Source: an uncultured bacterium
GTDB lineage: Bacteria > Zixibacteria > MSB-5A5 > CAIYYT01
Direction: 5' to 3'
DNA: 64,000 bases
Assembly (NCBI GenBank): GCA_963726455.1
Contig: CAVSCK010000003.1
Coordinates: 384,001-448,000 of the forward strand
The translations under genes were made by a program, and so were the position numbers. Below, in pieces: positions 1 to 64,000 of the stretch. Under the pieces are notes generated by a model that had not been told where the DNA came from, searched no databases, and saw nothing but the letters and a program-made list of their open reading frames with translations. Within the stretch, counting starts at the first letter, position 1. Every line of letters starts with the position of its first letter.

Positions 1-549
1 CCAGTTGATGTTGCTGGTCAGGTAGCTGATTTCGGCGTCGCGCTTGCCGGCGACATCGCTGGAAATCAGCCATTGAAGCGTCGGGACAACAATCAGCCCT
101 TCCGGGAGTTTTGGCGCCGTGACCGACAGAAGTTCTTTGTCATTGATCAGGCGGACCGCGCCATCCGGAAGTTGGAGAACGATGTAGTCGCCCGACGATG
201 AGAGATACTTCCCTTTCAGGACGTCGCCGTTCTTCATGATGATGTCGATATCGTTGCCGAGATATTTTTGCAGAACTTTGTCGGATGAGACCAGATCGTA
301 CTGATAATTCTGCTCCAGAAGCTGAATCTTGTCGCCGCTGTTGCGCAGTTTGAAATGCACTGATGTGGGGTCGATGTATGCCGCGACATCGGTCAGACTG
401 AGACTGTTGACGCCCTTCTGGAAATCGAGCGTTCGGCCTTCCTTGACCAGCGCGAGGTTCTGGTTGTAGACGGTGATAGCCACATCGTCGGCCAGAGCGG
501 TACCGGCCAGACCGGCGATGAGTAAAGCGGTAATGATCGGGGTTTTCAT
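1..549 (-). CDS. DUF4139-type secreted protein, runs off the window start
   Basis: Hand translation from ATG at 549 with GGAGG RBS: MKTPIITALLIAGLAGTALADDVAITVYNQNLALVKEGR...LLEQNYQYDLVSSDKVLQKYLG...SYLTSNINW. Signal peptide plus TVYN and EQNY.YDL motifs. Absent from the ORF track because no stop lies in the window. Confidence 0.8.
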   Translation of the reverse strand, partial: MKTPIITALLIAGLAGTALADDVAITVYNQNLALVKEGRTLDFQKGVNSLSLTDVAAYIDPTSVHFKLRNSGDKIQLLEQNYQYDLVSSDKVLQKYLGNDIDIIMKNGDVLKGKYLSSSGDYIVLQLPDGAVRLINDKELLSVTAPKLPEGLIVVPTLQWLISSDVAGKRDAEISYLTSNINW

Positions 550-680
550 CTTGTTCCTCCTTCGTGACGGGCGTGGAGACCACACCCCTGCGCGGCATGC
601 GTGTATGCCGAGTAATCTATAAGGAATACAAATGGAGAGGGCAAGGTATTCCAGAGGGGAAAACGGGTGGCGAAAGAGGC

Positions 681-1856
681 CTAAAGCTTCTCGGCGCCGG
701 CGACTTCGGGGACGTGTTTGCGCCGGGATTTGGGCGGTTTGACGAACAACGAGAAGATGGCGTCGGCCAGGACGATCACCGCGCCCATCAGGAAGGTGTT
801 GCGGAATCCCAATGTGTCCCACATGACGCCACCGGCGATGGGAATGACGACGGCCGCGATATGGTTCATGGTCAGGCCGATGGAAAGCGCGCTGGTCAGG
901 TCCTGTTTGGGCGCGATCTTACGGATGAACGAGTTGAGCGCGACGGAGGAACCGAACAGGACGCTGTCGAGAATGAAGAAGCCGAGCAGCACATATAATG
1001 AGACGACGTAGGCGTATCCGGCGAAGATGAAGATCAGAACGAATGAGGTGAAGGCCAGCATGAAGCGTTCGCCGAGCTGTTCGGTCAGGTTGCCGAGTTT
1101 CTTGTTCGTCCAGATCGTGATGGCGGAGGTTGCCAGGAACAGCAGAGCGGTGTATTCGATCTTGAGTTTGTAGTTGGCTACCAACAGGAAAATCGCAAAC
1201 GTCGAGAACATGTGACGGCGGCAGCCGCGCAGGAAGGAAATCACGTAGTACAGCCAGTATTCTTTCTTCATCGTAAAGCTGCCGGTGTCGGTAATCTTGC
1301 GGTTGTCCTTGAACACGAATGACAGCGCGATTCCCGCCACGACAAAGCCAACGCCGGCGGACACGAGAATCAGGCGATAGCCGAGCACGAAGCTGAACAG
1401 AAAGACAATCATCGTTCCGGCAACACCGGCGACGGCCTCCCAACTGGCCATGACTCCCTGCAGGCGTCCCGATTCGTGGCCGCGAATGTAGTTCAACAAG
1501 AGCGACTGGTTGGCGCTGACGAAATAGTGAAAGCCGGTGGACATGATGAAGGTGCCAACGCCGAGCATCCAGATGTTGGTGGCGGTGCCGGCGATGATCA
1601 GTCCGAGTCCGTTGATGGCAATGCAGATCGTGGAGATGCGCACTTCGGAGGCAAACAGCGCCAGCAGTCCGACGCCGAAGCCGAGCAGGCCGGGGACTTC
1701 CCTCACCGCCTGAATAATGCCGATTTGGGACGCCGTGGCGCCGAAAGTCTCGCGGCTGAAATTATTGAAGAGCACCTGCCAGATGGCGAACGCGAAAAAT
1801 GTCAGGAAGTCGATGGCGACAATGCCACGGAAACCGACGCGGCGGGTTTGTAGCAT
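681..1856 (-). CDS. MFS transporter
   Basis: 391 aa, about 12 hydrophobic segments, REVPGLL motif. Confidence 0.85.
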   Translation of the reverse strand: MLQTRRVGFRGIVAIDFLTFFAFAIWQVLFNNFSRETFGATASQIGIIQAVREVPGLLGFGVGLLALFASEVRISTICIAINGLGLIIAGTATNIWMLGVGTFIMSTGFHYFVSANQSLLLNYIRGHESGRLQGVMASWEAVAGVAGTMIVFLFSFVLGYRLILVSAGVGFVVAGIALSFVFKDNRKITDTGSFTMKKEYWLYYVISFLRGCRRHMFSTFAIFLLVANYKLKIEYTALLFLATSAITIWTNKKLGNLTEQLGERFMLAFTSFVLIFIFAGYAYVVSLYVLLGFFILDSVLFGSSVALNSFIRKIAPKQDLTSALSIGLTMNHIAAVVIPIAGGVMWDTLGFRNTFLMGAVIVLADAIFSLFVKPPKSRRKHVPEVAGAEKL

Positions 1857-1920
1857 TGGATCATGTAATGGATTATTGGCGGGGGAGCAACTGGTTTTTG
1901 GCGTGTCCTTCCGCGCGGCG

Positions 1921-1950
1921 TGTCATTCCCGCGCAGGCGGGAATCCAGGC
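1921..1950. repeat. Palindromic intergenic repeat (ATTCCC-N8-GGGAAT core), copy 1
   Basis: TGTCATTCCCGCGCAGGCGGGAATCCAGGC; 29/30 identical to 61917-61946. Confidence 0.8.
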
Positions 1951-2070
1951 CTGACCTGTGAGCGGCGTACGTCCTCGTGCGCCGCAGACGCCCACAATGG
2001 GCTAGACTACAGGGCTAGTCGGCGAGTCAAGCGTTGTGGCAAAAGAGTTTCTATCTAGCTGACTTATAAA

Positions 2071-2182
2071 TGTCGGGTTTCTCGCCGTGTGGATGTGATT
2101 AATGGTACTGAAAGGACTGACGTCATTCATCAGCAATGGGAATTGCCATGATAGTGAACGGCTCGGAACCCGACCTACGGAA
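2071..2182 (-). repeat. GTAG-type REP-like element
   Basis: 2165-2182 is the exact reverse complement of 62084-62101 (TTCCGTAGGTCGGGTTCC). GTCGGGTT at 2072 can pair with AACCCGAC at 2167. Confidence 0.6.
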
Positions 2183-2309
2183 CTGACAGATTCTGACAGT
2201 GGCACCCTCCTGTATTGTGCGTTTCGGAAAGAAAAAAGAAGCAAAACCACATTTTTCATTTGACATTTTGGCGCTTCCAACGTTTCTATTAGTGTTCAAG
2301 ATCAGTAGC

Positions 2310-3322
2310 ATGTCACAGGAGATATTTTCGGTGGGCAAGATTAGTTCACGTATTGGTCTTCGAAGATTGTGTTTGACCGTAACAGTGCTTCTCTGCTGTT
2401 TACAAACGGCGTCCTGCCAAGACTCCAAGCGTGTCATCAACCCGGAACCCAATTGGCGCGTTACCTACCGTGACATCCTACCCGTCTGGTCACCTGACGG
2501 ATCCAAGATACTGTACTATCACGATGACCCGGATTCCCAAGTTGCCGCTTGGTGTTTGTACGACGTGGCCACTGGCAAGAGTGAAATGCTCGACTATCCC
2601 ATGCTGATCAGGGAGCCAAGTTGGTCGCCCGACGGTCGGTGGCTCGCCTTCGGGTGGAACCGGCAAATCTTTGCCATGAAGTTGAACGGAGATAGTCTCA
2701 GGCAACTGACATTCAACGAGAATGGCAATTTCTTCGCCAGTTGGTCGCCTTGCGGATCACTGATCGCTTACAGCCAGTCGGGAGGGGTTGATCGGGGCCT
2801 ATGGCTGGTCGATTTTGCCACTGGCAGGCGTAAACTTATCAGTCTGTTTGGGGACGGACTGGCAGTTGGAACTCAAGATGTGACTCGTTGTGCTTTGTGA
2901 GTCATAAGTTCCCGTCCGGCGGAGGCGGACAAGTCGCCATAACGATACAGTCGGCTCACCCGATAGTTCTGTTTCCCGAGGAATTACAGATTACTAGCAA
3001 CACTTGCTTCAAGCGAAGCGTAACGATGTCTCCTGCTGGTGACAAGATAGTAATCGTTCAGCAATGCGGTGACGAACCGTCGAACCTTTGGATAATCAAT
3101 CCAGACGGAAGCGGACTCACTCGCCTGACCACGAAAGGAGGTGAATATCCCGATTTCTCGCCGGATGGCCAGTGGATCGTCTATTCGAATACGGCCGAAG
3201 GGGATGGCTGGCTTTGGCTCATGCGGCCCGACGGTAGTGACCGGCGGCAACTGACATTCCCTAGTACGACAAGTCACTTTGTACCCCACCCAAAGCTTTG
3301 CGTCGGGTGGGTTTTTCTTTGA
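2310..3322 (+). CDS. TolB-like PD40/WD40 beta-propeller protein, probable lipoprotein, frameshifted near 2855
   Basis: Repeated PxWSPDG/FSPDG motifs across ORFs 2199-2900 and 2888-3322; hydrophobic leader ending TASC. Start and stop are approximate; the true stop may be TAG near 3262. Confidence 0.75.
3285..3320 (+). terminator. Intrinsic terminator
   Basis: CCCACCC...GGGTGGG stem followed by TTTTTCTTT. Confidence 0.6.
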
Positions 3323-3637
3323 ACCGATCCTCCTGTAACTATCACCCACACCATCATCGGCTGTAACTACACCGAATGATTTCTGAAAAATATTTTCACT
3401 TTAATTTCCACAACAAACGACTGCTATTTTCCACCTTCTGCGTCGTTCTGTAATTCCATCTTTCCTCTCCCCCAACCACTTACCCGACGTCGTCGCCTGC
3501 CCGTCACTCTTCCTCGCTGCCGCGTCTGCGACGTCGTTATTCCCTCGAAAGGAAATATTGAAAAGGCTCGCTCAAATCATCGCGAAGTATGTGCGTGGTA
3601 GTCCGCGTCCATCGCAGCCATCCGCTCGAACGTTGAA

Positions 3638-3663
3638 TGAAACAAAAACGTTTTGAGAACGTC
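3638..3663 (+). promoter_or_regulatory. ECF sigma factor-type promoter
   Basis: TGAAAC-N16-CGTC, about 70 nt upstream of ATG 3734. Confidence 0.55.
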
Positions 3664-3733
3664 CTCATATATAAACATCTGATCGCGCGCCATCCGGCTG
3701 CGTCAATTCACGATCGTTAAAGGAGGATCCCGC

Positions 3734-5220
3734 ATGAAAAGAGCTATTGGACTTTTTGTGATGCTGGCACTGTTGTCGGTTTCGGCGGTGTCGCAGGCGG
3801 AAAACACCCGCGCTGCCGATTCGGTGGCTATCCGACAAGCGCTGCTCGATTTCGCGGAGGGCTATTTTTCGGGGGATGTCGCGCGCGTGGAGCGGGCAAT
3901 TCATCAGGATATCAACCGTTGCACACCGCGCGATCTGCCGCAGACCGGACGTACCGCCACGAATTACAGCACCTACTCGGCACTGATCGAGAATACGCGC
4001 GCCAAAGCCGCCGCCCTGGATGACACCGCCAGACATATCCAGGTGCAGATACTGGACATCGACAGCAACGTCGCGAATGCGAAATTGCTGTCGGCAGCCT
4101 TCGCGGACTACCTGCAACTGGTCAAACTGGACGGTCAGTGGAAAATCATCAACGGCCTCTCGGCTCCCGGGACCAGCCAGCCGCCCCGCATGAAAGACTT
4201 CAAACCGGAGGATGAACGCGCGGCGATTGAGCGCACGGCACTGGACTATCTCAACGGCCTCTACGCGACCGACGCCATGCGCCTCGACCTGACCATCGAT
4301 CCCGAATTCAGCAGGATCGCTTTGGCAACGCTGCCACAGACCGGCAAAACGGGCATCAGACGGCAACGCTCCGAGACGATGATCGAAAATGCGCTGGCTC
4401 ACGTGGGTAAGCAGGACGAGGAATACCGCAAGTTCAGCGGCGCGCATCCTGGACATCGGCGATGGCCTCGCTGTCGTCCGGGCGGATGCCCTGACCAGCA
4501 TCGACTACCTGCAACTGTACCAGGCCGGCGGCCAGTGGCGAATTCTCAACAGCATCGTCAAGCCCAGAACTGATCTGACCCTTGCCGGGGCGATGACGGT
4601 GACCGCCGGTGATCCGATGCCTGATTTTACGCTGCCGATCTATGGCGGCGGAGAGTTTACGCTGTCGAAGTATCTCGGCAAAAATGTCCTGCTCATGTTT
4701 CCGCGTGGCTGGGTAGGTACTGCCTGGTGTTCGTACTGTCCCTACCAGTATCTGGAGCTGGAACGACGGATCAAGGAATCTGACCTGAAGTCCAAATACA
4801 ATCTCGAGGTCGCGTTTGTTATGCCCTATGGCGATGACAGAGTGAAGAACTGGCTGGAAACCATGCCGCAGGCGATGAACCAGGTCGAGACAATCAAGAA
4901 TCCGCAGCCGCAACCACCTGCCGGATCAGTGCAGGCCGAGTATGCCGCCTGGGCGCGCAAGACGTGTCCGATCAAGTTTGATGTCAAAAAGGATGATCCA
5001 CATACGACGATCCCGGTTCTCACGGATCAGGACCGAACGTTGTCGCGCCAGATCAAGATCTTCACGAGTTTCTGGGACGGCGCCTCTTCCGAGCAGAATC
5101 GTGCAACGGTTTTGGTCATTGACAAGAATGGTGTACTGCAACTCAAGTACGTGGGACAAATGACTGAGGATCGCCCGAGTCTCGGACTATATCCTGAATT
5201 TCATTGAGCGGATGGAGTAG
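3734..5220 (+). CDS. Exported protein: two lumazine-binding/NTF2-like domains fused to an AhpC/TSA-like redoxin domain (frameshifts near 4440 and 5185)
   Basis: Signal peptide; two repeats (AIRQALLDFAEGYFSGD.../AIERTALDYLNGLYATD...; DYLQL...GQW.I.N); then GDPMPDFTLP...FPRGW...WCSYCPYQ. AGGAGG RBS. Confidence 0.7.
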
Positions 5221-5278
5221 TCGTGTAGGTGGGGTTCCGTCGGTCACAACCGCTTCGGTCTTGACTTTGTGTTGTTGT

Positions 5279-5409
5279 GTCAGGTCCTGCGCACGACGAA
5301 GTCGGGCGTGTGACCTGACACGAGTGAAGTAAGTCAGGCCGTCAGGTCACACGCCGCGAAAACACGCGCTGGCAGAGGAAACTGGAAACGGCGCGGCGCA
5401 GGACCTGAC
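5279..5409. repeat. Nested palindromic (REP-like) element between convergent genes
   Basis: Outer arms GTCAGGTCCTGCGC (5279-5292) and GCGCAGGACCTGAC (5396-5409); inner arms GGCGTGTGACCTGAC (5305-5319) and GTCAGGTCACACGCC (5341-5355). Confidence 0.75.
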
Positions 5410-5598
5410 GGAACGAAAAAGGTCGGGTTTGTCACATGTGATTGACCTCGCAGCCAATTTGCTCTCACGCCGTTTTTTGTTTCTTAGCCATGCAAGTCAA
5501 ATCCGCTTCATTTTTCGCGCGTGAGGCGCACTGCCGTGCGTCGCTACGTTGGATTGATGGCTTGTGTGGCGAACCCACCCTTGAGGGTGAGGGACCGG

Positions 5599-8282
5599 TT
5601 ACCATCCCATGAGTTGTTCGAGGTTGGTGTTGATCTTCTCGACCATTTCCTCGTATTCGTGCTTTTTGGCTTCCTGTTGATCGACGACTTCGCGCGGGAG
5701 CATTATTGATGAACTCGTGATTGGCGAGTTTCTTGCGCGTCTTCTCCAAGCAGTCCGGTGATGTTTTCCAGTTCCTTGTTGAGACGCTGGCGCTCGAGAT
5801 CGACGTCAATCAGGCCGGCGAGCGGAATGTAGATTTCGACTCAGGGGATAACGCCCGATGCCGACAGCGGCGGCTTTTGGAGGTCTTCACCGAGGGACAA
5901 GTTTCTCGATCTTGCCGAGATTGATCAGATAGCCCTGATTGTTCTGCAGCGTTTCGAGCAATTTGGCGTCGCTGATCTTGAGATGCACCTCGGCGCGTTT
6001 GCCCGGCGGCACATTCATTTCATGGCGGATATTGCGGATGGCGTAGACGACACGCTGCAACTTGTCCATCATCTCTTCGAGTTCGATATCAATCAGCTTG
6101 TCATTGTAGTCCGGGAATTTCTCGTGCATGATCGTGCGATCGCCCGGCTCCAGATGATGCAGCAGATGCCAGATTTCCTCGGTGATAAACGGCGCGAAGG
6201 GATGGAGCAGTAACAGGATGTTATTCAGAACATATCCGGTGACGTTCTTGGCGAGCGTCTTGTCGGCCGGGTCGCCCTCGTTGTAGAGGCGCGTTTTGAC
6301 CAGCTCGATGTACCAGTCGCAGTAGTCGTGCCAGGTGAAATCATAAAGCAGTCTTGGCGGCCGTGGTGAACCGGAAGCCGTGAAGCTGCTCGCTGTATTT
6401 CTTGATAGTTTCGTTCAAGACGCGACAGAATCCAGCGATCCATCAGCGGCAATTCGCCCTTGTAGTCGATCGACGGCCAGGTTTTGCTCGCTGATGTCAT
6501 CGCCGAGGTTCATCAGGATGAAGCGCGACGCATTCCAGAGTTTGTTGCAGAAATTGCGCCCGAGCTCGAAGGTGTTCATCGCGATGTTGGGGTCCTGTCC
6601 TTCGGGGGTTGACAGAATCAGCGACAGGCGCAGCTGAATCGGCGCCGTGTTTGCCGATGACTTCCAGCGGATCGATGCCGTTGCCGAGCGACTTGGACAT
6701 TTTGCGTCCCTGCGAATCACGGACGGTGCCGTGAATGTAGACATCATCGAAAACCAGTTTGCCAGTGAATTCGTAGCCGGCCATGACCATGCGCGCGACC
6801 CAGAGGAAGATGATTTCGCTGGCGGTGAAAAGCGAACGCGTCGGATAGAAGCGCTTGAGGTCGTCAGTTTGCTGCGGCCAGCCGAAAGTTGAGAAGGGCC
6901 AGAGCCACGACGAAAACCAGGTATCGAGAACGTCTTCTTCCTGACGGATCTCGGTGGCGCCACATTTGGTGCAAACCTTGGGCGCATCTTTGGCGACCAT
7001 CTCGTGGTTGCATTCCTGGCAATAGTAGACCGGAATACGATGTCCCCACCAGAGCTGGCGGGAGATACACCAGTCGCGGATGTTTTCCATCCAATAGAGA
7101 TAGGTCTTGGACCAGTGCTCGGGATGGAAGCTCAGCTTGCCGCTTTTGACCGCCTCGATCGCCGGCTTGGCCAGCGGTTTCATGCGGACAAACCATTGCT
7201 CTGAGAGATACGGTTCGACGACGGTGTTGCAGCGATAACAGGTGCCGGCAACGAGATCGTAGTCCTCGATCTTTTCCAGCAGATTCTTCTTTTCGAGTTC
7301 TTCCAGTACCGCTTTGCGTCGCGGCATAATCGATCCAGACCCTTGAACTTGCCGGCGTTTTCGTTGAGCGTGCCGTCAGGATTCAGGATGTTGATCTTTT
7401 CCAGATCGTGCCTTTGGCTCAGATCGAAGTCATTCGGATCATGCGCAGGAGTGATTTTGACGACGCCGGTGCCGAACTCGGGATCAACGTAGTCGTCGGC
7501 GACGATGACCAATTCGCGATCCAGAATCGGCAGGATGGCCGTCTTGCCAATATATTTCTGGTAGCGTTCGTCCTTGGGGTTGACCGCCAGAGCCGTGTCG
7601 CCGAGCATGGTTTCGGGACGCGTAGTGGCGCAGGTCAGATAGATGATCCTGACCTTTGAGCTTGTATCTTGATGTACCACAGCTTCGACTTGGAGGACTT
7701 GTATTCGACCTCGTCATCGGACAACGATGTCTGGCAGCGCGGACACCAGTTGACGATGTACTTGCCTTTGTAGATCAGCTTCTTTTCATAGAGATGGATG
7801 AACACTTCTTTGACGGCTTCGGATAGTTGCTCATCAAGAGTAAAGCGTGCACGCTGCCAGTCGCAGGCGCAGCCGATCTTCTGAAGCTGTGACAGGATTC
7901 GGTCTTTCTTGCCATTGACATAATCCCAGACGCGTTTGACGAATTCCTCGCGGCCGACTTCGCGGCGCGAAGTGCCTTCTTTAACCAGTAGCTTCTCGAC
8001 GACGACCTGAGTGGCAATGCCGGCATGGTCGGTTCCGGGTAGCCAGCAGGTTTCGTAGCCGCACATTTTCTGCCAGCGGATCATGATGTCCTGCAGCGTA
8101 TTATTGAGCGCGTGGCCTAGGTGCAGGATGTCGGTGGCGTTAGGCGGCGGTATGACTATCGAGTAAGTCGGCTTGGGAGAGGTTACGTCAGCGTGAAAAT
8201 ACCCTTTGGCAAGCCAGTCTTTGTAGATTCGATCTTCAATACCGGTAGGGTTATATTGTTTGGCAATGTTGTCGGCGTTCAT
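5599..8282 (-). CDS. valS: Valine--tRNA ligase, split by several frameshifts
   Basis: PPPN...[49 protein letters not shown] and KMSKS motifs spread over consecutive partial ORFs; coiled-coil C-terminus ending at TAA 5599-5601. Confidence 0.95.
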
Positions 8283-8310
8283 CTTTTCCTTCTTCACAAA
8301 TGAGCTACAG

Positions 8311-8340
8311 AGTATAGTATTTGGCCCTTTGGACTGTCAA
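8311..8340 (-). promoter_or_regulatory. sigma70-type promoter for valS
   Basis: Minus strand TTGACA-N18-TATACT. Confidence 0.6.
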
Positions 8341-8411
8341 GCCGATATTAATATGGCTTGGAGCGCCTGCGGGCGGCGTCTATATTAGAACGCTATTAGT
8401 GATCGGCAGAT

Positions 8412-9224
8412 ATGGACAAGATTTCAGTGAGCGATAACGACAAGTCCTTCAATAAATTAGTCGACATTCTGAAAGAGCTGCGGGCGCCGGGTGGCTGCAA
8501 CTGGGACCGGGCGCAGACCTCGATGTCGCTGCTCCCCTACCTTATCGAAGAAACCTACGAGGCGGTGGAAGCCGCCGAAAAGGAGGACTTCTCGAAACTG
8601 AAAGAGGAGTTGGGGGATATCCTGCTGCATATCATTTTCCAGGCGGAAATCGCGGAGGAAAAGGGACTGTTCAACATGCAGGACGTGATCACGGAGCTGA
8701 CACAGAAAATGATCGATCGGCATCCCCACGTCTTTGGTGAGCGCAAAGACCTGACCCCGGAACAGGTGCGCCAGAACTGGGAAAACGTGAAGATGCAAAA
8801 GCGCGAGCCGGAAAAGAACGGCAAGACGGTACTGTCGGGCGTGCCCAAGACGATGCCGGCGCTGCTGAAGGCCTACCGGGTTCAGGAGAAAGCGGCGCAG
8901 TTCGGGTTCGATTGGGAGAAGCCGGAGGACGTGTTCGACAAGATTGACGAAGAGTTGGCTGAATTTCGAGAAGCGCTGGCGTCACACGATGCCAGGGCGA
9001 TTCGCGACGAATTGGGCGATCTGTTATTCTCGCTGGTCAACTTGGCGCGACACATTCAGTCGGAACCGGAAGGCTGCCTGAACGGCACGATCGAGAAATT
9101 CACGTCGCGCTTCGACAAAATGGAAAAAGCGTTGCTAGCTGAAGGTCTCACTCTGAAACAGGCGACTCTCGAACAAATGGAACAAAAGTGGCAGCTCGCA
9201 AAGGCCAGCGACCCGCGTTCCTAA
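8412..9224 (+). CDS. mazG: Nucleoside triphosphate pyrophosphohydrolase MazG
   Basis: LRAPGGCNWDRAQT, EETYE, EELGD and tandem MazG domains. Confidence 0.93.
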   Translation: MDKISVSDNDKSFNKLVDILKELRAPGGCNWDRAQTSMSLLPYLIEETYEAVEAAEKEDFSKLKEELGDILLHIIFQAEIAEEKGLFNMQDVITELTQKMIDRHPHVFGERKDLTPEQVRQNWENVKMQKREPEKNGKTVLSGVPKTMPALLKAYRVQEKAAQFGFDWEKPEDVFDKIDEELAEFREALASHDARAIRDELGDLLFSLVNLARHIQSEPEGCLNGTIEKFTSRFDKMEKALLAEGLTLKQATLEQMEQKWQLAKASDPRS

Positions 9225-9315
9225 TTCTACTGCACATTTGCCCCAAAGTCCAAATCACTAATACACCCTGATTGCGAGTTCCCTCTTTATTGCCCCTTTT
9301 CCGCAGGAGAACCGG

Positions 9316-9343
9316 GAAAGTTTTGGGCGAATGTCGCCGATAA
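9316..9343 (+). promoter_or_regulatory. sigma28 (FliA/SigD)-like promoter upstream of the multi-PAS kinase
   Basis: GAAAGTTT...GCCGATAA with GAAA-N16-GCCGATAA spacing. Confidence 0.5.
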
Positions 9344-9584
9344 TCTGAACAGGCCATTGGAGTTTGAACACGAATGGATGGGCCGCCTGGATCTCCGCCT
9401 AAGCGGAAGACGCTGGCGTCGCTCGCGCAGTGTTAATTGGCGTCCATTTACAAGGTTTCGACTCTGATGTTCTGGGGCAGAGTCGCTCGGGATGGTCTGC
9501 GCAGGTGTCCGTGAAGGCGGCGTCCAGAGAAAATCTGTCTCTGACGTACACCGATACCGATAGAGTACGAGGTTAATTCCGCAC

Positions 9585-12500
9585 GTGAAGACTCAGTTCA
9601 AGATAGTAATTCTGGCAGCGTTCGCGTCGGTAGGTCTGTGGGTTTTCGATGCCGGCTTTGACACGCTGATACTTCACCAATCCACCTTCTGGCAGAGCTT
9701 CTTTTCGCAGGTCGTCACGGAGGAATGGGCTGAGCGATTGATCGTTGCAGCCGCATTCGCGGGCTTCGGCATCGTGCTGGCTTCATTGCTTCGCCGGCGC
9801 GAGAAACTGCGACTCGCCTTAGCGGAAAGCCACCGACGCTCGACTCGAATTCTTGCCGAGTCCCCCCTACCGTATCAGTCCCTGGACGAAAACGGCTGTT
9901 TCCTGGCGGTCAATGACGCGTGGCTTAAGACTCTCGGCTACAAAAGAGACGAGGTGATTGGCCGGAATTTTGCGGAATTCCTGACGCCTCCGTATGCGGA
10001 GCTCATCTGCAGCCGCTTCGCACATTTTAAGGAAGTCGGGCAGGTAAGCGGCATCGAATTCGATTTGGTGCGGAAAGACGGAGCGATCGTCACTGCCAGT
10101 TTCAACGGCAAAGTGGCATACGACGACAGCGGTAAGTTCCAGCGGACGCATTGCCTTTTCGCAGATATTACGGAGCGCCGGAAAATGGAAGCCGAATTAC
10201 GCAAGAGCGAAGAGCTCGCGCGTATGGCGCTGAAAAACTCTCCCCTGGTTGTCAGCGGCCAAGATCGGGATTTATGCTATGTCTGGTTTGAGAATTCGCG
10301 CCTTGGCCTCAGTTCTGTGGACACTATCGGCAAGCGAGACGACGATATCTTCCTGCCGGAGCAGGCAGAACGTTCGATGGCGATCAAACAACATGTGATG
10401 GAATCGGGCGAGACTGCCCGAGAGGACGTATGGGTGACCGCGAACGGCATGACCAGATGCTATGACCTGACTGTTGAGCCATTGCGCAACAAGAACGGTG
10501 AGATAGTCGGGGTGACGAGTGCGGGCCTTGATATCACCACAAGCAAACTGGCTGAAGAAGCACTGAAGGCGTCCGAAGAAAAGTACCGATTATTGGTCGA
10601 GAATGCTTACGAGGCCATCTTTGTCGCCCAGGAAGGAAAGATTAAGTACTGCAATCGCCGGACGGCGGAAATACTCGGACGCACAATCGAAGAAGTATTA
10701 GCGGCGGCCCTTGACGAGCTTGCCCATCCTGACGACCGCGAACGAATTCTCGCACGACACCGTATGCGACTGGCAGGCGAGAAACTTCCCAGTGGCTATT
10801 CTTTCCGCGTACTGACCAAGACCGGCGAGATCAAGTGGGTAGAAATCGACGGCGTAAAGATCGACTGGGAGGGCAAACCTGCCTCGATCAATTTTGCGAG
10901 CGACATTACAGAACGCAAAATGGCGGAAATGAATCTGCAACGACAACGAGAATGGCTGGAAATCACGTTGGCCAGTATCGGCGACGCGGTGATTGCGGTC
11001 GACACCAGGGGACGAGTTACCCTTGTGAACCGGGTCGCCGAGGACCTGACCGGCTGGCAGAATATCGATGCGGTCGGGCAATCCATTGACGCTGTCATGC
11101 GTCTGCATGACGAGACGTCGGATGCAGTGATAGACAACCCGGTCCGAAGCGCGATCCACGAACATGTCACGGTGGCCATGACAAATCATGCGATACTGGT
11201 ATCTCGTGACGGCCACCGGATTCCGGTCGATGACAGCGCGGCGCCGATCATCGATAGCACCGGCGCTCTGCAAGGAGCGGTGATTGTTTTCCGCGACATC
11301 AGCGAACGCAAGGAAGCCGAGCGCGCGATACGTGAAAGCGAGCGTCAGCTTTCGACTTTGATGACCAATTTACCGGGCATGGCATATCGCTGCCGCAACG
11401 ACGAAAACTGGACGATGGATTTCGTCAGCGAGGGATGCCGAGAATTGACCGGCTACAATCCGGACGAGTTACGAAACAACGCCAAGGTATCCTATATGGA
11501 GTTGGTCGAAGAGAGTTATCGCGAAAAACTCTGGGACGCCGTTCAGACTGCAGTGGCGAAGCAGGAAGCTTTCGAGATTGTCTATCCGATCGCGAAAGCA
11601 GACGGCGCTGAGAAATGGGTTTGGGAGCGCGGACAAGGCGTCTTCTCCCCGAACGGCAGACTATTATTCCTGGAAGGGTTTATCGCAGATATCACGGAGC
11701 GAGTCCGCGCGGAAGACGAACGTGACCGCTTCTTCAACCTGTCGGCCGATATGCTCTGCATAGCTGATTTCAAGGGCTTTCTCAGACAGGTAAATCCCGC
11801 CTGGCAAAAAACGATGGGTTGGACGCCGGAGGAATTGCTGTCAAAGCCGTTCCAGGAATTCGTTCACCCGGATGACCGAAAGAATACTGAGGGCGCGATG
11901 GAGTGTCTCGTTCGCGGTGAAGAGCTGACCAATTTCGAGAATCGTTATGTCTGCCGGGACGGTTCCTACCGGTGGTTATCATGGAAAGCGTCGCCGCTGG
12001 TGAAAGATGGGTTGGTGTTCGCAGTAGCGCGTGACATAACCGGCCGGCGCGAAGCCGAGGATGCGCTGCTTACGAGCGAACGGCGTTACCGCGTCGTTAC
12101 CGAACAGACGGGACAGATGGTGTACGACTGGGATATGAAGAGCAGCAAAATATTCTGGGCGGGAGCAATCGAGTCGATTACCGGATTCAGCAGCGAAGAA
12201 TACAAGAAAGTGACTATCGAAGTTTGGGAGGAGATGATTCATCCCGAGGATCGCGCGCGAGCTTCTGAACTGCTGACTGCAGCCATGAAATCAAGGCAGC
12301 AATACCTGGCGGAGTATCGACTGCGACGCCGTGACGGTTCATACGTTTGCGTAGAAGATCACGGTGTTTTCGTCACTGATTCGGATAGCACCTCCAGCCG
12401 AATGCTGGGAACGATGAAGGACATAACCGAGCGTATGCGCGCGCGTGAAAAGCTGATTGAACGCGAGCAATTCCTGCAGGGCGTGTTTGACGGCATCCAG

Positions 12501-15113
12501 GACGGCATAAGCGTTCTGGGCACTGATCTAACGATACTACGCGTCAATAAGACCATGGAGAAGATGTATGCTCACGCCCTTCCGGTTGCCGGCAACAAGT
12601 GCTACGCGGTCTATCAGGGCGCCGATGCCCCCTGCTCCGTCTGCCCGACCATTCGTGCAATGGAGACCAAGACTCCGCAGATGGAGCATGTGCCGCGCGT
12701 AGGGCCGCACGGACAGGATGGCTGGTATGAGTTACATGCCTTCCCATTACTGGACGCCGACGGCAATTGCAAGGCCGTAATTGAGTACGTTCGCGATATC
12801 ACGCAGCGGTTACATGCCGAGGAGGAACTGGTACGGAGCGAGACCAAGTATCGAACGCTGTTTGAGTCGGCACAAGACGCAATCTTCATAATGAAGGAAG
12901 ACACCTTCGTCGACTGCAATACCACTACTTGTGAGATGTTCGCCTGCAGCCGCGACCAGATCCTGGGACAACCCCCTTACAAATTCTCGCCTCCGACGCA
13001 GCCCGATGGCCGCGACTCGATGGTAAAGGCCAAAGAAAAGATAAATCTGGCGGCGTCCGGCAGGCCACAATTTTTCGAATGGACTCACACGCGCCTTGAC
13101 GGCACACCTTTCGACGCCGAGGTAAGTCTCAACTGCATAGAAATCACCGGCGAGCATTTCATACTGGCCATTGTGCGAGACTGCACGGGCCGCAAGAAGT
13201 CGGAGAAGGCACTGGAAAAATCGTTGTCACTCCTGCGGGCGACTCTGGAATCAACCGGTGACGGCATTTTGGTGGTTGATCGCGTCGGTAAGGTGACAAG
13301 TTTCAACCGGAAGTGGCTGGAATTGTGGCGCATTCCCGAATTTCTCACGGTGCTGGCCGACGACGAAAAGATGTTGAAGTACGTGGCAGAGCAAGTCAAG
13401 GAACCGGAGAGATTTCTGGAACGCGTCAAGCAGCTATACGCCATGCCGGAATCGCAGTCATATGACACGATCGAGTTCAAGGACGGCAGAATTTTCGAGC
13501 GTTACTCACAACCGCAACGATTGGGTGACGAGATCGTGGGGCGGGTCTGGAGTTTCCGCGATCAGACAGAGCGCAAGCGTGTGGAGAAAGAACTGGCACG
13601 ACTGGCGACCGCAATCGAACAGGCCGCCGAAACGATCATCATTACGTCCGTGGAAGGCAAAATCGAGTATGTAAACCCGGCGTTCGAGAAGATCACTGGC
13701 TATTCACGTGAAGAGGCGATCGGCAAGAATACGCGAATTCTGAAGAGCGGCGAACATGACCCCGAGTTCTATCGCGAACTCTGGCAAACACTGCACCAGG
13801 GTCAAGTATGGACCGGCAGGTTCAAGAACCGCCGGAAGAACGGAACGATCTATGAGGAAGAGTGCAGTATTTCACCGATTCGGGACCAGGCCGATAACAT
13901 CATCAGTTACGTGGCGGTGAAGCGCGATGTCACTCAGGAAGTCGAACTTGAGAATCGGCTCCGGCAATCTCAGAAGCTGGAGGCGGTCGGATTGCTGGCG
14001 GCCGGTATCGCGCACGATTTTAATAATCTGTTGGCGGGAATCAAGGGGTTTGCCGAGTTGCTCACGCTGGATGAGACGTTAGAACCCAGAGTCACCAGTT
14101 ACGCCGAGGAAATCCAGAAGGCCGCCGGACGAGCCGCCGATTTGACCGGCCAGCTTCTCGCCTTTGCGCGCAAGGGCAAGTTCCTGTCGTTGCCAGTCGA
14201 CATGCATGAGGTCCTCGACGAGGTTGTCGCCATACTCAAACATTCGATTGATCGCCGCATCGAGATACGCCAGGAATTCCACGCCGCCAGGAAGATGATA
14301 AGCGGAGATTCCTCGCAGTTGCAGAGTGCGATTTTGAATTTGGCCATCAACGCGCGCGACGCCATGCCGAATGGAGGCAAGCTAACGTTCAAGACAGAGA
14401 ATGTAGCTCTGGATGACGAATACTGCGACTTGCATTCTCTTGACCTGGGCGCGGGAGAATATCTGGCGTTATCAGTGATAGATACGGGCGTCGGGATGGG
14501 CGAGGAGGTTCTGGCTCACATCTTTGATCCATTCTTCACGACTAAAGAGCAGGGCCAGGGCACGGGTCTTGGGCTGGCAGGCGTGTATGGGTGTTTGCGG
14601 AATCACCACGGGTGTGTTGAGGTCGAGAGCAAAGTGCGTGAGGGCTCAACTTTCCGGTTATACTTCCCTCTTACCGGTGACGAAAAACAGCAATCGCCCG
14701 AACACTCTACCGAACGTAATCTCGCCGGGAATGAACATGTGTTGCTGGTTGAAGACGAGGAAGTAGTCAGGAGTTTGGCCAAGAACATACTTACCAGCGA
14801 GGGATATCGCGTGACGGCATGCGTCGATGGGGTGGAAGCTGTGGCGCTGTTCAAAGAAAAAGGATTCGAGTTCGACCTGGTACTGCTCGACGTGATGATG
14901 CCGAAGATGCACGGCAAAGATGTCTTCGCTGCGATGCAGAAGATCAATCCGGCGGTGCGTTGCGTTTTCATGTCGGGATATAGCGACCTCGACGTAAAAG
15001 ATGCGATGAAACAAGGCCTCAAAGGATTCCTCGCCAAACCCTTCCGAGCGGGCCAACTTCTTGGCAAAGTCCGTGAAGTCCTTGATACCAGTCCCTCGCC
15101 GGTCAGGCACTGA
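9585..15113 (+). CDS. Membrane-anchored hybrid sensor histidine kinase with 11 PAS/PAC domains and a C-terminal receiver
   Basis: Two N-terminal TM segments, repeated DITERK linkers, H-box GIAHDFNN, NARDAM, FFTTK/GTGLGL, receiver VEDE...DVMMP...KP. Confidence 0.92.
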   Translation: MKTQFKIVILAAFASVGLWVFDAGFDTLILHQSTFWQSFFSQVVTEEWAERLIVAAAFAGFGIVLASLLRRREKLRLALAESHRRSTRILAESPLPYQSLDENGCFLAVNDAWLKTLGYKRDEVIGRNFAEFLTPPYAELICSRFAHFKEVGQVSGIEFDLVRKDGAIVTASFNGKVAYDDSGKFQRTHCLFADITERRKMEAELRKSEELARMALKNSPLVVSGQDRDLCYVWFENSRLGLSSVDTIGKRDDDIFLPEQAERSMAIKQHVMESGETAREDVWVTANGMTRCYDLTVEPLRNKNGEIVGVTSAGLDITTSKLAEEALKASEEKYRLLVENAYEAIFVAQEGKIKYCNRRTAEILGRTIEEVLAAALDELAHPDDRERILARHRMRLAGEKLPSGYSFRVLTKTGEIKWVEIDGVKIDWEGKPASINFASDITERKMAEMNLQRQREWLEITLASIGDAVIAVDTRGRVTLVNRVAEDLTGWQNIDAVGQSIDAVMRLHDETSDAVIDNPVRSAIHEHVTVAMTNHAILVSRDGHRIPVDDSAAPIIDSTGALQGAVIVFRDISERKEAERAIRESERQLSTLMTNLPGMAYRCRNDENWTMDFVSEGCRELTGYNPDELRNNAKVSYMELVEESYREKLWDAVQTAVAKQEAFEIVYPIAKADGAEKWVWERGQGVFSPNGRLLFLEGFIADITERVRAEDERDRFFNLSADMLCIADFKGFLRQVNPAWQKTMGWTPEELLSKPFQEFVHPDDRKNTEGAMECLVRGEELTNFENRYVCRDGSYRWLSWKASPLVKDGLVFAVARDITGRREAEDALLTSERRYRVVTEQTGQMVYDWDMKSSKIFWAGAIESITGFSSEEYKKVTIEVWEEMIHPEDRARASELLTAAMKSRQQYLAEYRLRRRDGSYVCVEDHGVFVTDSDSTSSRMLGTMKDITERMRAREKLIEREQFLQGVFDGIQDGISVLGTDLTILRVNKTMEKMYAHALPVAGNKCYAVYQGADAPCSVCPTIRAMETKTPQMEHVPRVGPHGQDGWYELHAFPLLDADGNCKAVIEYVRDITQRLHAEEELVRSETKYRTLFESAQDAIFIMKEDTFVDCNTTTCEMFACSRDQILGQPPYKFSPPTQPDGRDSMVKAKEKINLAASGRPQFFEWTHTRLDGTPFDAEVSLNCIEITGEHFILAIVRDCTGRKKSEKALEKSLSLLRATLESTGDGILVVDRVGKVTSFNRKWLELWRIPEFLTVLADDEKMLKYVAEQVKEPERFLERVKQLYAMPESQSYDTIEFKDGRIFERYSQPQRLGDEIVGRVWSFRDQTERKRVEKELARLATAIEQAAETIIITSVEGKIEYVNPAFEKITGYSREEAIGKNTRILKSGEHDPEFYRELWQTLHQGQVWTGRFKNRRKNGTIYEEECSISPIRDQADNIISYVAVKRDVTQEVELENRLRQSQKLEAVGLLAAGIAHDFNNLLAGIKGFAELLTLDETLEPRVTSYAEEIQKAAGRAADLTGQLLAFARKGKFLSLPVDMHEVLDEVVAILKHSIDRRIEIRQEFHAARKMISGDSSQLQSAILNLAINARDAMPNGGKLTFKTENVALDDEYCDLHSLDLGAGEYLALSVIDTGVGMGEEVLAHIFDPFFTTKEQGQGTGLGLAGVYGCLRNHHGCVEVESKVREGSTFRLYFPLTGDEKQQSPEHSTERNLAGNEHVLLVEDEEVVRSLAKNILTSEGYRVTACVDGVEAVALFKEKGFEFDLVLLDVMMPKMHGKDVFAAMQKINPAVRCVFMSGYSDLDVKDAMKQGLKGFLAKPFRAGQLLGKVREVLDTSPSPVRH

Positions 15114-15258
15114 TAATCCACAATCCGCAGTTCGTCTTCCCCCGATAAACAATCCCGAAACTTTGGTTGAACAATATTGTTTATAAGAATAAGTGGTGTC
15201 GACAATATTATTGAGTCGATAACTATTAATGAAGGATATAGGGTACCGGTAAACGGCT

Positions 15259-16326
15259 ATGAAGTTGACTTTTGCGAGCAAAGATAACTGGTGGAAGCTC
15301 ACCAGTCTGGCTGCACTTATCATACTGACAGTATCCATCCATTACGGTTGGATCCTGATGCAGATTTTTGGCCATTCCGACTGGGTGCATGCGATTCACA
15401 GCCGGCTTTGCTATATCCCGATCGTCATGGCAGCAGCGTGGTTCGGTTTGCGAGGTGGGTTGGGCGCGGCGGTGATTATTTCGCTCGCAATACAACCCTA
15501 CATCCTACTCTCCGACAACCCGCACTTGGATCCGTCGAGCGAATGGGTGGAAATAGTTTTCTATTTCGCCATGGGTGGATTGATCGGGCTCCTGGTTGAT
15601 CGCGAAAAACGTGTTCGTGCCCACCAGGAAGAGACCGCATTGCAGTTAGAGCGCTCAGAGCGTCTGTCAACGATGGGACAGATGGCCGCCAGCGTGGCAC
15701 ACGAGATTAAAAATCCACTGGCATCCATTAAGGGCGCGGTTGAAATCATCAATTCGCCGGCCACGTCGTCTGACGAAAAGCACGAATTCCAAGGCATAAT
15801 TGCGTCCGAGGTTGGGAGAATTGACCGCACGGTCAGGGAGTTTCTCGATTTCGGCAGGCCGCGCGAGATCGTGCTGCATCGAGCGGACATGAGCTCGGTG
15901 GTGGCTTCCGCGACAAAGCAGATGGAACGGCAAATGACTGATCGGCAACTGGAACTGGTCAGCGTGATCGAGGATAACATTCAGGCCGAGATCGACAGCG
16001 AGAGCATCCATCAACTGGTGTTGAATCTGCTGCTGAATGCGATCGAGGTTTCCCCTCCGGAATCGACTATTGAGGTGCGGCTCGAACGCGGTTCCGACTC
16101 CATGGCAATTCTTTCGATCCGCGACCATGGTTCCGGCATCGCGAAGAATGAATTGGAGAAGATCTTCGAGCCATTTTACACGACCAAAGCCGCCGGATCG
16201 GGTCTGGGGCTGGCGATTGTGCAGTCAATCGTGGCCAAGCATGGCGGTACGATCAATGTGGAGAGTTCGCCCAATCAGGGAACCGTTTTTCGGATATCAC
16301 TGCCATTGACAAGGAAGAACCGATGA
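15259..16326 (+). CDS. Two-component sensor histidine kinase with a His-rich 4-TM input domain
   Basis: AHEIKNPL H-box, NAIE, FYTTK, GSGLGL; N-terminal TM region containing HAIHSRLCYIP. Confidence 0.9.
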   Translation: MKLTFASKDNWWKLTSLAALIILTVSIHYGWILMQIFGHSDWVHAIHSRLCYIPIVMAAAWFGLRGGLGAAVIISLAIQPYILLSDNPHLDPSSEWVEIVFYFAMGGLIGLLVDREKRVRAHQEETALQLERSERLSTMGQMAASVAHEIKNPLASIKGAVEIINSPATSSDEKHEFQGIIASEVGRIDRTVREFLDFGRPREIVLHRADMSSVVASATKQMERQMTDRQLELVSVIEDNIQAEIDSESIHQLVLNLLLNAIEVSPPESTIEVRLERGSDSMAILSIRDHGSGIAKNELEKIFEPFYTTKAAGSGLGLAIVQSIVAKHGGTINVESSPNQGTVFRISLPLTRKNR

Positions 16327-17678
16327 ACATAAGAATACTGCTGGCCGACGACGATGCATCGCTGCGTCGCGTGCTGGAGGTCAAGCTCAAGCAGCGCGGC
16401 TACGGCGTGGCAACGGCAGGCGACGGCATTACGGCTTTGGCGGAGCTGAAGCGAAACAAGTTCGATCTGCTGATAACCGATATGAAGATGCCGAACATGA
16501 GCGGACTGGATTTGCTGGAACGGACCCGGCAGGAATGGCCTGATTTACAGGTCATTATGATGACCGCGTTCGCAACAATCTCGCAGGCGGTCGAAGCGGT
16601 CAAGTTGGGGGCGTTCGATTATCTGACGAAGCCGTTCGAGGATGAACAACTGTTCGTGGCGGTGGAGAAAGCTGCGCGATTTCGGCGACTGGAGGAAGAA
16701 AATCGCTCGTTGCGCGAGCAGGTTGGCGACAAATACCTGAAGCACTTCGTAGGTGCATCGCGGGCGTTCAAGGATATGATGTCGTTGATCGACAAAGTGG
16801 CGCCGACCGAGGCGACTATTTTGATCACCGGCGAATCGGGATCGGGAAAGGAGTTGACGGCGCACGCCATTCATCTTAAGAGCCCCCGCGCCGGTGGGCC
16901 GTTCGTGCCGGTGAATTGTGCGGCTATTCCCAGAGAACTTATCGAGTCGGAATTGTTTGGTCACGTTAAGGGTGCGTTTACGGGAGCGATCAAAGATAAG
17001 AAGGGGAAATTCCAGTTGGCGGACGGCGGCAGTTTGTTCCTGGACGAAGTGAGTGAACTCGGCATCGAGCTACAGGCCAAGTTATTGCGGGCACTGCAAA
17101 CCCGGATGGTGGAGCCGGTCGGATCGGAGGCGCCGGTCGAGGTTGATGTCAGGATAATCGCTGCGACGAACGTGTCGCTGAAGGAACGGGTGTCGGAAGG
17201 CAAGTTCCGCGAGGATTTGTTCTATCGATTGAATGTGATCCCGATTGATGTGCCATCACTGAGGCAGCGACGGGAAGATGTGCCGGTATTGGCAAAAGAA
17301 TTCCTACGAAAGCTGGACGGAGAGCGGGTTCAAATTGAGCCGGAGCTGATGAATCGACTGTCGAGCTACGACTGGCCGGGGAACATCCGCGAGTTGGAGA
17401 ATTTGATCGAACGGATGGTGGTGTTGCGCAAGTCGGATGTGCTCACGGTCGGGGATTTGCCGCAAGACTTTGGGGAGATGCTTCCGCCTCCGAGCGATAC
17501 GTCAGCGAACGGCGCGCGAACGAATGTCGGACTCATGGAAGTTCAGCGGCGGGTGATTGTCGAGGCGCTGGAGAAGTGCGCGTGGAACAAGTCGAAGGCA
17601 GCAGAGTTGCTGCAGGTGCCGAGGCATATTCTAATCTACCGAATGAAGCAGTTAGGGATCACCAGTCCGCAGGTTTAG
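16323..17678 (+). CDS. sigma54-dependent response regulator (NtrC/AtoC family)
   Basis: Receiver domain, GESGSGKE, GAFTGA, LFYRLNV, WPGNIREL and Fis-type HTH; ATGA overlap with the kinase. Confidence 0.93.
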   Translation: MNIRILLADDDASLRRVLEVKLKQRGYGVATAGDGITALAELKRNKFDLLITDMKMPNMSGLDLLERTRQEWPDLQVIMMTAFATISQAVEAVKLGAFDYLTKPFEDEQLFVAVEKAARFRRLEEENRSLREQVGDKYLKHFVGASRAFKDMMSLIDKVAPTEATILITGESGSGKELTAHAIHLKSPRAGGPFVPVNCAAIPRELIESELFGHVKGAFTGAIKDKKGKFQLADGGSLFLDEVSELGIELQAKLLRALQTRMVEPVGSEAPVEVDVRIIAATNVSLKERVSEGKFREDLFYRLNVIPIDVPSLRQRREDVPVLAKEFLRKLDGERVQIEPELMNRLSSYDWPGNIRELENLIERMVVLRKSDVLTVGDLPQDFGEMLPPPSDTSANGARTNVGLMEVQRRVIVEALEKCAWNKSKAAELLQVPRHILIYRMKQLGITSPQV

Positions 17679-18474
17679 TATTCTGCTTGGAGTACGGTTT
17701 GCCAAAAGTGTAGACGAAACCGACAGCCACTCCCCCTTCGAAAATCTGCTCAGTGCTACCCCAACGGATGGATGCGTCAATGGACGCGTTTCTGTCTATC
17801 GGGAATCGCAATTGATGCACCGCTCCGGGCTGATAATAGTGGCCCCAGGATATTCCGTGGAACATGGAAATACTACCCACCGGAAAGCCGATACCGGCGG
17901 TAAAGTTGCCTCCCCCAGAAGCCAACGGCAGACTTTCGTTATAGTCGCCATAAACATGGAATCTGTGAGGTTTGCCGAGGCGGACATGGCCGGTAGCATG
18001 TTTGGTCCAGTGTACGTCATCAGAGAAATTATCCGGCACCGGTTTGAACAAGTAACCCATGCCGAAACCGAGATCCTCAAATTCAAAGCTGAGGTTGGGG
18101 TTGAAATAGCTGTAAGTGAAGTGAATTGAGGAATTGTTGGCATTGGGATAGGCCGGGGCATTCCAGGAATAGGTTGGCGGATTAAAATCAGAGCCGAAAG
18201 TACCGGCTCGCAGGCCGAGGACAATCGGTGATTCGCTCCAAGTCCCGGTTACCGGAATGCGAACATAGGCGGCACCGGCGACATCCTTGAATTTGTTTTC
18301 CGATTTAGCGGTCTCGCCTTCACAGCTACGAATGATCGCTGCATACTGCCCGGTGCCGCCGTAGGCGCCAACCGAGACATTGGCTGAGTCTGGGTTGCCC
18401 TGATAGACGCCAATCGGCAGCGCCAGTAAGCAGGCAAAGCCAATGCCGTTCTTGAGATTACTAAGAATTCGCAT
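17659..18474 (-). CDS. Hypothetical exported protein, possibly an outer-membrane beta-barrel
   Basis: GGAGG RBS before ATG 18474; Gly/aromatic-rich alternating strands, near-terminal GFVYTF. Confidence 0.6.
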   Translation of the reverse strand: MRILSNLKNGIGFACLLALPIGVYQGNPDSANVSVGAYGGTGQYAAIIRSCEGETAKSENKFKDVAGAAYVRIPVTGTWSESPIVLGLRAGTFGSDFNPPTYSWNAPAYPNANNSSIHFTYSYFNPNLSFEFEDLGFGMGYLFKPVPDNFSDDVHWTKHATGHVRLGKPHRFHVYGDYNESLPLASGGGNFTAGIGFPVGSISMFHGISWGHYYQPGAVHQLRFPIDRNASIDASIRWGSTEQIFEGGVAVGFVYTFGKPYSKQNTKPADW

Positions 18475-18554
18475 GAAGTGGTCTACCTCCCGATGCAATG
18501 ATGGTTTGAACATAGCGAAAAAAAGTCGAATAACAACTTGATTTCTTGAAACCT

Positions 18555-18574
18555 TATATGCATCGTGGCGTATA
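18555..18574. promoter_or_regulatory. Putative ArsR operator (imperfect inverted repeat)
   Basis: TATATGC-N6-GCGTATA, 13 nt upstream of the ArsR ATG, in a divergent promoter region. Confidence 0.4.
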
Positions 18575-18587
18575 TACATTTGGAAGT

Positions 18588-18995
18588 ATGAAGAAGGACA
18601 ATGACGATAAGCAACTGGCACCGGCGCTGCAGGCGCTGGCGGACAAGACGCGGCTGAAGATTCTGCTGATGCTGGAATCGAAACCGCGGACGGTCGGAGA
18701 GATCGTGGATTTCTTCGATTTGTCGCAGCCGACGATAACCCGTCATTTGCAGCAATTACTTAAGACGGGGCTGGTGACGCGTCACAAGCAGGCGCAGAAG
18801 GTGTATTACGGACTGAATACCGAGACCATCAAGGAATTCTGCGTGCAATTGGTCGGGTGTTTTCCCTGTTGCTGCTCGCCGTTCACGAATTCTGAGGAAA
18901 CAGCTTCGAAGCATAGTGATAGATCGCGGGCGACTCGTCCGGCAGCCGTTCGCACCAAAAGGAAGACACGTAAACCAGAAGGAGAGAAATCATGA
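18588..18995 (+). CDS. ArsR/SmtB family transcriptional regulator with a Cys-rich tail
   Basis: ALADKTRLKIL...LSQPTITRHLQQL winged HTH; tail FCVQLVGCFPCCC. Confidence 0.9.
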   Translation: MKKDNDDKQLAPALQALADKTRLKILLMLESKPRTVGEIVDFFDLSQPTITRHLQQLLKTGLVTRHKQAQKVYYGLNTETIKEFCVQLVGCFPCCCSPFTNSEETASKHSDRSRATRPAAVRTKRKTRKPEGEKS

Positions 18996-19042
18996 CACGC
19001 TATAATACTCCGCGTGTAGCACATTGTTGCGGCGGTTCGTAA
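18992..19042 (+). CDS. Putative 16-aa peptide MTRYNTPRVAHCCGGS
   Basis: GGAGAG RBS, ATGA overlap with the ArsR stop, terminator hairpin downstream. Confidence 0.45.
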   Translation: MTRYNTPRVAHCCGGS

Positions 19043-19085
19043 TCTGCGTCCCGGGCATGACGTAAAAAGGCCCAGTGAATAGAAT

Positions 19086-19120
19086 ACGCCGTCGGGATGC
19101 AAGTCCCGGCGGCGTTTGTT
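19086..19120 (+). terminator. Terminator-like hairpin
   Basis: ACGCCGTCGGGA-loop-TCCCGGCGGCGT followed by TTGTT. Confidence 0.55.
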
Positions 19121-19218
19121 GTATAAGTGCCGCATGAAACCCACCGCAAGCGGATGGGGCACCCAGCGATGCTGAATAAATGTCATCTTGAAAAACGCCC
19201 ACCAGGGGCTAGACTACA

Positions 19219-19629
19219 TTAGAACTGTCTACGGAACGATTCCTTGTCGAGCGATTCCGAGTATGTAGCGAAGTGTGACTTGGCATCGCGCGGTTTCTTG
19301 AGGCGCAGGCGATCCTTGCCGAAAACGCGTGAAATCAGGCCGATCGGTGTGACCACCAGATAGAAGATTATCGCCAGGATAATCGGCGAGACTATGCGGC
19401 CGAGGATGTAGGTCAGGGCCATCCAGAGCAGGTAGATTGTCTTGCCAATAGGTGGGATGAAATAGCAAGAGAGACTCGCGATCAGGCCGCTGCCGATGAA
19501 CCAGCCGGCAAGGCGATATTTGCTTCCGAGTAAGAGGATCAATGACGCCAGGGTGAAAGCGATCAGCATGGTGACGGCAAAGTAGCGCAGGTCGCGGCGG
19601 GTCGGATGCCAGTTGATGCGGCCTAACAT
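19219..19629 (-). CDS. SxtJ family membrane protein
   Basis: MLGRINWHPTRRDLRYF...WMALTYILGRIVSPIILAIIFYLVVTPIGL...KD.L.L...RQF; directly downstream of the carbamoyltransferase. Confidence 0.85.
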   Translation of the reverse strand: MLGRINWHPTRRDLRYFAVTMLIAFTLASLILLLGSKYRLAGWFIGSGLIASLSCYFIPPIGKTIYLLWMALTYILGRIVSPIILAIIFYLVVTPIGLISRVFGKDRLRLKKPRDAKSHFATYSESLDKESFRRQF

Positions 19630-19630
19630 A

Positions 19631-21454
19631 TCAATCGACTCCGAATTGTTTGCGGTAGTCGTCGGCGCCCGGATATGGCGGTTGGTCGGACTTGTGTAGC
19701 ACGAAATTTTCCAGAACCAACATATCCATATCGGTGAACATGAAACAGCGGTACGCCTCCTGCGGCGTGTTGACAATCGGTTCGCCACGGATGTTGAAAC
19801 TCGTGTTGACGATCACGCTGCAGCCGGTGCTGTCCTTGAAGGCGCGAATGATGTCATAAAAGATGCCGTTGCGTTCACTGGTCACGGTCTGCAAGCGACC
19901 GGAATAGTCAACATGAGTCACGGCGGGAATCGATGACCGGATTGTTTTGAGGCGGTCGATGCCGGTCAGCTCAAGTTCTGAGGCGCTCGGTTGACGGCGA
20001 ATAGATGATTTGATCGGTTCGACCAGCAGCATGTAGGGGCTGTCGCGATCCTGTTCGAAGTAGTCGGCAACATCCTCGCGCAACACAGCGGGCGCAAAGG
20101 GGCGGAACGATTCGCGGAATTTGATTTTGAGATTGAGCTTCGACTGCATCTCGGGCGAGCGGGCATCGGCGAGGATACTGCGGGCACCGAGTGCGCGCGG
20201 TCCGAATTCCATTCTTCCCTGCACGAGGCCGACGACCTTTTGTCCGTCAATCGCCTCGGCAATGATGCCGGGAATATCCGTGAGATCGTGCCGCGTATAT
20301 TTGGCCCCGATGGAATCAAGGAAGGTCTTGATTTCCGACTCGGAGTAGGACGGTCCGAGATAGCTGCCGGATTGGCTGTCGTCCGGTACGGGCGTGCGAT
20401 CATTACCGAGTGCGATATGCCAGGCCGCCAGCGCTGCGCCGATAGCGCCACCGGCATCGCCGGCCGCGGGCTGGATGAAAATCTTGTCGAAGATGCCGGC
20501 GCGTCGAATCACACCGTTGGCGACGGAGTTCAGCGCACAGCCACCGGCAAGGCAGAGATTCTTTTCGCCGGTGATTTCTTTGGCATGACGCGCGAGCTTG
20601 AGCATGATCTGATTGGTGACTTCCTGAATCGAGGCGGCGATATCAAGCTGCTTCTGGTTGAACGGTTCGTCAGGCGCTTTGGGTGGCAGGCCGAACAGAT
20701 CGTGAAATTTGCGTGAGGTCATGCGCAGGCCGCTGCAATAATCGAAGTAGCGCATGTCCATCCAGAGGGAGCCGTCGTCTTTGACATCGACGAGGTTTTC
20801 AGGATCAGATCGACGTATTTCGGTTCGCCATAGGGCGCCAGGCCCATCAGTTTGTATTCGCCGGAGTTGACGGTGAATCCGAGATAGTAGGTGAAGGCCG
20901 AGTAGAGCAGGCCGAGCGAATGGGGGAAACGAATTTCTTTGAGAATTTCGATGCGCACTGCCCTCTGCCCTGCCAATGGTCGTGGTGCTCCATTCGCCGA
21001 CACCGTCGAGCAGTCACGAATCGCCGCCCGCTCAAACGGCGAAGGATAGAATGACGAAGCCGCATGCGACAGATGATGCTGGGAGAACAGAATCCCGCCG
21101 CCAAAGCCGTCGCCAAGACCGCGTTTGATCTCACGCGGAATATGCAGCTTGAAATTCAGCCAGAGCGAGAGTGCTTTGGAGAACGAGCGAATGCCGCGCG
21201 GCGCAAAGGCAAAGTAGGTGTCGAGCAGGCGTTCGAAGGTCAGCAGCGGTTTGTCATAGTAACAGACGATGTCGATCTGATCGGCGGTGATGCCGGCGAA
21301 CTCGAGACAAAACCTGATTGCATGTTGCGGGAAAGCGGGCATCATGTTTGACGCGGCTGAAACGTTCCTCCTGCGCTGCGGCAATGATCTTGCCGTCGCG
21401 ACACAATGCCGCCGCGGAGTCATGGTAGAATGCGGAGATGCCGAGGATGTACAT
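19631..21454 (-). CDS. O-carbamoyltransferase (NodU/CmcH/SxtI family), frameshifted
   Basis: MYILGISAFYHDSAAAL...AQEERFSR, HHLSHAAS, HSLGLLYS, GEYKLMGLAPYG, AGGCALN, GRMEFGPRALGARS, KFRESFRPFAP, NTSFN. Confidence 0.93.
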
Positions 21455-21497
21455 ACCGACAATAATAGACGCTGCGACGCCGAAGTTGTCCAGCAAT

Positions 21498-21528
21498 AAA
21501 AAAGGTGTTCAGCTCAACCTGAACACCT
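21498..21528 (-). terminator. Intrinsic terminator of the HU gene
   Basis: AGGTGTTCAG/CTGAACACCT stem with a T-tract on the minus strand. Confidence 0.65.
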
Positions 21529-21559
21529 CGAAATTACGACAATGCAAGAAATGTCCGAA

Positions 21560-21860
21560 TTACTTCTTCGGCGGAATGATCGCGTCCTTGCAGGCTTTGG
21601 CGACACGGAATTTCACCACGGTCTTGGCCGGAATCTTGATCGCTTCGCCGGTCTGCGGATTGCGTCCCATGCGCGCCTTGCGGTTGGCTTTCACCAGTTT
21701 GCCGAAACCGGGCAGCGTGAACTCGCCGGCCTTCTTGGCTTCAGTGACGGCGGTCATGTGCAGAGTGTCGAAGAATTTGTTGACTTGGACTTTGGTCAAG
21801 TCCGGTCTTGTCGGACATCGCGGTGACAAGCTGTGATTTGGTCAGCGGCTTGTTTGCCAT
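21560..21860 (-). CDS. HU family DNA-binding protein, frameshift near 21800
   Basis: MANKPLTKSQLVTAMSDKTG then LPGFGKLVKANRKARMGRNPQTGEAIKIPAK; GGAGG RBS. Confidence 0.92.
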
Positions 21861-22251
21861 GGTTTCCTCCCACGGTTTAAGTTTAGCCAGTCTTTACAAG
21901 GGCGAAAACTGCCTAACATTCATTTCACCCTGTATTTACAATGTCTTGCGCGTAGTTAATACGTTGCTTTTAAAACGGTTGGCAATATAAAAATCAAAGA
22001 AACATGACTGTTTTTTCAAATTTTTTTGGGGTAGACCCCCCCGGAGACCGCTTAAATAGCGGTTCGGGCGGTCAAACCGAGAGGGTGGGTAGACTTTACG
22101 AGTTTACCGACCCGTATCCGACCCTTGTGTTTATTGGGCAGAACGCGATTTGAGAGGCCGGCTACCGACCTCGCATTTGCCTTTGTCAAAAGGTAGCGGA
22201 AACGATAGATTGTTCCCCCGATGGTCGTAAGAGAATGAGGATTGGGTAACG

Positions 22252-23916
22252 ATGTTTTGGAATTATCCGGTTGCAGTCTGGTTTTACCTGGCCGCAGGGC
22301 TGGTTTTGGCCGTTGGAGTACTGCCCCGCTATTTTGATGCGGTCATCAAGTCGCGACTGTTCTGGTTGGTTGGCGCCGCGCTTTTCGTCGCGGGAATGCT
22401 GCTCTTGCCGGCGAAAAACTATCTGCTGGGCGACGGCCTGACCCATCTGGCAAACCCGGCGCGTGTGTTTTCCGCCACTGAACCGCTGGAGGTCTTCCTG
22501 CATCACGTCGTGTATCTGGTGCTGGGAAGTTCAACAGTCAGTTATTGGTCGGTGGCGTTTGTGGCTGGGTTGTTCTACTTGCTGGGAGTCTACCTAATCA
22601 GCCGGCTGGGTGAGACCACCCTTGAGAGAAGTATCATTGCGCTGGCTTTTATCTGCCTGGGGACGGTGCAATTCTATCTGGGATACGTCGAGCACTACAC
22701 GCTGTTGAACCTGTTCGCTCTTTATTATCTGTATTTCGCATGGCGGGAGATGAAGCGGGAGTCCGTCTCGCTGGCGCCGCTCTTGTTCTTTGTACTGGCG
22801 TTCGTGTCGCATTTGTCGGCGATCGTGCTGCTGCCTTCGCTGTTCTATCTGTACTGGCCGAGATTCAAGAAATGGCTGTTTGTAATTGCCGTGCCCATCG
22901 TGGCAGCGGGCGTCGTAGCTGCAATAGCAGTGAACATCAGGCAGATCATGGTGCCGCTGAGCGCGAATGATTTCTCGACTTATTCGCTGCTGTCGGGAGC
23001 GCATCTGGTCGACCTGGTGCGGCTCTTGATACTCGTGTCGCCGGCGTTCTTTTTGACATTCTGGAAGCCACGCTGCAACCGGACGCTGATATTCACGCTA
23101 CTCGCGTTGGCGGGCGCGTTGGCATTTACGATATTGGTTGACCCCAAAATCGGAGCGTTTCGCGACTGGGATTTGCTGTCAGTGTTTGCGGTTCCGCTGG
23201 CGGCGCTGGTGGCACTTCAGGTGCCGAGGTATCGACTGACGGCTGTTATTCTGCTGATCCTTATTGTCGTCCGCATCGTGCCCTGGCTGGAGTTCAACAG
23301 CAAACAACAGAATGAATTCGTCGAACGGGTGGTGTTGGCCGACCCACATTATAGTGAGCAGTACGACAAGGGGCAGCGGCTGGTAAGCTGGGGTTTGCTG
23401 CTATACAAACTTGGAGATTACCGGGGAGCGGAGACGGCCTGGAAACAGAAGTTGCAGTATACGCCGAATCATGAGAACACACTGGCGATGCTCGCGCCGC
23501 TGGAGTACAAGATGGGGAATCTCCCCGAGTCGTACCAGGCATACTTGCGGCTCTTGGGAATCGATCCGAACAATGCGGAATATCGGTATCATGTGGTCTA
23601 TATGATGTTTCGGATCAACGACTATAATTCTGCCATGAGTATGATGCTGAGTTCGCCGCCCGAGTTTGTCAACAATGTGAACAGCCAGCGCTTACTGGCG
23701 GGTATTGTCGGCGCGATGGGAGACCACGAGCGTGCCGTCCAAATTCTTGAGTCAGCCCCCGGAACCGATTCGGACGGGTATCTTCCCTATATGCTGGCGA
23801 AGAGTTGTCTGGCGGCCGGCAGGATCGATTTGGCACGGTCTCTGATTGGCCGAGCAATGGAACTGGATCCAACCAACCTGACGTATCAAAAACTCGCAGA
23901 CAACATTCCAGAGTAA
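22252..23916 (+). CDS. Polytopic membrane protein with C-terminal TPR repeats (GT-C glycosyltransferase-like), paralog 1
   Basis: About 10-11 TM segments, loop motifs LGDG, GYVEHY and FRDWDL, followed by TPR-like helices. Confidence 0.65.
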   Translation: MFWNYPVAVWFYLAAGLVLAVGVLPRYFDAVIKSRLFWLVGAALFVAGMLLLPAKNYLLGDGLTHLANPARVFSATEPLEVFLHHVVYLVLGSSTVSYWSVAFVAGLFYLLGVYLISRLGETTLERSIIALAFICLGTVQFYLGYVEHYTLLNLFALYYLYFAWREMKRESVSLAPLLFFVLAFVSHLSAIVLLPSLFYLYWPRFKKWLFVIAVPIVAAGVVAAIAVNIRQIMVPLSANDFSTYSLLSGAHLVDLVRLLILVSPAFFLTFWKPRCNRTLIFTLLALAGALAFTILVDPKIGAFRDWDLLSVFAVPLAALVALQVPRYRLTAVILLILIVVRIVPWLEFNSKQQNEFVERVVLADPHYSEQYDKGQRLVSWGLLLYKLGDYRGAETAWKQKLQYTPNHENTLAMLAPLEYKMGNLPESYQAYLRLLGIDPNNAEYRYHVVYMMFRINDYNSAMSMMLSSPPEFVNNVNSQRLLAGIVGAMGDHERAVQILESAPGTDSDGYLPYMLAKSCLAAGRIDLARSLIGRAMELDPTNLTYQKLADNIPE

Positions 23917-24025
23917 TGTTCTTACACGCCTGGCGGCGCTTGGAACCACTTGCAAATGCGTTTGGAGAACTGTCGGAGAGCGGGTAGATTAACCAGTTGA
24001 TGGGCCGCAAACGTACGGAAGTTCA

Positions 24026-25696
24026 ATGATGTTCTGGAATTATCCGGTAGCGATTCCGTTCTATCTGATTGTGGCAGTGCTCCTGCTTGCCGCATTTGTC
24101 CCACGTTATGTCGAATTCGCTGTCAAGTCCAGGGTCTTCTGGATTTCGGGTGCACTTCTATTCACCGTGGGAATGTTGCTGCTGCCGTCGCGAAATCACC
24201 TGATGGGTGATGGCATGCAAAGATTGGCGGATGAGAGCCGGACAATCATGTACACGGAGCCGCTCGACACGCTGTTGCATCGATTAGTCTATTTGATCGT
24301 GGGCTCATCGCTCTGGAGCTTCCGGATCGTCGGGTTTGTAACGGGACTGTTTTACCTGAACGGAATTCGTCTGTTGAGGCGGCTCGGAACGAGCCCAATC
24401 GAGAAGGCGATCATTGCGCTGTCATTCATCTGCACGGCGACAATTCAGTTCTATTTCGGGTATGTGGAGAGCTACGGGCTGGCGAATCTGTTCATTCTGT
24501 ACTACATGTACTTCGGGTGGAAGTGCGTGGCCGAAGACCGGATCACGGCGGCGCCGGCTCTGTTTTTCGTGCTGGCGACTCTGTCACATATTTCTGCGGC
24601 GGCTGTATTTCCGTCATTGGTCTATCTCTACAAGGACAGGTTTCGGCTGACAGTAAGGATCGCGGTGCCGCTGATTGTCTTCAGCGTAGCAACAGTGTTT
24701 GTAACTGGACAGTATTGGAAGCACTTGGTCGTGCTGATGCCGAATGAATGGTCGGCATACTCATTGTTTTCGGGAGCGCATTGGCGAGATCTGTTGAGTG
24801 TGCTGTTGATCGTATCGCCAGCGTTCTACTTCGCATTTTTCGGCAAGCGTCATGACAAAATAACGATTTTCGCTATTGTTGGCCTGGCAGGGACATTGTT
24901 GTTCTACATCCTGATCGACCCAGTCCTGGGGGCGGTCCGTGACTGGGACATGTTGTCCCTTCTTGCGCTTCCCCTTGCCGCAGTGATTGCCTTACGAACG
25001 CCTCGCAAGGCGATTGTCGTGGTCATTTTGGCGGCAACAATCGCAGGGCGAATTGTGCCCTGGCTGATATTCAATAGTCAATTGCAGACCGAGTATCTCA
25101 AAGGCGTACTTGCGAAGGATATTCATTATTCGGCGCAGTTTGCTCATGGCGAACGACTTGACAGTTGGGGCTACTGGTTAAGCGAATGCGGCGACGACAA
25201 AGGAGCAGAGGACGCATGGAAAGCGCGGCTGGCAATAGATCCCAATTGGGTCAATACGTGGACAATGTTGGGCCGACTGCAACGTAAGGAGCGCGAATAT
25301 CCCGATGCGCTTCGGACATATGCCCGACTAATGTTGCTGGAGCCGGAAAACCAGATGAATCGATATTACACAGTGTATCTGCTCTTTCGGATGGGGGTGT
25401 ACGATCGAGCACAACAACTGCTTGCGGACGGCCCGGAGGATTTTCGAAAGGACACAAGTGTGGAGCGGCTGCGAGCCGGTATACTGGGCGCGACCGGACA
25501 TGACGAGGAAGCGGTGGCCCTAATCGAAAAGGACTCAGTGGAGGATTATGATGGTTACCTCCCTTACACGCTGGCAAGAAGCTGCCTCAAAGTCGGGAAA
25601 ATTGATCTGGCGCGACGACTTATCGATCGGGCGGTCGAACTTGATTCCGCCAACTTCCAGTATCGCGAGCTGTGGAACGAAATCGGGCAAAGATAG
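24026..25696 (+). CDS. Polytopic membrane protein with C-terminal TPR repeats, paralog 2
   Basis: Colinear with 22252-23916: MFWNYPVA start, MGDG, GYVESY, VRDWDM, DGYLPY.LA.SCL..G.IDLAR.LI.RA.ELD. Confidence 0.65.
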   Translation: MMFWNYPVAIPFYLIVAVLLLAAFVPRYVEFAVKSRVFWISGALLFTVGMLLLPSRNHLMGDGMQRLADESRTIMYTEPLDTLLHRLVYLIVGSSLWSFRIVGFVTGLFYLNGIRLLRRLGTSPIEKAIIALSFICTATIQFYFGYVESYGLANLFILYYMYFGWKCVAEDRITAAPALFFVLATLSHISAAAVFPSLVYLYKDRFRLTVRIAVPLIVFSVATVFVTGQYWKHLVVLMPNEWSAYSLFSGAHWRDLLSVLLIVSPAFYFAFFGKRHDKITIFAIVGLAGTLLFYILIDPVLGAVRDWDMLSLLALPLAAVIALRTPRKAIVVVILAATIAGRIVPWLIFNSQLQTEYLKGVLAKDIHYSAQFAHGERLDSWGYWLSECGDDKGAEDAWKARLAIDPNWVNTWTMLGRLQRKEREYPDALRTYARLMLLEPENQMNRYYTVYLLFRMGVYDRAQQLLADGPEDFRKDTSVERLRAGILGATGHDEEAVALIEKDSVEDYDGYLPYTLARSCLKVGKIDLARRLIDRAVELDSANFQYRELWNEIGQR

Positions 25697-25740
25697 CCAA
25701 ACCTTGACATCCAGCAAAGGAGGCGCTTAGATTAGAGCGT

Positions 25741-26742
25741 ATGCCGGCGAATTTAACCCCACCATATAAAGCCGCCGAACAGCGCTATCGGGAGGCGACC
25801 GACGATGCTGCACGCCTGGAAGCTCTCAATGAGATGATGCAGGTCATCCCTAAGCATAAGGGGACGGAGAAACTGCAGGCAGAGATCAAGGCCAAGATAG
25901 CCAAGATCAAGAAAGGGGCGCAGGCAAAACCGGCAGGGGCAAAGGCCAAGTCACTCGATAACATTCCACGAGAGGGCGCCGCACAGATTCCGCTGGTGGG
26001 CCCGCCGAACAGCGGCAAGTCGCAGTTTCTGGCGGCTGTCTCGCACGCGCACCCGGAAATCGCCGATTATCCGTTTACGACACGGGCTCCGGTGGCGGGA
26101 ATGATGCCTTGGGAAAACATCAAGTTTCAGTTGATTGACTTGCCGCCGATCTCAGACAGTCATTTGAGGGCTGGATGACTTCGCTGCTGTTTCGCGCCGA
26201 TGCCATGTTTCTGTTCGCCGATCTGTCCTCTGATGACCTGCTGGATAGACCTGGAGCATTCGCTCAATCTCTTAAGGGAGCATCGGATATTACTGACTCA
26301 TCCCGATTTCGAGGTGAGCGAAGAGGATTACTCGCTGGATGAGGTTTCCAAGCGAACGTTCCTGATCGCCAACAAGGTTGATCTGGATGAGGACGGAATT
26401 CGGCTGGACTTTCTCAAACAGGCGTTTGGGGACAAGTATCCAATATATCCAGTCAATGCCACCACCGGCGACGGAGTAGCGTGTCTGGAAGCCGATCTGT
26501 TTCATTCGCTGAAACTGCTGCGTGTTTACACCAAGACGCCGGGGCATCCGGCAGATATGGGTGACCCGATTATCCTGTCGACGCCGGCGACGGTGGAACA
26601 TGCCGCCTTCAAGATTCACAAGGATTTCGCTCAGCGTCTGGCGTTCGCCAAGATTTGGGGTAAAGGCAAATTCGACGGATCGCACGTACATAACGATTTT
26701 CATTTGTCGGATGGCGATATATTGGAGTTTCATCTAAAGTAG
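25741..26742 (+). CDS. DRG/OBG-family GTPase with TGS domain, frameshifted near 26165-26245
   Basis: MPANL...PKHKGTEKL, GPPNSGKS, DYPFTT, DLPP, NKVD, RVYTK.PG, L.DGDILEFH. Confidence 0.88.
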
Positions 26743-26843
26743 ATCGTATTTCGTATTTCCCGCAGTTTTTCTTGCAAATCAAATACAGTTTTAGTAAAGC
26801 ATTCCCCGGTCTAATCATTTGGAGACTCTGGGAAGGAAGGTAA

Positions 26844-27916
26844 ATGATGTTTCGACTGATTATGATTGTTCCGATAATATTATCCCTGTCAATCGCGATA
26901 GCACAGAATACTGAGAAGGCATCACCACCGAAGAGCGCGGATTCGACAACGAATTGGCGTGCACAGGAAAAGCATCTTAAAAATGTCAAGAAACTGACCT
27001 CGGGCGGCGAAAATGCCGAGGCGTATTTTTCCTCCAAGGCGGACATGCTGATCTATCAGTCGACACATGCTCCCTACCAATGTGATCAGATCTTCATGAT
27101 GAACTCCGATGGCTCCAACAAACATCTCGTTTCGACGGGAAAGGGCAGGACGACGTGTGCCTTCATCGCTCCGGATTATCAGAGGATTATTTATGCATCG
27201 ACGCACGCCGCCGACACGGCCTGTCCACCGAAACCGGACTATTCCAAAGGTTATGTTTGGGCGTTGTACGAGTATGACGTTTACTCTGCAAAGCCCGACG
27301 GCTCTGACTTGAAAAACCTTACAAATTCGCCGGGTTATGACGCCGAGGCCGTTTATTCTCCCGACGGTACGCGGATCGTGTTCACTTCGATGCGCACTGG
27401 GGATCTGGAAATCTATTCAATGAAGCCGGATGGTTCCGATGTCAAGCAATTGACACACGCGCTGGGCTATGACGGCGGGCCGTTCTTCTCGGCCGACGGC
27501 AAGCAGATTGTCTATCGGGCGTCACGTCCCGAAGACGGCGAAGGACAGCACCGATTATCTGGATTTACTCAAGCAGAATCTGGTGCGGCCGTCGAAGCTT
27601 GAAATCTACATTATGAACGCCGACGGCTCCAACAGCAGACAGATTACCAATCTCAATTGCGGCAGTTTTGCACCGTATCTTCGTCCTGACGGCAAGAAGC
27701 TGGTATTCTGCACCAACTACGGCGGCTCGATGCGCGATTTCGACATTTACCTGATAAACGTCGACGGCACGGGCCTGGAGCGGGTTACGTTCAATCCGAC
27801 ATTTGACGGTTTCCCGATGTGGTCGCATGGACGGCAAGAAATTCGTGTTCTGTTCGAACCGCGACGATTCACAGCCGGGTGAGACGAACGTGTTTATCGC
27901 CGATTGGGTGGATTAG
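26844..27916 (+). CDS. Exported TolB-like PD40 beta-propeller protein, frameshifted near 27530 and 27830
   Basis: Signal peptide; GENAEAYFS, STGKGRTTC, GYDAEA.YSPDG, GYDGGPFFS, FDGFPMWS; ends ...NVFIADWVD. Confidence 0.85.
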
Positions 27917-27987
27917 CAGCCGGAACAGGACTGGGCACTGTCGCAGATTCCGCTTGAGTATCGACCGGGTGAGCATATATTGCCGCC

Positions 27988-28168
27988 GTGGACGTAAAGG
28001 AAAGCTTCCGCGAGAACACTTCATTGCTGGCTGAATTCTGGCGCTTCATCCGCTATCGCAAGCGTTACTGGTTGCTGCCGTTCTTCCTGATCATCTTTCT
28101 TGCTGGCGGTCTTTATCGTCCTTACTGAGAGCAGCGCGTTTGCGCCTTTTATCTATTCACTTTTCTAA
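27988..28168 (+). CDS. DUF5989 (SxtK-like) small membrane protein, one extra base near 28098
   Basis: Hand translation: MDVKESFRENTSLLAEFWRFIRYRKRYWLLPFFLII..LLAVFIVLTESSAFAPFIYSLF, with the RKxxWLLP and APFIYxLF hallmarks. Not in the ORF track. Confidence 0.8.
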
Positions 28169-28187
28169 ACCAGGCAGGCAGGAGAGC

Positions 28188-29081
28188 ATGAAAGTATCCA
28201 GAATAATCATTGCAGTTGTCATCACTCTGGCCCTACTCGCGGTGGCGCGGCGGGCATCGCAACGCCAGGTTCCCAATGTAACCGAAACTACGACTTACGG
28301 AGAACTCACTCTCAGCCATACCTGCAAGCATGTTGACAAAGGCGACCAGACGCCGGCCGTTCTGGATGTCAACGTTGCCGGCGGCCTGCTTCCTGAAAAC
28401 ACGACGGTGGCTCTGTACTACACTCCTCGTGTCCTTGATGAAGGCGCTCCTGCAACACCGGTGCGAGTGGAGGCCGTGACTGTTCCCGGGCGCGAACTTG
28501 TGTATCGGGTGACAATACCAAATCAGGGCCGCGGCAAGGAATACAGCTATTGGTTCCAGCTTGAGAGCAATGACGGCCGAATTCTGGCGGCCGTGCCGAC
28601 GGGTTCCTCGCAGGAAAAGCCGGGCAGGTTCTGGTTCCGGTTTGAGGGGAAGCGCTCGGTGCCGCTGTTAGTTACGCATATCGCACTTATGTTCGGCGCA
28701 TTCCTGCTGATGGTAATGGTATTCATGACCGCGATCGAAGACACGAAACATGATTCGGTCAAGCTGCGACTGGGCAAGTTGACGCGCTGGGCAACGATCG
28801 TGCTGTTCATCGGTTCATTTCCGATCGGCATCTGGCTGGAGTATCAGGTCTACGCGACCTATTGGACGGGCATTCCGTTTGGCACCGACAAGACCGACAC
28901 CAAGACGCTGTTGATCTTCATCTATTGGGTGGTCCTACTCCTGTTGCTCAAGGGCTCGGCGTTTCGTTCGGACCCGAAACAGGATGTGGTCGGGCCGGCG
29001 GCAGCACGTTGGGCCGCAATTATTGGCGTGTTATTTTCGCTGGCGATGTATTTGATTCCACATAGTTCAGGCAATTTCTAG
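28188..29081 (+). CDS. Hypothetical membrane protein (N-terminal anchor, soluble domain, 4 C-terminal TM)
   Basis: GGAGAG RBS before ATG 28188; hydrophobicity pattern; WTGIPFGTDKTDTKT loop. Confidence 0.7.
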   Translation: MKVSRIIIAVVITLALLAVARRASQRQVPNVTETTTYGELTLSHTCKHVDKGDQTPAVLDVNVAGGLLPENTTVALYYTPRVLDEGAPATPVRVEAVTVPGRELVYRVTIPNQGRGKEYSYWFQLESNDGRILAAVPTGSSQEKPGRFWFRFEGKRSVPLLVTHIALMFGAFLLMVMVFMTAIEDTKHDSVKLRLGKLTRWATIVLFIGSFPIGIWLEYQVYATYWTGIPFGTDKTDTKTLLIFIYWVVLLLLLKGSAFRSDPKQDVVGPAAARWAAIIGVLFSLAMYLIPHSSGNF

Positions 29082-29127
29082 TGAATCCGGGTGTCAGTGC
29101 GGCTCCGGGTGACCGCCTGAGCCGAGA

Positions 29128-30168
29128 ATGTTATTTCGGATGAAAATCCGTTCTGTACTCTTTGGCGCTGTCACCGTATTTGTCATTCTGCTGCTGGCTG
29201 AAATTGGATTACGCGTTGTCGGAGTGAATCCGCGCGTCGATAACCCGTTCTTCATGCTGGTCAGGGTATTCGAGTATCCCGAATATTTCGAAAAAGATCA
29301 CGAGCTGTTCTGGAAGCTGAGGCCGAATATCAGGGAGGGCACCGAATTTCTGGTGCCGGGTTCGTATCGCACGAATTCGCTGAGTTTGCGCGGAGATAAT
29401 GCGCCTATCGAGATGTACGCCAATCGAACGCGGATTGCCTGTTTCGGCAATTCCTGCACCTTCGGCTGGAGGATGCAGGAAGACGAAACGTACGAGCCGC
29501 AGTTGGAGAAGCTGCTGAACGATCAGGCGGGTTCGAAACAGTACAAGGTCTTCAATTGCGGCGTGCCGGGTTATTCGACCTTCCAGGGGTTACGGATGCT
29601 GCGGGAGTATTTGCCGATTCTCAAGCCGAGCGTTGTGACGATCTGTTACGGCTGGAATGACCACTGGGCGGCCGGATTTGATATCGAGGACAAGAATCAG
29701 CGATCGGCGCCACAGATGGTGCTGGAGGCACAGAATCTGCTCTCGGAAAGCTACGTCTATCGAGCGGTGAAGTACGTGCTATTGGCGAAATATGAGAAGC
29801 AAAAGCAGTACCAGTTCGACCGGCAGTCGGTGCATTATCGAGTGTCGCTCGACGACTACGCTGCAAATCTGCGGGAAATGGTGAGTATCTGCCGGGACAA
29901 CGGCGTCAAACCGATCCTGATCACGACTCCGGCGGGTGACGTTGATCCGGGAGTTGAGAATCCGATGGAGCAGTACCACGAGCTTTACAATGAAACAGTC
30001 CGGCAGGTAGCGCAGGAGCTGAAGGTGCCATTGGTAGACGCGGCGCTGCTGTTCCGCGATCATCCTGAGTTCTACGACAACCCGAAGGCCGATTTCATAC
30101 ATTACAACGCCCGGGGAGCGGCGCTTATCGCGGGGCAATTGGCCGTCGCCGCCCGGCAGTTGCAGTGA
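29128..30168 (+). CDS. Membrane-anchored SGNH/GDSL hydrolase
   Basis: FGNSCTFG block I, NCGVPGYST, GWND, DFIHYN; N-terminal TM. Confidence 0.88.
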   Translation: MLFRMKIRSVLFGAVTVFVILLLAEIGLRVVGVNPRVDNPFFMLVRVFEYPEYFEKDHELFWKLRPNIREGTEFLVPGSYRTNSLSLRGDNAPIEMYANRTRIACFGNSCTFGWRMQEDETYEPQLEKLLNDQAGSKQYKVFNCGVPGYSTFQGLRMLREYLPILKPSVVTICYGWNDHWAAGFDIEDKNQRSAPQMVLEAQNLLSESYVYRAVKYVLLAKYEKQKQYQFDRQSVHYRVSLDDYAANLREMVSICRDNGVKPILITTPAGDVDPGVENPMEQYHELYNETVRQVAQELKVPLVDAALLFRDHPEFYDNPKADFIHYNARGAALIAGQLAVAARQLQ

Positions 30169-30284
30169 GAATTCTCAGCCGGCGAAACCCACCGAAAAAC
30201 TTCTGACGATTTATTGAGCAATCGCTCCTCAAGCACGTAATATTCGCTGAGTCGTCGTCAGGACACTTATCTTCGCGACACCCT

Positions 30285-31416
30285 TTGACGACACTACTGA
30301 CGATGCATCTATTGAAGATTCTGCAACCGGCTCTTTTCACCCTCGTTCTAACTGCGTCCGCACTGATTGCTGCACCGCTTCCCGCGACTCCCGTGATGAT
30401 TGACTCCGTGGAGATGCAGGATTACCGCCGCATCTGGGGCAGCCCATCGGGTTGTTTCTATTTTCTGCGCCGCAATGATTTTGAGGTGCGCCAATTCACC
30501 GAAAACAAAACCCTGTCGCAGCCGCTGGGACCCAACCAGAAACTGATCTCTTCGGAGCAAGGACGTTATTTTGCGTTGATCAGTTACAGCAACTTCTTGC
30601 CGACGTCTCTGCACGTGACTGAGATCCGGTTGTTCGACTGCACCGGGCAACAGATCTGGAGCGTGCGCGATCCGGGATGCACGTCATTTGTCCTGTCCGA
30701 CAAGGCGCCGATTGCGGTCGGTATCTCGGGCGCCGAAGGACTGCCGGAGACGCAGCTTTACTTCTTCGGCCCGACCGGCCAGGAAGCCGGCAGCGCCAAG
30801 GTTGACAATTTCGCGAGCGGGCGCTTTTCGGAAGACGGAGATTTCTTCTTTGCGATTGCGGGCAGCAAGGGGCTGGTCAAGTTTTCGAATACCGGCAAAG
30901 AAGTGTGCCGCTACGCCGATTGCAGCCGCTATTGTGTCGGGCGTAACGGCGAGATGGTTGCGGCATTCAAAGATTCGGCATTGACGATCTACAAGAGACA
31001 GGCGCGACTATACAACTACAGAGTCTCAGAACTTGTCAGTGCGCGATGTGCGGTTTTCGTATGATAATCGGTTTGCCGCGATCCTGTTGACGCAGGAATT
31101 ACAGTTGATCGACCTTGACAGCTCGCGTGTTGTCTGGGAATACTCTCTTCCCGATTCGGGTTATCAATTCTTCCACTTCGACTCGGATTCAGCGTTCACA
31201 TATTTCGCCTGCTCGACCAACAACTCGGTCGATGCACCTGAGCGCCGCAATACGCTTGGGCAGGCGCTGCTCCTTGACGCAGAAGGCAAGCTTGTCTGGC
31301 AGACGGAAATGGGATACGCCGAGTGGTCGGTCAAGTACCCGGAAGTCAAGATCGACGTGGCGGCAAGGATTATCACGTTGCTGACTGCGGAGAAGTTTTG
31401 GGTGTACAGCTTTTAA
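30285..31416 (+). CDS. Hypothetical exported beta-propeller-like protein, frameshift near 31035
   Basis: Signal-like N-terminus, repeated G...W strand motifs, two abutting ORFs. Confidence 0.6.
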
Positions 31417-31597
31417 CGTGTCTGCGATATCACTCCCTGTCGATGCCGCCGTTCCTTCACGCTCGTACTGATAAGCGCACTGCCGTGCGCGACTACCTAT
31501 GCGCTGGGTAGTAACTAATTCCTAACGGTGCGACAAATTCACTTGAGAACACAGCGGCTTGGATAGGCCAAGTGCCCTCAAACTTGTGCAAACAGAA

Positions 31598-31631
31598 AAC
31601 CGGCGGTCGGATTTGCATCCAGCCGCCGGTT
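31598..31631 (-). terminator. Terminator after rpsT
   Basis: AACCGGCGG...CCGCCGGTT stem flanked by A/T tracts. Confidence 0.55.
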
Positions 31632-31654
31632 AGTTTTGCCGCTAGAGACAGAAT

Positions 31655-31918
31655 TTACTTAGCCGCAGCTTTTTTGTTGAGAATCTTGGCGAGACGGCTT
31701 TTCTTGCGGGAAGCGGTTTTCTTTTTCATGATGTTACGCTTGACCGCTTTGTCGAGCACGGAAGCCATCTCGGAAAGACTGGCTTTAGCTTCCGGTTTGC
31801 CGGCGTTGTCCGCCAGTTGCTTGGCTTTCGATTTGATAGCCGAACGAATCGAGCGATTCTTGATGTTCGCTTTAACCGACTGTTTATGTCTCTTCTTGAC
31901 CGACTTATGTACTGCCAA
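31655..31918 (-). CDS. rpsT: 30S ribosomal protein S20
   Basis: HKSVKKRHKQ...N...RSAIKS...LDKAVKRNIMKKKTASRKKSRL; TTG start after GGAGG. Confidence 0.93.
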   Translation of the reverse strand: MAVHKSVKKRHKQSVKANIKNRSIRSAIKSKAKQLADNAGKPEAKASLSEMASVLDKAVKRNIMKKKTASRKKSRLAKILNKKAAAK

Positions 31919-31958
31919 TTGCTGTACCTCCAAATGAGTAATAAAATTTCAACACGCC

Positions 31959-31986
31959 ATTATACGTCGCGGCGCACGGATGTCAA
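31959..31986 (-). promoter_or_regulatory. Consensus sigma70 promoter for rpsT
   Basis: Minus strand TTGACA-N16-TATAAT. Confidence 0.75.
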
Positions 31987-33558
31987 TTGAAAACTAACGG
32001 CAATCAGGCGAGTTTGGCCAGGTCGGCCGGCATCGTTTCGGCGGCGACATTCGTTTCGCGCCTGCTGGGATTGATCCGCGAGCAGGTCACGGCGTACCTG
32101 TTCGGCGCTTCCGACCAGGTTGATGCCTTCAAGTCGGCGTTTCGAATCCCTAATCTGTTGCGTGACATGTTCGCCGAAGGGGCATTGTCGGCGGGGTTCG
32201 TTCCGATCTTCTCCGAAAAACTCCGCACCGGCACCAAGGAAGACGCGATTCGGTTCGCCGGGATGGTATTCGGCGCGCTGACGGCGATCGTGTCAGTGAT
32301 CGTGCTCCTGATGATGGTCTTTACGCCGGAAATCGCGACGGTGCTGGCCGAAGGGTTCGAGAAAATTCCGGGAAAACTGGATAACACGATTCTGATGGGC
32401 CGGGTGATGATGCCGTTCCTGTTGATGATGGCACTGGCGGCGCTGTTGATGGGGATTTCCAACTCACTCGGCTATTTCGGGATTCCGGCACTGGCGCCGG
32501 TGATGCTCAATGTCGGCATGATCATCTGCTCGATCGTGCTGTCGCCATTCGTGCATCCTCCGGTATTGAGCATAGCTGTCGGAGTGCTGGTCGGCGGCGC
32601 GGGACAGTTTGTGATGCAGTACGTGGCGCTGCACAAGATCGGGTTTCGATTTCGAATCATTTTCGATTTGTTCAATCCTGACCTGCTGCGACTTCTGCTC
32701 TTGATCTTGCCTACTGCCATCGGGCTGGCAGCTACCCAGATCAACGTCGCCGTCATCACGAGGATTGCCTCCAACGATTCCGGCGCGGTTTCATACCTAG
32801 ACTACGCCTTCCGGCTGCTGCATCTGCCGCTGGGATTATTCGCCATTGCGATTGCGACAGTCGCCCTGCCCAAATTGGCGAGCGAGGCCGCGGGCGGGAA
32901 TCACGTCGAATTCAATCGAATTCATTCGAGCGCGTTGCGGCTGGGGTTGTTCCTGAGTATACCGGCAGCGATCACTATGATCCTGCTCTCGCGCGAGGTC
33001 TGTGGCGCGGTTTACCAATACGGCAAGTTCACGTCGGAAGACACCATTCAGACCGGACGGGCTCTGGCGATGTATTGCCTGGGGCTGCCGTTCTTCACAT
33101 TGGTGCGCATTACGGTGCCGGCATTTTATGCGCTGAAAGACACGCGCACGCCGGCGTTGATTTCGATCTTCAGCGTGGCACTAAACATTTTCTTCTGTTT
33201 TCAATTGCGCGCCAACTATGGATTTGTCGGGCTGGCGCTGGCGGCGTCGCTGGCGGGAGTAGCGAATTTCACGTTGTTGACCTATCTATTGCGAAGTCGC
33301 ATTCAGATCACCGGCATGAGACAAGACCTGATCGCTATCGGCAAGATTGTGATTGCATCGTTGGTGGCCGGAGCGATTGTTTGGGTGGCGAAGCACTATG
33401 TCGGCGCCGAAATGCACCAGTCGCGATTGGCGAATCTGGGCGCGGTAACGTTAATGTTGGGTGTTGCCGCCGTCGCATATCTGGCAATTTGCAAGCTGTT
33501 CAAGATGGAAGAGTGGGATCGGCTTTCGAACGCATTTTTGAGGCGGTTCAGGCGATAG
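31987..33558 (+). CDS. murJ: Lipid II flippase MurJ
   Basis: SRLLGLIRE, AFRIPNLLRDMFAEGALSAGFVP; about 14 TM; divergent from rpsT as in many bacteria. Confidence 0.93.
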   Translation: MKTNGNQASLARSAGIVSAATFVSRLLGLIREQVTAYLFGASDQVDAFKSAFRIPNLLRDMFAEGALSAGFVPIFSEKLRTGTKEDAIRFAGMVFGALTAIVSVIVLLMMVFTPEIATVLAEGFEKIPGKLDNTILMGRVMMPFLLMMALAALLMGISNSLGYFGIPALAPVMLNVGMIICSIVLSPFVHPPVLSIAVGVLVGGAGQFVMQYVALHKIGFRFRIIFDLFNPDLLRLLLLILPTAIGLAATQINVAVITRIASNDSGAVSYLDYAFRLLHLPLGLFAIAIATVALPKLASEAAGGNHVEFNRIHSSALRLGLFLSIPAAITMILLSREVCGAVYQYGKFTSEDTIQTGRALAMYCLGLPFFTLVRITVPAFYALKDTRTPALISIFSVALNIFFCFQLRANYGFVGLALAASLAGVANFTLLTYLLRSRIQITGMRQDLIAIGKIVIASLVAGAIVWVAKHYVGAEMHQSRLANLGAVTLMLGVAAVAYLAICKLFKMEEWDRLSNAFLRRFRR

Positions 33559-33574
33559 TTTAACGGAGGGGTAA

Positions 33575-35803
33575 TTGCGCACACCGGCGCTTTATGCGCT
33601 GATCTTTTTTGCCGGGGGGATATTGCTGGCAGTCAACACCGAACTGCCTGCGATGATCTATCTGGGCGTAGCGGTTATTGCTGCGGCGCTGGCAGTGATC
33701 GTCTATCTCACGGGCAAAGCGCTTATCAGTCGTGCCCTGATTTGTGCAGCGATGGTTGCGGGCGGCGCGTTTCTCACCGAATTGCAGAGCGCGGAGTTTC
33801 CATCTAATCACATCTCGCGGTTCGCATCCGCCAGCCAGATTATGACCGTCACCGGAACGGTTGTCTCTGAGCCGGACATCCGGCCGGACAAGACGTTTCT
33901 GACGGTCGAGGTTGATTCCTTGCGGTACCGTGAACGGGCGATTCCCTCCTGCGGGCGACTGCGGCTGCAAGTTCAGGAACCGACCACGGCATTCGGCTAC
34001 CGCGATCGCATCATGTTTACCGGCTACATGAATCTGCCGCAGAGCGGACGCAATCCGGGCGCGTTCGACTACCGCCGTTACCTCGCGATTCGGCAGATCA
34101 GCGCCATTGTCACGATTAACAGCGCCAGTCGCATTACGATTCTGCAGTCGGGCGGCAGTGAGCCATTCGTGCGAGGCGTTATTACGCCCGTGCGTGAATA
34201 TATCGCTTCGGTTTTCGAGCACTATCTGCCGGCTGAACAAGCGGCAGTGATGAAAGGATTTTTGATCGGCGACGTGCGCTACATATCGCGCGATGTTTAC
34301 CAGCGTTTCAAGGACACCGGCACGTTGCACGTGCTGGCAGCATCGGGAGCAAACGTTGCATATGTCATCTCGGCGCTGTTTCTCGGCATCCGGCTGTTTC
34401 GCCTGGCTCGGCAATATCGAGTCTACCTGCTGATCGCAGGTGTCGTCGTGTTCTCGTTTCTGGCATACAACCAGCCGTCGGTGGTGCGCGCCTCAGTTAT
34501 GGCCGTGGTGACGCTGATCGGAGTCGCGCTGTATCGCGACACCAACTGGGTTAATAACATCTCGGTTGCGGGTTTGATTATTCTGGCATTCCGGCCGCTG
34601 TATCTCTATGACCTGGGCTTCCAACTGTCGTTCGGTGCGGCTTTCGCGTTGATACTGTTCATGCCGGCGCTGGAACGATTTCTGCCGCGCCCACAGGGCA
34701 TACTGAAGAAGAGTGGCCGCTATTTCCTGTTAATACTCAATGGCAGCGTTGTCGCACAGTTGGGCGTGATTCCGGTTTTGATCTACAATTTCCACACGGT
34801 GCCGCTGGTCAGTTTCCTGGCCAACCTTGTGGTCGTGCCGTTGGTGGGGATTTCGACAACGCTGGGTATCATTCTAGTGTTTTTGTCCGCGATTCCCGTG
34901 GTGTCGACGCTGCTCGGAACGGTGCTGACGCTGTCGCTGAAATTGACGCTGACCTCCATCGACTATTTCTATGCGCTGCCGATTCCACAATTGCGGCTGG
35001 CCGCGCCGCATATTTTGTTGATCATCTGCTACTATCTCGGACTGCAGATTATCTTCTCCTCGATTATGAAAAGGCGGTTGGCGGCACTGTTTCCGGTGTT
35101 GCTATTGGTCTGCCTGAACACACTGGTCTGGAAAGATGTGATTGCGGGAGAGAATCCACGAACGGAGGTCACGTTCCTGGATACACGTGACATGACGACA
35201 GTTTTTATCAAAGAACCTGACGGCACATCCACCCTGATCAATGGCGGTGGCGCCGACGTGTCGACAAATCGGGGCGAGACAACGGTGTTGCCGTTCCTGC
35301 TGGCCAAAGGCGTCAGCCACTTGGACGAGGTTCGAGTCACTACCGACGGAGCGGGCAACCGTGAGTCGATCAGGTCAGTTATGGCAGGTCTGCGACAGCG
35401 TTGGCCGGGAGACGGTGACAGGACGGCTGACGACCTCGATCTCGATGAGATGATCGCAGCAACAGACTCACTGCCGATTTTGTATTCCGGCGATTTTACG
35501 ATTGCTTTGCTGGCGGGCGAAGTTCCTGTGCAAAATCTGAACAATCTGCCGCCCAACGTCCAGGTTTTGGCTGCCGATTGGCGCTATTTGAAACAATCCG
35601 AGTTCGCGGGCTTCCTGAAATTGCTTCACGTTGAAACACTAATACTTACGAACTACCCCAGCTATTACACGGCGAGAGAGCCGCTGCGCCTATTGCGCGA
35701 GTCAATGCCTGAATCCGAAATCTACTCGGTACTGGAATCAGGCGGAATCGTAGTCAGCATATATACAGACGGTTACCGTGTATCGGCAACAGCCAATAGG
35801 TGA
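33575..35803 (+). CDS. comEC: DNA internalization competence protein ComEC/Rec2
   Basis: DUF4131-like region with RNPGAFDYRRYL, competence domain GTLHVLAASGAN, PSVVRA, GFQLSF; degenerate C-terminal beta-lactamase-like domain. Confidence 0.9.
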   Translation: MRTPALYALIFFAGGILLAVNTELPAMIYLGVAVIAAALAVIVYLTGKALISRALICAAMVAGGAFLTELQSAEFPSNHISRFASASQIMTVTGTVVSEPDIRPDKTFLTVEVDSLRYRERAIPSCGRLRLQVQEPTTAFGYRDRIMFTGYMNLPQSGRNPGAFDYRRYLAIRQISAIVTINSASRITILQSGGSEPFVRGVITPVREYIASVFEHYLPAEQAAVMKGFLIGDVRYISRDVYQRFKDTGTLHVLAASGANVAYVISALFLGIRLFRLARQYRVYLLIAGVVVFSFLAYNQPSVVRASVMAVVTLIGVALYRDTNWVNNISVAGLIILAFRPLYLYDLGFQLSFGAAFALILFMPALERFLPRPQGILKKSGRYFLLILNGSVVAQLGVIPVLIYNFHTVPLVSFLANLVVVPLVGISTTLGIILVFLSAIPVVSTLLGTVLTLSLKLTLTSIDYFYALPIPQLRLAAPHILLIICYYLGLQIIFSSIMKRRLAALFPVLLLVCLNTLVWKDVIAGENPRTEVTFLDTRDMTTVFIKEPDGTSTLINGGGADVSTNRGETTVLPFLLAKGVSHLDEVRVTTDGAGNRESIRSVMAGLRQRWPGDGDRTADDLDLDEMIAATDSLPILYSGDFTIALLAGEVPVQNLNNLPPNVQVLAADWRYLKQSEFAGFLKLLHVETLILTNYPSYYTAREPLRLLRESMPESEIYSVLESGGIVVSIYTDGYRVSATANR

Positions 35804-35858
35804 CCGTAGAAACGGGTTATCCCACATAGGCCTAAACAGGCCAAAAACCAAATCCTCT

Positions 35859-35886
35859 TAAAGTATTAGCCGAATCCACCCGATAA
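35859..35886 (+). promoter_or_regulatory. sigma28 (FliA/SigD)-like promoter of the Mgl/Roadblock/pil operon
   Basis: TAAAGTAT...CCCGATAA with TAAA-N16-CCCGATAA spacing, 79 nt upstream of ATG 35966. Confidence 0.5.
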
Positions 35887-35965
35887 AGAATATGAATTGG
35901 ACTGCGCGGGAGTATTCCCGTCGTGAAATATTGAACAGCTAACAGGTTCTTAAAAAGCTCGAGAC

Positions 35966-37156
35966 ATGAGTTTTACCGGTAATCTGCAGACGGTGGCATT
36001 TTCCGATCTGCTCCAGCTTTTCTCTGCCGGAAAAAAGACGGGCACCGTCACCATTGTGCGTGGCAACATCCGCAAGGAGCTCGTCTTCAGAGACGGCAAT
36101 ATCATCAGCGCGACCTCGCATGATGCTGAGGAAGACTATCTGGGACAGATCCTCTTGAAAGCCGGCCGCATTTCGAAAACCGACCTTCAACGGGCAGTCT
36201 ATATGCACAAGACCTCGGGCAAGCGCATGGGGCAAGTGCTGGTAGAGATGAAGCTCGTGAGCCGCGATGAACTGGGGTTGTATCTGCGGCAGCAGATCGA
36301 AGAGATCATCTACAACCTGTTCAGTTGGAAAGAGGGAGAATTCATCTTCCGTGAGGGGCAACTGCCGGCCACGCGCGAGGGCCTGGTCGAATTGAACACG
36401 ATGAACGTGATTATGGAGGGCACGCGGCGCATCGACGAATGGGTCGAGATCCAGAAAGTATTGCCACGCGACAACCAGATTCTCTGCGTCTCGCCGCTCA
36501 TCCAGTCCAAGAATGACGAAGTGACGCTGTCGCTCGATGAGTTCAAGGTGATAACGCTGGTGGACGGCAAACGGACGTTGCCGGAAATTCTGGAATCGTC
36601 GCCGTTGGGCGAATTCGTGACCTCACGCGCGATCTACAAGCTGATTAACTCCGGGTTGGTCGAGACCACGATGGTCAAGGAAACCGAGATTAACGACCCG
36701 CGCGAAGAGGATTCCTTGTTCTGGCTGTTGCTGCGCGTGTATGCCTCCGCGTTCAGCCAGATTCAGAAGGTGCTGGAACGCAAACTCGGACCGGAAAACG
36801 AAAAACTGCAATCTACGCTGTCAGGATTTCGCAAAGGCATCTGGCAGTGTTTCGTCGGCGTGAATCATTCGGACTTCCCGACCAACTTTGAGTCGATCAA
36901 ACGCGCGATGGCGAAGATACCCAAGGAAGTCAGAGTCTTGAGATTAGTCAGCGGGCTGAACCAGATTCTGGAGGAACAGCTCGCGTTCGTATACTCATAT
37001 CTCGGTATAGAGGTTCGTCGCCAGGTCGCGGCAGATATCAAGAAAGAAGTGGCGTTGCCGTTGGCGGAGCGCCGCGAAGTTGATAAGAAGTACGACGTCG
37101 GCAACGAGCTGTACCGGATTCTCAAAGAAGTCAAATTGACCAAAGCGGTCTTGTGA
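35966..37156 (+). CDS. DUF4388 (PatA N-terminal-like) domain protein with MshEN-like repeats
   Basis: GNLQTVAFSDLLQL...KTG...FRDGNI; LGQILLKAGRIS...RMGQVLVEMKLVS; LFSWKEGEF.F; IMEGTRRIDEW. Confidence 0.85.
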   Translation: MSFTGNLQTVAFSDLLQLFSAGKKTGTVTIVRGNIRKELVFRDGNIISATSHDAEEDYLGQILLKAGRISKTDLQRAVYMHKTSGKRMGQVLVEMKLVSRDELGLYLRQQIEEIIYNLFSWKEGEFIFREGQLPATREGLVELNTMNVIMEGTRRIDEWVEIQKVLPRDNQILCVSPLIQSKNDEVTLSLDEFKVITLVDGKRTLPEILESSPLGEFVTSRAIYKLINSGLVETTMVKETEINDPREEDSLFWLLLRVYASAFSQIQKVLERKLGPENEKLQSTLSGFRKGIWQCFVGVNHSDFPTNFESIKRAMAKIPKEVRVLRLVSGLNQILEEQLAFVYSYLGIEVRRQVAADIKKEVALPLAERREVDKKYDVGNELYRILKEVKLTKAVL

Positions 37157-37163
37157 GGTAGCT

Positions 37164-37538
37164 ATGAGAAAAATCGCGTGTGGGTTAATCGTGACGCTGA
37201 TGGCACTCCCCTTCTCCGGAGCGCTGGCCGAGCCACTGGCGAAGTCAAGCGATGTGACGGCGATGGGTGTGGCAATCGACATCATTCTGCTGGCCGCCGG
37301 TCTGCTTTGTTTCGTGCTGTGTTTGAGAATATTCGCGTTGCTCCGGGGCGGCGAACTTTCACCGGGCTGGCAGGTGCTGGCCATTTCGTTTCTGATCTTC
37401 TCGCTCGGAGAGCTTCTGAGCGTAGCCATCAAGCTGGACATCGTCACCGTGCAGAAGAACGCCATCGGCGTTCTGCAATTACTGGCGTTGTTCTTGGTGG
37501 CTATCGGTGTAGCGAAGATTAAGAAGAGTTTGACGTAA
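37164..37538 (+). CDS. Small membrane protein (signal plus about 3 TM)
   Basis: GAGG RBS, hydrophobic segments, operonic position. Confidence 0.7.
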   Translation: MRKIACGLIVTLMALPFSGALAEPLAKSSDVTAMGVAIDIILLAAGLLCFVLCLRIFALLRGGELSPGWQVLAISFLIFSLGELLSVAIKLDIVTVQKNAIGVLQLLALFLVAIGVAKIKKSLT

Positions 37539-37560
37539 AACCGCATTCCCAAGGGTCTGT

Positions 37561-38424
37561 ATGATGGAAGCAGCAACAATAGCCGAGCGGATTGACCAGT
37601 GCGAACGAATTCTCAAAGAGAATTCGCGCTCACAGGTCTTTGCCGCATTGGCCGATGCTTTGCGCCTTAACGGCGACCTGGAAAAGGCATTCCGGGTATG
37701 TCGCCAGGGATTGCGAATTCATCCCGACTACGGCGCCGGCCATCTGGTGATGGCAAAGATCAGTCTCGGCCGCAAGATGTACGATTGGGCAGAGCAAGAG
37801 CTGACGAAAGCAGTGGAATTCGATGGCGAGACTCGCGCCACGGAGCAATTACGGGTCGAGATACTGATTGGCAAGGGGAGTTACTCTGAGGCAGACGCGG
37901 CCATACGCAAGCTCAGGGTAGCGGGCGCCAATCCCCTGCTCGTTACGGATTTGCACCAGCGACTGGAACGCCAGAAGAAGGAATCCAAGCGCCGTAACAT
38001 CGATCAATCGACCGGTGCTCCAAGGGGGAAAGGTTCCGAGGCCAAGACGGCCGCCCCTGTTGCAAAGCCGAAGACTCCACTGACACTGGGACAAGCGCTG
38101 GATCAATTGGCGGCGTTGCCATTTGTGGATTCGATAGTCTGCGCCCACACTGACGGCACACCGGTTGATCATCGCGGCGATTCGCCGCAGGATATCAACG
38201 AGACTGCGGCCTTTGGTGTGGAGATGTGCCGCATTGCCGAGACGGAGAATGCGATTGCCAATTTCGGGGAGGCACAACAGATCGCCGTCGAGAACGGCGA
38301 ACGCACGATTGTGATCATGAAATTCAGCCGTTACAACCTGGTGATCTATTGCCAGAAAGGGATCAACCTGGGCGCCATGCGGATGCGGCTTGAAGACATT
38401 AGAGATAACTTGCAGGACGGCTAG
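37561..38424 (+). CDS. TPR + Roadblock/LC7 domain protein
   Basis: SQVFAALADALR...QGLRIHPDY TPR-like N-terminus; C-terminal DG...INLGAMRMRL Roadblock pattern. Confidence 0.75.
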   Translation: MMEAATIAERIDQCERILKENSRSQVFAALADALRLNGDLEKAFRVCRQGLRIHPDYGAGHLVMAKISLGRKMYDWAEQELTKAVEFDGETRATEQLRVEILIGKGSYSEADAAIRKLRVAGANPLLVTDLHQRLERQKKESKRRNIDQSTGAPRGKGSEAKTAAPVAKPKTPLTLGQALDQLAALPFVDSIVCAHTDGTPVDHRGDSPQDINETAAFGVEMCRIAETENAIANFGEAQQIAVENGERTIVIMKFSRYNLVIYCQKGINLGAMRMRLEDIRDNLQDG

Positions 38425-38440
38425 GAAGTGAGAGGCATGT

Positions 38441-39382
38441 ATGGATTGGACAATTAGGAATAATCGCCATGTAGCTCTGATAGCGTTGATAGTAGCCGCG
38501 CTTCCAATGCTGATCTATCCCAATACTTTTGGCGTCACGTTTGACATGAGCTGGAAGTGGTACGTTCCGTTGGAGGGAACTTACTTCTTTGCGGTGGGGC
38601 TGATTCTCTATCGCCGCCGCTCTCTGGGCTACACGATAGTGGCGACTTTGTTTGCCATCGTAGGCCGGCTCGTTCTGTCCGGCATCTTCATGGCATTGCT
38701 GATGGCGCTGGAACAAATGCCCGCGTCTGACGCTTTCCCAACCGCGTTTGAGACGTTCCGGCCGGCAGTCTTGCTGGCGGGTGTCACCGCGCCATTGCTG
38801 TTCAGCCCGGTTATTAAGTCGATTTTGCCGAGCCGGATTCGCAGACGGCATTTGCAGAGACATGAAGCAGCACCGGTCATTTACACGTCGACTGCGACGC
38901 CGGTGAATCGACCGGCGGCTCCGGCAGCGGCACCGACGCCGACGAACGAGCGCGTAACTGCGGATTTTTACGACCATTCGTTCAACGGAGCGGTGCAACA
39001 CATCGGCAGCTACTCGGGCGTGCGTTGCGCGCTGCTGATCGATCAGGAAGGCCTGCCGATTGCGAGCTGGAATCGCGGTGAATGGGATCAGGAAATGTGG
39101 GGTGCGTTGACGAAGCGGATCGTGGATGATCTTCAGGATCTCAACGCCAAAGCTGGAACTTTACCACTGAGCACGATCGAGTTCAAGTCGGGCGGACATC
39201 GGTTCAGTCTCTATCGGGCGGCCGATATGTGGTTGTTGTCCGTTGCGGACGCCGACTCGGATGAACTCGAAAAGATACGGTTACTTCAGGCCGCCGAAAT
39301 GATCGAGCGGCATTGCGAAGAAAAATATGCCAATGTTCATAGCAGCGAAATAGGGAGAAAATATGCGGGAAGTACTGTCTGA
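38441..39382 (+). CDS. Membrane protein with a C-terminal Roadblock/LC7 domain
   Basis: About 4 N-terminal TM, Pro/Ala/Thr linker, then GVRCALLIDQEGLPIAS...IRL Roadblock pattern. Confidence 0.72.
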   Translation: MDWTIRNNRHVALIALIVAALPMLIYPNTFGVTFDMSWKWYVPLEGTYFFAVGLILYRRRSLGYTIVATLFAIVGRLVLSGIFMALLMALEQMPASDAFPTAFETFRPAVLLAGVTAPLLFSPVIKSILPSRIRRRHLQRHEAAPVIYTSTATPVNRPAAPAAAPTPTNERVTADFYDHSFNGAVQHIGSYSGVRCALLIDQEGLPIASWNRGEWDQEMWGALTKRIVDDLQDLNAKAGTLPLSTIEFKSGGHRFSLYRAADMWLLSVADADSDELEKIRLLQAAEMIERHCEEKYANVHSSEIGRKYAGSTV

Positions 39383-39698
39383 GTTAAACAAGACTTCCGG
39401 TATTACCGGCAGCATGCTAGTCGGTCACGACGGCATCGTTATTGCCGCGGACCTGAATAGTCAATTCGACGATGACACCATCGGGGCCCTGGCCGGATCG
39501 ATCAGCTCGACCGTGGCCAAGAGTCTGGAGCGGCTGCAACAGTCGCCACTCACACAATTGACTATTGAGGCCGCCAAAGGAAAACTGTTCATCACGGAAA
39601 CCCCCGTGGGCTACCTGGTGGTGACAACGGAAGACAAGATCAACATGGGACTGATCCGGCTGGAGATCAAGAACGCGATATCGCATATCAGCTTGTAA
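39363..39698 (+). CDS. Stand-alone Roadblock/LC7 protein (MglB/MglC-like)
   Basis: GITGSMLVGHDGIVIA...NMGLIRLEIK. Confidence 0.88.
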   Translation: MREVLSELNKTSGITGSMLVGHDGIVIAADLNSQFDDDTIGALAGSISSTVAKSLERLQQSPLTQLTIEAAKGKLFITETPVGYLVVTTEDKINMGLIRLEIKNAISHISL

Positions 39699-39719
39699 CA
39701 AGCCGGCGGGGAGACTGAC

Positions 39720-40832
39720 ATGGTTTCGATAAACTACTCAAACCGGGAAGTGAGCTGTAAGATCGTTTACTACGGCCCCGGTTTGTCAGGGAAGACAACG
39801 AACCTGCAATACGTGCATGCGAAGGTCCCGAAAAAGACGCGGGGCGATTTGATCAGTCTGGCGACTGACGCCGATCGCACGCTGTACTTCGATTTCCTGC
39901 CGATCAACATCGGCGCGATCAACGGTTTTGCGACCAAGTTCCAGTTGTACACGGTGCCCGGACAGGTCTTTTACAACGCCACCCGCAAGCTGGTATTGCG
40001 CGGTGTGGACGGACTGGTGTTTGTGGCGGATTCGCAGCGTTCGAAGCGCGACGAAAATATCGAATCGCTCAACAATCTAAAGGAAAACCTGATCGAGTAC
40101 GGCTATGACATCAACTCGCTACCGATAGTCCTTCAGTACAACAAGCGTGACCTCCCGGAAGTGATGGGGCTAGACGAACTCCAGAAGGATCTCAATTGGA
40201 ATAACCTCGCCTATTTCGAAGCCTCGGCGGTGAAGGGTGTGGGTGTATTCGACACGTTGAAAATGATAACGAAACTCGTGCTCAATACCGCTCGCCGAGT
40301 GGAGCAGCCGGTGGCCGCGACCACAACGGCGGCTGCGGCAGCCCCGGCGATGATGCCCATGCAGCATGAGACTCTGGGAACTGCGGTAGATCATCATTCG
40401 ATGACGGATTCGATGCCACAGCGCGAAGCGGCGTCGTCAGCTACGACTGTTGCTCCACCACCTCCGGTTCCGGTCGAGAAGCCGCGCCGGATCGAGGTAC
40501 GTGACATTGTGAACGATTCAGACTGGGGTACACGCGAAGCCGCGAAACATGATCCACCTCCGCCGATGGCGGCCGAGCCGTCAGCGCTTCCGAAGCGTCC
40601 CAGCTTGGCTGAAATCGAGAGCAAGTTGCGGCAAGTTGACAACAACCATATGGATCCCATAAAGGACCCAGCAGCTCCCAAGCCGGTGGCAGAAGCCGAC
40701 GAAGCGGCACGGGCGCAGTTTGCGGACGCGTTTGAGGTCCCGCGCATGGCCATCATGCAGAAGAGTCTGAAGCCCAAAAAGAGAAAATCAAAGTTCTTCT
40801 TATTCCGCTGGTTCAGCGGAGGAAATGATTAG
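39720..40832 (+). CDS. mglA: MglA-family small GTPase with a long C-terminal extension
   Basis: KIVYYGPGLSGKTTNL, DRTLYFDFLP, YTVPGQV, GVDGLVFVADS, NKRD, EASA. Confidence 0.93.
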   Translation: MVSINYSNREVSCKIVYYGPGLSGKTTNLQYVHAKVPKKTRGDLISLATDADRTLYFDFLPINIGAINGFATKFQLYTVPGQVFYNATRKLVLRGVDGLVFVADSQRSKRDENIESLNNLKENLIEYGYDINSLPIVLQYNKRDLPEVMGLDELQKDLNWNNLAYFEASAVKGVGVFDTLKMITKLVLNTARRVEQPVAATTTAAAAAPAMMPMQHETLGTAVDHHSMTDSMPQREAASSATTVAPPPPVPVEKPRRIEVRDIVNDSDWGTREAAKHDPPPPMAAEPSALPKRPSLAEIESKLRQVDNNHMDPIKDPAAPKPVAEADEAARAQFADAFEVPRMAIMQKSLKPKKRKSKFFLFRWFSGGND

Positions 40833-40846
40833 TCAGGAGGTATGAC

Positions 40847-41335
40847 GTGGCTGGTGAAAAGCTGATCGTATACTGGGATGACACGGAAAAGATCGACGGT
40901 GTCATGACCAAGCTTCTCAAGGGCGCGGAAGCGAAATGTGCGCTCCTGGTCGATAAGGATGGTCACCTCATCGCCCGGCATGGTTTCACCCAGACGCTCG
41001 ACACTACGGCTTTGGCGGCTTTGATGGCCGGCAGTTTTGCCTCGACCTCAGAGATAGCCAAGCTGGTGGGCGAGCCGGAGTTTTCAGTGCTGTTCCATCA
41101 GGGACGCAAAGACCACATCCACATGTGCCTGGTCGGCGACCGCTCGATCCTGGCCGTCGTCTTTGACGACCGTACGACGATCGGCATGGTACGTCTGTAC
41201 GCCAAGGAAGCGGCCGAGGAATTGCAGAAGATTTTCGAAGTCGTGCTGCGCAAAGTAAACAGTTCCGAGCAGGGATTGTCCGAGGAGTTTACGAATTCCG
41301 CTGAAAACAAGCTGGAGGACATCTTCCGCGACTGA
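40847..41335 (+). CDS. mglB: MglB (Roadblock-domain regulator/GAP of MglA)
   Basis: LVDKDG.LI...DTTALAAL.AG...AKLVGE.EF..LFHQG...VFD.RTT.G.VRL, with an acidic C-terminal helix (LEDIFRD) as in Myxococcus MglB. Confidence 0.9.
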   Translation: MAGEKLIVYWDDTEKIDGVMTKLLKGAEAKCALLVDKDGHLIARHGFTQTLDTTALAALMAGSFASTSEIAKLVGEPEFSVLFHQGRKDHIHMCLVGDRSILAVVFDDRTTIGMVRLYAKEAAEELQKIFEVVLRKVNSSEQGLSEEFTNSAENKLEDIFRD

Positions 41336-41375
41336 GGCGGGCCGGCAATAAGCGCAGACGGTATTGAGAAGGTAT

Positions 41376-43073
41376 ATGCCTAATTCCAAAGAACTAGGGA
41401 CCATGCTGGTCGAAGCCGGCAAAATCAGCAACGAGCAGCTGACGCAGGCCCTTACCTTGATGGACAAAAACAAGGGTCGCCTCGAGCAGATCCTTGTTAC
41501 GATGGGCGCGGTTACCGATGAAGAGGAAATTACCACTTTCATCGGCAAGCAGCTCAATATCGGCGCGATCCGTCTGTCTGACCTGGAACTTAATGCTGAC
41601 GTAGTCAAACTCATTCCGCATGACATCGCTCGCAAGTTCAACGTTATATCTGTCAGCAAATTCGGCAAGACGCTGGTGGTGGCCATCAGCGACCCGAACA
41701 ACATCTATGTCCTCGATGCGATAAAATTCATCACCGGCTGCGTTGTGCAACCGGTGATCTCGCCCGAGCCGGCAATTCAGAAAGCCATCGAGCACTATTA
41801 CAACGAATCGTCGCAGTATTCGGAAATCCTGCGCGGCCTCGAAGAGTCGGAACTCGAGGTCATTTCCACCAGCGATGACGCGGTCAATGAGCTCGAATTA
41901 CAGTCGGCGGTGCAGGACAAGCCGCTGGTCAAGCTGGTGGACTCGATTATCAGCGAGGCAATCCGCAAGGGGGCCTCGGATATTCATATCGAGACCTACG
42001 AGAAGAAGATTCGCGTTCGCTATCGTATCGACGGTTCGCTGCAGGAAATGGCGCCGTTGCCGTTCAAGTATCGCGCGGCGATTGTCAGCCGCGTAAAGAT
42101 CATGGCCGACCTGGATATTTCCGAGCGGCGTCTGCCACAGGACGGGCGCATCAAGATCAAAGTCGGCGATCGCGCGGTTGATCTGCGCGTATCAGTGCTG
42201 CCGACAATCTTCGGGGAAAAGGTCGTGATGCGTATTCTTGACCCGAAGTCACTGATGCACGACCTGACCAATCTCGGTTTCCCGGAGTGGTCACTCAAGC
42301 AATTTCAACGCGCCATCACTCTCCCCTACGGGATTGTGCTGGTCACCGGTCCGACCGGTTCAGGAAAGACCACGACGCTGTATTCGGCGCTCAAGACGAT
42401 CAATCAGCCGGATGTCAACATCATGACGGCCGAAGATCCCGTCGAGTTCAACTTCGAAGGCATCAATCAGGTGGCGGTGCGTTCGGATATCGGGCTGACG
42501 TTCGCCGCCGCGCTGCGGTCGTTCTTGCGCCAGGACCCGGATATCATCATGGTCGGTGAGATTCGTGACGGCGAGACCGCCGAAATTGCGATCCGCGCAT
42601 CACTGACGGGACACCTGGTATTCAGCACCTTGCATACGAACGATGCTCCGTCATCGATCAACCGCCTGATCGACATGGGAATCCCAAGTTACCTGGTGGC
42701 GTCGGCGTCCAAGCTAATCATGGCGCAACGTATGGTGCGCAAGATCTGCAAGCGCTGTAAAGAAGAAGTCAAAGTCGAGGAAGAAATTCTGGTAAGTCTG
42801 GGAGTCCCGGAAGCAGAGCTAAAGACCTTCAAGGCCTATCAGGGCAAGGGCTGTTCCGACTGCAACAATATCGGATTTTCCGGACGAACGGGTTTGTTCG
42901 AAGTCATGCCGGTCACACCGGAAATCGAAAAGCTCATTATAGCCAATGTGCCGACACCGGAGATCACGGCTCAGGCCGTTAAGGAAGGTATGATGACGCT
43001 GCGCGTGGCCGGAGTAGACAAGGTCCGTAAAGGCATAACCACTGTCGAAGAAGTTATCGCGGAGACATCGTAG
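41376..43073 (+). CDS. pilB: Type IV pilus assembly ATPase PilB
   Basis: ASDIHIE, RLPQDGR, GPTGSGKTTT, TAEDPVE, LRQDPD, TGHLVFSTLHTN, CxxC...CxxC. Confidence 0.93.
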   Translation: MPNSKELGTMLVEAGKISNEQLTQALTLMDKNKGRLEQILVTMGAVTDEEEITTFIGKQLNIGAIRLSDLELNADVVKLIPHDIARKFNVISVSKFGKTLVVAISDPNNIYVLDAIKFITGCVVQPVISPEPAIQKAIEHYYNESSQYSEILRGLEESELEVISTSDDAVNELELQSAVQDKPLVKLVDSIISEAIRKGASDIHIETYEKKIRVRYRIDGSLQEMAPLPFKYRAAIVSRVKIMADLDISERRLPQDGRIKIKVGDRAVDLRVSVLPTIFGEKVVMRILDPKSLMHDLTNLGFPEWSLKQFQRAITLPYGIVLVTGPTGSGKTTTLYSALKTINQPDVNIMTAEDPVEFNFEGINQVAVRSDIGLTFAAALRSFLRQDPDIIMVGEIRDGETAEIAIRASLTGHLVFSTLHTNDAPSSINRLIDMGIPSYLVASASKLIMAQRMVRKICKRCKEEVKVEEEILVSLGVPEAELKTFKAYQGKGCSDCNNIGFSGRTGLFEVMPVTPEIEKLIIANVPTPEITAQAVKEGMMTLRVAGVDKVRKGITTVEEVIAETS

Positions 43074-43130
43074 CGGCAAGGCCGCTGCATTTGATGGTGA
43101 AAATTATACTCGAATGTACTGGAGCAATAA

Positions 43131-44213
43131 ATGGTAAACCTGCGTGAACTTCTGGAAATTCTGATCGAGAAGAACGCCTCCGATCTGCATCTCGCAGTCG
43201 GCTCGCCGCCACAGATCAGAGTCGACGGTCGTTTAACGACTCTCGATATGGATGCGCTTACGCCTGAAGCCACCAAGAAACTGGCATACAGCATGATGTC
43301 CGAGAAGCAAAAACAGCGTTTTGAAGAATGTTCGGAACTGGACATGTCATTCGGCATCGAGAACATGAGCCGTTTCCGCTGCAACGTTTTTATGCAGCGC
43401 GGCAATATCTCGGTGGCATTGCGGCAGATTCCCTACAAAGTGCCGACGTTCGAGGAATTAGGCATCGACAAGGCGATCGTGGAAATGGCCAATCTGCCGC
43501 GTGGACTGGTGCTTGTCACCGGCCCGACCGGCTCGGGCAAATCCACCACGCTGGCGGCTTTGATCGATAAGGTCAATCGGGAACGGCACGCGCACATTCT
43601 CACGGTTGAGGATCCTATCGAGTACCTGCACCGGCATCAAAACTGCCTGATCAATCAGCGCGAAGTTGGCGCCGACACCAAGTCATTTGCCACGGCGCTG
43701 AAATACGCGTTGCGGCAGGACCCCGACGTGGTTCTGGTGGGCGAGATGAGAGACCTGGAAACAGTTTCCGAGGCATTGAATATTTCGGAAACCGGCCATC
43801 TGACATTCGCCACGTTGCACACCAACTCCTGCGCTGAAACGATCAATCGTATCGTCGACGTCTTCCCTACCAACCAGCAGGAACAGGTGCGGGTAACGTT
43901 GTCGTTCGTGTTGCAGGGCGTCGTGTCGCAGCAATTGGTGCCGAAGATCGGCGGCGGCAGATCGCTGGCCACCGAAGTGATGATCTGTACTCCAGCCGTC
44001 CGTGCCCTGGTTCGTGACGACAAGATTCACCAGATATATAGCATGATTCAGTCAGGCCAGAAGTATGGCATGAGGACAATGAATATGTCCCTTGCCGACC
44101 TCTACCTGTCGCGGAAAATCACGATCGGCGAGGCGATGGCGCGCTCCTCGAACGTGCAGGAGTTGAACGAGATGCTGTCGCGGGTTCAGGCCACGGCGGA
44201 AGCCCGCTACTAG
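43131..44213 (+). CDS. pilT: Type IV pilus retraction ATPase PilT
   Basis: ASDLHL, GPTGSGKSTT, EDPIE, ALRQDPD, GEMRD, AVRALVRD (AIRNLIRE-like), GMRTM. Confidence 0.93.
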   Translation: MVNLRELLEILIEKNASDLHLAVGSPPQIRVDGRLTTLDMDALTPEATKKLAYSMMSEKQKQRFEECSELDMSFGIENMSRFRCNVFMQRGNISVALRQIPYKVPTFEELGIDKAIVEMANLPRGLVLVTGPTGSGKSTTLAALIDKVNRERHAHILTVEDPIEYLHRHQNCLINQREVGADTKSFATALKYALRQDPDVVLVGEMRDLETVSEALNISETGHLTFATLHTNSCAETINRIVDVFPTNQQEQVRVTLSFVLQGVVSQQLVPKIGGGRSLATEVMICTPAVRALVRDDKIHQIYSMIQSGQKYGMRTMNMSLADLYLSRKITIGEAMARSSNVQELNEMLSRVQATAEARY

Positions 44214-44234
44214 TGCGGAAGAACGGAGGTTGCC

Positions 44235-45434
44235 ATGCCAATCTTTGAATATAAGGGCAAGACAGTTACCGGTTCGCCGGTCGAGGGCGAGCTTAAGGCG
44301 AAGGACCGGGGAGAACTCGAACGTATTCTGAGGCGCAACAAGGTTCTCGTAGACAAGATTTCCAAGAAGCCGTCTCAGATAAATATCCGCATCGGCAGCG
44401 GCATCAAGAAAGTACATATCTCCCGCTTCACACGGCAATTCGCCACGATGATCGGCGCGGGCCTGCCGATGGTGCAGTGCCTGGATATTCTGTCCAAGCA
44501 GATGGAGTCTCAGGAATTCTGCAAAGTCATTAATGAGATCAAGGATTCCGTGTCGTCAGGATCAACGCTTTCCGAGGCCATGAAGAAACACAAGAAAGCG
44601 TTCGATGACCTTTATGTGAACATGGTCGAAGCGGGTGAAATGGGCGGCGCGCTCGATACGATTCTGGTGCGTTTGGCCAACTATCGTGAAAAGGCCGACA
44701 CTCTGAATCGCAAGATTCGCAGCGCCATGGCGTATCCGGCGGTGATATCCGTAGTCGCGACCGGCATCACCATCGCCATGCTGACTTTTATCGTGCCGGT
44801 ATTTGCCAAGATGTTTGCGGGCTTGGGCGCTGAACTTCCGGCGCCGACTCAGTTCGTATTGACTGTTTCGGGGATAATCAAGAGCTACATCCTGGTGTGG
44901 CTGGGCGCTATGGTGGCGTTCATTGTCGCATTCCGCATGGTTCTGAAAAATGAGAAAGGTCGATACTACTTCGACAAGTTTATGCTAAGGACACCGGTGT
45001 TCGGAAATCTCGTGCGGAAAGCGGCCGTGGCAAGATTCACGAGAACGCTGGGGACATTGATTCAGTCGGGTGTTACGATTCTTGACGCACTCGAAATCAC
45101 GGCCAAAACTGCAGGCAACAAAGTCCTGCAACTGGCGATCCGGAAGTCAGTAGTTTCGATCGCCGAGGGCGACACGATCACGAATCCGCTGAAAGAATCG
45201 GGAGTGTTTCCGCCGATGGTTATTCAGATGATCGGTGTCGGCGAGAAGACGGGCGGCTTGGACGAAATGCTATCGAAGATCGCAGATTTCTATGATGACG
45301 AAGTTGATGCCGCCGTGAGTGCATTGACTGCGCTGATCGAGCCGGTGGTTATCGTCTTGATGGGCGCCGTTATCGGCGGTCTGTTGATCGCCATGTATCT
45401 GCCGATGTTCGACATTATCGGTAAAATCAACTGA
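44235..45434 (+). CDS. pilC: Type IV pilus platform protein PilC (T2SS F family)
   Basis: FTRQFATMIGAGLP, AGEMGG.LD, GEKTG.LD.ML.K.ADFY, AMYLPMF. Confidence 0.93.
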   Translation: MPIFEYKGKTVTGSPVEGELKAKDRGELERILRRNKVLVDKISKKPSQINIRIGSGIKKVHISRFTRQFATMIGAGLPMVQCLDILSKQMESQEFCKVINEIKDSVSSGSTLSEAMKKHKKAFDDLYVNMVEAGEMGGALDTILVRLANYREKADTLNRKIRSAMAYPAVISVVATGITIAMLTFIVPVFAKMFAGLGAELPAPTQFVLTVSGIIKSYILVWLGAMVAFIVAFRMVLKNEKGRYYFDKFMLRTPVFGNLVRKAAVARFTRTLGTLIQSGVTILDALEITAKTAGNKVLQLAIRKSVVSIAEGDTITNPLKESGVFPPMVIQMIGVGEKTGGLDEMLSKIADFYDDEVDAAVSALTALIEPVVIVLMGAVIGGLLIAMYLPMFDIIGKIN

Positions 45435-45481
45435 CGTTTGGGGTTTAGGGTCACTACGAAGCCACCTCTGCACTCACAGGG

Positions 45482-47254
45482 GTGGCTTTAACTATTATTA
45501 TGCCATTAAGTCGTCGACGCAAACTCAAGGAAGAGCTGAAAAGCTCGTGGTTCTTGCCACTGCGCTTATCAATCTTCCTGCTCGTATTCGGCGCGGTCGT
45601 CCTCTCCGGGGCCAGCCAGTCGGGTAATTTCCAACCGTTTCTGATCTACTCGATCACAACGCTGGTCTTCCTGCTGGTGATCGAATTCAATGTGCCGTTC
45701 ATCCGACCGCGTGTACTGAGCTTCATTATATTATCACAGATAGTTCTGGAATTGGCTGCCGAAGGAACCGTAATTCGCGGCGCCGGACACCTGACGTCAC
45801 AATATTCGGTGCTCTTCCTGTTGACCATCGTGTCGGCGAGTCTGGTCTATCGACTGTCGGGAACGCTTTCCGTCGGCACCTTGGCGTCGCTGATCTACGC
45901 TTTCACATCGACAACTCAGGGGTACCCCGGCGGGATATTCGATCTGGCACAATTGCAGAAGGCGTATCAGGCCAATGACGAGCTGTTCTACGCGGTGTTT
46001 CTGCATGTGTGCACGTTCTATCTCGTGGCATTTATTTCCGGTTTTCTGGCTGCCAAGCTGAGGGTCAAGGAAGGCGAGCTGTCGCATACCTCGGAGAGAT
46101 TGGAGCGCGTACAGCTCGACACGGACGACATTCTGCATAACTTGCATTCGGGCCTGATTACCGTCGACAACCGAGGGCGCATCGTTTACTTCAACCGCGC
46201 GGCCGAGACGATTCTGGGTGTGAGCCAGGAGGAAGCGAGGGGCCGCGATTTTCTTGAAGTATTTGCCGATCGAATGCCGGAATTCTGCGAAAGTGTGCTT
46301 TCGGTGCTGAGAATGGCAAAACCGAACTTGCGGTCGGAAATTGAGATTGTCGGCCGGGACGGAAGAGCCATGCCGTTGGGGCTTACCACATCTGTCCTTG
46401 GAGACGAGCAAACCGGAATCCGTGGCGTGATCGCAATCTTTCAGGACCTGACTGTCGCCAAGAAGATGGAGCAGGCACTGATGAAAGCCGACCGGTTGGC
46501 AGCCGTCGGTGAACTGTCTGCGCGTATCGCGCACGAAATTCGTAATCCGCTGGCGTCGATCTCCGGGTCGGTTGAAGTGCTCAAGAATGAGATTGAGCTG
46601 TCAGGCGAGAATGTGCGGCTGATGGAATTGATCGTCAAAGAGTCGGAACGTCTGTCGCGCGTGCTGAACGATTTTCTGGTTTACGCGCGCACGTCTCCGG
46701 TGCACAGCACCAAAGTGGAATTGGTCTCGCTGGTCGGTGATGTAGTTGAGCTCTTGAAGCACAATCCCCTATTCCCTGCCGGACTGGCGATCAACTTCGA
46801 GACCGAACAACCGACGGCGTACATTGTGGCTGCCGAAGATCAGGTCCGCCAGATCGTGATTAACATAGTGACAAACGCGGTTGAGGCAGTCGATCCGGCA
46901 GCGGGTACTGTCGACATCAGGATATCCTCTCCCTCATCGTCATTGGGCCTGCTGACATCAATGTGGGTAGCCCTGAAAGTTACTGACAATGGCTGCGGAA
47001 TAACAGGTTCCGAGAGAGAAAAGATGTTCGAGCCATTCTATTCGAGAAAGAAAGGTGGTACCGGTCTGGGGCTGGCGATTGTCAGGCGCTGCGTAGACAA
47101 CATTGATGCTCGCGTCGATGTCGAATCGACACCTGACAAGGGGACCACTTTTACATTCCTATTCAAGAAGTACATGAATCCGCACGACACCGGCAAGATC
47201 AACATCCCGGCTGGCGAGCAATCTGAAAGTCAGTCGGCTGCCCGCCGCTCTTGA
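45482..47254 (+). CDS. pilS: PilS-like PAS sensor histidine kinase
   Basis: About 6 TM, PAS domain, IAHEIRNPLASISGS, GTGLGL; follows pilC as in deltaproteobacterial pil loci. The start may be ATG 45500. Confidence 0.8.
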   Translation: MALTIIMPLSRRRKLKEELKSSWFLPLRLSIFLLVFGAVVLSGASQSGNFQPFLIYSITTLVFLLVIEFNVPFIRPRVLSFIILSQIVLELAAEGTVIRGAGHLTSQYSVLFLLTIVSASLVYRLSGTLSVGTLASLIYAFTSTTQGYPGGIFDLAQLQKAYQANDELFYAVFLHVCTFYLVAFISGFLAAKLRVKEGELSHTSERLERVQLDTDDILHNLHSGLITVDNRGRIVYFNRAAETILGVSQEEARGRDFLEVFADRMPEFCESVLSVLRMAKPNLRSEIEIVGRDGRAMPLGLTTSVLGDEQTGIRGVIAIFQDLTVAKKMEQALMKADRLAAVGELSARIAHEIRNPLASISGSVEVLKNEIELSGENVRLMELIVKESERLSRVLNDFLVYARTSPVHSTKVELVSLVGDVVELLKHNPLFPAGLAINFETEQPTAYIVAAEDQVRQIVINIVTNAVEAVDPAAGTVDIRISSPSSSLGLLTSMWVALKVTDNGCGITGSEREKMFEPFYSRKKGGTGLGLAIVRRCVDNIDARVDVESTPDKGTTFTFLFKKYMNPHDTGKINIPAGEQSESQSAARRS

Positions 47255-47305
47255 AACCGTTTCAGCTTCCTTACGAATCAGATCGCACTGGCACGTATAT
47301 CCAAC

Positions 47306-49378
47306 GTGATTGCGCATCAGAACCGGCTGGCCCGCGAGACTTCCCCCTATCTGCTCCAACACGCCGCCAATCCGGTCGATTGGTATCCGTGGAGCGCTGA
47401 GGCACTAGACAGAGCGAAGACGGAGAACAAGCCGATCTTTCTGTCGATCGGTTATTCCGCGTGCCATTGGTGCCACGTGATGGAGCGGGAATCTTTCGAG
47501 AACGAAGCCATCGCGGAAATAATGAACCGGTATTTCGTCAACATCAAGGTCGACCGTGAAGAGCGGCCTGATCTGGATGACTACTTCATGATGTTCGTGC
47601 AAATGACGACGGGAAGTGGCGGCTGGCCAATGTCGGTCTTCCTCACTCCGGATGGGAAACCGTTCTTCGGCGGCACGTATTTTCCGCCCGAGGATGCCTA
47701 TAGCAGACGCGGTTTCGCGGCGATTCTTCACGCGGTCGCAAAAACCTGGGAAAAACAGCGGCAACGAGTTTTGGATGGCACGGCATCATTGCTGGAGATG
47801 CTGAAGACAAATCTGACCAGATCGGAAGCGGCAGTCAAGATCGATCCCGGCATTGTAGACACGGCGGTGGAACAAATGCTGGAGCGTTATGATCCGGTCG
47901 ACGGCGGCTTCGGAGAGGCGCCCAAGTTTCCGCCGAGCTATGCTTTATCGCTGATGATGCGGCAATATTACCGCCAGCGTGATGCGCGCGTACTTCATGC
48001 GATCACGCACACTCTGAACAAGATGGCAGCCGGCGGTATTTACGATCAACTGGGCGGCGGATTTCACCGCTATTCGACCGACGCGCACTGGCTCGTGCCG
48101 CATTTTGAGAAGATGTTATATGACAATGCGCTATTGGCGGTCACATATTGCGAGGCCTTCCAGCTCACTCAAAATACACTCTATCGGCAGGTTGCCTGCG
48201 ATACGCTGGATTATTTGTTGCGCGATATGCGAGACCCTGTTGGCGGATTCTATTCGTCCGAGGATGCTGACAGCGAAGGCGTGGAAGGAAAGTTCTACGT
48301 CTGGACACCGGAAGAAGTCATCACCGTACTCGGAAGCGAAGACGGAAAGCTATTCTGCGATTACTACGACGTGACAAATGCGGGGAATTTCGAAGGCCGT
48401 CAGTCGATACTTCACGTTCGCGCGGACATCGAGCAGTTCGCCAAAGAGTACAAAATGACTCCGGGTGAGTTGAATGATAAACTGGCGTCCCTGCGGCTGA
48501 GACTGCTGCAATTTCGGGCCACGAGAGTTCGGCCGCCACAGGATGACAAAGTGCTCGCGGAGTGGAACGGATTGATGCTGTCGGCGCTGTGCAAAGGATA
48601 TCAGGCCACCGCGAATGTTAAGTACCTCGATGCTGCAGTCGAATGTGCAAGTTTCATCGAAAAGCAAATGTATTCGCCGTCGGGTCTACTTCGGATCTAT
48701 CGTCGCGGGCAGGCCAAGCAGCCGGGATTTCTGAGCGATTATGCCTTTATCGCAAATGGGCTGATTGACCTTTATGAATCATCTTTTGATATCCACTGGC
48801 TGAAATTCGCCGAGCAATTGGCGCAGGAAATGATCTCAAATTTCGCAGACGCGGATCACGGCGGATTCTTCACAACTCGTACCGACCAACTCGATCTGCC
48901 GATCCGCCAGAAGGATTCCTACGACGGCGCAGTTCCGTCGGGCAATTCAGCGGCCGCGATCGTTTTGCTTCGACTCGCAGTGCTGCTGGACAAGAAGCAA
49001 TATCGCGGGATGGCGGATCAAACGATTGCGACTTTGGGGGGAAATATCGAGAAGATGCCGACGGCCTACATGAACATGTTAAATGCATATGATCTGAGCC
49101 AAAACGGCTCACGAGAGATCGCAATTATCGGACGTCGATCTGATGTGCGCACTCTTGAACTGATCAGAACCGCTCACTCCATGTATCTTCCCCACAAAAC
49201 AGTCGCCCTGCTCGATCCTGGCTCCGAAAACGCGGCGGAAACGCAAGCTCTACTCCCACTACTCCAAAATCGCAAAATGATTGATGGCAAAGCAACTGCC
49301 TGTGTGTGCAGGGACTACTCCTGCAGACTTCCGGTCACGACTGTGGAGGATTTAGTACTACAGCTCAATGAAGATTGA
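47306..49378 (+). CDS. Thioredoxin domain-containing protein (DUF255/YyaL/SPATA20 family)
   Basis: [51 protein letters not shown]. Confidence 0.92.
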
Positions 49379-49474
49379 GACGGCGAAGAGGGCAGTCGAG
49401 GATTTTCTTCGCAATAATTCGGAAGCTGTTGCGAATTATGGTATTCTCTCATCTACAATTTTACGATTATGTTC

Positions 49475-49502
49475 TTGACATGGCAGTGACCACTCATATA
49501 TT
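49475..49502 (+). promoter_or_regulatory. sigma70 promoter of the atp operon
   Basis: TTGACA-N16-TATATT. Confidence 0.6.
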
Positions 49503-49526
49503 TGTCACGCTCCGGGAGGAACGTTT

Positions 49527-49757
49527 GTGCTGAAGCAAAGTGACGATAAGTCACAGCTAGTTAGGCAGTTGGCTCTTTTCGGAGTGATACCGGTCATGAT
49601 GGCCGTCGGGCCATTGGTCGGATTCATCATCGGCAAGCTGCTCGATGGGTGGTTAGGAACGGCGCCCTACCTGATGATCTTATTCATCGTGCTGGGGTTC
49701 GTCGCGGCAGGAAAAGAAGTTTACGGATTGATCCGTAAGGTCACGAAGGATTTGTAG
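49527..49757 (+). CDS. AtpZ/AtpI family protein
   Basis: 2 TM, G..LD.WLGT.P motif, first gene of the atp operon. Confidence 0.85.
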   Translation: MLKQSDDKSQLVRQLALFGVIPVMMAVGPLVGFIIGKLLDGWLGTAPYLMILFIVLGFVAAGKEVYGLIRKVTKDL

Positions 49758-49772
49758 CGCACTTCACCAATC

Positions 49773-50177
49773 ATGGGTCTGGAATTCATAACTCGGCTGA
49801 TTAAAACGACAGCAGTGCTGGCGCTCGTTGTCGCACTCTATCTGGTGATGTATTACTCCGGAATGATCGCCGTGGGATTCCTGATCGGTGTGGCCTGGAG
49901 CTTGATCAATCTCTTCTTTATCAGAGGCCTGGTTATCCAGCTCATCAATCCCGACAAGCCGCGCAAGGATATTGCCGTGGTGCTCGGCATGGTCAAGTTT
50001 CCGATACTATATGTTGTCGGATACTTCATCGTGGCATCGGATTACTTTTCGGTGTACGCACTCCTCAGCGGCTTCTCCCTGATTTTCCCGGTCGCATTGC
50101 TAAAGGTGCTGGGGAGAATATTCCTCGGTCTGGATGCGTTTGGTTTTGAAAAGAAACATGTCGAGGGTGCCCATTGA
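49773..50177 (+). CDS. atpI: ATP synthase subunit I
   Basis: 4 TM, directly upstream of atpB. Confidence 0.75.
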   Translation: MGLEFITRLIKTTAVLALVVALYLVMYYSGMIAVGFLIGVAWSLINLFFIRGLVIQLINPDKPRKDIAVVLGMVKFPILYVVGYFIVASDYFSVYALLSGFSLIFPVALLKVLGRIFLGLDAFGFEKKHVEGAH

Positions 50178-51034
50178 TTCTTGACAAACTTGCGTTCTCG
50201 GTTCTCGCGATGACCGAACAAGCCGGTCACGTCGCGGATACTGTTGCGCACGGCGGTAGCCATGGGGAATCAGCGGCGCCCGAACTTCCCAACATCATAC
50301 AGATGTTGTATCTCAGTTTCGGCGACACCTTCAAGAGCATATATCATTGGGAAAATGTGATCTTCGCATTTCTGGTCGCGATATTCATCTGCATTATATC
50401 ATTCCGTGTCTATTCCCGACGCGAACTCATTCCCGGCAAACTGCAAAATGCCGTGGAGATGATCGTCGAAGCGCTGGATAACTTCTTTACCGGAATACTG
50501 GGCCACCATGCGCGTAGATACACGCCGTTTCTCGGCACACTCTTCATTTATATATTGCTGATGAACTGGCTGGGGCTCATACCATTCCTCAAGGCCCCGA
50601 ACTCGAACAGCGCAATGATTCCGGTATCGCTGGCGCTGGTCGTTTTCGTTTACGTTCAGTATACCGGTTTTCGCCGGCTCGGCGTTGGGGGCTGGGTTTT
50701 CCACCTGATGGGTTCGCCGAGGGATGCAGTAAGCTGGGCACTGGTGCCACTAAATCTGCCGATTCATTTCATCGGCGAACTGGCCAAGCCGTTGTCACTT
50801 TCCTTGCGTCTATTCGGTAACATCACCGGCGAGGATGTGCTGATCGCCGCCTTCACCGGGCTGGGCGTTATGGTGCTTTCATTTTCGCATTTGCCTTTCG
50901 GCATCCCGCTGCAATTACCGTTTTACGTGCTGGGATTGCTGATGTCAACGATACAAGCTCTCGTGTTCACGTCATTGGCGACCATTTACATTGCCATGAT
51001 GCTGCCGCACGAAGAACATGAAGAAGAACATTAG
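50174..51034 (+). CDS. atpB: F0F1 ATP synthase subunit a
   Basis: PGKLQN, KPLSLSLRLFGNI.GED, IQALVF. Confidence 0.95.
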   Translation: MILDKLAFSVLAMTEQAGHVADTVAHGGSHGESAAPELPNIIQMLYLSFGDTFKSIYHWENVIFAFLVAIFICIISFRVYSRRELIPGKLQNAVEMIVEALDNFFTGILGHHARRYTPFLGTLFIYILLMNWLGLIPFLKAPNSNSAMIPVSLALVVFVYVQYTGFRRLGVGGWVFHLMGSPRDAVSWALVPLNLPIHFIGELAKPLSLSLRLFGNITGEDVLIAAFTGLGVMVLSFSHLPFGIPLQLPFYVLGLLMSTIQALVFTSLATIYIAMMLPHEEHEEEH

Positions 51035-51064
51035 TCATTTAACTTGTCTCTCGCAGGAGGAATA

Positions 51065-51298
51065 ATGGATTTCAAATTTGCACTGGCATTGTCGCTGCCG
51101 TTGGCAATCGGCCTGGCGGCAATCGGGTCCGGTTTCGGACTGGGCCGTGCGGTTGGACAGGCGATGGAAGCCATCGGCCGTCAACCCGAGGCAGCCGCGA
51201 AGATTCAGGTGGCCATGATCATCGGTAGCGCCTTCATCGAAGCGCTCACCATCTACGCGTTGGTTGCCTTCTTCATTCTTATGGGCAAGATCGGCTAG
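51065..51298 (+). CDS. atpE: F0F1 ATP synthase subunit c
   Basis: GLAAIGSGFGLG, RQPE, FIEAL; GGAGG RBS. Confidence 0.95.
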   Translation: MDFKFALALSLPLAIGLAAIGSGFGLGRAVGQAMEAIGRQPEAAAKIQVAMIIGSAFIEALTIYALVAFFILMGKIG

Positions 51299-51368
51299 AT
51301 CACGAAATTGCGGGCGGATCACAAACGTTCCGCCCGCTTGATCACCATCGGATAAGGCGAGGATAAGA

Positions 51369-51878
51369 TTGCTTAGTCAAATACTCGAAGCTCTGAAGAT
51401 AGAAATCCCGCAGCTGATCACGCACATCATCGGCTTCCTGATTCTGTTGTGGCTCGCCAAGCGTTATGCCTGGAAACCGCTGCTGGCGCTCCTTGACGAA
51501 CGACGCGAACGGATCAAGAATAGTTTCGCCGAAATCGAGACCAAGCATAAGCAGGCGGATGCCCTCAATGCCGAATATCAGTCGAGACTGAAGGACATCG
51601 ACAGTGAGGCGCGCAAACGTTTGACCGAGGCCGTCAGTGAAGGCGAAAAGATCGCGGCCAAGATCAAAGAAGATGCCCGCGGCGAGGCCAAGGACATACT
51701 GGTCCGCGCCAAGGCCGAGATCGATCAGGATCTGGCCAAGGCCCGCGTGCAGTTGAAAAATGATGTTGTGGATATGACCATTGTTGCGGCGGAAAAGATT
51801 ATTCATGAACGGCTTGATGCGCCGAAACATCGGGAATTAATCGGCCGGTTCATTGACGACATTGAGAAAGTAAAGTAA
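51369..51878 (+). CDS. atpF: F0F1 ATP synthase subunit b
   Basis: N-terminal TM, WKPL...LDERR..I, coiled coil. Confidence 0.93.
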   Translation: MLSQILEALKIEIPQLITHIIGFLILLWLAKRYAWKPLLALLDERRERIKNSFAEIETKHKQADALNAEYQSRLKDIDSEARKRLTEAVSEGEKIAAKIKEDARGEAKDILVRAKAEIDQDLAKARVQLKNDVVDMTIVAAEKIIHERLDAPKHRELIGRFIDDIEKVK

Positions 51879-51887
51879 CAGAAACGC

Positions 51888-52436
51888 ATGGAATCGCAGC
51901 AAGTTGCCGAACGATACGCTCGTGGTCTGTTTGAACTGACCGAGCAACTCAAGAATACCGATACGGTCCATCAGGATTTCGACGATCTGGCCGGCATCCT
52001 GAAACAGGATGATGCCCTAATTCGGTTTCTGGCGGCGCCGCAGATTCTCGACAGCGACAAGATTGCCGTCATGGAGAAAATATTCAAAGGCAAAGTTGCC
52101 GACCCGCTCTATCACTTGCTGCAACTGGTCGTCGCGAAACGCCGCACGGATTTCCTGGCGAATATCGCGGCAGAATACGACAACTTATATAATGATAGCA
52201 AAGGAATTGTCGCGACCCGCCTGGTCAGCGCCGTCCCGTTTACGGCTGAGGAAATCAACGGCATCAGGACACGGCTGAACAAGTTGACGGGAAAATCCAT
52301 TGATATCGAAACCGAAGTCGATCCCGCAATTATTGGCGGAGTTATCGCTTTCGTCGGTGATAAGATTATTGACGTATCGATTCGTCACGAGCTGCAGATT
52401 TTGCGCGAAAAACTGCTGGAGCTCAAGGTTAACTGA
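51888..52436 (+). CDS. atpH: F0F1 ATP synthase subunit delta
   Basis: VAERYARGLF, VDPAIIGG. Confidence 0.93.
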   Translation: MESQQVAERYARGLFELTEQLKNTDTVHQDFDDLAGILKQDDALIRFLAAPQILDSDKIAVMEKIFKGKVADPLYHLLQLVVAKRRTDFLANIAAEYDNLYNDSKGIVATRLVSAVPFTAEEINGIRTRLNKLTGKSIDIETEVDPAIIGGVIAFVGDKIIDVSIRHELQILREKLLELKVN

Positions 52437-52476
52437 TTTTGAATAATGATATTTGACGATATGGGAGTCGAATGGC

Positions 52477-53988
52477 ATGGCGTTAAAACCTGAAGAAGTA
52501 AGTGCGATAATCAAACAGCAGATTTCCGGCTATGAAACCAAGCTGGAAATGGAGTCCGTCGGTACGGTGCTGCAGGTCGGCGACGGCATTGCGCGCGTCT
52601 GGGGACTGCGCGATGTCATGATGTCGGAACTGGTCACCTTCCCCGGTGACGTCACCGGCGTCGTGCTCAACCTGGAATCCGACAACGTCGGTATTGCCGT
52701 GATGGGTGATGACCGCAACATTAATGAAGGCGACACGGTCAGACGCACGGGCCGTATTGCTTCGGTTCCGGTCGGTGATGCTCTGGTCGGCCGCGTAGTA
52801 AATCCGTTGGGCGAGCCGTTGGACGGCAAAGGCCCGATCGCGACGACCAAGTTCCGCAATATTGAATCCGTTGCTCCCAACGTGGTACAACGCCAGCCAG
52901 TGAAAGAACCGCTGCAGACCGGCCTGAAAGCCATTGACTCCATGATTCCCATTGGCCGCGGCCAGCGCGAACTGATCATTGGCGACCGCCAGACCGGCAA
53001 GACCGCAATCGCCCTTGACACGATTATCAACCAGAAGAACACTGACGTCTTCTGTATCTATGTCGCCATCGGGCAGAAATCGTCGACGGTCGCGCAGGTA
53101 GTCGGTATTCTTGAAGATCACGATGCCATGAAATATACGACGGTTGTCGCAGCCGAGGCATCGGCGCCGGCGCCGCTGCAGTTCCTGGCGCCTTATGCCG
53201 GCGTGGCTATGGGCGAAGAATTCATGTATTCCAAGCGGCACGTCGTTGTCATCTATGACGACTTGTCCAAGCATGCCCAGTCGTACCGCCAGCTATCACT
53301 GCTGCTGAGACGGCCGCCGGGACGTGAAGCGTATCCGGGCGACGTGTTCTATTTGCATTCGCGCCTGTTGGAGCGTGCGGCAAAGCTTTCGGACGAACTC
53401 GGTGGCGGATCGCTGACCGCGTTGCCGGTTATCGAAACGCAGGCCGGTGACGTTTCGGCATACATTCCGACCAACGTGATCTCGATCACGGACGGACAGA
53501 TCTTCCTCGAATCCGACTTGTTCTATGCCGGCATTCGTCCCGGCATTAACGTCGGTATTTCGGTGTCGCGCGTCGGCGGTAACGCCCAGACCAAGGCGAT
53601 GAAGAAAGTTGCCGGCAGACTTCGTCTCGATCTGGCTCAGTATCGCGAACTGGCTGCATTCGCGCAGTTCGGCTCCGACCTCGACGAGGCCACGCAGGCG
53701 CAGTTGACTAGAGGTGCGCGCATGACGGAGATTCTCAAGCAGGGCCAGTACGTCCCGATGCCGCTGGAGCGCCAGGTGATGATCGTTTGGTCGGCGGTCA
53801 ACGGTTATCTCGACAATTTACCGTTGGACAAAGTCAAACCGTTTGAAGACGGTTTCTACCCGTACATCGACAAGAATTACCCCGACATCCCGCATACGAT
53901 TGCCGACAAGAAGGTGATCGATGACGCATTGGAAGCGAAGCTGAAGGAAGCGGTCGGAAAATACAAAGCGGAGTTTTTGAAAAAGTAG
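52477..53988 (+). CDS. atpA: F0F1 ATP synthase subunit alpha
   Basis: [35 protein letters not shown]. Confidence 0.97.
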
Positions 53989-54847
53989 ATGCCTACACCT
54001 CGCGACATACGCAAGCGCATCCGCGCCGTTACCAACATCAGCCAGATCACGCGGGCGATGCAAATGGTGGCTGCGGCACGACTGCGCAAGGCGCAGATGA
54101 TGGTCGAACAATCACGCCCCTATTCTGAAAAGATGCGGCTGATTCTCGAACAGATTTCGTCGGCTTCGGCTGAGGTTGAACATCCGTTCTTCGAGCAGCG
54201 CGAAGTCAACAAGCGCGTTCTGGTAGTCTTTACTTCCGATCGCGGCATGTGCGGCTCGTACAATTCGAACGTAGTTCGGCAAGCAGTCCGAATGCTGCGC
54301 GAACCGGGCGGCGAGAACATCCAGTTGGTGTTGGTCGGCAAGAAGGCGGAAGATTTCTTCCGTCGCCAAAGCTGGCCGGTTCTGAAAATCTACAAGGGCC
54401 TGCAGGGACGCATGAACCTCGACGTCGTGCGCGACCTGACGAATTACCTGATCAGTCTTTTCGTTTCCGCACGAAGTCGACAAGGTGCAACTGCTTTACA
54501 CGCGATTTATCTCGATGGTGTCATACAAGCTGGGAGTCGCTGATTTCCTGCCTATCGTTCCGCCCGCGGCGGACAAGGCGGGCAACCGGCAGTATATATT
54601 CGAACCCGATCCGAAACAGATTTTCGATTCGCTGATGCCGGCCTTTGCGCTGACAATCGTGCAGATGGCTCTGGCGGATTCTTTGGCGTCCGAACATGGC
54701 ACGCGCATGATCGCAATGAGTCTGTCGACGCGCAACGCCGAGGAAATGATTGACACCTTGACGATGCAGTACAACAAAGCCCGACAGTCGGCGATCACGA
54801 AGGAATTGCTGGAAATCGTCTCCGGTGCGGAGGCGTTGCGGGGCTAG
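53989..54847 (+). CDS. atpG: F0F1 ATP synthase subunit gamma, frameshift near 54470
   Basis: QITRAMQMVAAARL, TSDRGMCG, ASEHG.RM.AM, YNKARQSAITKELLEIVSGA. Confidence 0.95.
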
Positions 54848-54906
54848 CCGGACCATTGGTTCGGCGCTGAACTGGAAGAATAATGCTTAGCTGCTTAGGA
54901 GAATAG

Positions 54907-56320
<1,414 letters not shown>

Positions 56321-56323
56321 GCG

Positions 56324-56725
56324 ATGTTTCGGCTGGCAATCGTCTCGCCTGAACGCACGCTGTTTGAAGACAGCGTGGAATCGTTGATAGTCCCCGGAGG
56401 CGAGGGCTATCTGGGAATTTTGTCGAACCATGCCCCGCTGATCTCGACGCTCAAAGTCGGCGAGATTGCCTTCCGCGATAAAGAGAAGAAAGAGATCTTC
56501 ATGGCAACCAGCGGCGGCTTTGTGGAAGTGTCGAACAATGTCGCTACGCTTCTGGTGGACACGGCCGAATTCGTGAATGAAATTGACCTGAATCGCGCCG
56601 AAAGTGAACTGAAAAGGGCGGAAGAAATGCTCAACCTCCCCATCTCCGGCAGCGATCTGGAGCTGGCGCGCCATTCCAAGGAAAAGGCGCGAAACCGCAT
56701 TAATCTGGTCAAGAAATACAGGTAG
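56324..56725 (+). CDS. atpC: F0F1 ATP synthase subunit epsilon
   Basis: IVSPE, GILSNHAPL, SGGFVEV. Confidence 0.94.
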   Translation: MFRLAIVSPERTLFEDSVESLIVPGGEGYLGILSNHAPLISTLKVGEIAFRDKEKKEIFMATSGGFVEVSNNVATLLVDTAEFVNEIDLNRAESELKRAEEMLNLPISGSDLELARHSKEKARNRINLVKKYR

Positions 56726-56880
56726 CTTCGCAAGCGCTTTCGAGCCGATAGCAACCTCTCATTTGCTGCCTCTCCCCTATCGACTTTCTGCAAACCCATT
56801 CGAGCATTTTTTGTTGCGCTCGGAGTCCTCGACCGCCGTTCTTATGGTATCTGTAAGAAATATTCTAAAGGAGGTACAAG

Positions 56881-57870
56881 ATGATCAGGCCACTGCTAAT
56901 CCTCTCCGCACTTTTGGTGATACTAAGTTCAGGTCTTATTGCCGGACAGGAAACAACCTCGCCGATGGAACGTGTCAACACTTACTCGATAGTGGCGTAC
57001 GACAGTGCCACCGGGCAATTCGGCGCCGCCGTGCAGTCGCATTACTTCAAGGTCGCGGATGTCATCTGGCTGGAGCCGGGCGTCGGCGCAGTGGCAACAC
57101 AGTCGCTGGTTGATTTCGCCTACGGGCCGCTTGGCCTCGATATGATGTTAAACGGCAAATCCGCAAGTGACGCTTTGAAGGGATTGCTGGCCAGTGATTC
57201 TTTGAACCGGGTGCGGCAGGTTTCGATGATCGACAGAAACGGAACGGTAGCGACTCATACGGGCAGTAAGTGCATTGCCTATGCGGGGCATCATATGGGC
57301 AAGTTCTATTCCTGTCAGGCCAATCTGATGCGGGATTCCACCGTCTGGGGCGCGATGGCGAAAGCATTTGAAAGCACGACCGGCGAACTGGCTGACCGAA
57401 TGATGGCGGCGCTGGAAGCGGCGCAGGGCCAAGGCGGCGACATCCGCGGTATGCAATCGGCAGCGATGGTGGTGGTGACTGGCAAACCGACGGGAATGTC
57501 GTGGAAGGATCGCCAGATTGACATCCGCGTGGACGATTCGCCGCAGCCGCTGATAGAGCTGAAACGACTGCTCGATTTGACGCGCGCCTACGAACACATG
57601 AACAACGGCGATGACGCGATTGCGGTCAAGAATTGGGATAAAGCCGGTCAGGAATATGGTACCGCCGCGAAACTGGCGCCGGGAAATCTGGAAGTCATGT
57701 ACTGGTATGCGGTATCGCTGGTTACGGCGAATCAGGTTGATAAGGCGCTGCCGATATTCAAAGACATCTTCAAACAGGACGCGAGTTGGCGGACACTGAT
57801 TCCGCGCCTGGTTGACGCCGACCAGTTGCCAAACAAGCCGGATGTGATCAAACAGATCATGGCGCAGTAA
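56881..57870 (+). CDS. Exported DUF1028 (Ntn-hydrolase-like) protein with TPR-like C-terminus
   Basis: Signal peptide, NTYSIVA.D, GAVATQS, GGDIRG.QSAA, RVDD..QP..EL.RL. Confidence 0.87.
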   Translation: MIRPLLILSALLVILSSGLIAGQETTSPMERVNTYSIVAYDSATGQFGAAVQSHYFKVADVIWLEPGVGAVATQSLVDFAYGPLGLDMMLNGKSASDALKGLLASDSLNRVRQVSMIDRNGTVATHTGSKCIAYAGHHMGKFYSCQANLMRDSTVWGAMAKAFESTTGELADRMMAALEAAQGQGGDIRGMQSAAMVVVTGKPTGMSWKDRQIDIRVDDSPQPLIELKRLLDLTRAYEHMNNGDDAIAVKNWDKAGQEYGTAAKLAPGNLEVMYWYAVSLVTANQVDKALPIFKDIFKQDASWRTLIPRLVDADQLPNKPDVIKQIMAQ

Positions 57871-57880
57871 CAAACGTTAC

Positions 57881-57909
57881 GGGGCGTGGTGGCCACGCCC
57901 CTTCTTTTT
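57881..57909 (+). terminator. Intrinsic terminator
   Basis: GGGGCGTGG/CCACGCCCC stem followed by TTCTTTTT. Confidence 0.8.
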
Positions 57910-57919
57910 GGCGAATCCA

Positions 57920-57946
57920 TTGAACAAATGGACCTGCCTATCCGTC
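57920..57946 (+). promoter_or_regulatory. Possible ECF sigma-type promoter
   Basis: TTGAAC-N17-CGTC upstream of lipoprotein gene 58010. Confidence 0.35.
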
Positions 57947-58009
57947 TTCAAATATTGAATACATACGCCTACGTGGCAGTTGGTTGCCACAGCCCAGGGA
58001 GGACGGAAT

Positions 58010-58444
58010 ATGCTTAGACTCATCATTCTGGCGTCCGCGATTTGTGTCGTATTCGCCATATTTGCGTGTGGCGACCACGGCACGACGCCAAAATCTGACT
58101 CGCACATTTTCCAGATTGGCCGGTGCCAGGGCACCGTCGGCTCCGCTGCATTGTCGGCGGATTCGTGTTTTGTATGGTCGTTCGGCCAAACGCTGCTGAT
58201 TGATTTTTGTGTGGCGGCCAACTGCTGTCCCGACACGAATCGATTTGCGCTCAGCAGCCAAATACGGAACGACACGATTCTGATCTCGGTGACCGACACT
58301 GCGGCCAGTCTGTGCAGTTGCGATTGCGGTTACATAATTCGGGCGGAATTTGATAGTGCGCCGGAGTACGTCTACCAGGTAATGGTGTATTATGGCGGAT
58401 CGTTACTTTATAGTCGCGAGATAAATCGTTATATCATCTTCTGA
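58010..58444 (+). CDS. Cys-rich lipoprotein
   Basis: Lipobox-like IFAC; NCC and CSCDC motifs; GGAGG RBS. Confidence 0.7.
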   Translation: MLRLIILASAICVVFAIFACGDHGTTPKSDSHIFQIGRCQGTVGSAALSADSCFVWSFGQTLLIDFCVAANCCPDTNRFALSSQIRNDTILISVTDTAASLCSCDCGYIIRAEFDSAPEYVYQVMVYYGGSLLYSREINRYIIF

Positions 58445-58484
58445 CCCTTTCAACACGATCTCATGCCACTAACCGCCAGTCCTA

Positions 58485-58943
58485 TCACGCCGCTTTCTCC
58501 AGGTGCGTGAGAATCTTCATAATCAGTTCGTTCTGTCGTTCCAGGTGCAGGAGAATCGCTTCAATCTCGCGTTCGGCCTTGACATTGACCTCGAAATCTG
58601 ACTCCGCCCGCACTTCGGCATGTCGTCCCTGAAGGTTCTGCCCGATCATGATCAGCGGCATCAGGAAGATCTGTAGCATATTGGAAATGAAGAGCCACAG
58701 CACAAAGGCCGGAAAGGGATCGAATCGCATACTTGCCGGACCGAGAGTATTCCAGCCGAGCCAACACATGGTCCAGACCAGAATGATCAGAAAGAATCCC
58801 ATCGAACCAACCTGATCGGTGATTACGACGGCGAATCGTTCAAGCGGACTCAGCCGCTGATTGTGTACGACGTTGACATTGATGATCGGCTTGCGAAGTC
58901 TCTTTAGTTCCTCGTGCGACAGTGCTTGGGTCTTGTTACTCAT
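58485..58943 (-). CDS. DUF1003 domain membrane protein
   Basis: GSM.F...W..WN...FDPFP...PLIMIGQN...AESDFEVNVKAE.EI. Confidence 0.85.
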   Translation of the reverse strand: MSNKTQALSHEELKRLRKPIINVNVVHNQRLSPLERFAVVITDQVGSMGFFLIILVWTMCWLGWNTLGPASMRFDPFPAFVLWLFISNMLQIFLMPLIMIGQNLQGRHAEVRAESDFEVNVKAEREIEAILLHLERQNELIMKILTHLEKAA

Positions 58944-59150
58944 ATTATTCTCCGGCGTTTCGTGATTACCTCTTTCATTGATGATTGTATAGTCAGCGAT
59001 TGGTTAAGATCAGTGATTGAAAGTTGCCGGACAAGGGGGTTCGCACCGACAATTCTGGAACGTGGCCTGGATTAGTACATTTTGCTCCATCCAGAATTCG
59101 TTTCGCCCGTATACTTTTTGTGAGCGTCAACCCTGGCAAAAGGAGCAATA

Positions 59151-59543
59151 ATGGCTTACAAAGGGTACTTAACGTTTGCTGTCGTGCTATTGGCCTTATT
59201 AACGGCATGCGGCAATAATTCGCTGGCCCCGTTCCAGCCCGAGATTAACAACAAGCCGGACAATTTTCAGTTTCAGGCAACCGGCATATCTAATGTCACG
59301 ACCACGCTCGACTACAACTGGCAGAATTCAGGCACGACGGCCAATATCAATCAGGCCTGTTCCGTCAAGGGCGGCAACGCTGCAGTGACTGTTTATGATG
59401 CGAACGGCGTCCAGGTATATTCTCGGAATCTCGCCGACAACGGAACTTTCCCGACGATTGCGGGCGCTGCGGGAACATGGCTCATTCGTGTCACGCTAAC
59501 GGGTTTGTCGGGTACGCTCAATTTCCGCGCGCAGAAGCCATAA
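59151..59543 (+). CDS. Hypothetical lipoprotein
   Basis: LTAC lipobox, AGGAG RBS, beta-rich mature part. Confidence 0.75.
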   Translation: MAYKGYLTFAVVLLALLTACGNNSLAPFQPEINNKPDNFQFQATGISNVTTTLDYNWQNSGTTANINQACSVKGGNAAVTVYDANGVQVYSRNLADNGTFPTIAGAAGTWLIRVTLTGLSGTLNFRAQKP

Positions 59544-59642
59544 CCGCGAGCGCCCTCACCTTCTGTCCCACGCCAACGTGGTGAGGCAAGAAGCTTGCGC
59601 GCCAATCAGTTCAAAATGAGCGTTAATTCCTGTAAAAACGGC

Positions 59643-59671
59643 TTGGATAATTTAACTTTAGTTCGTATATT
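59643..59671 (+). promoter_or_regulatory. sigma70-type promoter upstream of typA
   Basis: TTGGAT-N17-TATATT. Confidence 0.5.
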
Positions 59672-59816
59672 AGGGGCTGTCCATGAGCCCGGCGGCGAGG
59701 AGCTACCGGGCGACTTCTTAATTGATCTCCCTCTCATTGATACCGTCAGGGGGCTTCAGTGTGGAGAGTTTAAGCACTGCGGGATGCACCCGCGCCGGAA
59801 GAGGTTTATTCGTCCT

Positions 59817-61692
59817 ATGATTCCTGTCAAACGCATTCGCAACCTTGCGATCATCGCCCATATCGACCACGGTAAAACCACCCTGATTGATTCGATCTTT
59901 CGCGCCACCCGGACCTTCCGCGATAATCAGCAGGTGGCGGAACGACTGATGGACAACAACGACCTCGAACGGGAGCGCGGGATTACGATTCGCGCCAAGC
60001 ATTGCACGGTTAATTGGAAAGATTATCTCATCAATATCATCGATACGCCCGGGCATGCCGATTTCTCCGGCGAGGTGGAACGCGTCCTCTCGATGGTTGA
60101 CTCGGTGTTGCTGTTGGTGGACGCCAACGAAGGCCCGATGCCGCAAACACGCTACGTTCTGATGCGCTCACTGCGGCTGGGTCTGCGCCCGATCGTCATA
60201 ATCAACAAAGTCGATCGCCCGAACGCTCGCCCCGATTTCGCACTCGACAAAACCTTTGATCTGTTTATCGAACTGGGCGCCACCGACGAACAGGCGCACT
60301 TCCCCGTTCTCTATGGTTCCGGGCTTGACGGCTGGTTTGTCAAGGATCTGGACAAGGACGAGCACGAAGGAATGGATGCGCTGTTCGAGACGGTGATCAA
60401 GAAAGTTCCGCATCCGAAAGCCAATCAGGACGGCCCGTTTCTGATGCAGGTCAGCACGCTCGCCTGGAGTGATTATATCGGCCAGATCGGCTGCGGCCGC
60501 GTGCTCAGCGGTACGCTGGACAAAGGCGCGGATTTTACGCGCCATACCGTGCAGTGGAAGGACGCCTTAAATCAGGATGCCGGCTGGGATATTGTCAGTT
60601 CATCCAAGGAAAAAGGCGTGCATCTATGGGTGACGCGCGGACTGCAACGAGTTGAAGCGGAAAAGATCAGCGCCGGCGATATTGTCTGGCTGGCAGGCCC
60701 AAGCGAAATCGGTATTGGTGATACATTCTCGGCGATTGAAGAACCCTCGGCGGCACTCAAGCCATTGGAAATCGAAGAACCGACAGTATCGATGTTCTTC
60801 CTCGTCAATACCGGCCCCTTCTCCGGCAGCGACGGCACGGCAATCACGCTGCGCCAGTTGAAAGAACGCCTGACGCGCGAACTGCGCGTCAATGTCGCAT
60901 TGCGTATGGAAGACTTGGGTCGCAGCGACGGTGTGAAAGTGTCGGGGCGTGGCGAGTTGCATCTGGCAATTTTGATCGAAGAAATGCGCCGCGAAGGTCT
61001 GGAGTTTTGCATCTCGCGTCCGGAAGTCATCACACGCCAGGACGACGAAGGCAATACACTGGAACCGGTCGAACAACTGATCATCGACGTGCCCGAGCAA
61101 TATCAGGGCGTCATCATCGAGAAGCTGGCGCGCCGCAAAGGCGAACTGCGCAGCATCGAAAACGCCGGCACCAATTTGATCCGCATCGAGTTTGAAATCA
61201 CCACCCGCGGCCTGATCGGCTATCGGTCTGAGTTTATGACCGACACGCGCGGCCTCGGGAATCATGGCGTCGCGCTTTACCGGCTATGGTCCGTGGAAGG
61301 GCGAAATCAACCCGCGCAACCGTGGTTCCGTGGTCAGCATGGAGACCGGCCCGGCGACCGCCTATGCGATTGAAGGCCTGCAGGAACGGGCGACCATTTT
61401 TGTCGACCCGACCGAACGCGTCTACACTGGCCAGATCGTGGGCGAAAATTCGCGCCCCGATGATCTTCCCTGCAATCCGACCAAACGCAAGAACCTGACC
61501 AATCATCGCTCATCCACCAAAGATATCGGCGTGGCGCTCGACGTGCCGCGCAAGATGTCGTTGGAACAGGCGATGGAATGGATCGCGGCCGATGAATTGG
61601 TGGAAGTCACCCCCAAAGCCATCCGCATGCGCAAGACGATTCTCAATTACGAACAGCGCCGACGCGCCGAAAAAGACCGCACCGCGGCGTAA
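59817..61692 (+). CDS. typA: Translational GTPase TypA/BipA, frameshift near 61259
   Basis: [60 protein letters not shown]. Confidence 0.95.
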
Positions 61693-61916
61693 GTTGCCTG
61701 CGAACCCGCCGCGAATGTCTACGAAGCTGCTCATTCCCCTCTTGAGAGGGGAACTAAAGGGGTGTGTTCCGTGTCCCAACGCAGCACCCGACTTCCGTAG
61801 ATACCGTCCTTCACGTCACTGGTATTAGGTCAATACCGCTTCGGTTTTTACACTTTATGAATTTGCGCCGTCAGGAATCCCTTCCTGACGGAATCATCTC
61901 GCATGTCCCGGAGCTA

Positions 61917-61946
61917 TGTCATTCCCGCGAAGGCGGGAATCCAGGC
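61917..61946. repeat. Palindromic intergenic repeat (ATTCCC-N8-GGGAAT core), copy 2
   Basis: TGTCATTCCCGCGAAGGCGGGAATCCAGGC; matches 1921-1950. Confidence 0.8.
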
Positions 61947-61961
61947 TGATTGAATGTTGCG

Positions 61962-62122
61962 GTAGGTCAGGAGCCCAACTCAAGAATGGGGAAAAGCTTG
62001 GTACCATCAACCTCCTGTCACAACGAACAACCCCAATTGCTCAATTGAGGGCTCCTGACATTCTCATTCCCGATTCATGAGACTTCCGTAGGTCGGGTTC
62101 CCAGCGCAGCGCGGAACCCGAC
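61962..62122 (+). repeat. Two GTAG-headed REP-like palindromes
   Basis: GTAG-GTCAGGAGCCC...GGGCTCCTGAC (61962-62059) and GTAG-GTCGGGTTCC...GGAACCCGAC (62088-62122). Confidence 0.7.
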
Positions 62123-62351
62123 ATGCTTGTTAAGCTAGAGGTGCGAAGGTCGGCGTTCCGAGTCCCCTGCCTCACTGCCGCCAACTCCTATTGCAGCTTC
62201 CGCCCATATCTTTCGACACGCTTCCTATTCACCACGGGACGAGAAACCCGACATTTTCCACTGAATTGCCCGCCCACAAAAAAGGTGATTGACCGCAACT
62301 TTTCGGCTGCTATATTTCGATAGTATCGTTCGCTAATCTTGATGAGGAGGC

Positions 62352-62489
62352 ATGACCGTAAGCACCGGCGGAATTCGCAAGTTGATCATCCCGCCTCATC
62401 TTGCCTATGGGCAACACGGATGGGGCGAAGTCGTTCCGCCGAACGCCGCGTTGATAATTGAGGTGGAGCTGTTGGAGGTGAGAGAGTGA
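62352..62489 (+). pseudogene. C-terminal half of an FKBP-type peptidyl-prolyl isomerase (45 aa; fragment or mini-protein)
   Basis: Hand translation MTVSTGGIRKLIIPPHLAYGQHGWGEVVPPNAALIIEVELLEVRE; GAGGAGG RBS; TTGACC-N16-TATATT at 62289-62316. Confidence 0.7.
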
Positions 62490-62592
62490 TGAGAGGAAGA
62501 TGGGAAGGTGCCAAACGGGCCACAGGGTATTTTGGCGTCAAGAGTATTTCGAGAGGTTTTGGAACTACTGACCTGAAGTCGAGGGGTATTCC

Positions 62593-64000
62593 ATGGATTC
62601 TATAGACTACGAACATCGGCCGCCGCGAATTAGAGAGGAGTGTCTAGGTCTCGTACCGCCCGACAATTGGCAAGTGATACTCAGCGCTGATGGCTGCCAC
62701 GTAGCATTAGTCGTCCGACATCGGAACAAGTGGATGGTATCGGTTGACGGCAAGCAAGGGCCAGAGTTTGATATGATTGGTAAAGGCTCAATTAGATTTA
62801 GTGCTGACGGGATGCATGTGGTATACGTAGCTGCGAGAAACGATAAGTGGACGGTCGTCGTCGATGGCCAGTCTGGCCCAGAGTACGACGCTATTCTCAA
62901 GGACTTTCTTATGTTCAGCCCTGTAGGATATCGACTCGCGTACGGAGCAAGAAGGAGCGAGAGGTCGATAGTAGTATTGGATGGCAGGCCAGACTGTGAG
63001 TATGACGGCATAATGGAGGGTTCGCTAAAATTCAGTTCTGACGGTAAGCATGTAGCATATGCTGCTAAGAAATGTCACAAGTGGATGGTGGTGTTGGACG
63101 GGCAGCCGGGACCAGAACATGACGGGATAGGAGAGGGCTCAATTGGATTTAGTGCTGACGGGATGCATATGGTATACGTAGCTGCGAGAAACGATAAGTG
63201 GACGGTCGTCGTCGATGGCCAGTCTGGCCCAGAGTACGACACGATCTTCAAGGACTCAATGATATTCAGTCCTGTAGGACATCGTTTGGCGTATGGTGCA
63301 AAGAGGGGCGAGAGGTCGATAGTTGTATTGGATGGCAGGCCAGACTGTGAATATGACGGCATAATGGAGGGTTCACTAAAATTCAGCTCTGACGGTAAGC
63401 GTGTAGCATATGCTGCCAAGAAGGGCCAAAAGTGGATGGTGGTGTTGGACGGGCAGCAGGGAATAGAGTATGAGGGGATTGGCAAGGGCTACCCGATAAT
63501 CAGTCCTGGCGGTAAGCACGTTGCTTACAGCGCCCACGAGTATGCTAAGCAGATAATGGTAGTGGACGGTCAGCCGGGGCCCAAATATGACGCCGTCCTT
63601 GGGCTCAGCTTCAGTCCTAACGGTGAGCGAGTATCTTACTCCGCAGCGAAGGAAGGAAAGACGGTAGTTGTGACGGACGGTCTGGCTGGGCCGGAGTATG
63701 ACATGATAATAGGTTCCCCAACATTCAGTTCTGACTCCAAGCGGGTTGCATACATTGCAGGGAAGGATTGGAAAATGGTTCTGGTGGTAGATGGTGTTCC
63801 TGGTCCGGAGTATACAGCGATTTGCCCGGGTACACATATGTTCAGTCCCGACGGACAGCACGTGGCGTTCGTTGCGTGGAAGGGTGAAAAGAAGATCGTA
63901 GTAATGGACAACCTGTCAGGCCCGGAATATGACGCTGTGGGAAAAGGCGGCCCGACTTTTCACTCCGACGGAACGCTAGAATTCTCGGCCGTCAAGTATA
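62593..64000 (+). CDS. WD40/TolB-like beta-propeller repeat protein, runs off the window end
   Basis: Hand translation on the + strand: repeats of about 39 aa, FS.DG.HVAY.A....KW.VV.DG..GPEYD.I; GAGGGG RBS. The minus-strand ORFs in the track are shadows of this gene. Confidence 0.85.
   Translation, partial: MDSIDYEHRPPRIREECLGLVPPDNWQVILSADGCHVALVVRHRNKWMVSVDGKQGPEFDMIGKGSIRFSADGMHVVYVAARNDKWTVVVDGQSGPEYDAILKDFLMFSPVGYRLAYGARRSERSIVVLDGRPDCEYDGIMEGSLKFSSDGKHVAYAAKKCHKWMVVLDGQPGPEHDGIGEGSIGFSADGMHMVYVAARNDKWTVVVDGQSGPEYDTIFKDSMIFSPVGHRLAYGAKRGERSIVVLDGRPDCEYDGIMEGSLKFSSDGKRVAYAAKKGQKWMVVLDGQQGIEYEGIGKGYPIISPGGKHVAYSAHEYAKQIMVVDGQPGPKYDAVLGLSFSPNGERVSYSAAKEGKTVVVTDGLAGPEYDMIIGSPTFSSDSKRVAYIAGKDWKMVLVVDGVPGPEYTAICPGTHMFSPDGQHVAFVAWKGEKKIVVMDNLSGPEYDAVGKGGPTFHSDGTLEFSAVKY
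62785..63460 (+). repeat. 351-bp intragenic tandem duplication
   Basis: ACGATAAGTGGACGGTCGTCGTCGATGGCCAGTCTGGCCCAGAGTACGAC occurs at 62840 and 63191, and the flanks stay highly similar. Confidence 0.9.

Follow-up and report, generated by a model that had tools for sequence, protein, structure and literature searches.

The gene cluster at 35966..47254 of the window, the 64,000-nt stretch of Zixibacteria DNA analysed here, encodes an enlarged, apparently membrane-attached form of the known MglA/MglB polarity switch and not a novel type of system. We propose, with a probability of about 0.6, that this enlarged, membrane-delimited switch is transcribed together with pilB-pilT-pilC and sets where or when PilB engages the pilus base.

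The ORF listing of the window places eleven ORFs in this region, all co-oriented on the + strand, which bears out the eleven tightly spaced genes described in the initial annotation. The successive gaps are 7, 22, 16, -20 (an overlap), 21, 14, 28, 57, 21 and 47 nt, so that the widest gap between 35966 and 45434 is 57 nt; the last gap, between pilC and pilS, becomes 65 nt if pilS begins at the in-frame ATG 45500, which is likely its true start. Scanning the + strand found no terminator-like hairpin in any gap from the first gene to pilC (35966-45434), and the module and pilB-pilT-pilC would thus form one transcription unit. Upstream, a 162-nt stretch on the + strand (35804..35965, from the ORF coordinates) separates comEC from the module; no other gap of any size lies upstream of the module, and this one is likely the promoter region. 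A sigma-70 scan, which is uninformative for this phylum, gave no site in this stretch.

Downstream of the pilC stop, the hairpin scan and RNAfold revealed a GC-rich 13-bp terminator-like hairpin (45458..45489, + strand) with an energy of -22.8 kcal/mol; the main transcription unit probably ends here. In about 12 of 18 class-level genomes, a hairpin judged comparable by eye lies behind pilC, and this conservation suggests that pilS is probably transcribed separately. The proposed eleven-gene operon is therefore supported from the first gene to pilC, which is free of hairpins, but not for pilS beyond the conserved hairpin. This hairpin, the MglA tail with its putative anchor and the MshEN-type insertion of the PATAN protein are features absent from the initial annotation.

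The cluster encodes four distinct Roadblock-fold proteins, as had been suggested from the sequence; two were confirmed via Pfam, and two via hhalign, AlphaFold2 models and Foldseek. The three matches to Pfam Robl_LC7 (PF03259, cut-off 23 bits) in the genome all fall within this cluster. The TPR-Roadblock protein (37561..38424, + strand, 287 aa) consists of TPR helices (aa 4-150) joined by a disordered linker (aa 152-164) to a Roadblock domain (aa 176-283). The Pfam search gave TPR_14 and related matches and none at the C-terminus, which nevertheless aligned with the stand-alone Roadblock profile at an hhalign probability of 98.6% (E 9.5e-16). Its AlphaFold2 model (pLDDT 88.6) matched LAMTOR2/p14, an Asgard Roadblock and MglB in Foldseek, with a TM-score on the target of about 0.8. 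The integral-membrane Roadblock protein (38441..39382, + strand, 313 aa) has transmembrane helices within aa 5-138 by hydropathy; a juxtamembrane stretch of basic residues and a disordered linker (aa 134-178) lead on to the Roadblock domain (aa 180-309). Its Robl_LC7 score of 21.8 bits lies just below the cut-off; the C-terminus reached 93.4% in hhalign (E 2.5e-7), and the best Foldseek match was M. xanthus MglB (6hjm) with E 8.4e-7 and a target TM-score of 0.82-0.86. Both AlphaFold2 models adopt the alpha-beta-beta-alpha-beta-beta-beta topology of Roadblock domains, with Foldseek E-values of about 1e-6 and target TM-scores of 0.8-0.86 to solved Roadblock structures. The models, Foldseek and hhalign thus agree with the earlier claim that one Roadblock sits on a multi-helix membrane domain and another is fused to TPRs.

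The stand-alone Roadblock protein (39363..39698, + strand, 111 aa; Robl_LC7 44.9 bits) is encoded by a gene that overlaps the preceding membrane-Roadblock gene by 20 nt. Searching its profile against PDB chains identified Asgard Roadblock proteins as the nearest (7yh1, 1.1e-13), compared to only 0.017 for MglB, and retrieved no MglC chain at E<=1. In addition, a small membrane protein of 124 aa (37164..37538, + strand) has a signal-like N-terminus and about three transmembrane helices by hydropathy. It has no Pfam or NCBIfam match, and its Atlas matches are Zixibacteria hypothetical clusters only; in 15 of 18 loci, this gap holds a transmembrane-bearing ORF of 120-160 aa.

The MglA ORF (39720-40832) encodes 370 aa, not the single-domain protein of about 195 aa typical of the family, and comprises a GTPase core and a tail of about 175 aa. 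The core (aa 1-195; 39720..40304, + strand) shares 62% identity with Cystobacter fuscus MglA. In an alignment of 23 rows, the P-loop, R53 (the intrinsic arginine finger), T54 of switch I and NKxD are invariant, as are T78 and Q82 of the TVPGQ motif; by sequence, the GTPase is a Group-1 MglA with all catalytic residues. The tail (aa 196-370; 40305..40832, + strand) is a variable, low-complexity linker rich in Pro/Ala/Ser/Glu without a domain match in Pfam, and its end is formed by a basic-aromatic motif that is conserved (roughly nt 40755-40817). This motif lies at the extreme C-terminus in all 20 aligned rows, in which the last 20 residues carry a net charge of +4 to +9, compared to -38 to +4 for the rest of the tail. 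Its composition and conservation indicate that it is probably the membrane anchor of MglA. It presumably resembles the amphipathic anchors of the MinD/FtsA type; the genome contains no true MinD for comparison.

All 19 Zixibacteria-type loci have the long tail. In the relatives from Planctomycetota, MglA ends instead in a hydrophobic, transmembrane-like 19-mer (7/7; KD 2.07-3.0), and in the other 52 of 80 loci it is at most 215 aa long. That one kind of MglA has two unlike endings, both of membrane type, favours its attachment to the membrane. The cognate mglB (40847..41335, + strand) adjoins mglA, starting 14 nt past it, in the order MglA>MglB, in contrast to MglB>MglA at Myxococcota loci. 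It encodes a Roadblock-fold GAP homologue of 162 aa with a conserved C-terminal segment, which scored 52.6 bits for Robl_LC7, above the cut-off, and 91 bits for the NCBIfam MglB equivalog, against a cut-off of 200.

The first gene of the cluster (35966..37156, + strand) encodes a PATAN (DUF4388) protein of 396 aa (PF14332, 113.5 bits, cut-off 25). Its C-terminus is a conserved helical region of no known family, as seen across 18 aligned orthologues, and its PATAN domain carries a helical insertion of the MshEN type (aa ~56-111). The insertion matched the NCBIfam model NF053729 ('c-di-GMP motif, MshE-related') at 46 bits (cut-off 38), and its profile matched the solved c-di-GMP-binding MshEN domains of PilF (6f8l, 1.9e-17) and MshE (5htl, 8.9e-8). 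MshEN domains consist of two 24-residue motifs joined by a 5-residue spacer, with conserved Arg, Gly, hydrophobic and Gln positions (PMC5013675). Read against this pattern, the insertion keeps the 24+5+24 layout with a near-canonical second motif; in the first motif, the conserved Arg and Gln are missing, which makes c-di-GMP binding by the PATAN protein uncertain.

The remaining four + strand genes encode the type IVa pilus extension ATPase PilB (41364..43073; TIGR02538, 721.5 bits, cut-off 675.65), which itself has an N-terminal MshEN-type motif (NF053729 at aa 11-59), the retraction ATPase PilT (43131..44213; TIGR01420, 487.4 bits, cut-off 319.1), the platform protein PilC (44235..45434; two T2SSF stretches, and 518.5 bits for NF052606, short of the cut-off of 700) and a PilS-like sensor histidine kinase (45482..47254; HisKA, HATPase_c, PAS and a weak 6TM_PilS match). 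PilM (188 bits) and the secretin (152.6 bits) are encoded apart from the module on another contig, which contradicts the earlier view of a self-contained switch.

The gene order proved to be conserved across a whole class. PATAN>TPR-Roadblock>TM-Roadblock>Roadblock>MglA>MglB>PilB was found in all 20 class-level genomes examined, which represent 11 families, a recurrence that argues against a chance arrangement, and PilT>PilC come next in line in 19 of them. By contrast, both inspected genomes of the sister family f2 have ComEC>PilB>PilT>PilC>PilS with the seven module genes missing, and none of three f2 genomes gave an MglA match. The seven genes thus come and go as a single cassette, and the pilus motor can dispense with the module, a second point against self-containment. 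Beyond Zixibacteria, a simpler module of TPR, Roadblock, MglA, MglB and PATAN genes occurs in Gemmatimonadota, Sumerlaeota and Planctomycetota. It lacks the TM-Roadblock among the 30 of 61 outgroup loci listed, and none of the 61 non-Zixibacteria loci had a PilB match within the fetched flank; the ancestral output therefore need not be PilB. Tentatively, and with rather less than even odds, these loci may represent an ancient lineage that is sister to the classical mglBA pair. This extended MglA module, with MglA and MglB, one further Roadblock, a TPR or TPR-Roadblock protein and PATAN, would be shared by Zixibacteria, Planctomycetota, Sumerlaeota and a Gemmatimonadota paralogue, and in it the GTPase would have twice gained a flexible linker with a membrane anchor, once as an amphipathic basic helix and once as a transmembrane tail anchor.

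In the proposed switch, MglA would be tethered to the membrane via its flexible linker and basic-aromatic C-terminal motif, with MglB as its GAP. The membrane Roadblock and the small transmembrane protein would mark the site, and these two, together with the stand-alone Roadblock and the TPR-Roadblock protein, would serve MglA, in one of its nucleotide states, as platform or effector. The PATAN protein, perhaps responsive to c-di-GMP, would relay the signal to PilB and PilC as in Synechocystis, and the licensing of PilB would probably proceed via the PATAN and TPR-Roadblock proteins. We infer every functional step of this switch, including the interactions, the localisation and the transcript. 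In Synechocystis, a PATAN domain binds PilB1 as well as PilC's N-terminal domain and sets the direction of pilus assembly (10.1101/2021.06.11.447907). In M. xanthus, MglA-GTP acts through a TPR protein, SgmX, which it recruits and which brings PilB to the pole (PMC11580455).

Two other readings concern how MglA is held. The three extra Roadblock proteins and MglB might form a Ragulator-like membrane hetero-oligomer, and this complex, rather than the MglA tail, would be the receptor by which MglA is tethered and switched. Four Roadblock folds in one operon, one of them membrane-embedded, fit such a scaffold; Roadblock domains typically dimerise, and both MglB and LAMTOR structures are among the Foldseek matches. 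Moreover, the stand-alone Roadblock is conserved like MglB (72% mean column identity over 20 sequences versus 78%), which suggests a constrained partner. However, MglA has its own probable anchor, which makes a scaffold unnecessary for tethering, and the TM-Roadblock is missing from the related modules of three phyla among the loci listed. Rag GTPases dock on Ragulator via their own C-terminal Roadblock domain, and in Ragulator a lipidated LAMTOR1-type subunit wraps two Roadblock heterodimers; the MglA tail contains no such domain, and Pfam and NCBIfam revealed no LAMTOR1-like wrapping subunit in the eleven-gene set. The Ragulator analogy of the initial annotation fails on these two points, and we regard the scaffold as unlikely, if worth keeping in mind. 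It is still more doubtful that the tail is a protein-binding, polar-targeting or condensate-forming extension and not a membrane anchor. Its linker is long and of low complexity, and a basic-aromatic peptide could equally bind acidic proteins or nucleic acid. SofG, for example, meets bactofilins through its extensions. Wuichet and Sogaard-Andersen (PMC4316618) describe SofG, an MglA-like GTPase, as positioning PilB and PilT. Against this, the motif stays at the extreme C-terminus in every row, and the transmembrane-like segment that replaces it in all seven Planctomycetota relatives is difficult to account for other than by membrane attachment.

The output of the switch can also be read differently. 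The module might place or time a DNA-uptake (competence) pilus feeding ComEC, rather than serve motility polarity, which we consider no more probable than the scaffold. comEC lies directly upstream and co-oriented, in the same place in 19 of 20 class-level genomes, and abuts pilB in family f2; yet the 162-nt gap sets it apart from the module, and the f2 adjacency, which occurs without the module, is uninformative about it. This reading would alter the output only and leave the mechanism the same. The least probable reading, to which we give little credence, is that the module acts on something else, for instance gliding, division or envelope synthesis, and lies next to pilB through an accident of gene order specific to this lineage. 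The absence of pilB near all 61 related loci elsewhere and the f2 pilBTCS genes that stand alone would agree with it. However, the gap between mglB and pilB is only 28 nt and hairpin-free, the adjacency is kept across all 20 genomes and 11 families, and links to PilB are documented for both PATAN and MglA in other bacteria. We thus favour the membrane-delimited MglA/MglB switch acting on PilB.

A literature search found no paper describing this architecture, consistent with its initial designation as a candidate for an undescribed system. PATAN-MglA/MglB neighbourhoods were reportedly catalogued by Makarova et al. in 2006. Wuichet and Sogaard-Andersen (2014) catalogue Group-1 MglA near PATAN genes (PMC4316618, Table S2); in this table, Gemmatimonas GAU_1409 is given as 'PATAN>MglA>-PATAN', and a 313-aa Fibrobacter MglA stands in the MglA-MglB order. 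The catalogue flags MglB and PATAN only; the passages and supplement of PMC4316618 that were searched have no match for TPR, PilB, GspE or T2SE, and leave pil genes, membrane Roadblocks and MglA tails unmentioned. Compared to the cyanobacterial regulators of the PixE, PixG and PatA type, the PATAN protein shares the two-repeat helical insertion resembling the PilB N-terminus, but has no receiver domain, ends in a C-terminal domain of no known family and is partnered with a GTPase module rather than a chemotaxis-like system.

Similar to the actinobacterial conservons (CvnA-D), the cluster combines a Roadblock protein, an MglA-family GTPase and a nearby sensor kinase; here the kinase is PilS-like and lies beyond the terminator-like hairpin. 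A conservon comprises CvnC (DUF742), a Group-2 GTPase and a dedicated CvnA kinase. The analogy to Streptomyces conservons drawn earlier does not hold, as Pfam found no CvnC/DUF742 among the cluster proteins and the GTPase belongs to Group 1, not Group 2. The cluster also recalls Ragulator-Rag in having several Roadblock-fold proteins with membrane attachment around a small GTPase, and Ras/Rho in having a GTPase whose flexible C-terminal linker terminates in a basic, here predicted, membrane-binding element. Both likenesses are analogies only, for the cluster has no LAMTOR1-like subunit, GTPase Roadblock domain or lipidation signal. If the tentative extended MglA lineage with its twice-gained anchor is real, bacteria would operate a Ras-like switch at the membrane by means of Roadblock platforms, in a logic that matches eukaryotic Ras/Rho hypervariable-region anchoring and Ragulator, and in Zixibacteria this switch would be wired straight to the pilus motor through PATAN.

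The M. xanthus polarity module consists of MglA, MglB, MglC, RomR/RomX and RomY; its effectors SgmX, FrzS and SopA act on PilB. The two systems share a Group-1 MglA that has the catalytic Gln and the intrinsic Arg finger, MglB as a Roadblock GAP homologue encoded next to it, a further Roadblock paralogue (compare MglC), a TPR protein in the pathway (compare SgmX) and an output, presumed here, on PilB. Despite these similarities, the Zixibacteria cluster differs from that of M. xanthus in its mglA-mglB order, in an MglA with a 175-aa tail and a probable membrane anchor, in three extra Roadblock proteins, one integral to the membrane and one fused to TPRs, and in the gathering of all these genes in one unit with pilBTC.

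The eleven ORFs at 35966-47254 all lie on the + strand, with intergenic gaps of 7, 22, 16, -20, 21, 14, 28, 57, 21 and 47 nt in order; their coordinates and family matches bear out the co-oriented gene run described in the initial annotation. The first gene encodes a PATAN (DUF4388) protein (113.5 bits), in which the NCBIfam model "c-di-GMP motif, MshE-related" matches residues 59~110 (46 bits, cut-off 38). The second gene product (124 residues) has no family match in Pfam or NCBIfam, the third (287 residues) has TPR matches only, and the fourth (313 residues) gives a sub-threshold Robl_LC7 match (21.8 bits against 23). The fifth gene (start 39363) encodes a stand-alone Roadblock protein of 111 residues that matches Robl_LC7, the sixth the Ras/Arf-like GTPase MglA (370 residues), and the seventh (start 40847) MglB, with a Robl_LC7 match of 52.6 bits. 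These seven genes, hereafter the module, are followed by pilB (TIGR02538, 721.5 bits) and pilT (TIGR01420, 487 bits), both above cut-off, then pilC and a gene for a PilS-like histidine kinase, with pilR absent 3' of pilS. The comEC gene (33575-35803, + strand) lies immediately 5' of the cluster in the same orientation; murJ is also found 5', a gene for a DUF255 thioredoxin-like protein lies 3', and the remaining genes of the window are housekeeping genes.

Other pilus parts, PilM and a secretin, are encoded on contig C4 of the genome (3.64 Mb, 5 contigs), which also carries a second PATAN (DUF4388) gene at C4:881821-882132 (60.2 bits) in an open frame of 272 residues. PADLOC gave a defence-family match for none of the seven module proteins, and a defence reading of the module was therefore dropped. 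Elsewhere in the window, genes for a multi-PAS hybrid histidine kinase of 1842 residues, a second kinase and a sigma-54-dependent response regulator lie in this order (9585-17678, + strand), and a tandem pair at 22252-25696 (+ strand) encodes proteins of ~555 residues each that match no family beyond their C-terminal TPR repeats. Housekeeping genes for a class I aminoacyl-tRNA synthetase, a carbamoyltransferase, a TGS-domain GTPase and ATP synthase gamma are each split into two adjacent ORFs, at 6497-8297 (-), 19631-21462 (-), 25741-26742 (+) and 53989-54847 (+), probably through assembly indel errors or as pseudogenes. Unlike these, the eleven ORFs of the cluster are intact.

A GC-rich hairpin of 13 bp at 45458-45489 (+ strand) lies 3' of the pilC stop codon and extends over the GTG annotated as the nominal pilS start; an in-frame ATG is present at 45500. 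Judged by eye, RNAfold predictions for the 80 nt 3' of pilC contain a similar GC-rich hairpin in about 12 of 18 class-level genomes, frequently accompanied by a T-run. As no terminator-like hairpin was found on the + strand in the gaps between 35966 and 45434, the transcription unit likely runs from the PATAN gene through pilC, with pilS separate. The eleven-gene operon proposed at the outset is thereby probably shortened: the part from PATAN to pilC stands with no intervening hairpin, and pilS falls behind a terminator-like one. A sigma-70 promoter scan gave 6 sites against 11.7 expected, none of them 5' of the module, and is uninformative for this phylum.

The initial annotation had also assigned Roadblock domains to four proteins, and for the fifth and seventh genes the Pfam matches suffice. 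For the third and fourth (ORF starts 37561 and 38441), 19 orthologues each were aligned. Residues 177~287 of the 37561 protein matched the profile of the stand-alone Roadblock family at 98.6% (E = 9.5e-16), and the 38441 protein matched it at 93.4% (E = 2.5e-7). The AlphaFold2 model of the 37561 protein (pLDDT 88.6) has TPR helices (residues 4~150), a disordered linker and a domain of α-β-β-α-β-β-β-α topology (residues 176~283). Foldseek search against the PDB revealed that this model resembles LAMTOR2/p14, Asgard Roadblock proteins and MglB (E ~1e-6, target TM-score 0.8-0.86). The model of the 38441 protein (pLDDT 73 overall) consists of helices within residues 5~138, a disordered segment (residues 134~178) and a Roadblock domain (residues 180~309, pLDDT ~90), and retrieved the same set of Roadblock structures with comparable scores. 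Altogether, profile comparison, models and Foldseek matches indicate that the C-terminal domains of both proteins are Roadblock folds, as had been proposed.

Both fused domains match the MglB profile weakly (45% and 32% for 37561 and 38441), and resemble the stand-alone Roadblock more than MglB. The stand-alone Roadblock itself has Asgard Roadblock proteins as its nearest sequences among solved structures (7yh1, 1.1e-13), compared to 0.017 for MglB chains; no MglC chain appeared among the PDB matches of its profile at E ≤ 1. In the 38441 protein, a strongly basic stretch directly follows the last TM helix, consistent with a cytoplasmic location of the Roadblock domain. The ESM Atlas gave no match at 0.9 or more for this TM-Roadblock protein, and only Zixibacteria hypothetical clusters for the small TM protein encoded by the second gene. 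Genome-wide, Pfam Robl_LC7 has three matches, all inside this cluster.

MglA is present in 37 of 41 relatives. To survey gene order, the locus was excised from 20 class-level genomes of 11 families, and the order PATAN, TPR-Roadblock, TM-Roadblock, Roadblock, MglA, MglB, PilB was kept in all 20, answering the initial call for a synteny survey. PilT and PilC come next in 19 (the exception is G025) and PilS then in 18, one contig stopping short of the PilS position. ComEC is 5' of the module in 19 of the 20, and the remaining contig does not reach far enough 5' to include its position. By blastp, the small TM protein was detected in 11 of 20, and the corresponding gap holds a TM-bearing ORF of 120-160 residues in 15 of 18 fetched genome loci. 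These fetched loci (L013-L033) have the identical gene order, in a set that overlaps with the class-level genomes and is not independent of them. At L110 (G025, family f6) and L030, the module and pilB are kept, with no pilT or pilC match within ~6-7 kb downstream.

The four relatives with no MglA match were searched for PilB. Family f2, in which none of three genomes has an MglA match, carries ComEC, PilB, PilT, PilC and PilS in this order with nothing between in the two genomes inspected, one of them 96% complete; the seven-gene module is absent at both loci (L121, G021:C30; L122, G030:C12), where ComEC abuts pilB. In G032, pilB stands at the contig start, so that the order 5' of it is not visible. 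The arrangement in family f2 indicates that the seven module genes form a single cassette and that a pilus motor set can occur in its absence, making this family a natural knockout of the cassette. The parts and folds of the module are established, and its genes are linked and co-inherited. The ComEC adjacency (19 of 20 class-level genomes, and also family f2) is a hint that this pilus might function in DNA uptake.

MglA is the model Ras-like polarity GTPase of bacteria and, to our knowledge, has always been regarded as a small soluble protein. The MglA core encoded here (residues 1~195) shares ~62% identity with Cystobacter fuscus MglA, and the P-loop, R53/T54, T78/Q82 and NKxD are all invariant alignment columns. 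It is followed by a tail of 175 residues, composed of a Pro/Ala/Ser/Glu-rich linker of variable length and, at the very C-terminal end, a conserved basic-aromatic motif. The last 20 residues have a net charge of +4 to +9 in all 20 Zixibacteria-type sequences, and the rest of the tail one of -38 to +4. We take the motif to resemble MinD/FtsA-type amphipathic anchors; the genome has no true MinD for comparison (best TIGR01968 match 64.8 bits, cut-off 212.9). Among the best 80 genome loci, MglA exceeds 215 residues in all 19 Zixibacteria-type loci (328-476 residues), all seven Planctomycetota loci (311-356 residues), Sumerlaeota locus L035 and L042, and is 215 residues or shorter in the remaining 52. 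In all seven Planctomycetota loci (L046, L047, L054, L066, L069, L072 and L074) MglA ends in a hydrophobic TM-like 19-mer (KD 2.07-3.0), with a short Roadblock gene before and mglB after, and these long homologues look tail-anchored. That two dissimilar membrane-type endings occur on the same sort of protein is the main argument that Zixibacteria-type MglA is probably attached to the membrane through its tail.

Fetched loci were searched with HMMs of the module parts, and results were obtained for 30 of 61 non-Zixibacteria loci. Among these 30, an extra short Roadblock gene adjoins MglA/MglB in 15 and a TPR protein in about 10, and TM-Roadblock was seen in the Zixibacteria type only. The listed Gemmatimonadota/Longimicrobia loci have the order TPR, Roadblock, MglB, MglA with PATAN genes on the flanks; Sumerlaeota have TPR(-Roadblock), then Roadblock, MglA, MglB, PATAN; Planctomycetota have (TPR) Roadblock, MglA, MglB; and Myxococcota, Desulfuromonadales and Acidobacteriota have mglB-mglA alone. 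A PilB match in the fetched flank was found at none of the 61. A rapid maximum-likelihood tree built from 81 MglA cores (SH-aLRT only, midpoint root) has single branches for Zixibacteria (98*) and Planctomycetota (99*). One starred split (97*) places these two branches, L035, L042 and nine TPR/Roadblock/PATAN-type Gemmatimonadota sequences on one side (38 rows) and the 43 plain mglBA sequences on the other. As long branches meet in the tree, the grouping of extended-module MglA is treated as a lead only. The loci L042, L013, L017, L019, L024 and L028, the last five "binchicken" loci, are labelled Bifidobacteriales, Ignavibacteria and the like; the loci and their MglA sequences group with the Zixibacteria or extended-module type, and the taxonomic labels of these MAGs are probably unreliable.

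The PATAN insertion matches solved c-di-GMP-binding MshEN domains, namely PilF (6f8l, 1.9e-17) and MshE (5htl, 8.9e-8). Compared to the motif described in PMC5013675, the insertion has the same 24+5+24 spacing and a near-canonical second motif; the first lacks the Arg and Gln. Binding of c-di-GMP by the PATAN protein is plausible, not assured. Complex prediction of PilB(1-190) with PATAN(1-245) gave a score of 0.01 and a mark of 0.32, neutral on binding.

The consulted portions of an earlier survey (Wuichet and Sogaard-Andersen 2014, PMC4316618) describe Group-1 MglA neighbourhoods as highly variable, occasionally including PATAN; its Table S2 lists a Fibrobacter MglA of 313 residues in MglA-MglB order and a Gemmatimonas "PATAN>MglA>-PATAN". 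The searched text and supplement file 3 of that work contain no TPR, PilB, GspE or T2SE entries. A literature search outside most subscription journals found no paper that links Zixibacteria with MglA, and among the matches listed there was none on an anchored MglA. Beyond the initial annotation, the analysis adds the cassette-type absence in one family, the post-pilC terminator-like hairpin, the MshEN-type insertion of the PATAN protein, the restriction of every Roadblock gene to the locus, a candidate wider "extended module" lineage and two putative membrane endings of MglA.

The cluster reads as an enlarged, probably membrane-bound form of the MglA/MglB polarity switch, fused to a pilus motor operon. 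The initial observation is confirmed, and its interpretation as a membrane-tethered Roadblock scaffold that switches MglA and directly controls PilB/PilT is supported in part. We propose that MglA would cycle between GTP and GDP under MglB while its tail keeps it at the inner membrane, with the integral-membrane Roadblock and the small TM protein setting the site of cycling. The stand-alone Roadblock and TPR-Roadblock proteins might serve as platform, co-regulator or effector of one MglA nucleotide state, and the PATAN protein, possibly responsive to c-di-GMP, may relay that state to PilB/PilC.

Ragulator and conservon were each rejected as the family of the cluster when membership was examined. 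The proposed PATAN relay draws on two published systems. In Synechocystis, PATAN domains bind PilB1 and PilC's N-terminal domain, and alone are enough to turn pilus-driven movement in the opposite direction (10.1101/2021.06.11.447907). In M. xanthus, the TPR protein SgmX is recruited by MglA-GTP and brings PilB to the pole, acting on PilB "by an unknown mechanism", so that the route from MglA-GTP to PilB is still open there (PMC11580455). The cluster places a putatively anchored MglA, MglB, three Roadblock adaptors, a TPR domain, PATAN and PilB in one operon as a compact candidate pathway. It offers candidates that can be tested as the missing connection from MglA to PilB and, if MglA is anchored as proposed, a case of membrane-delimited small-GTPase signalling in bacteria.
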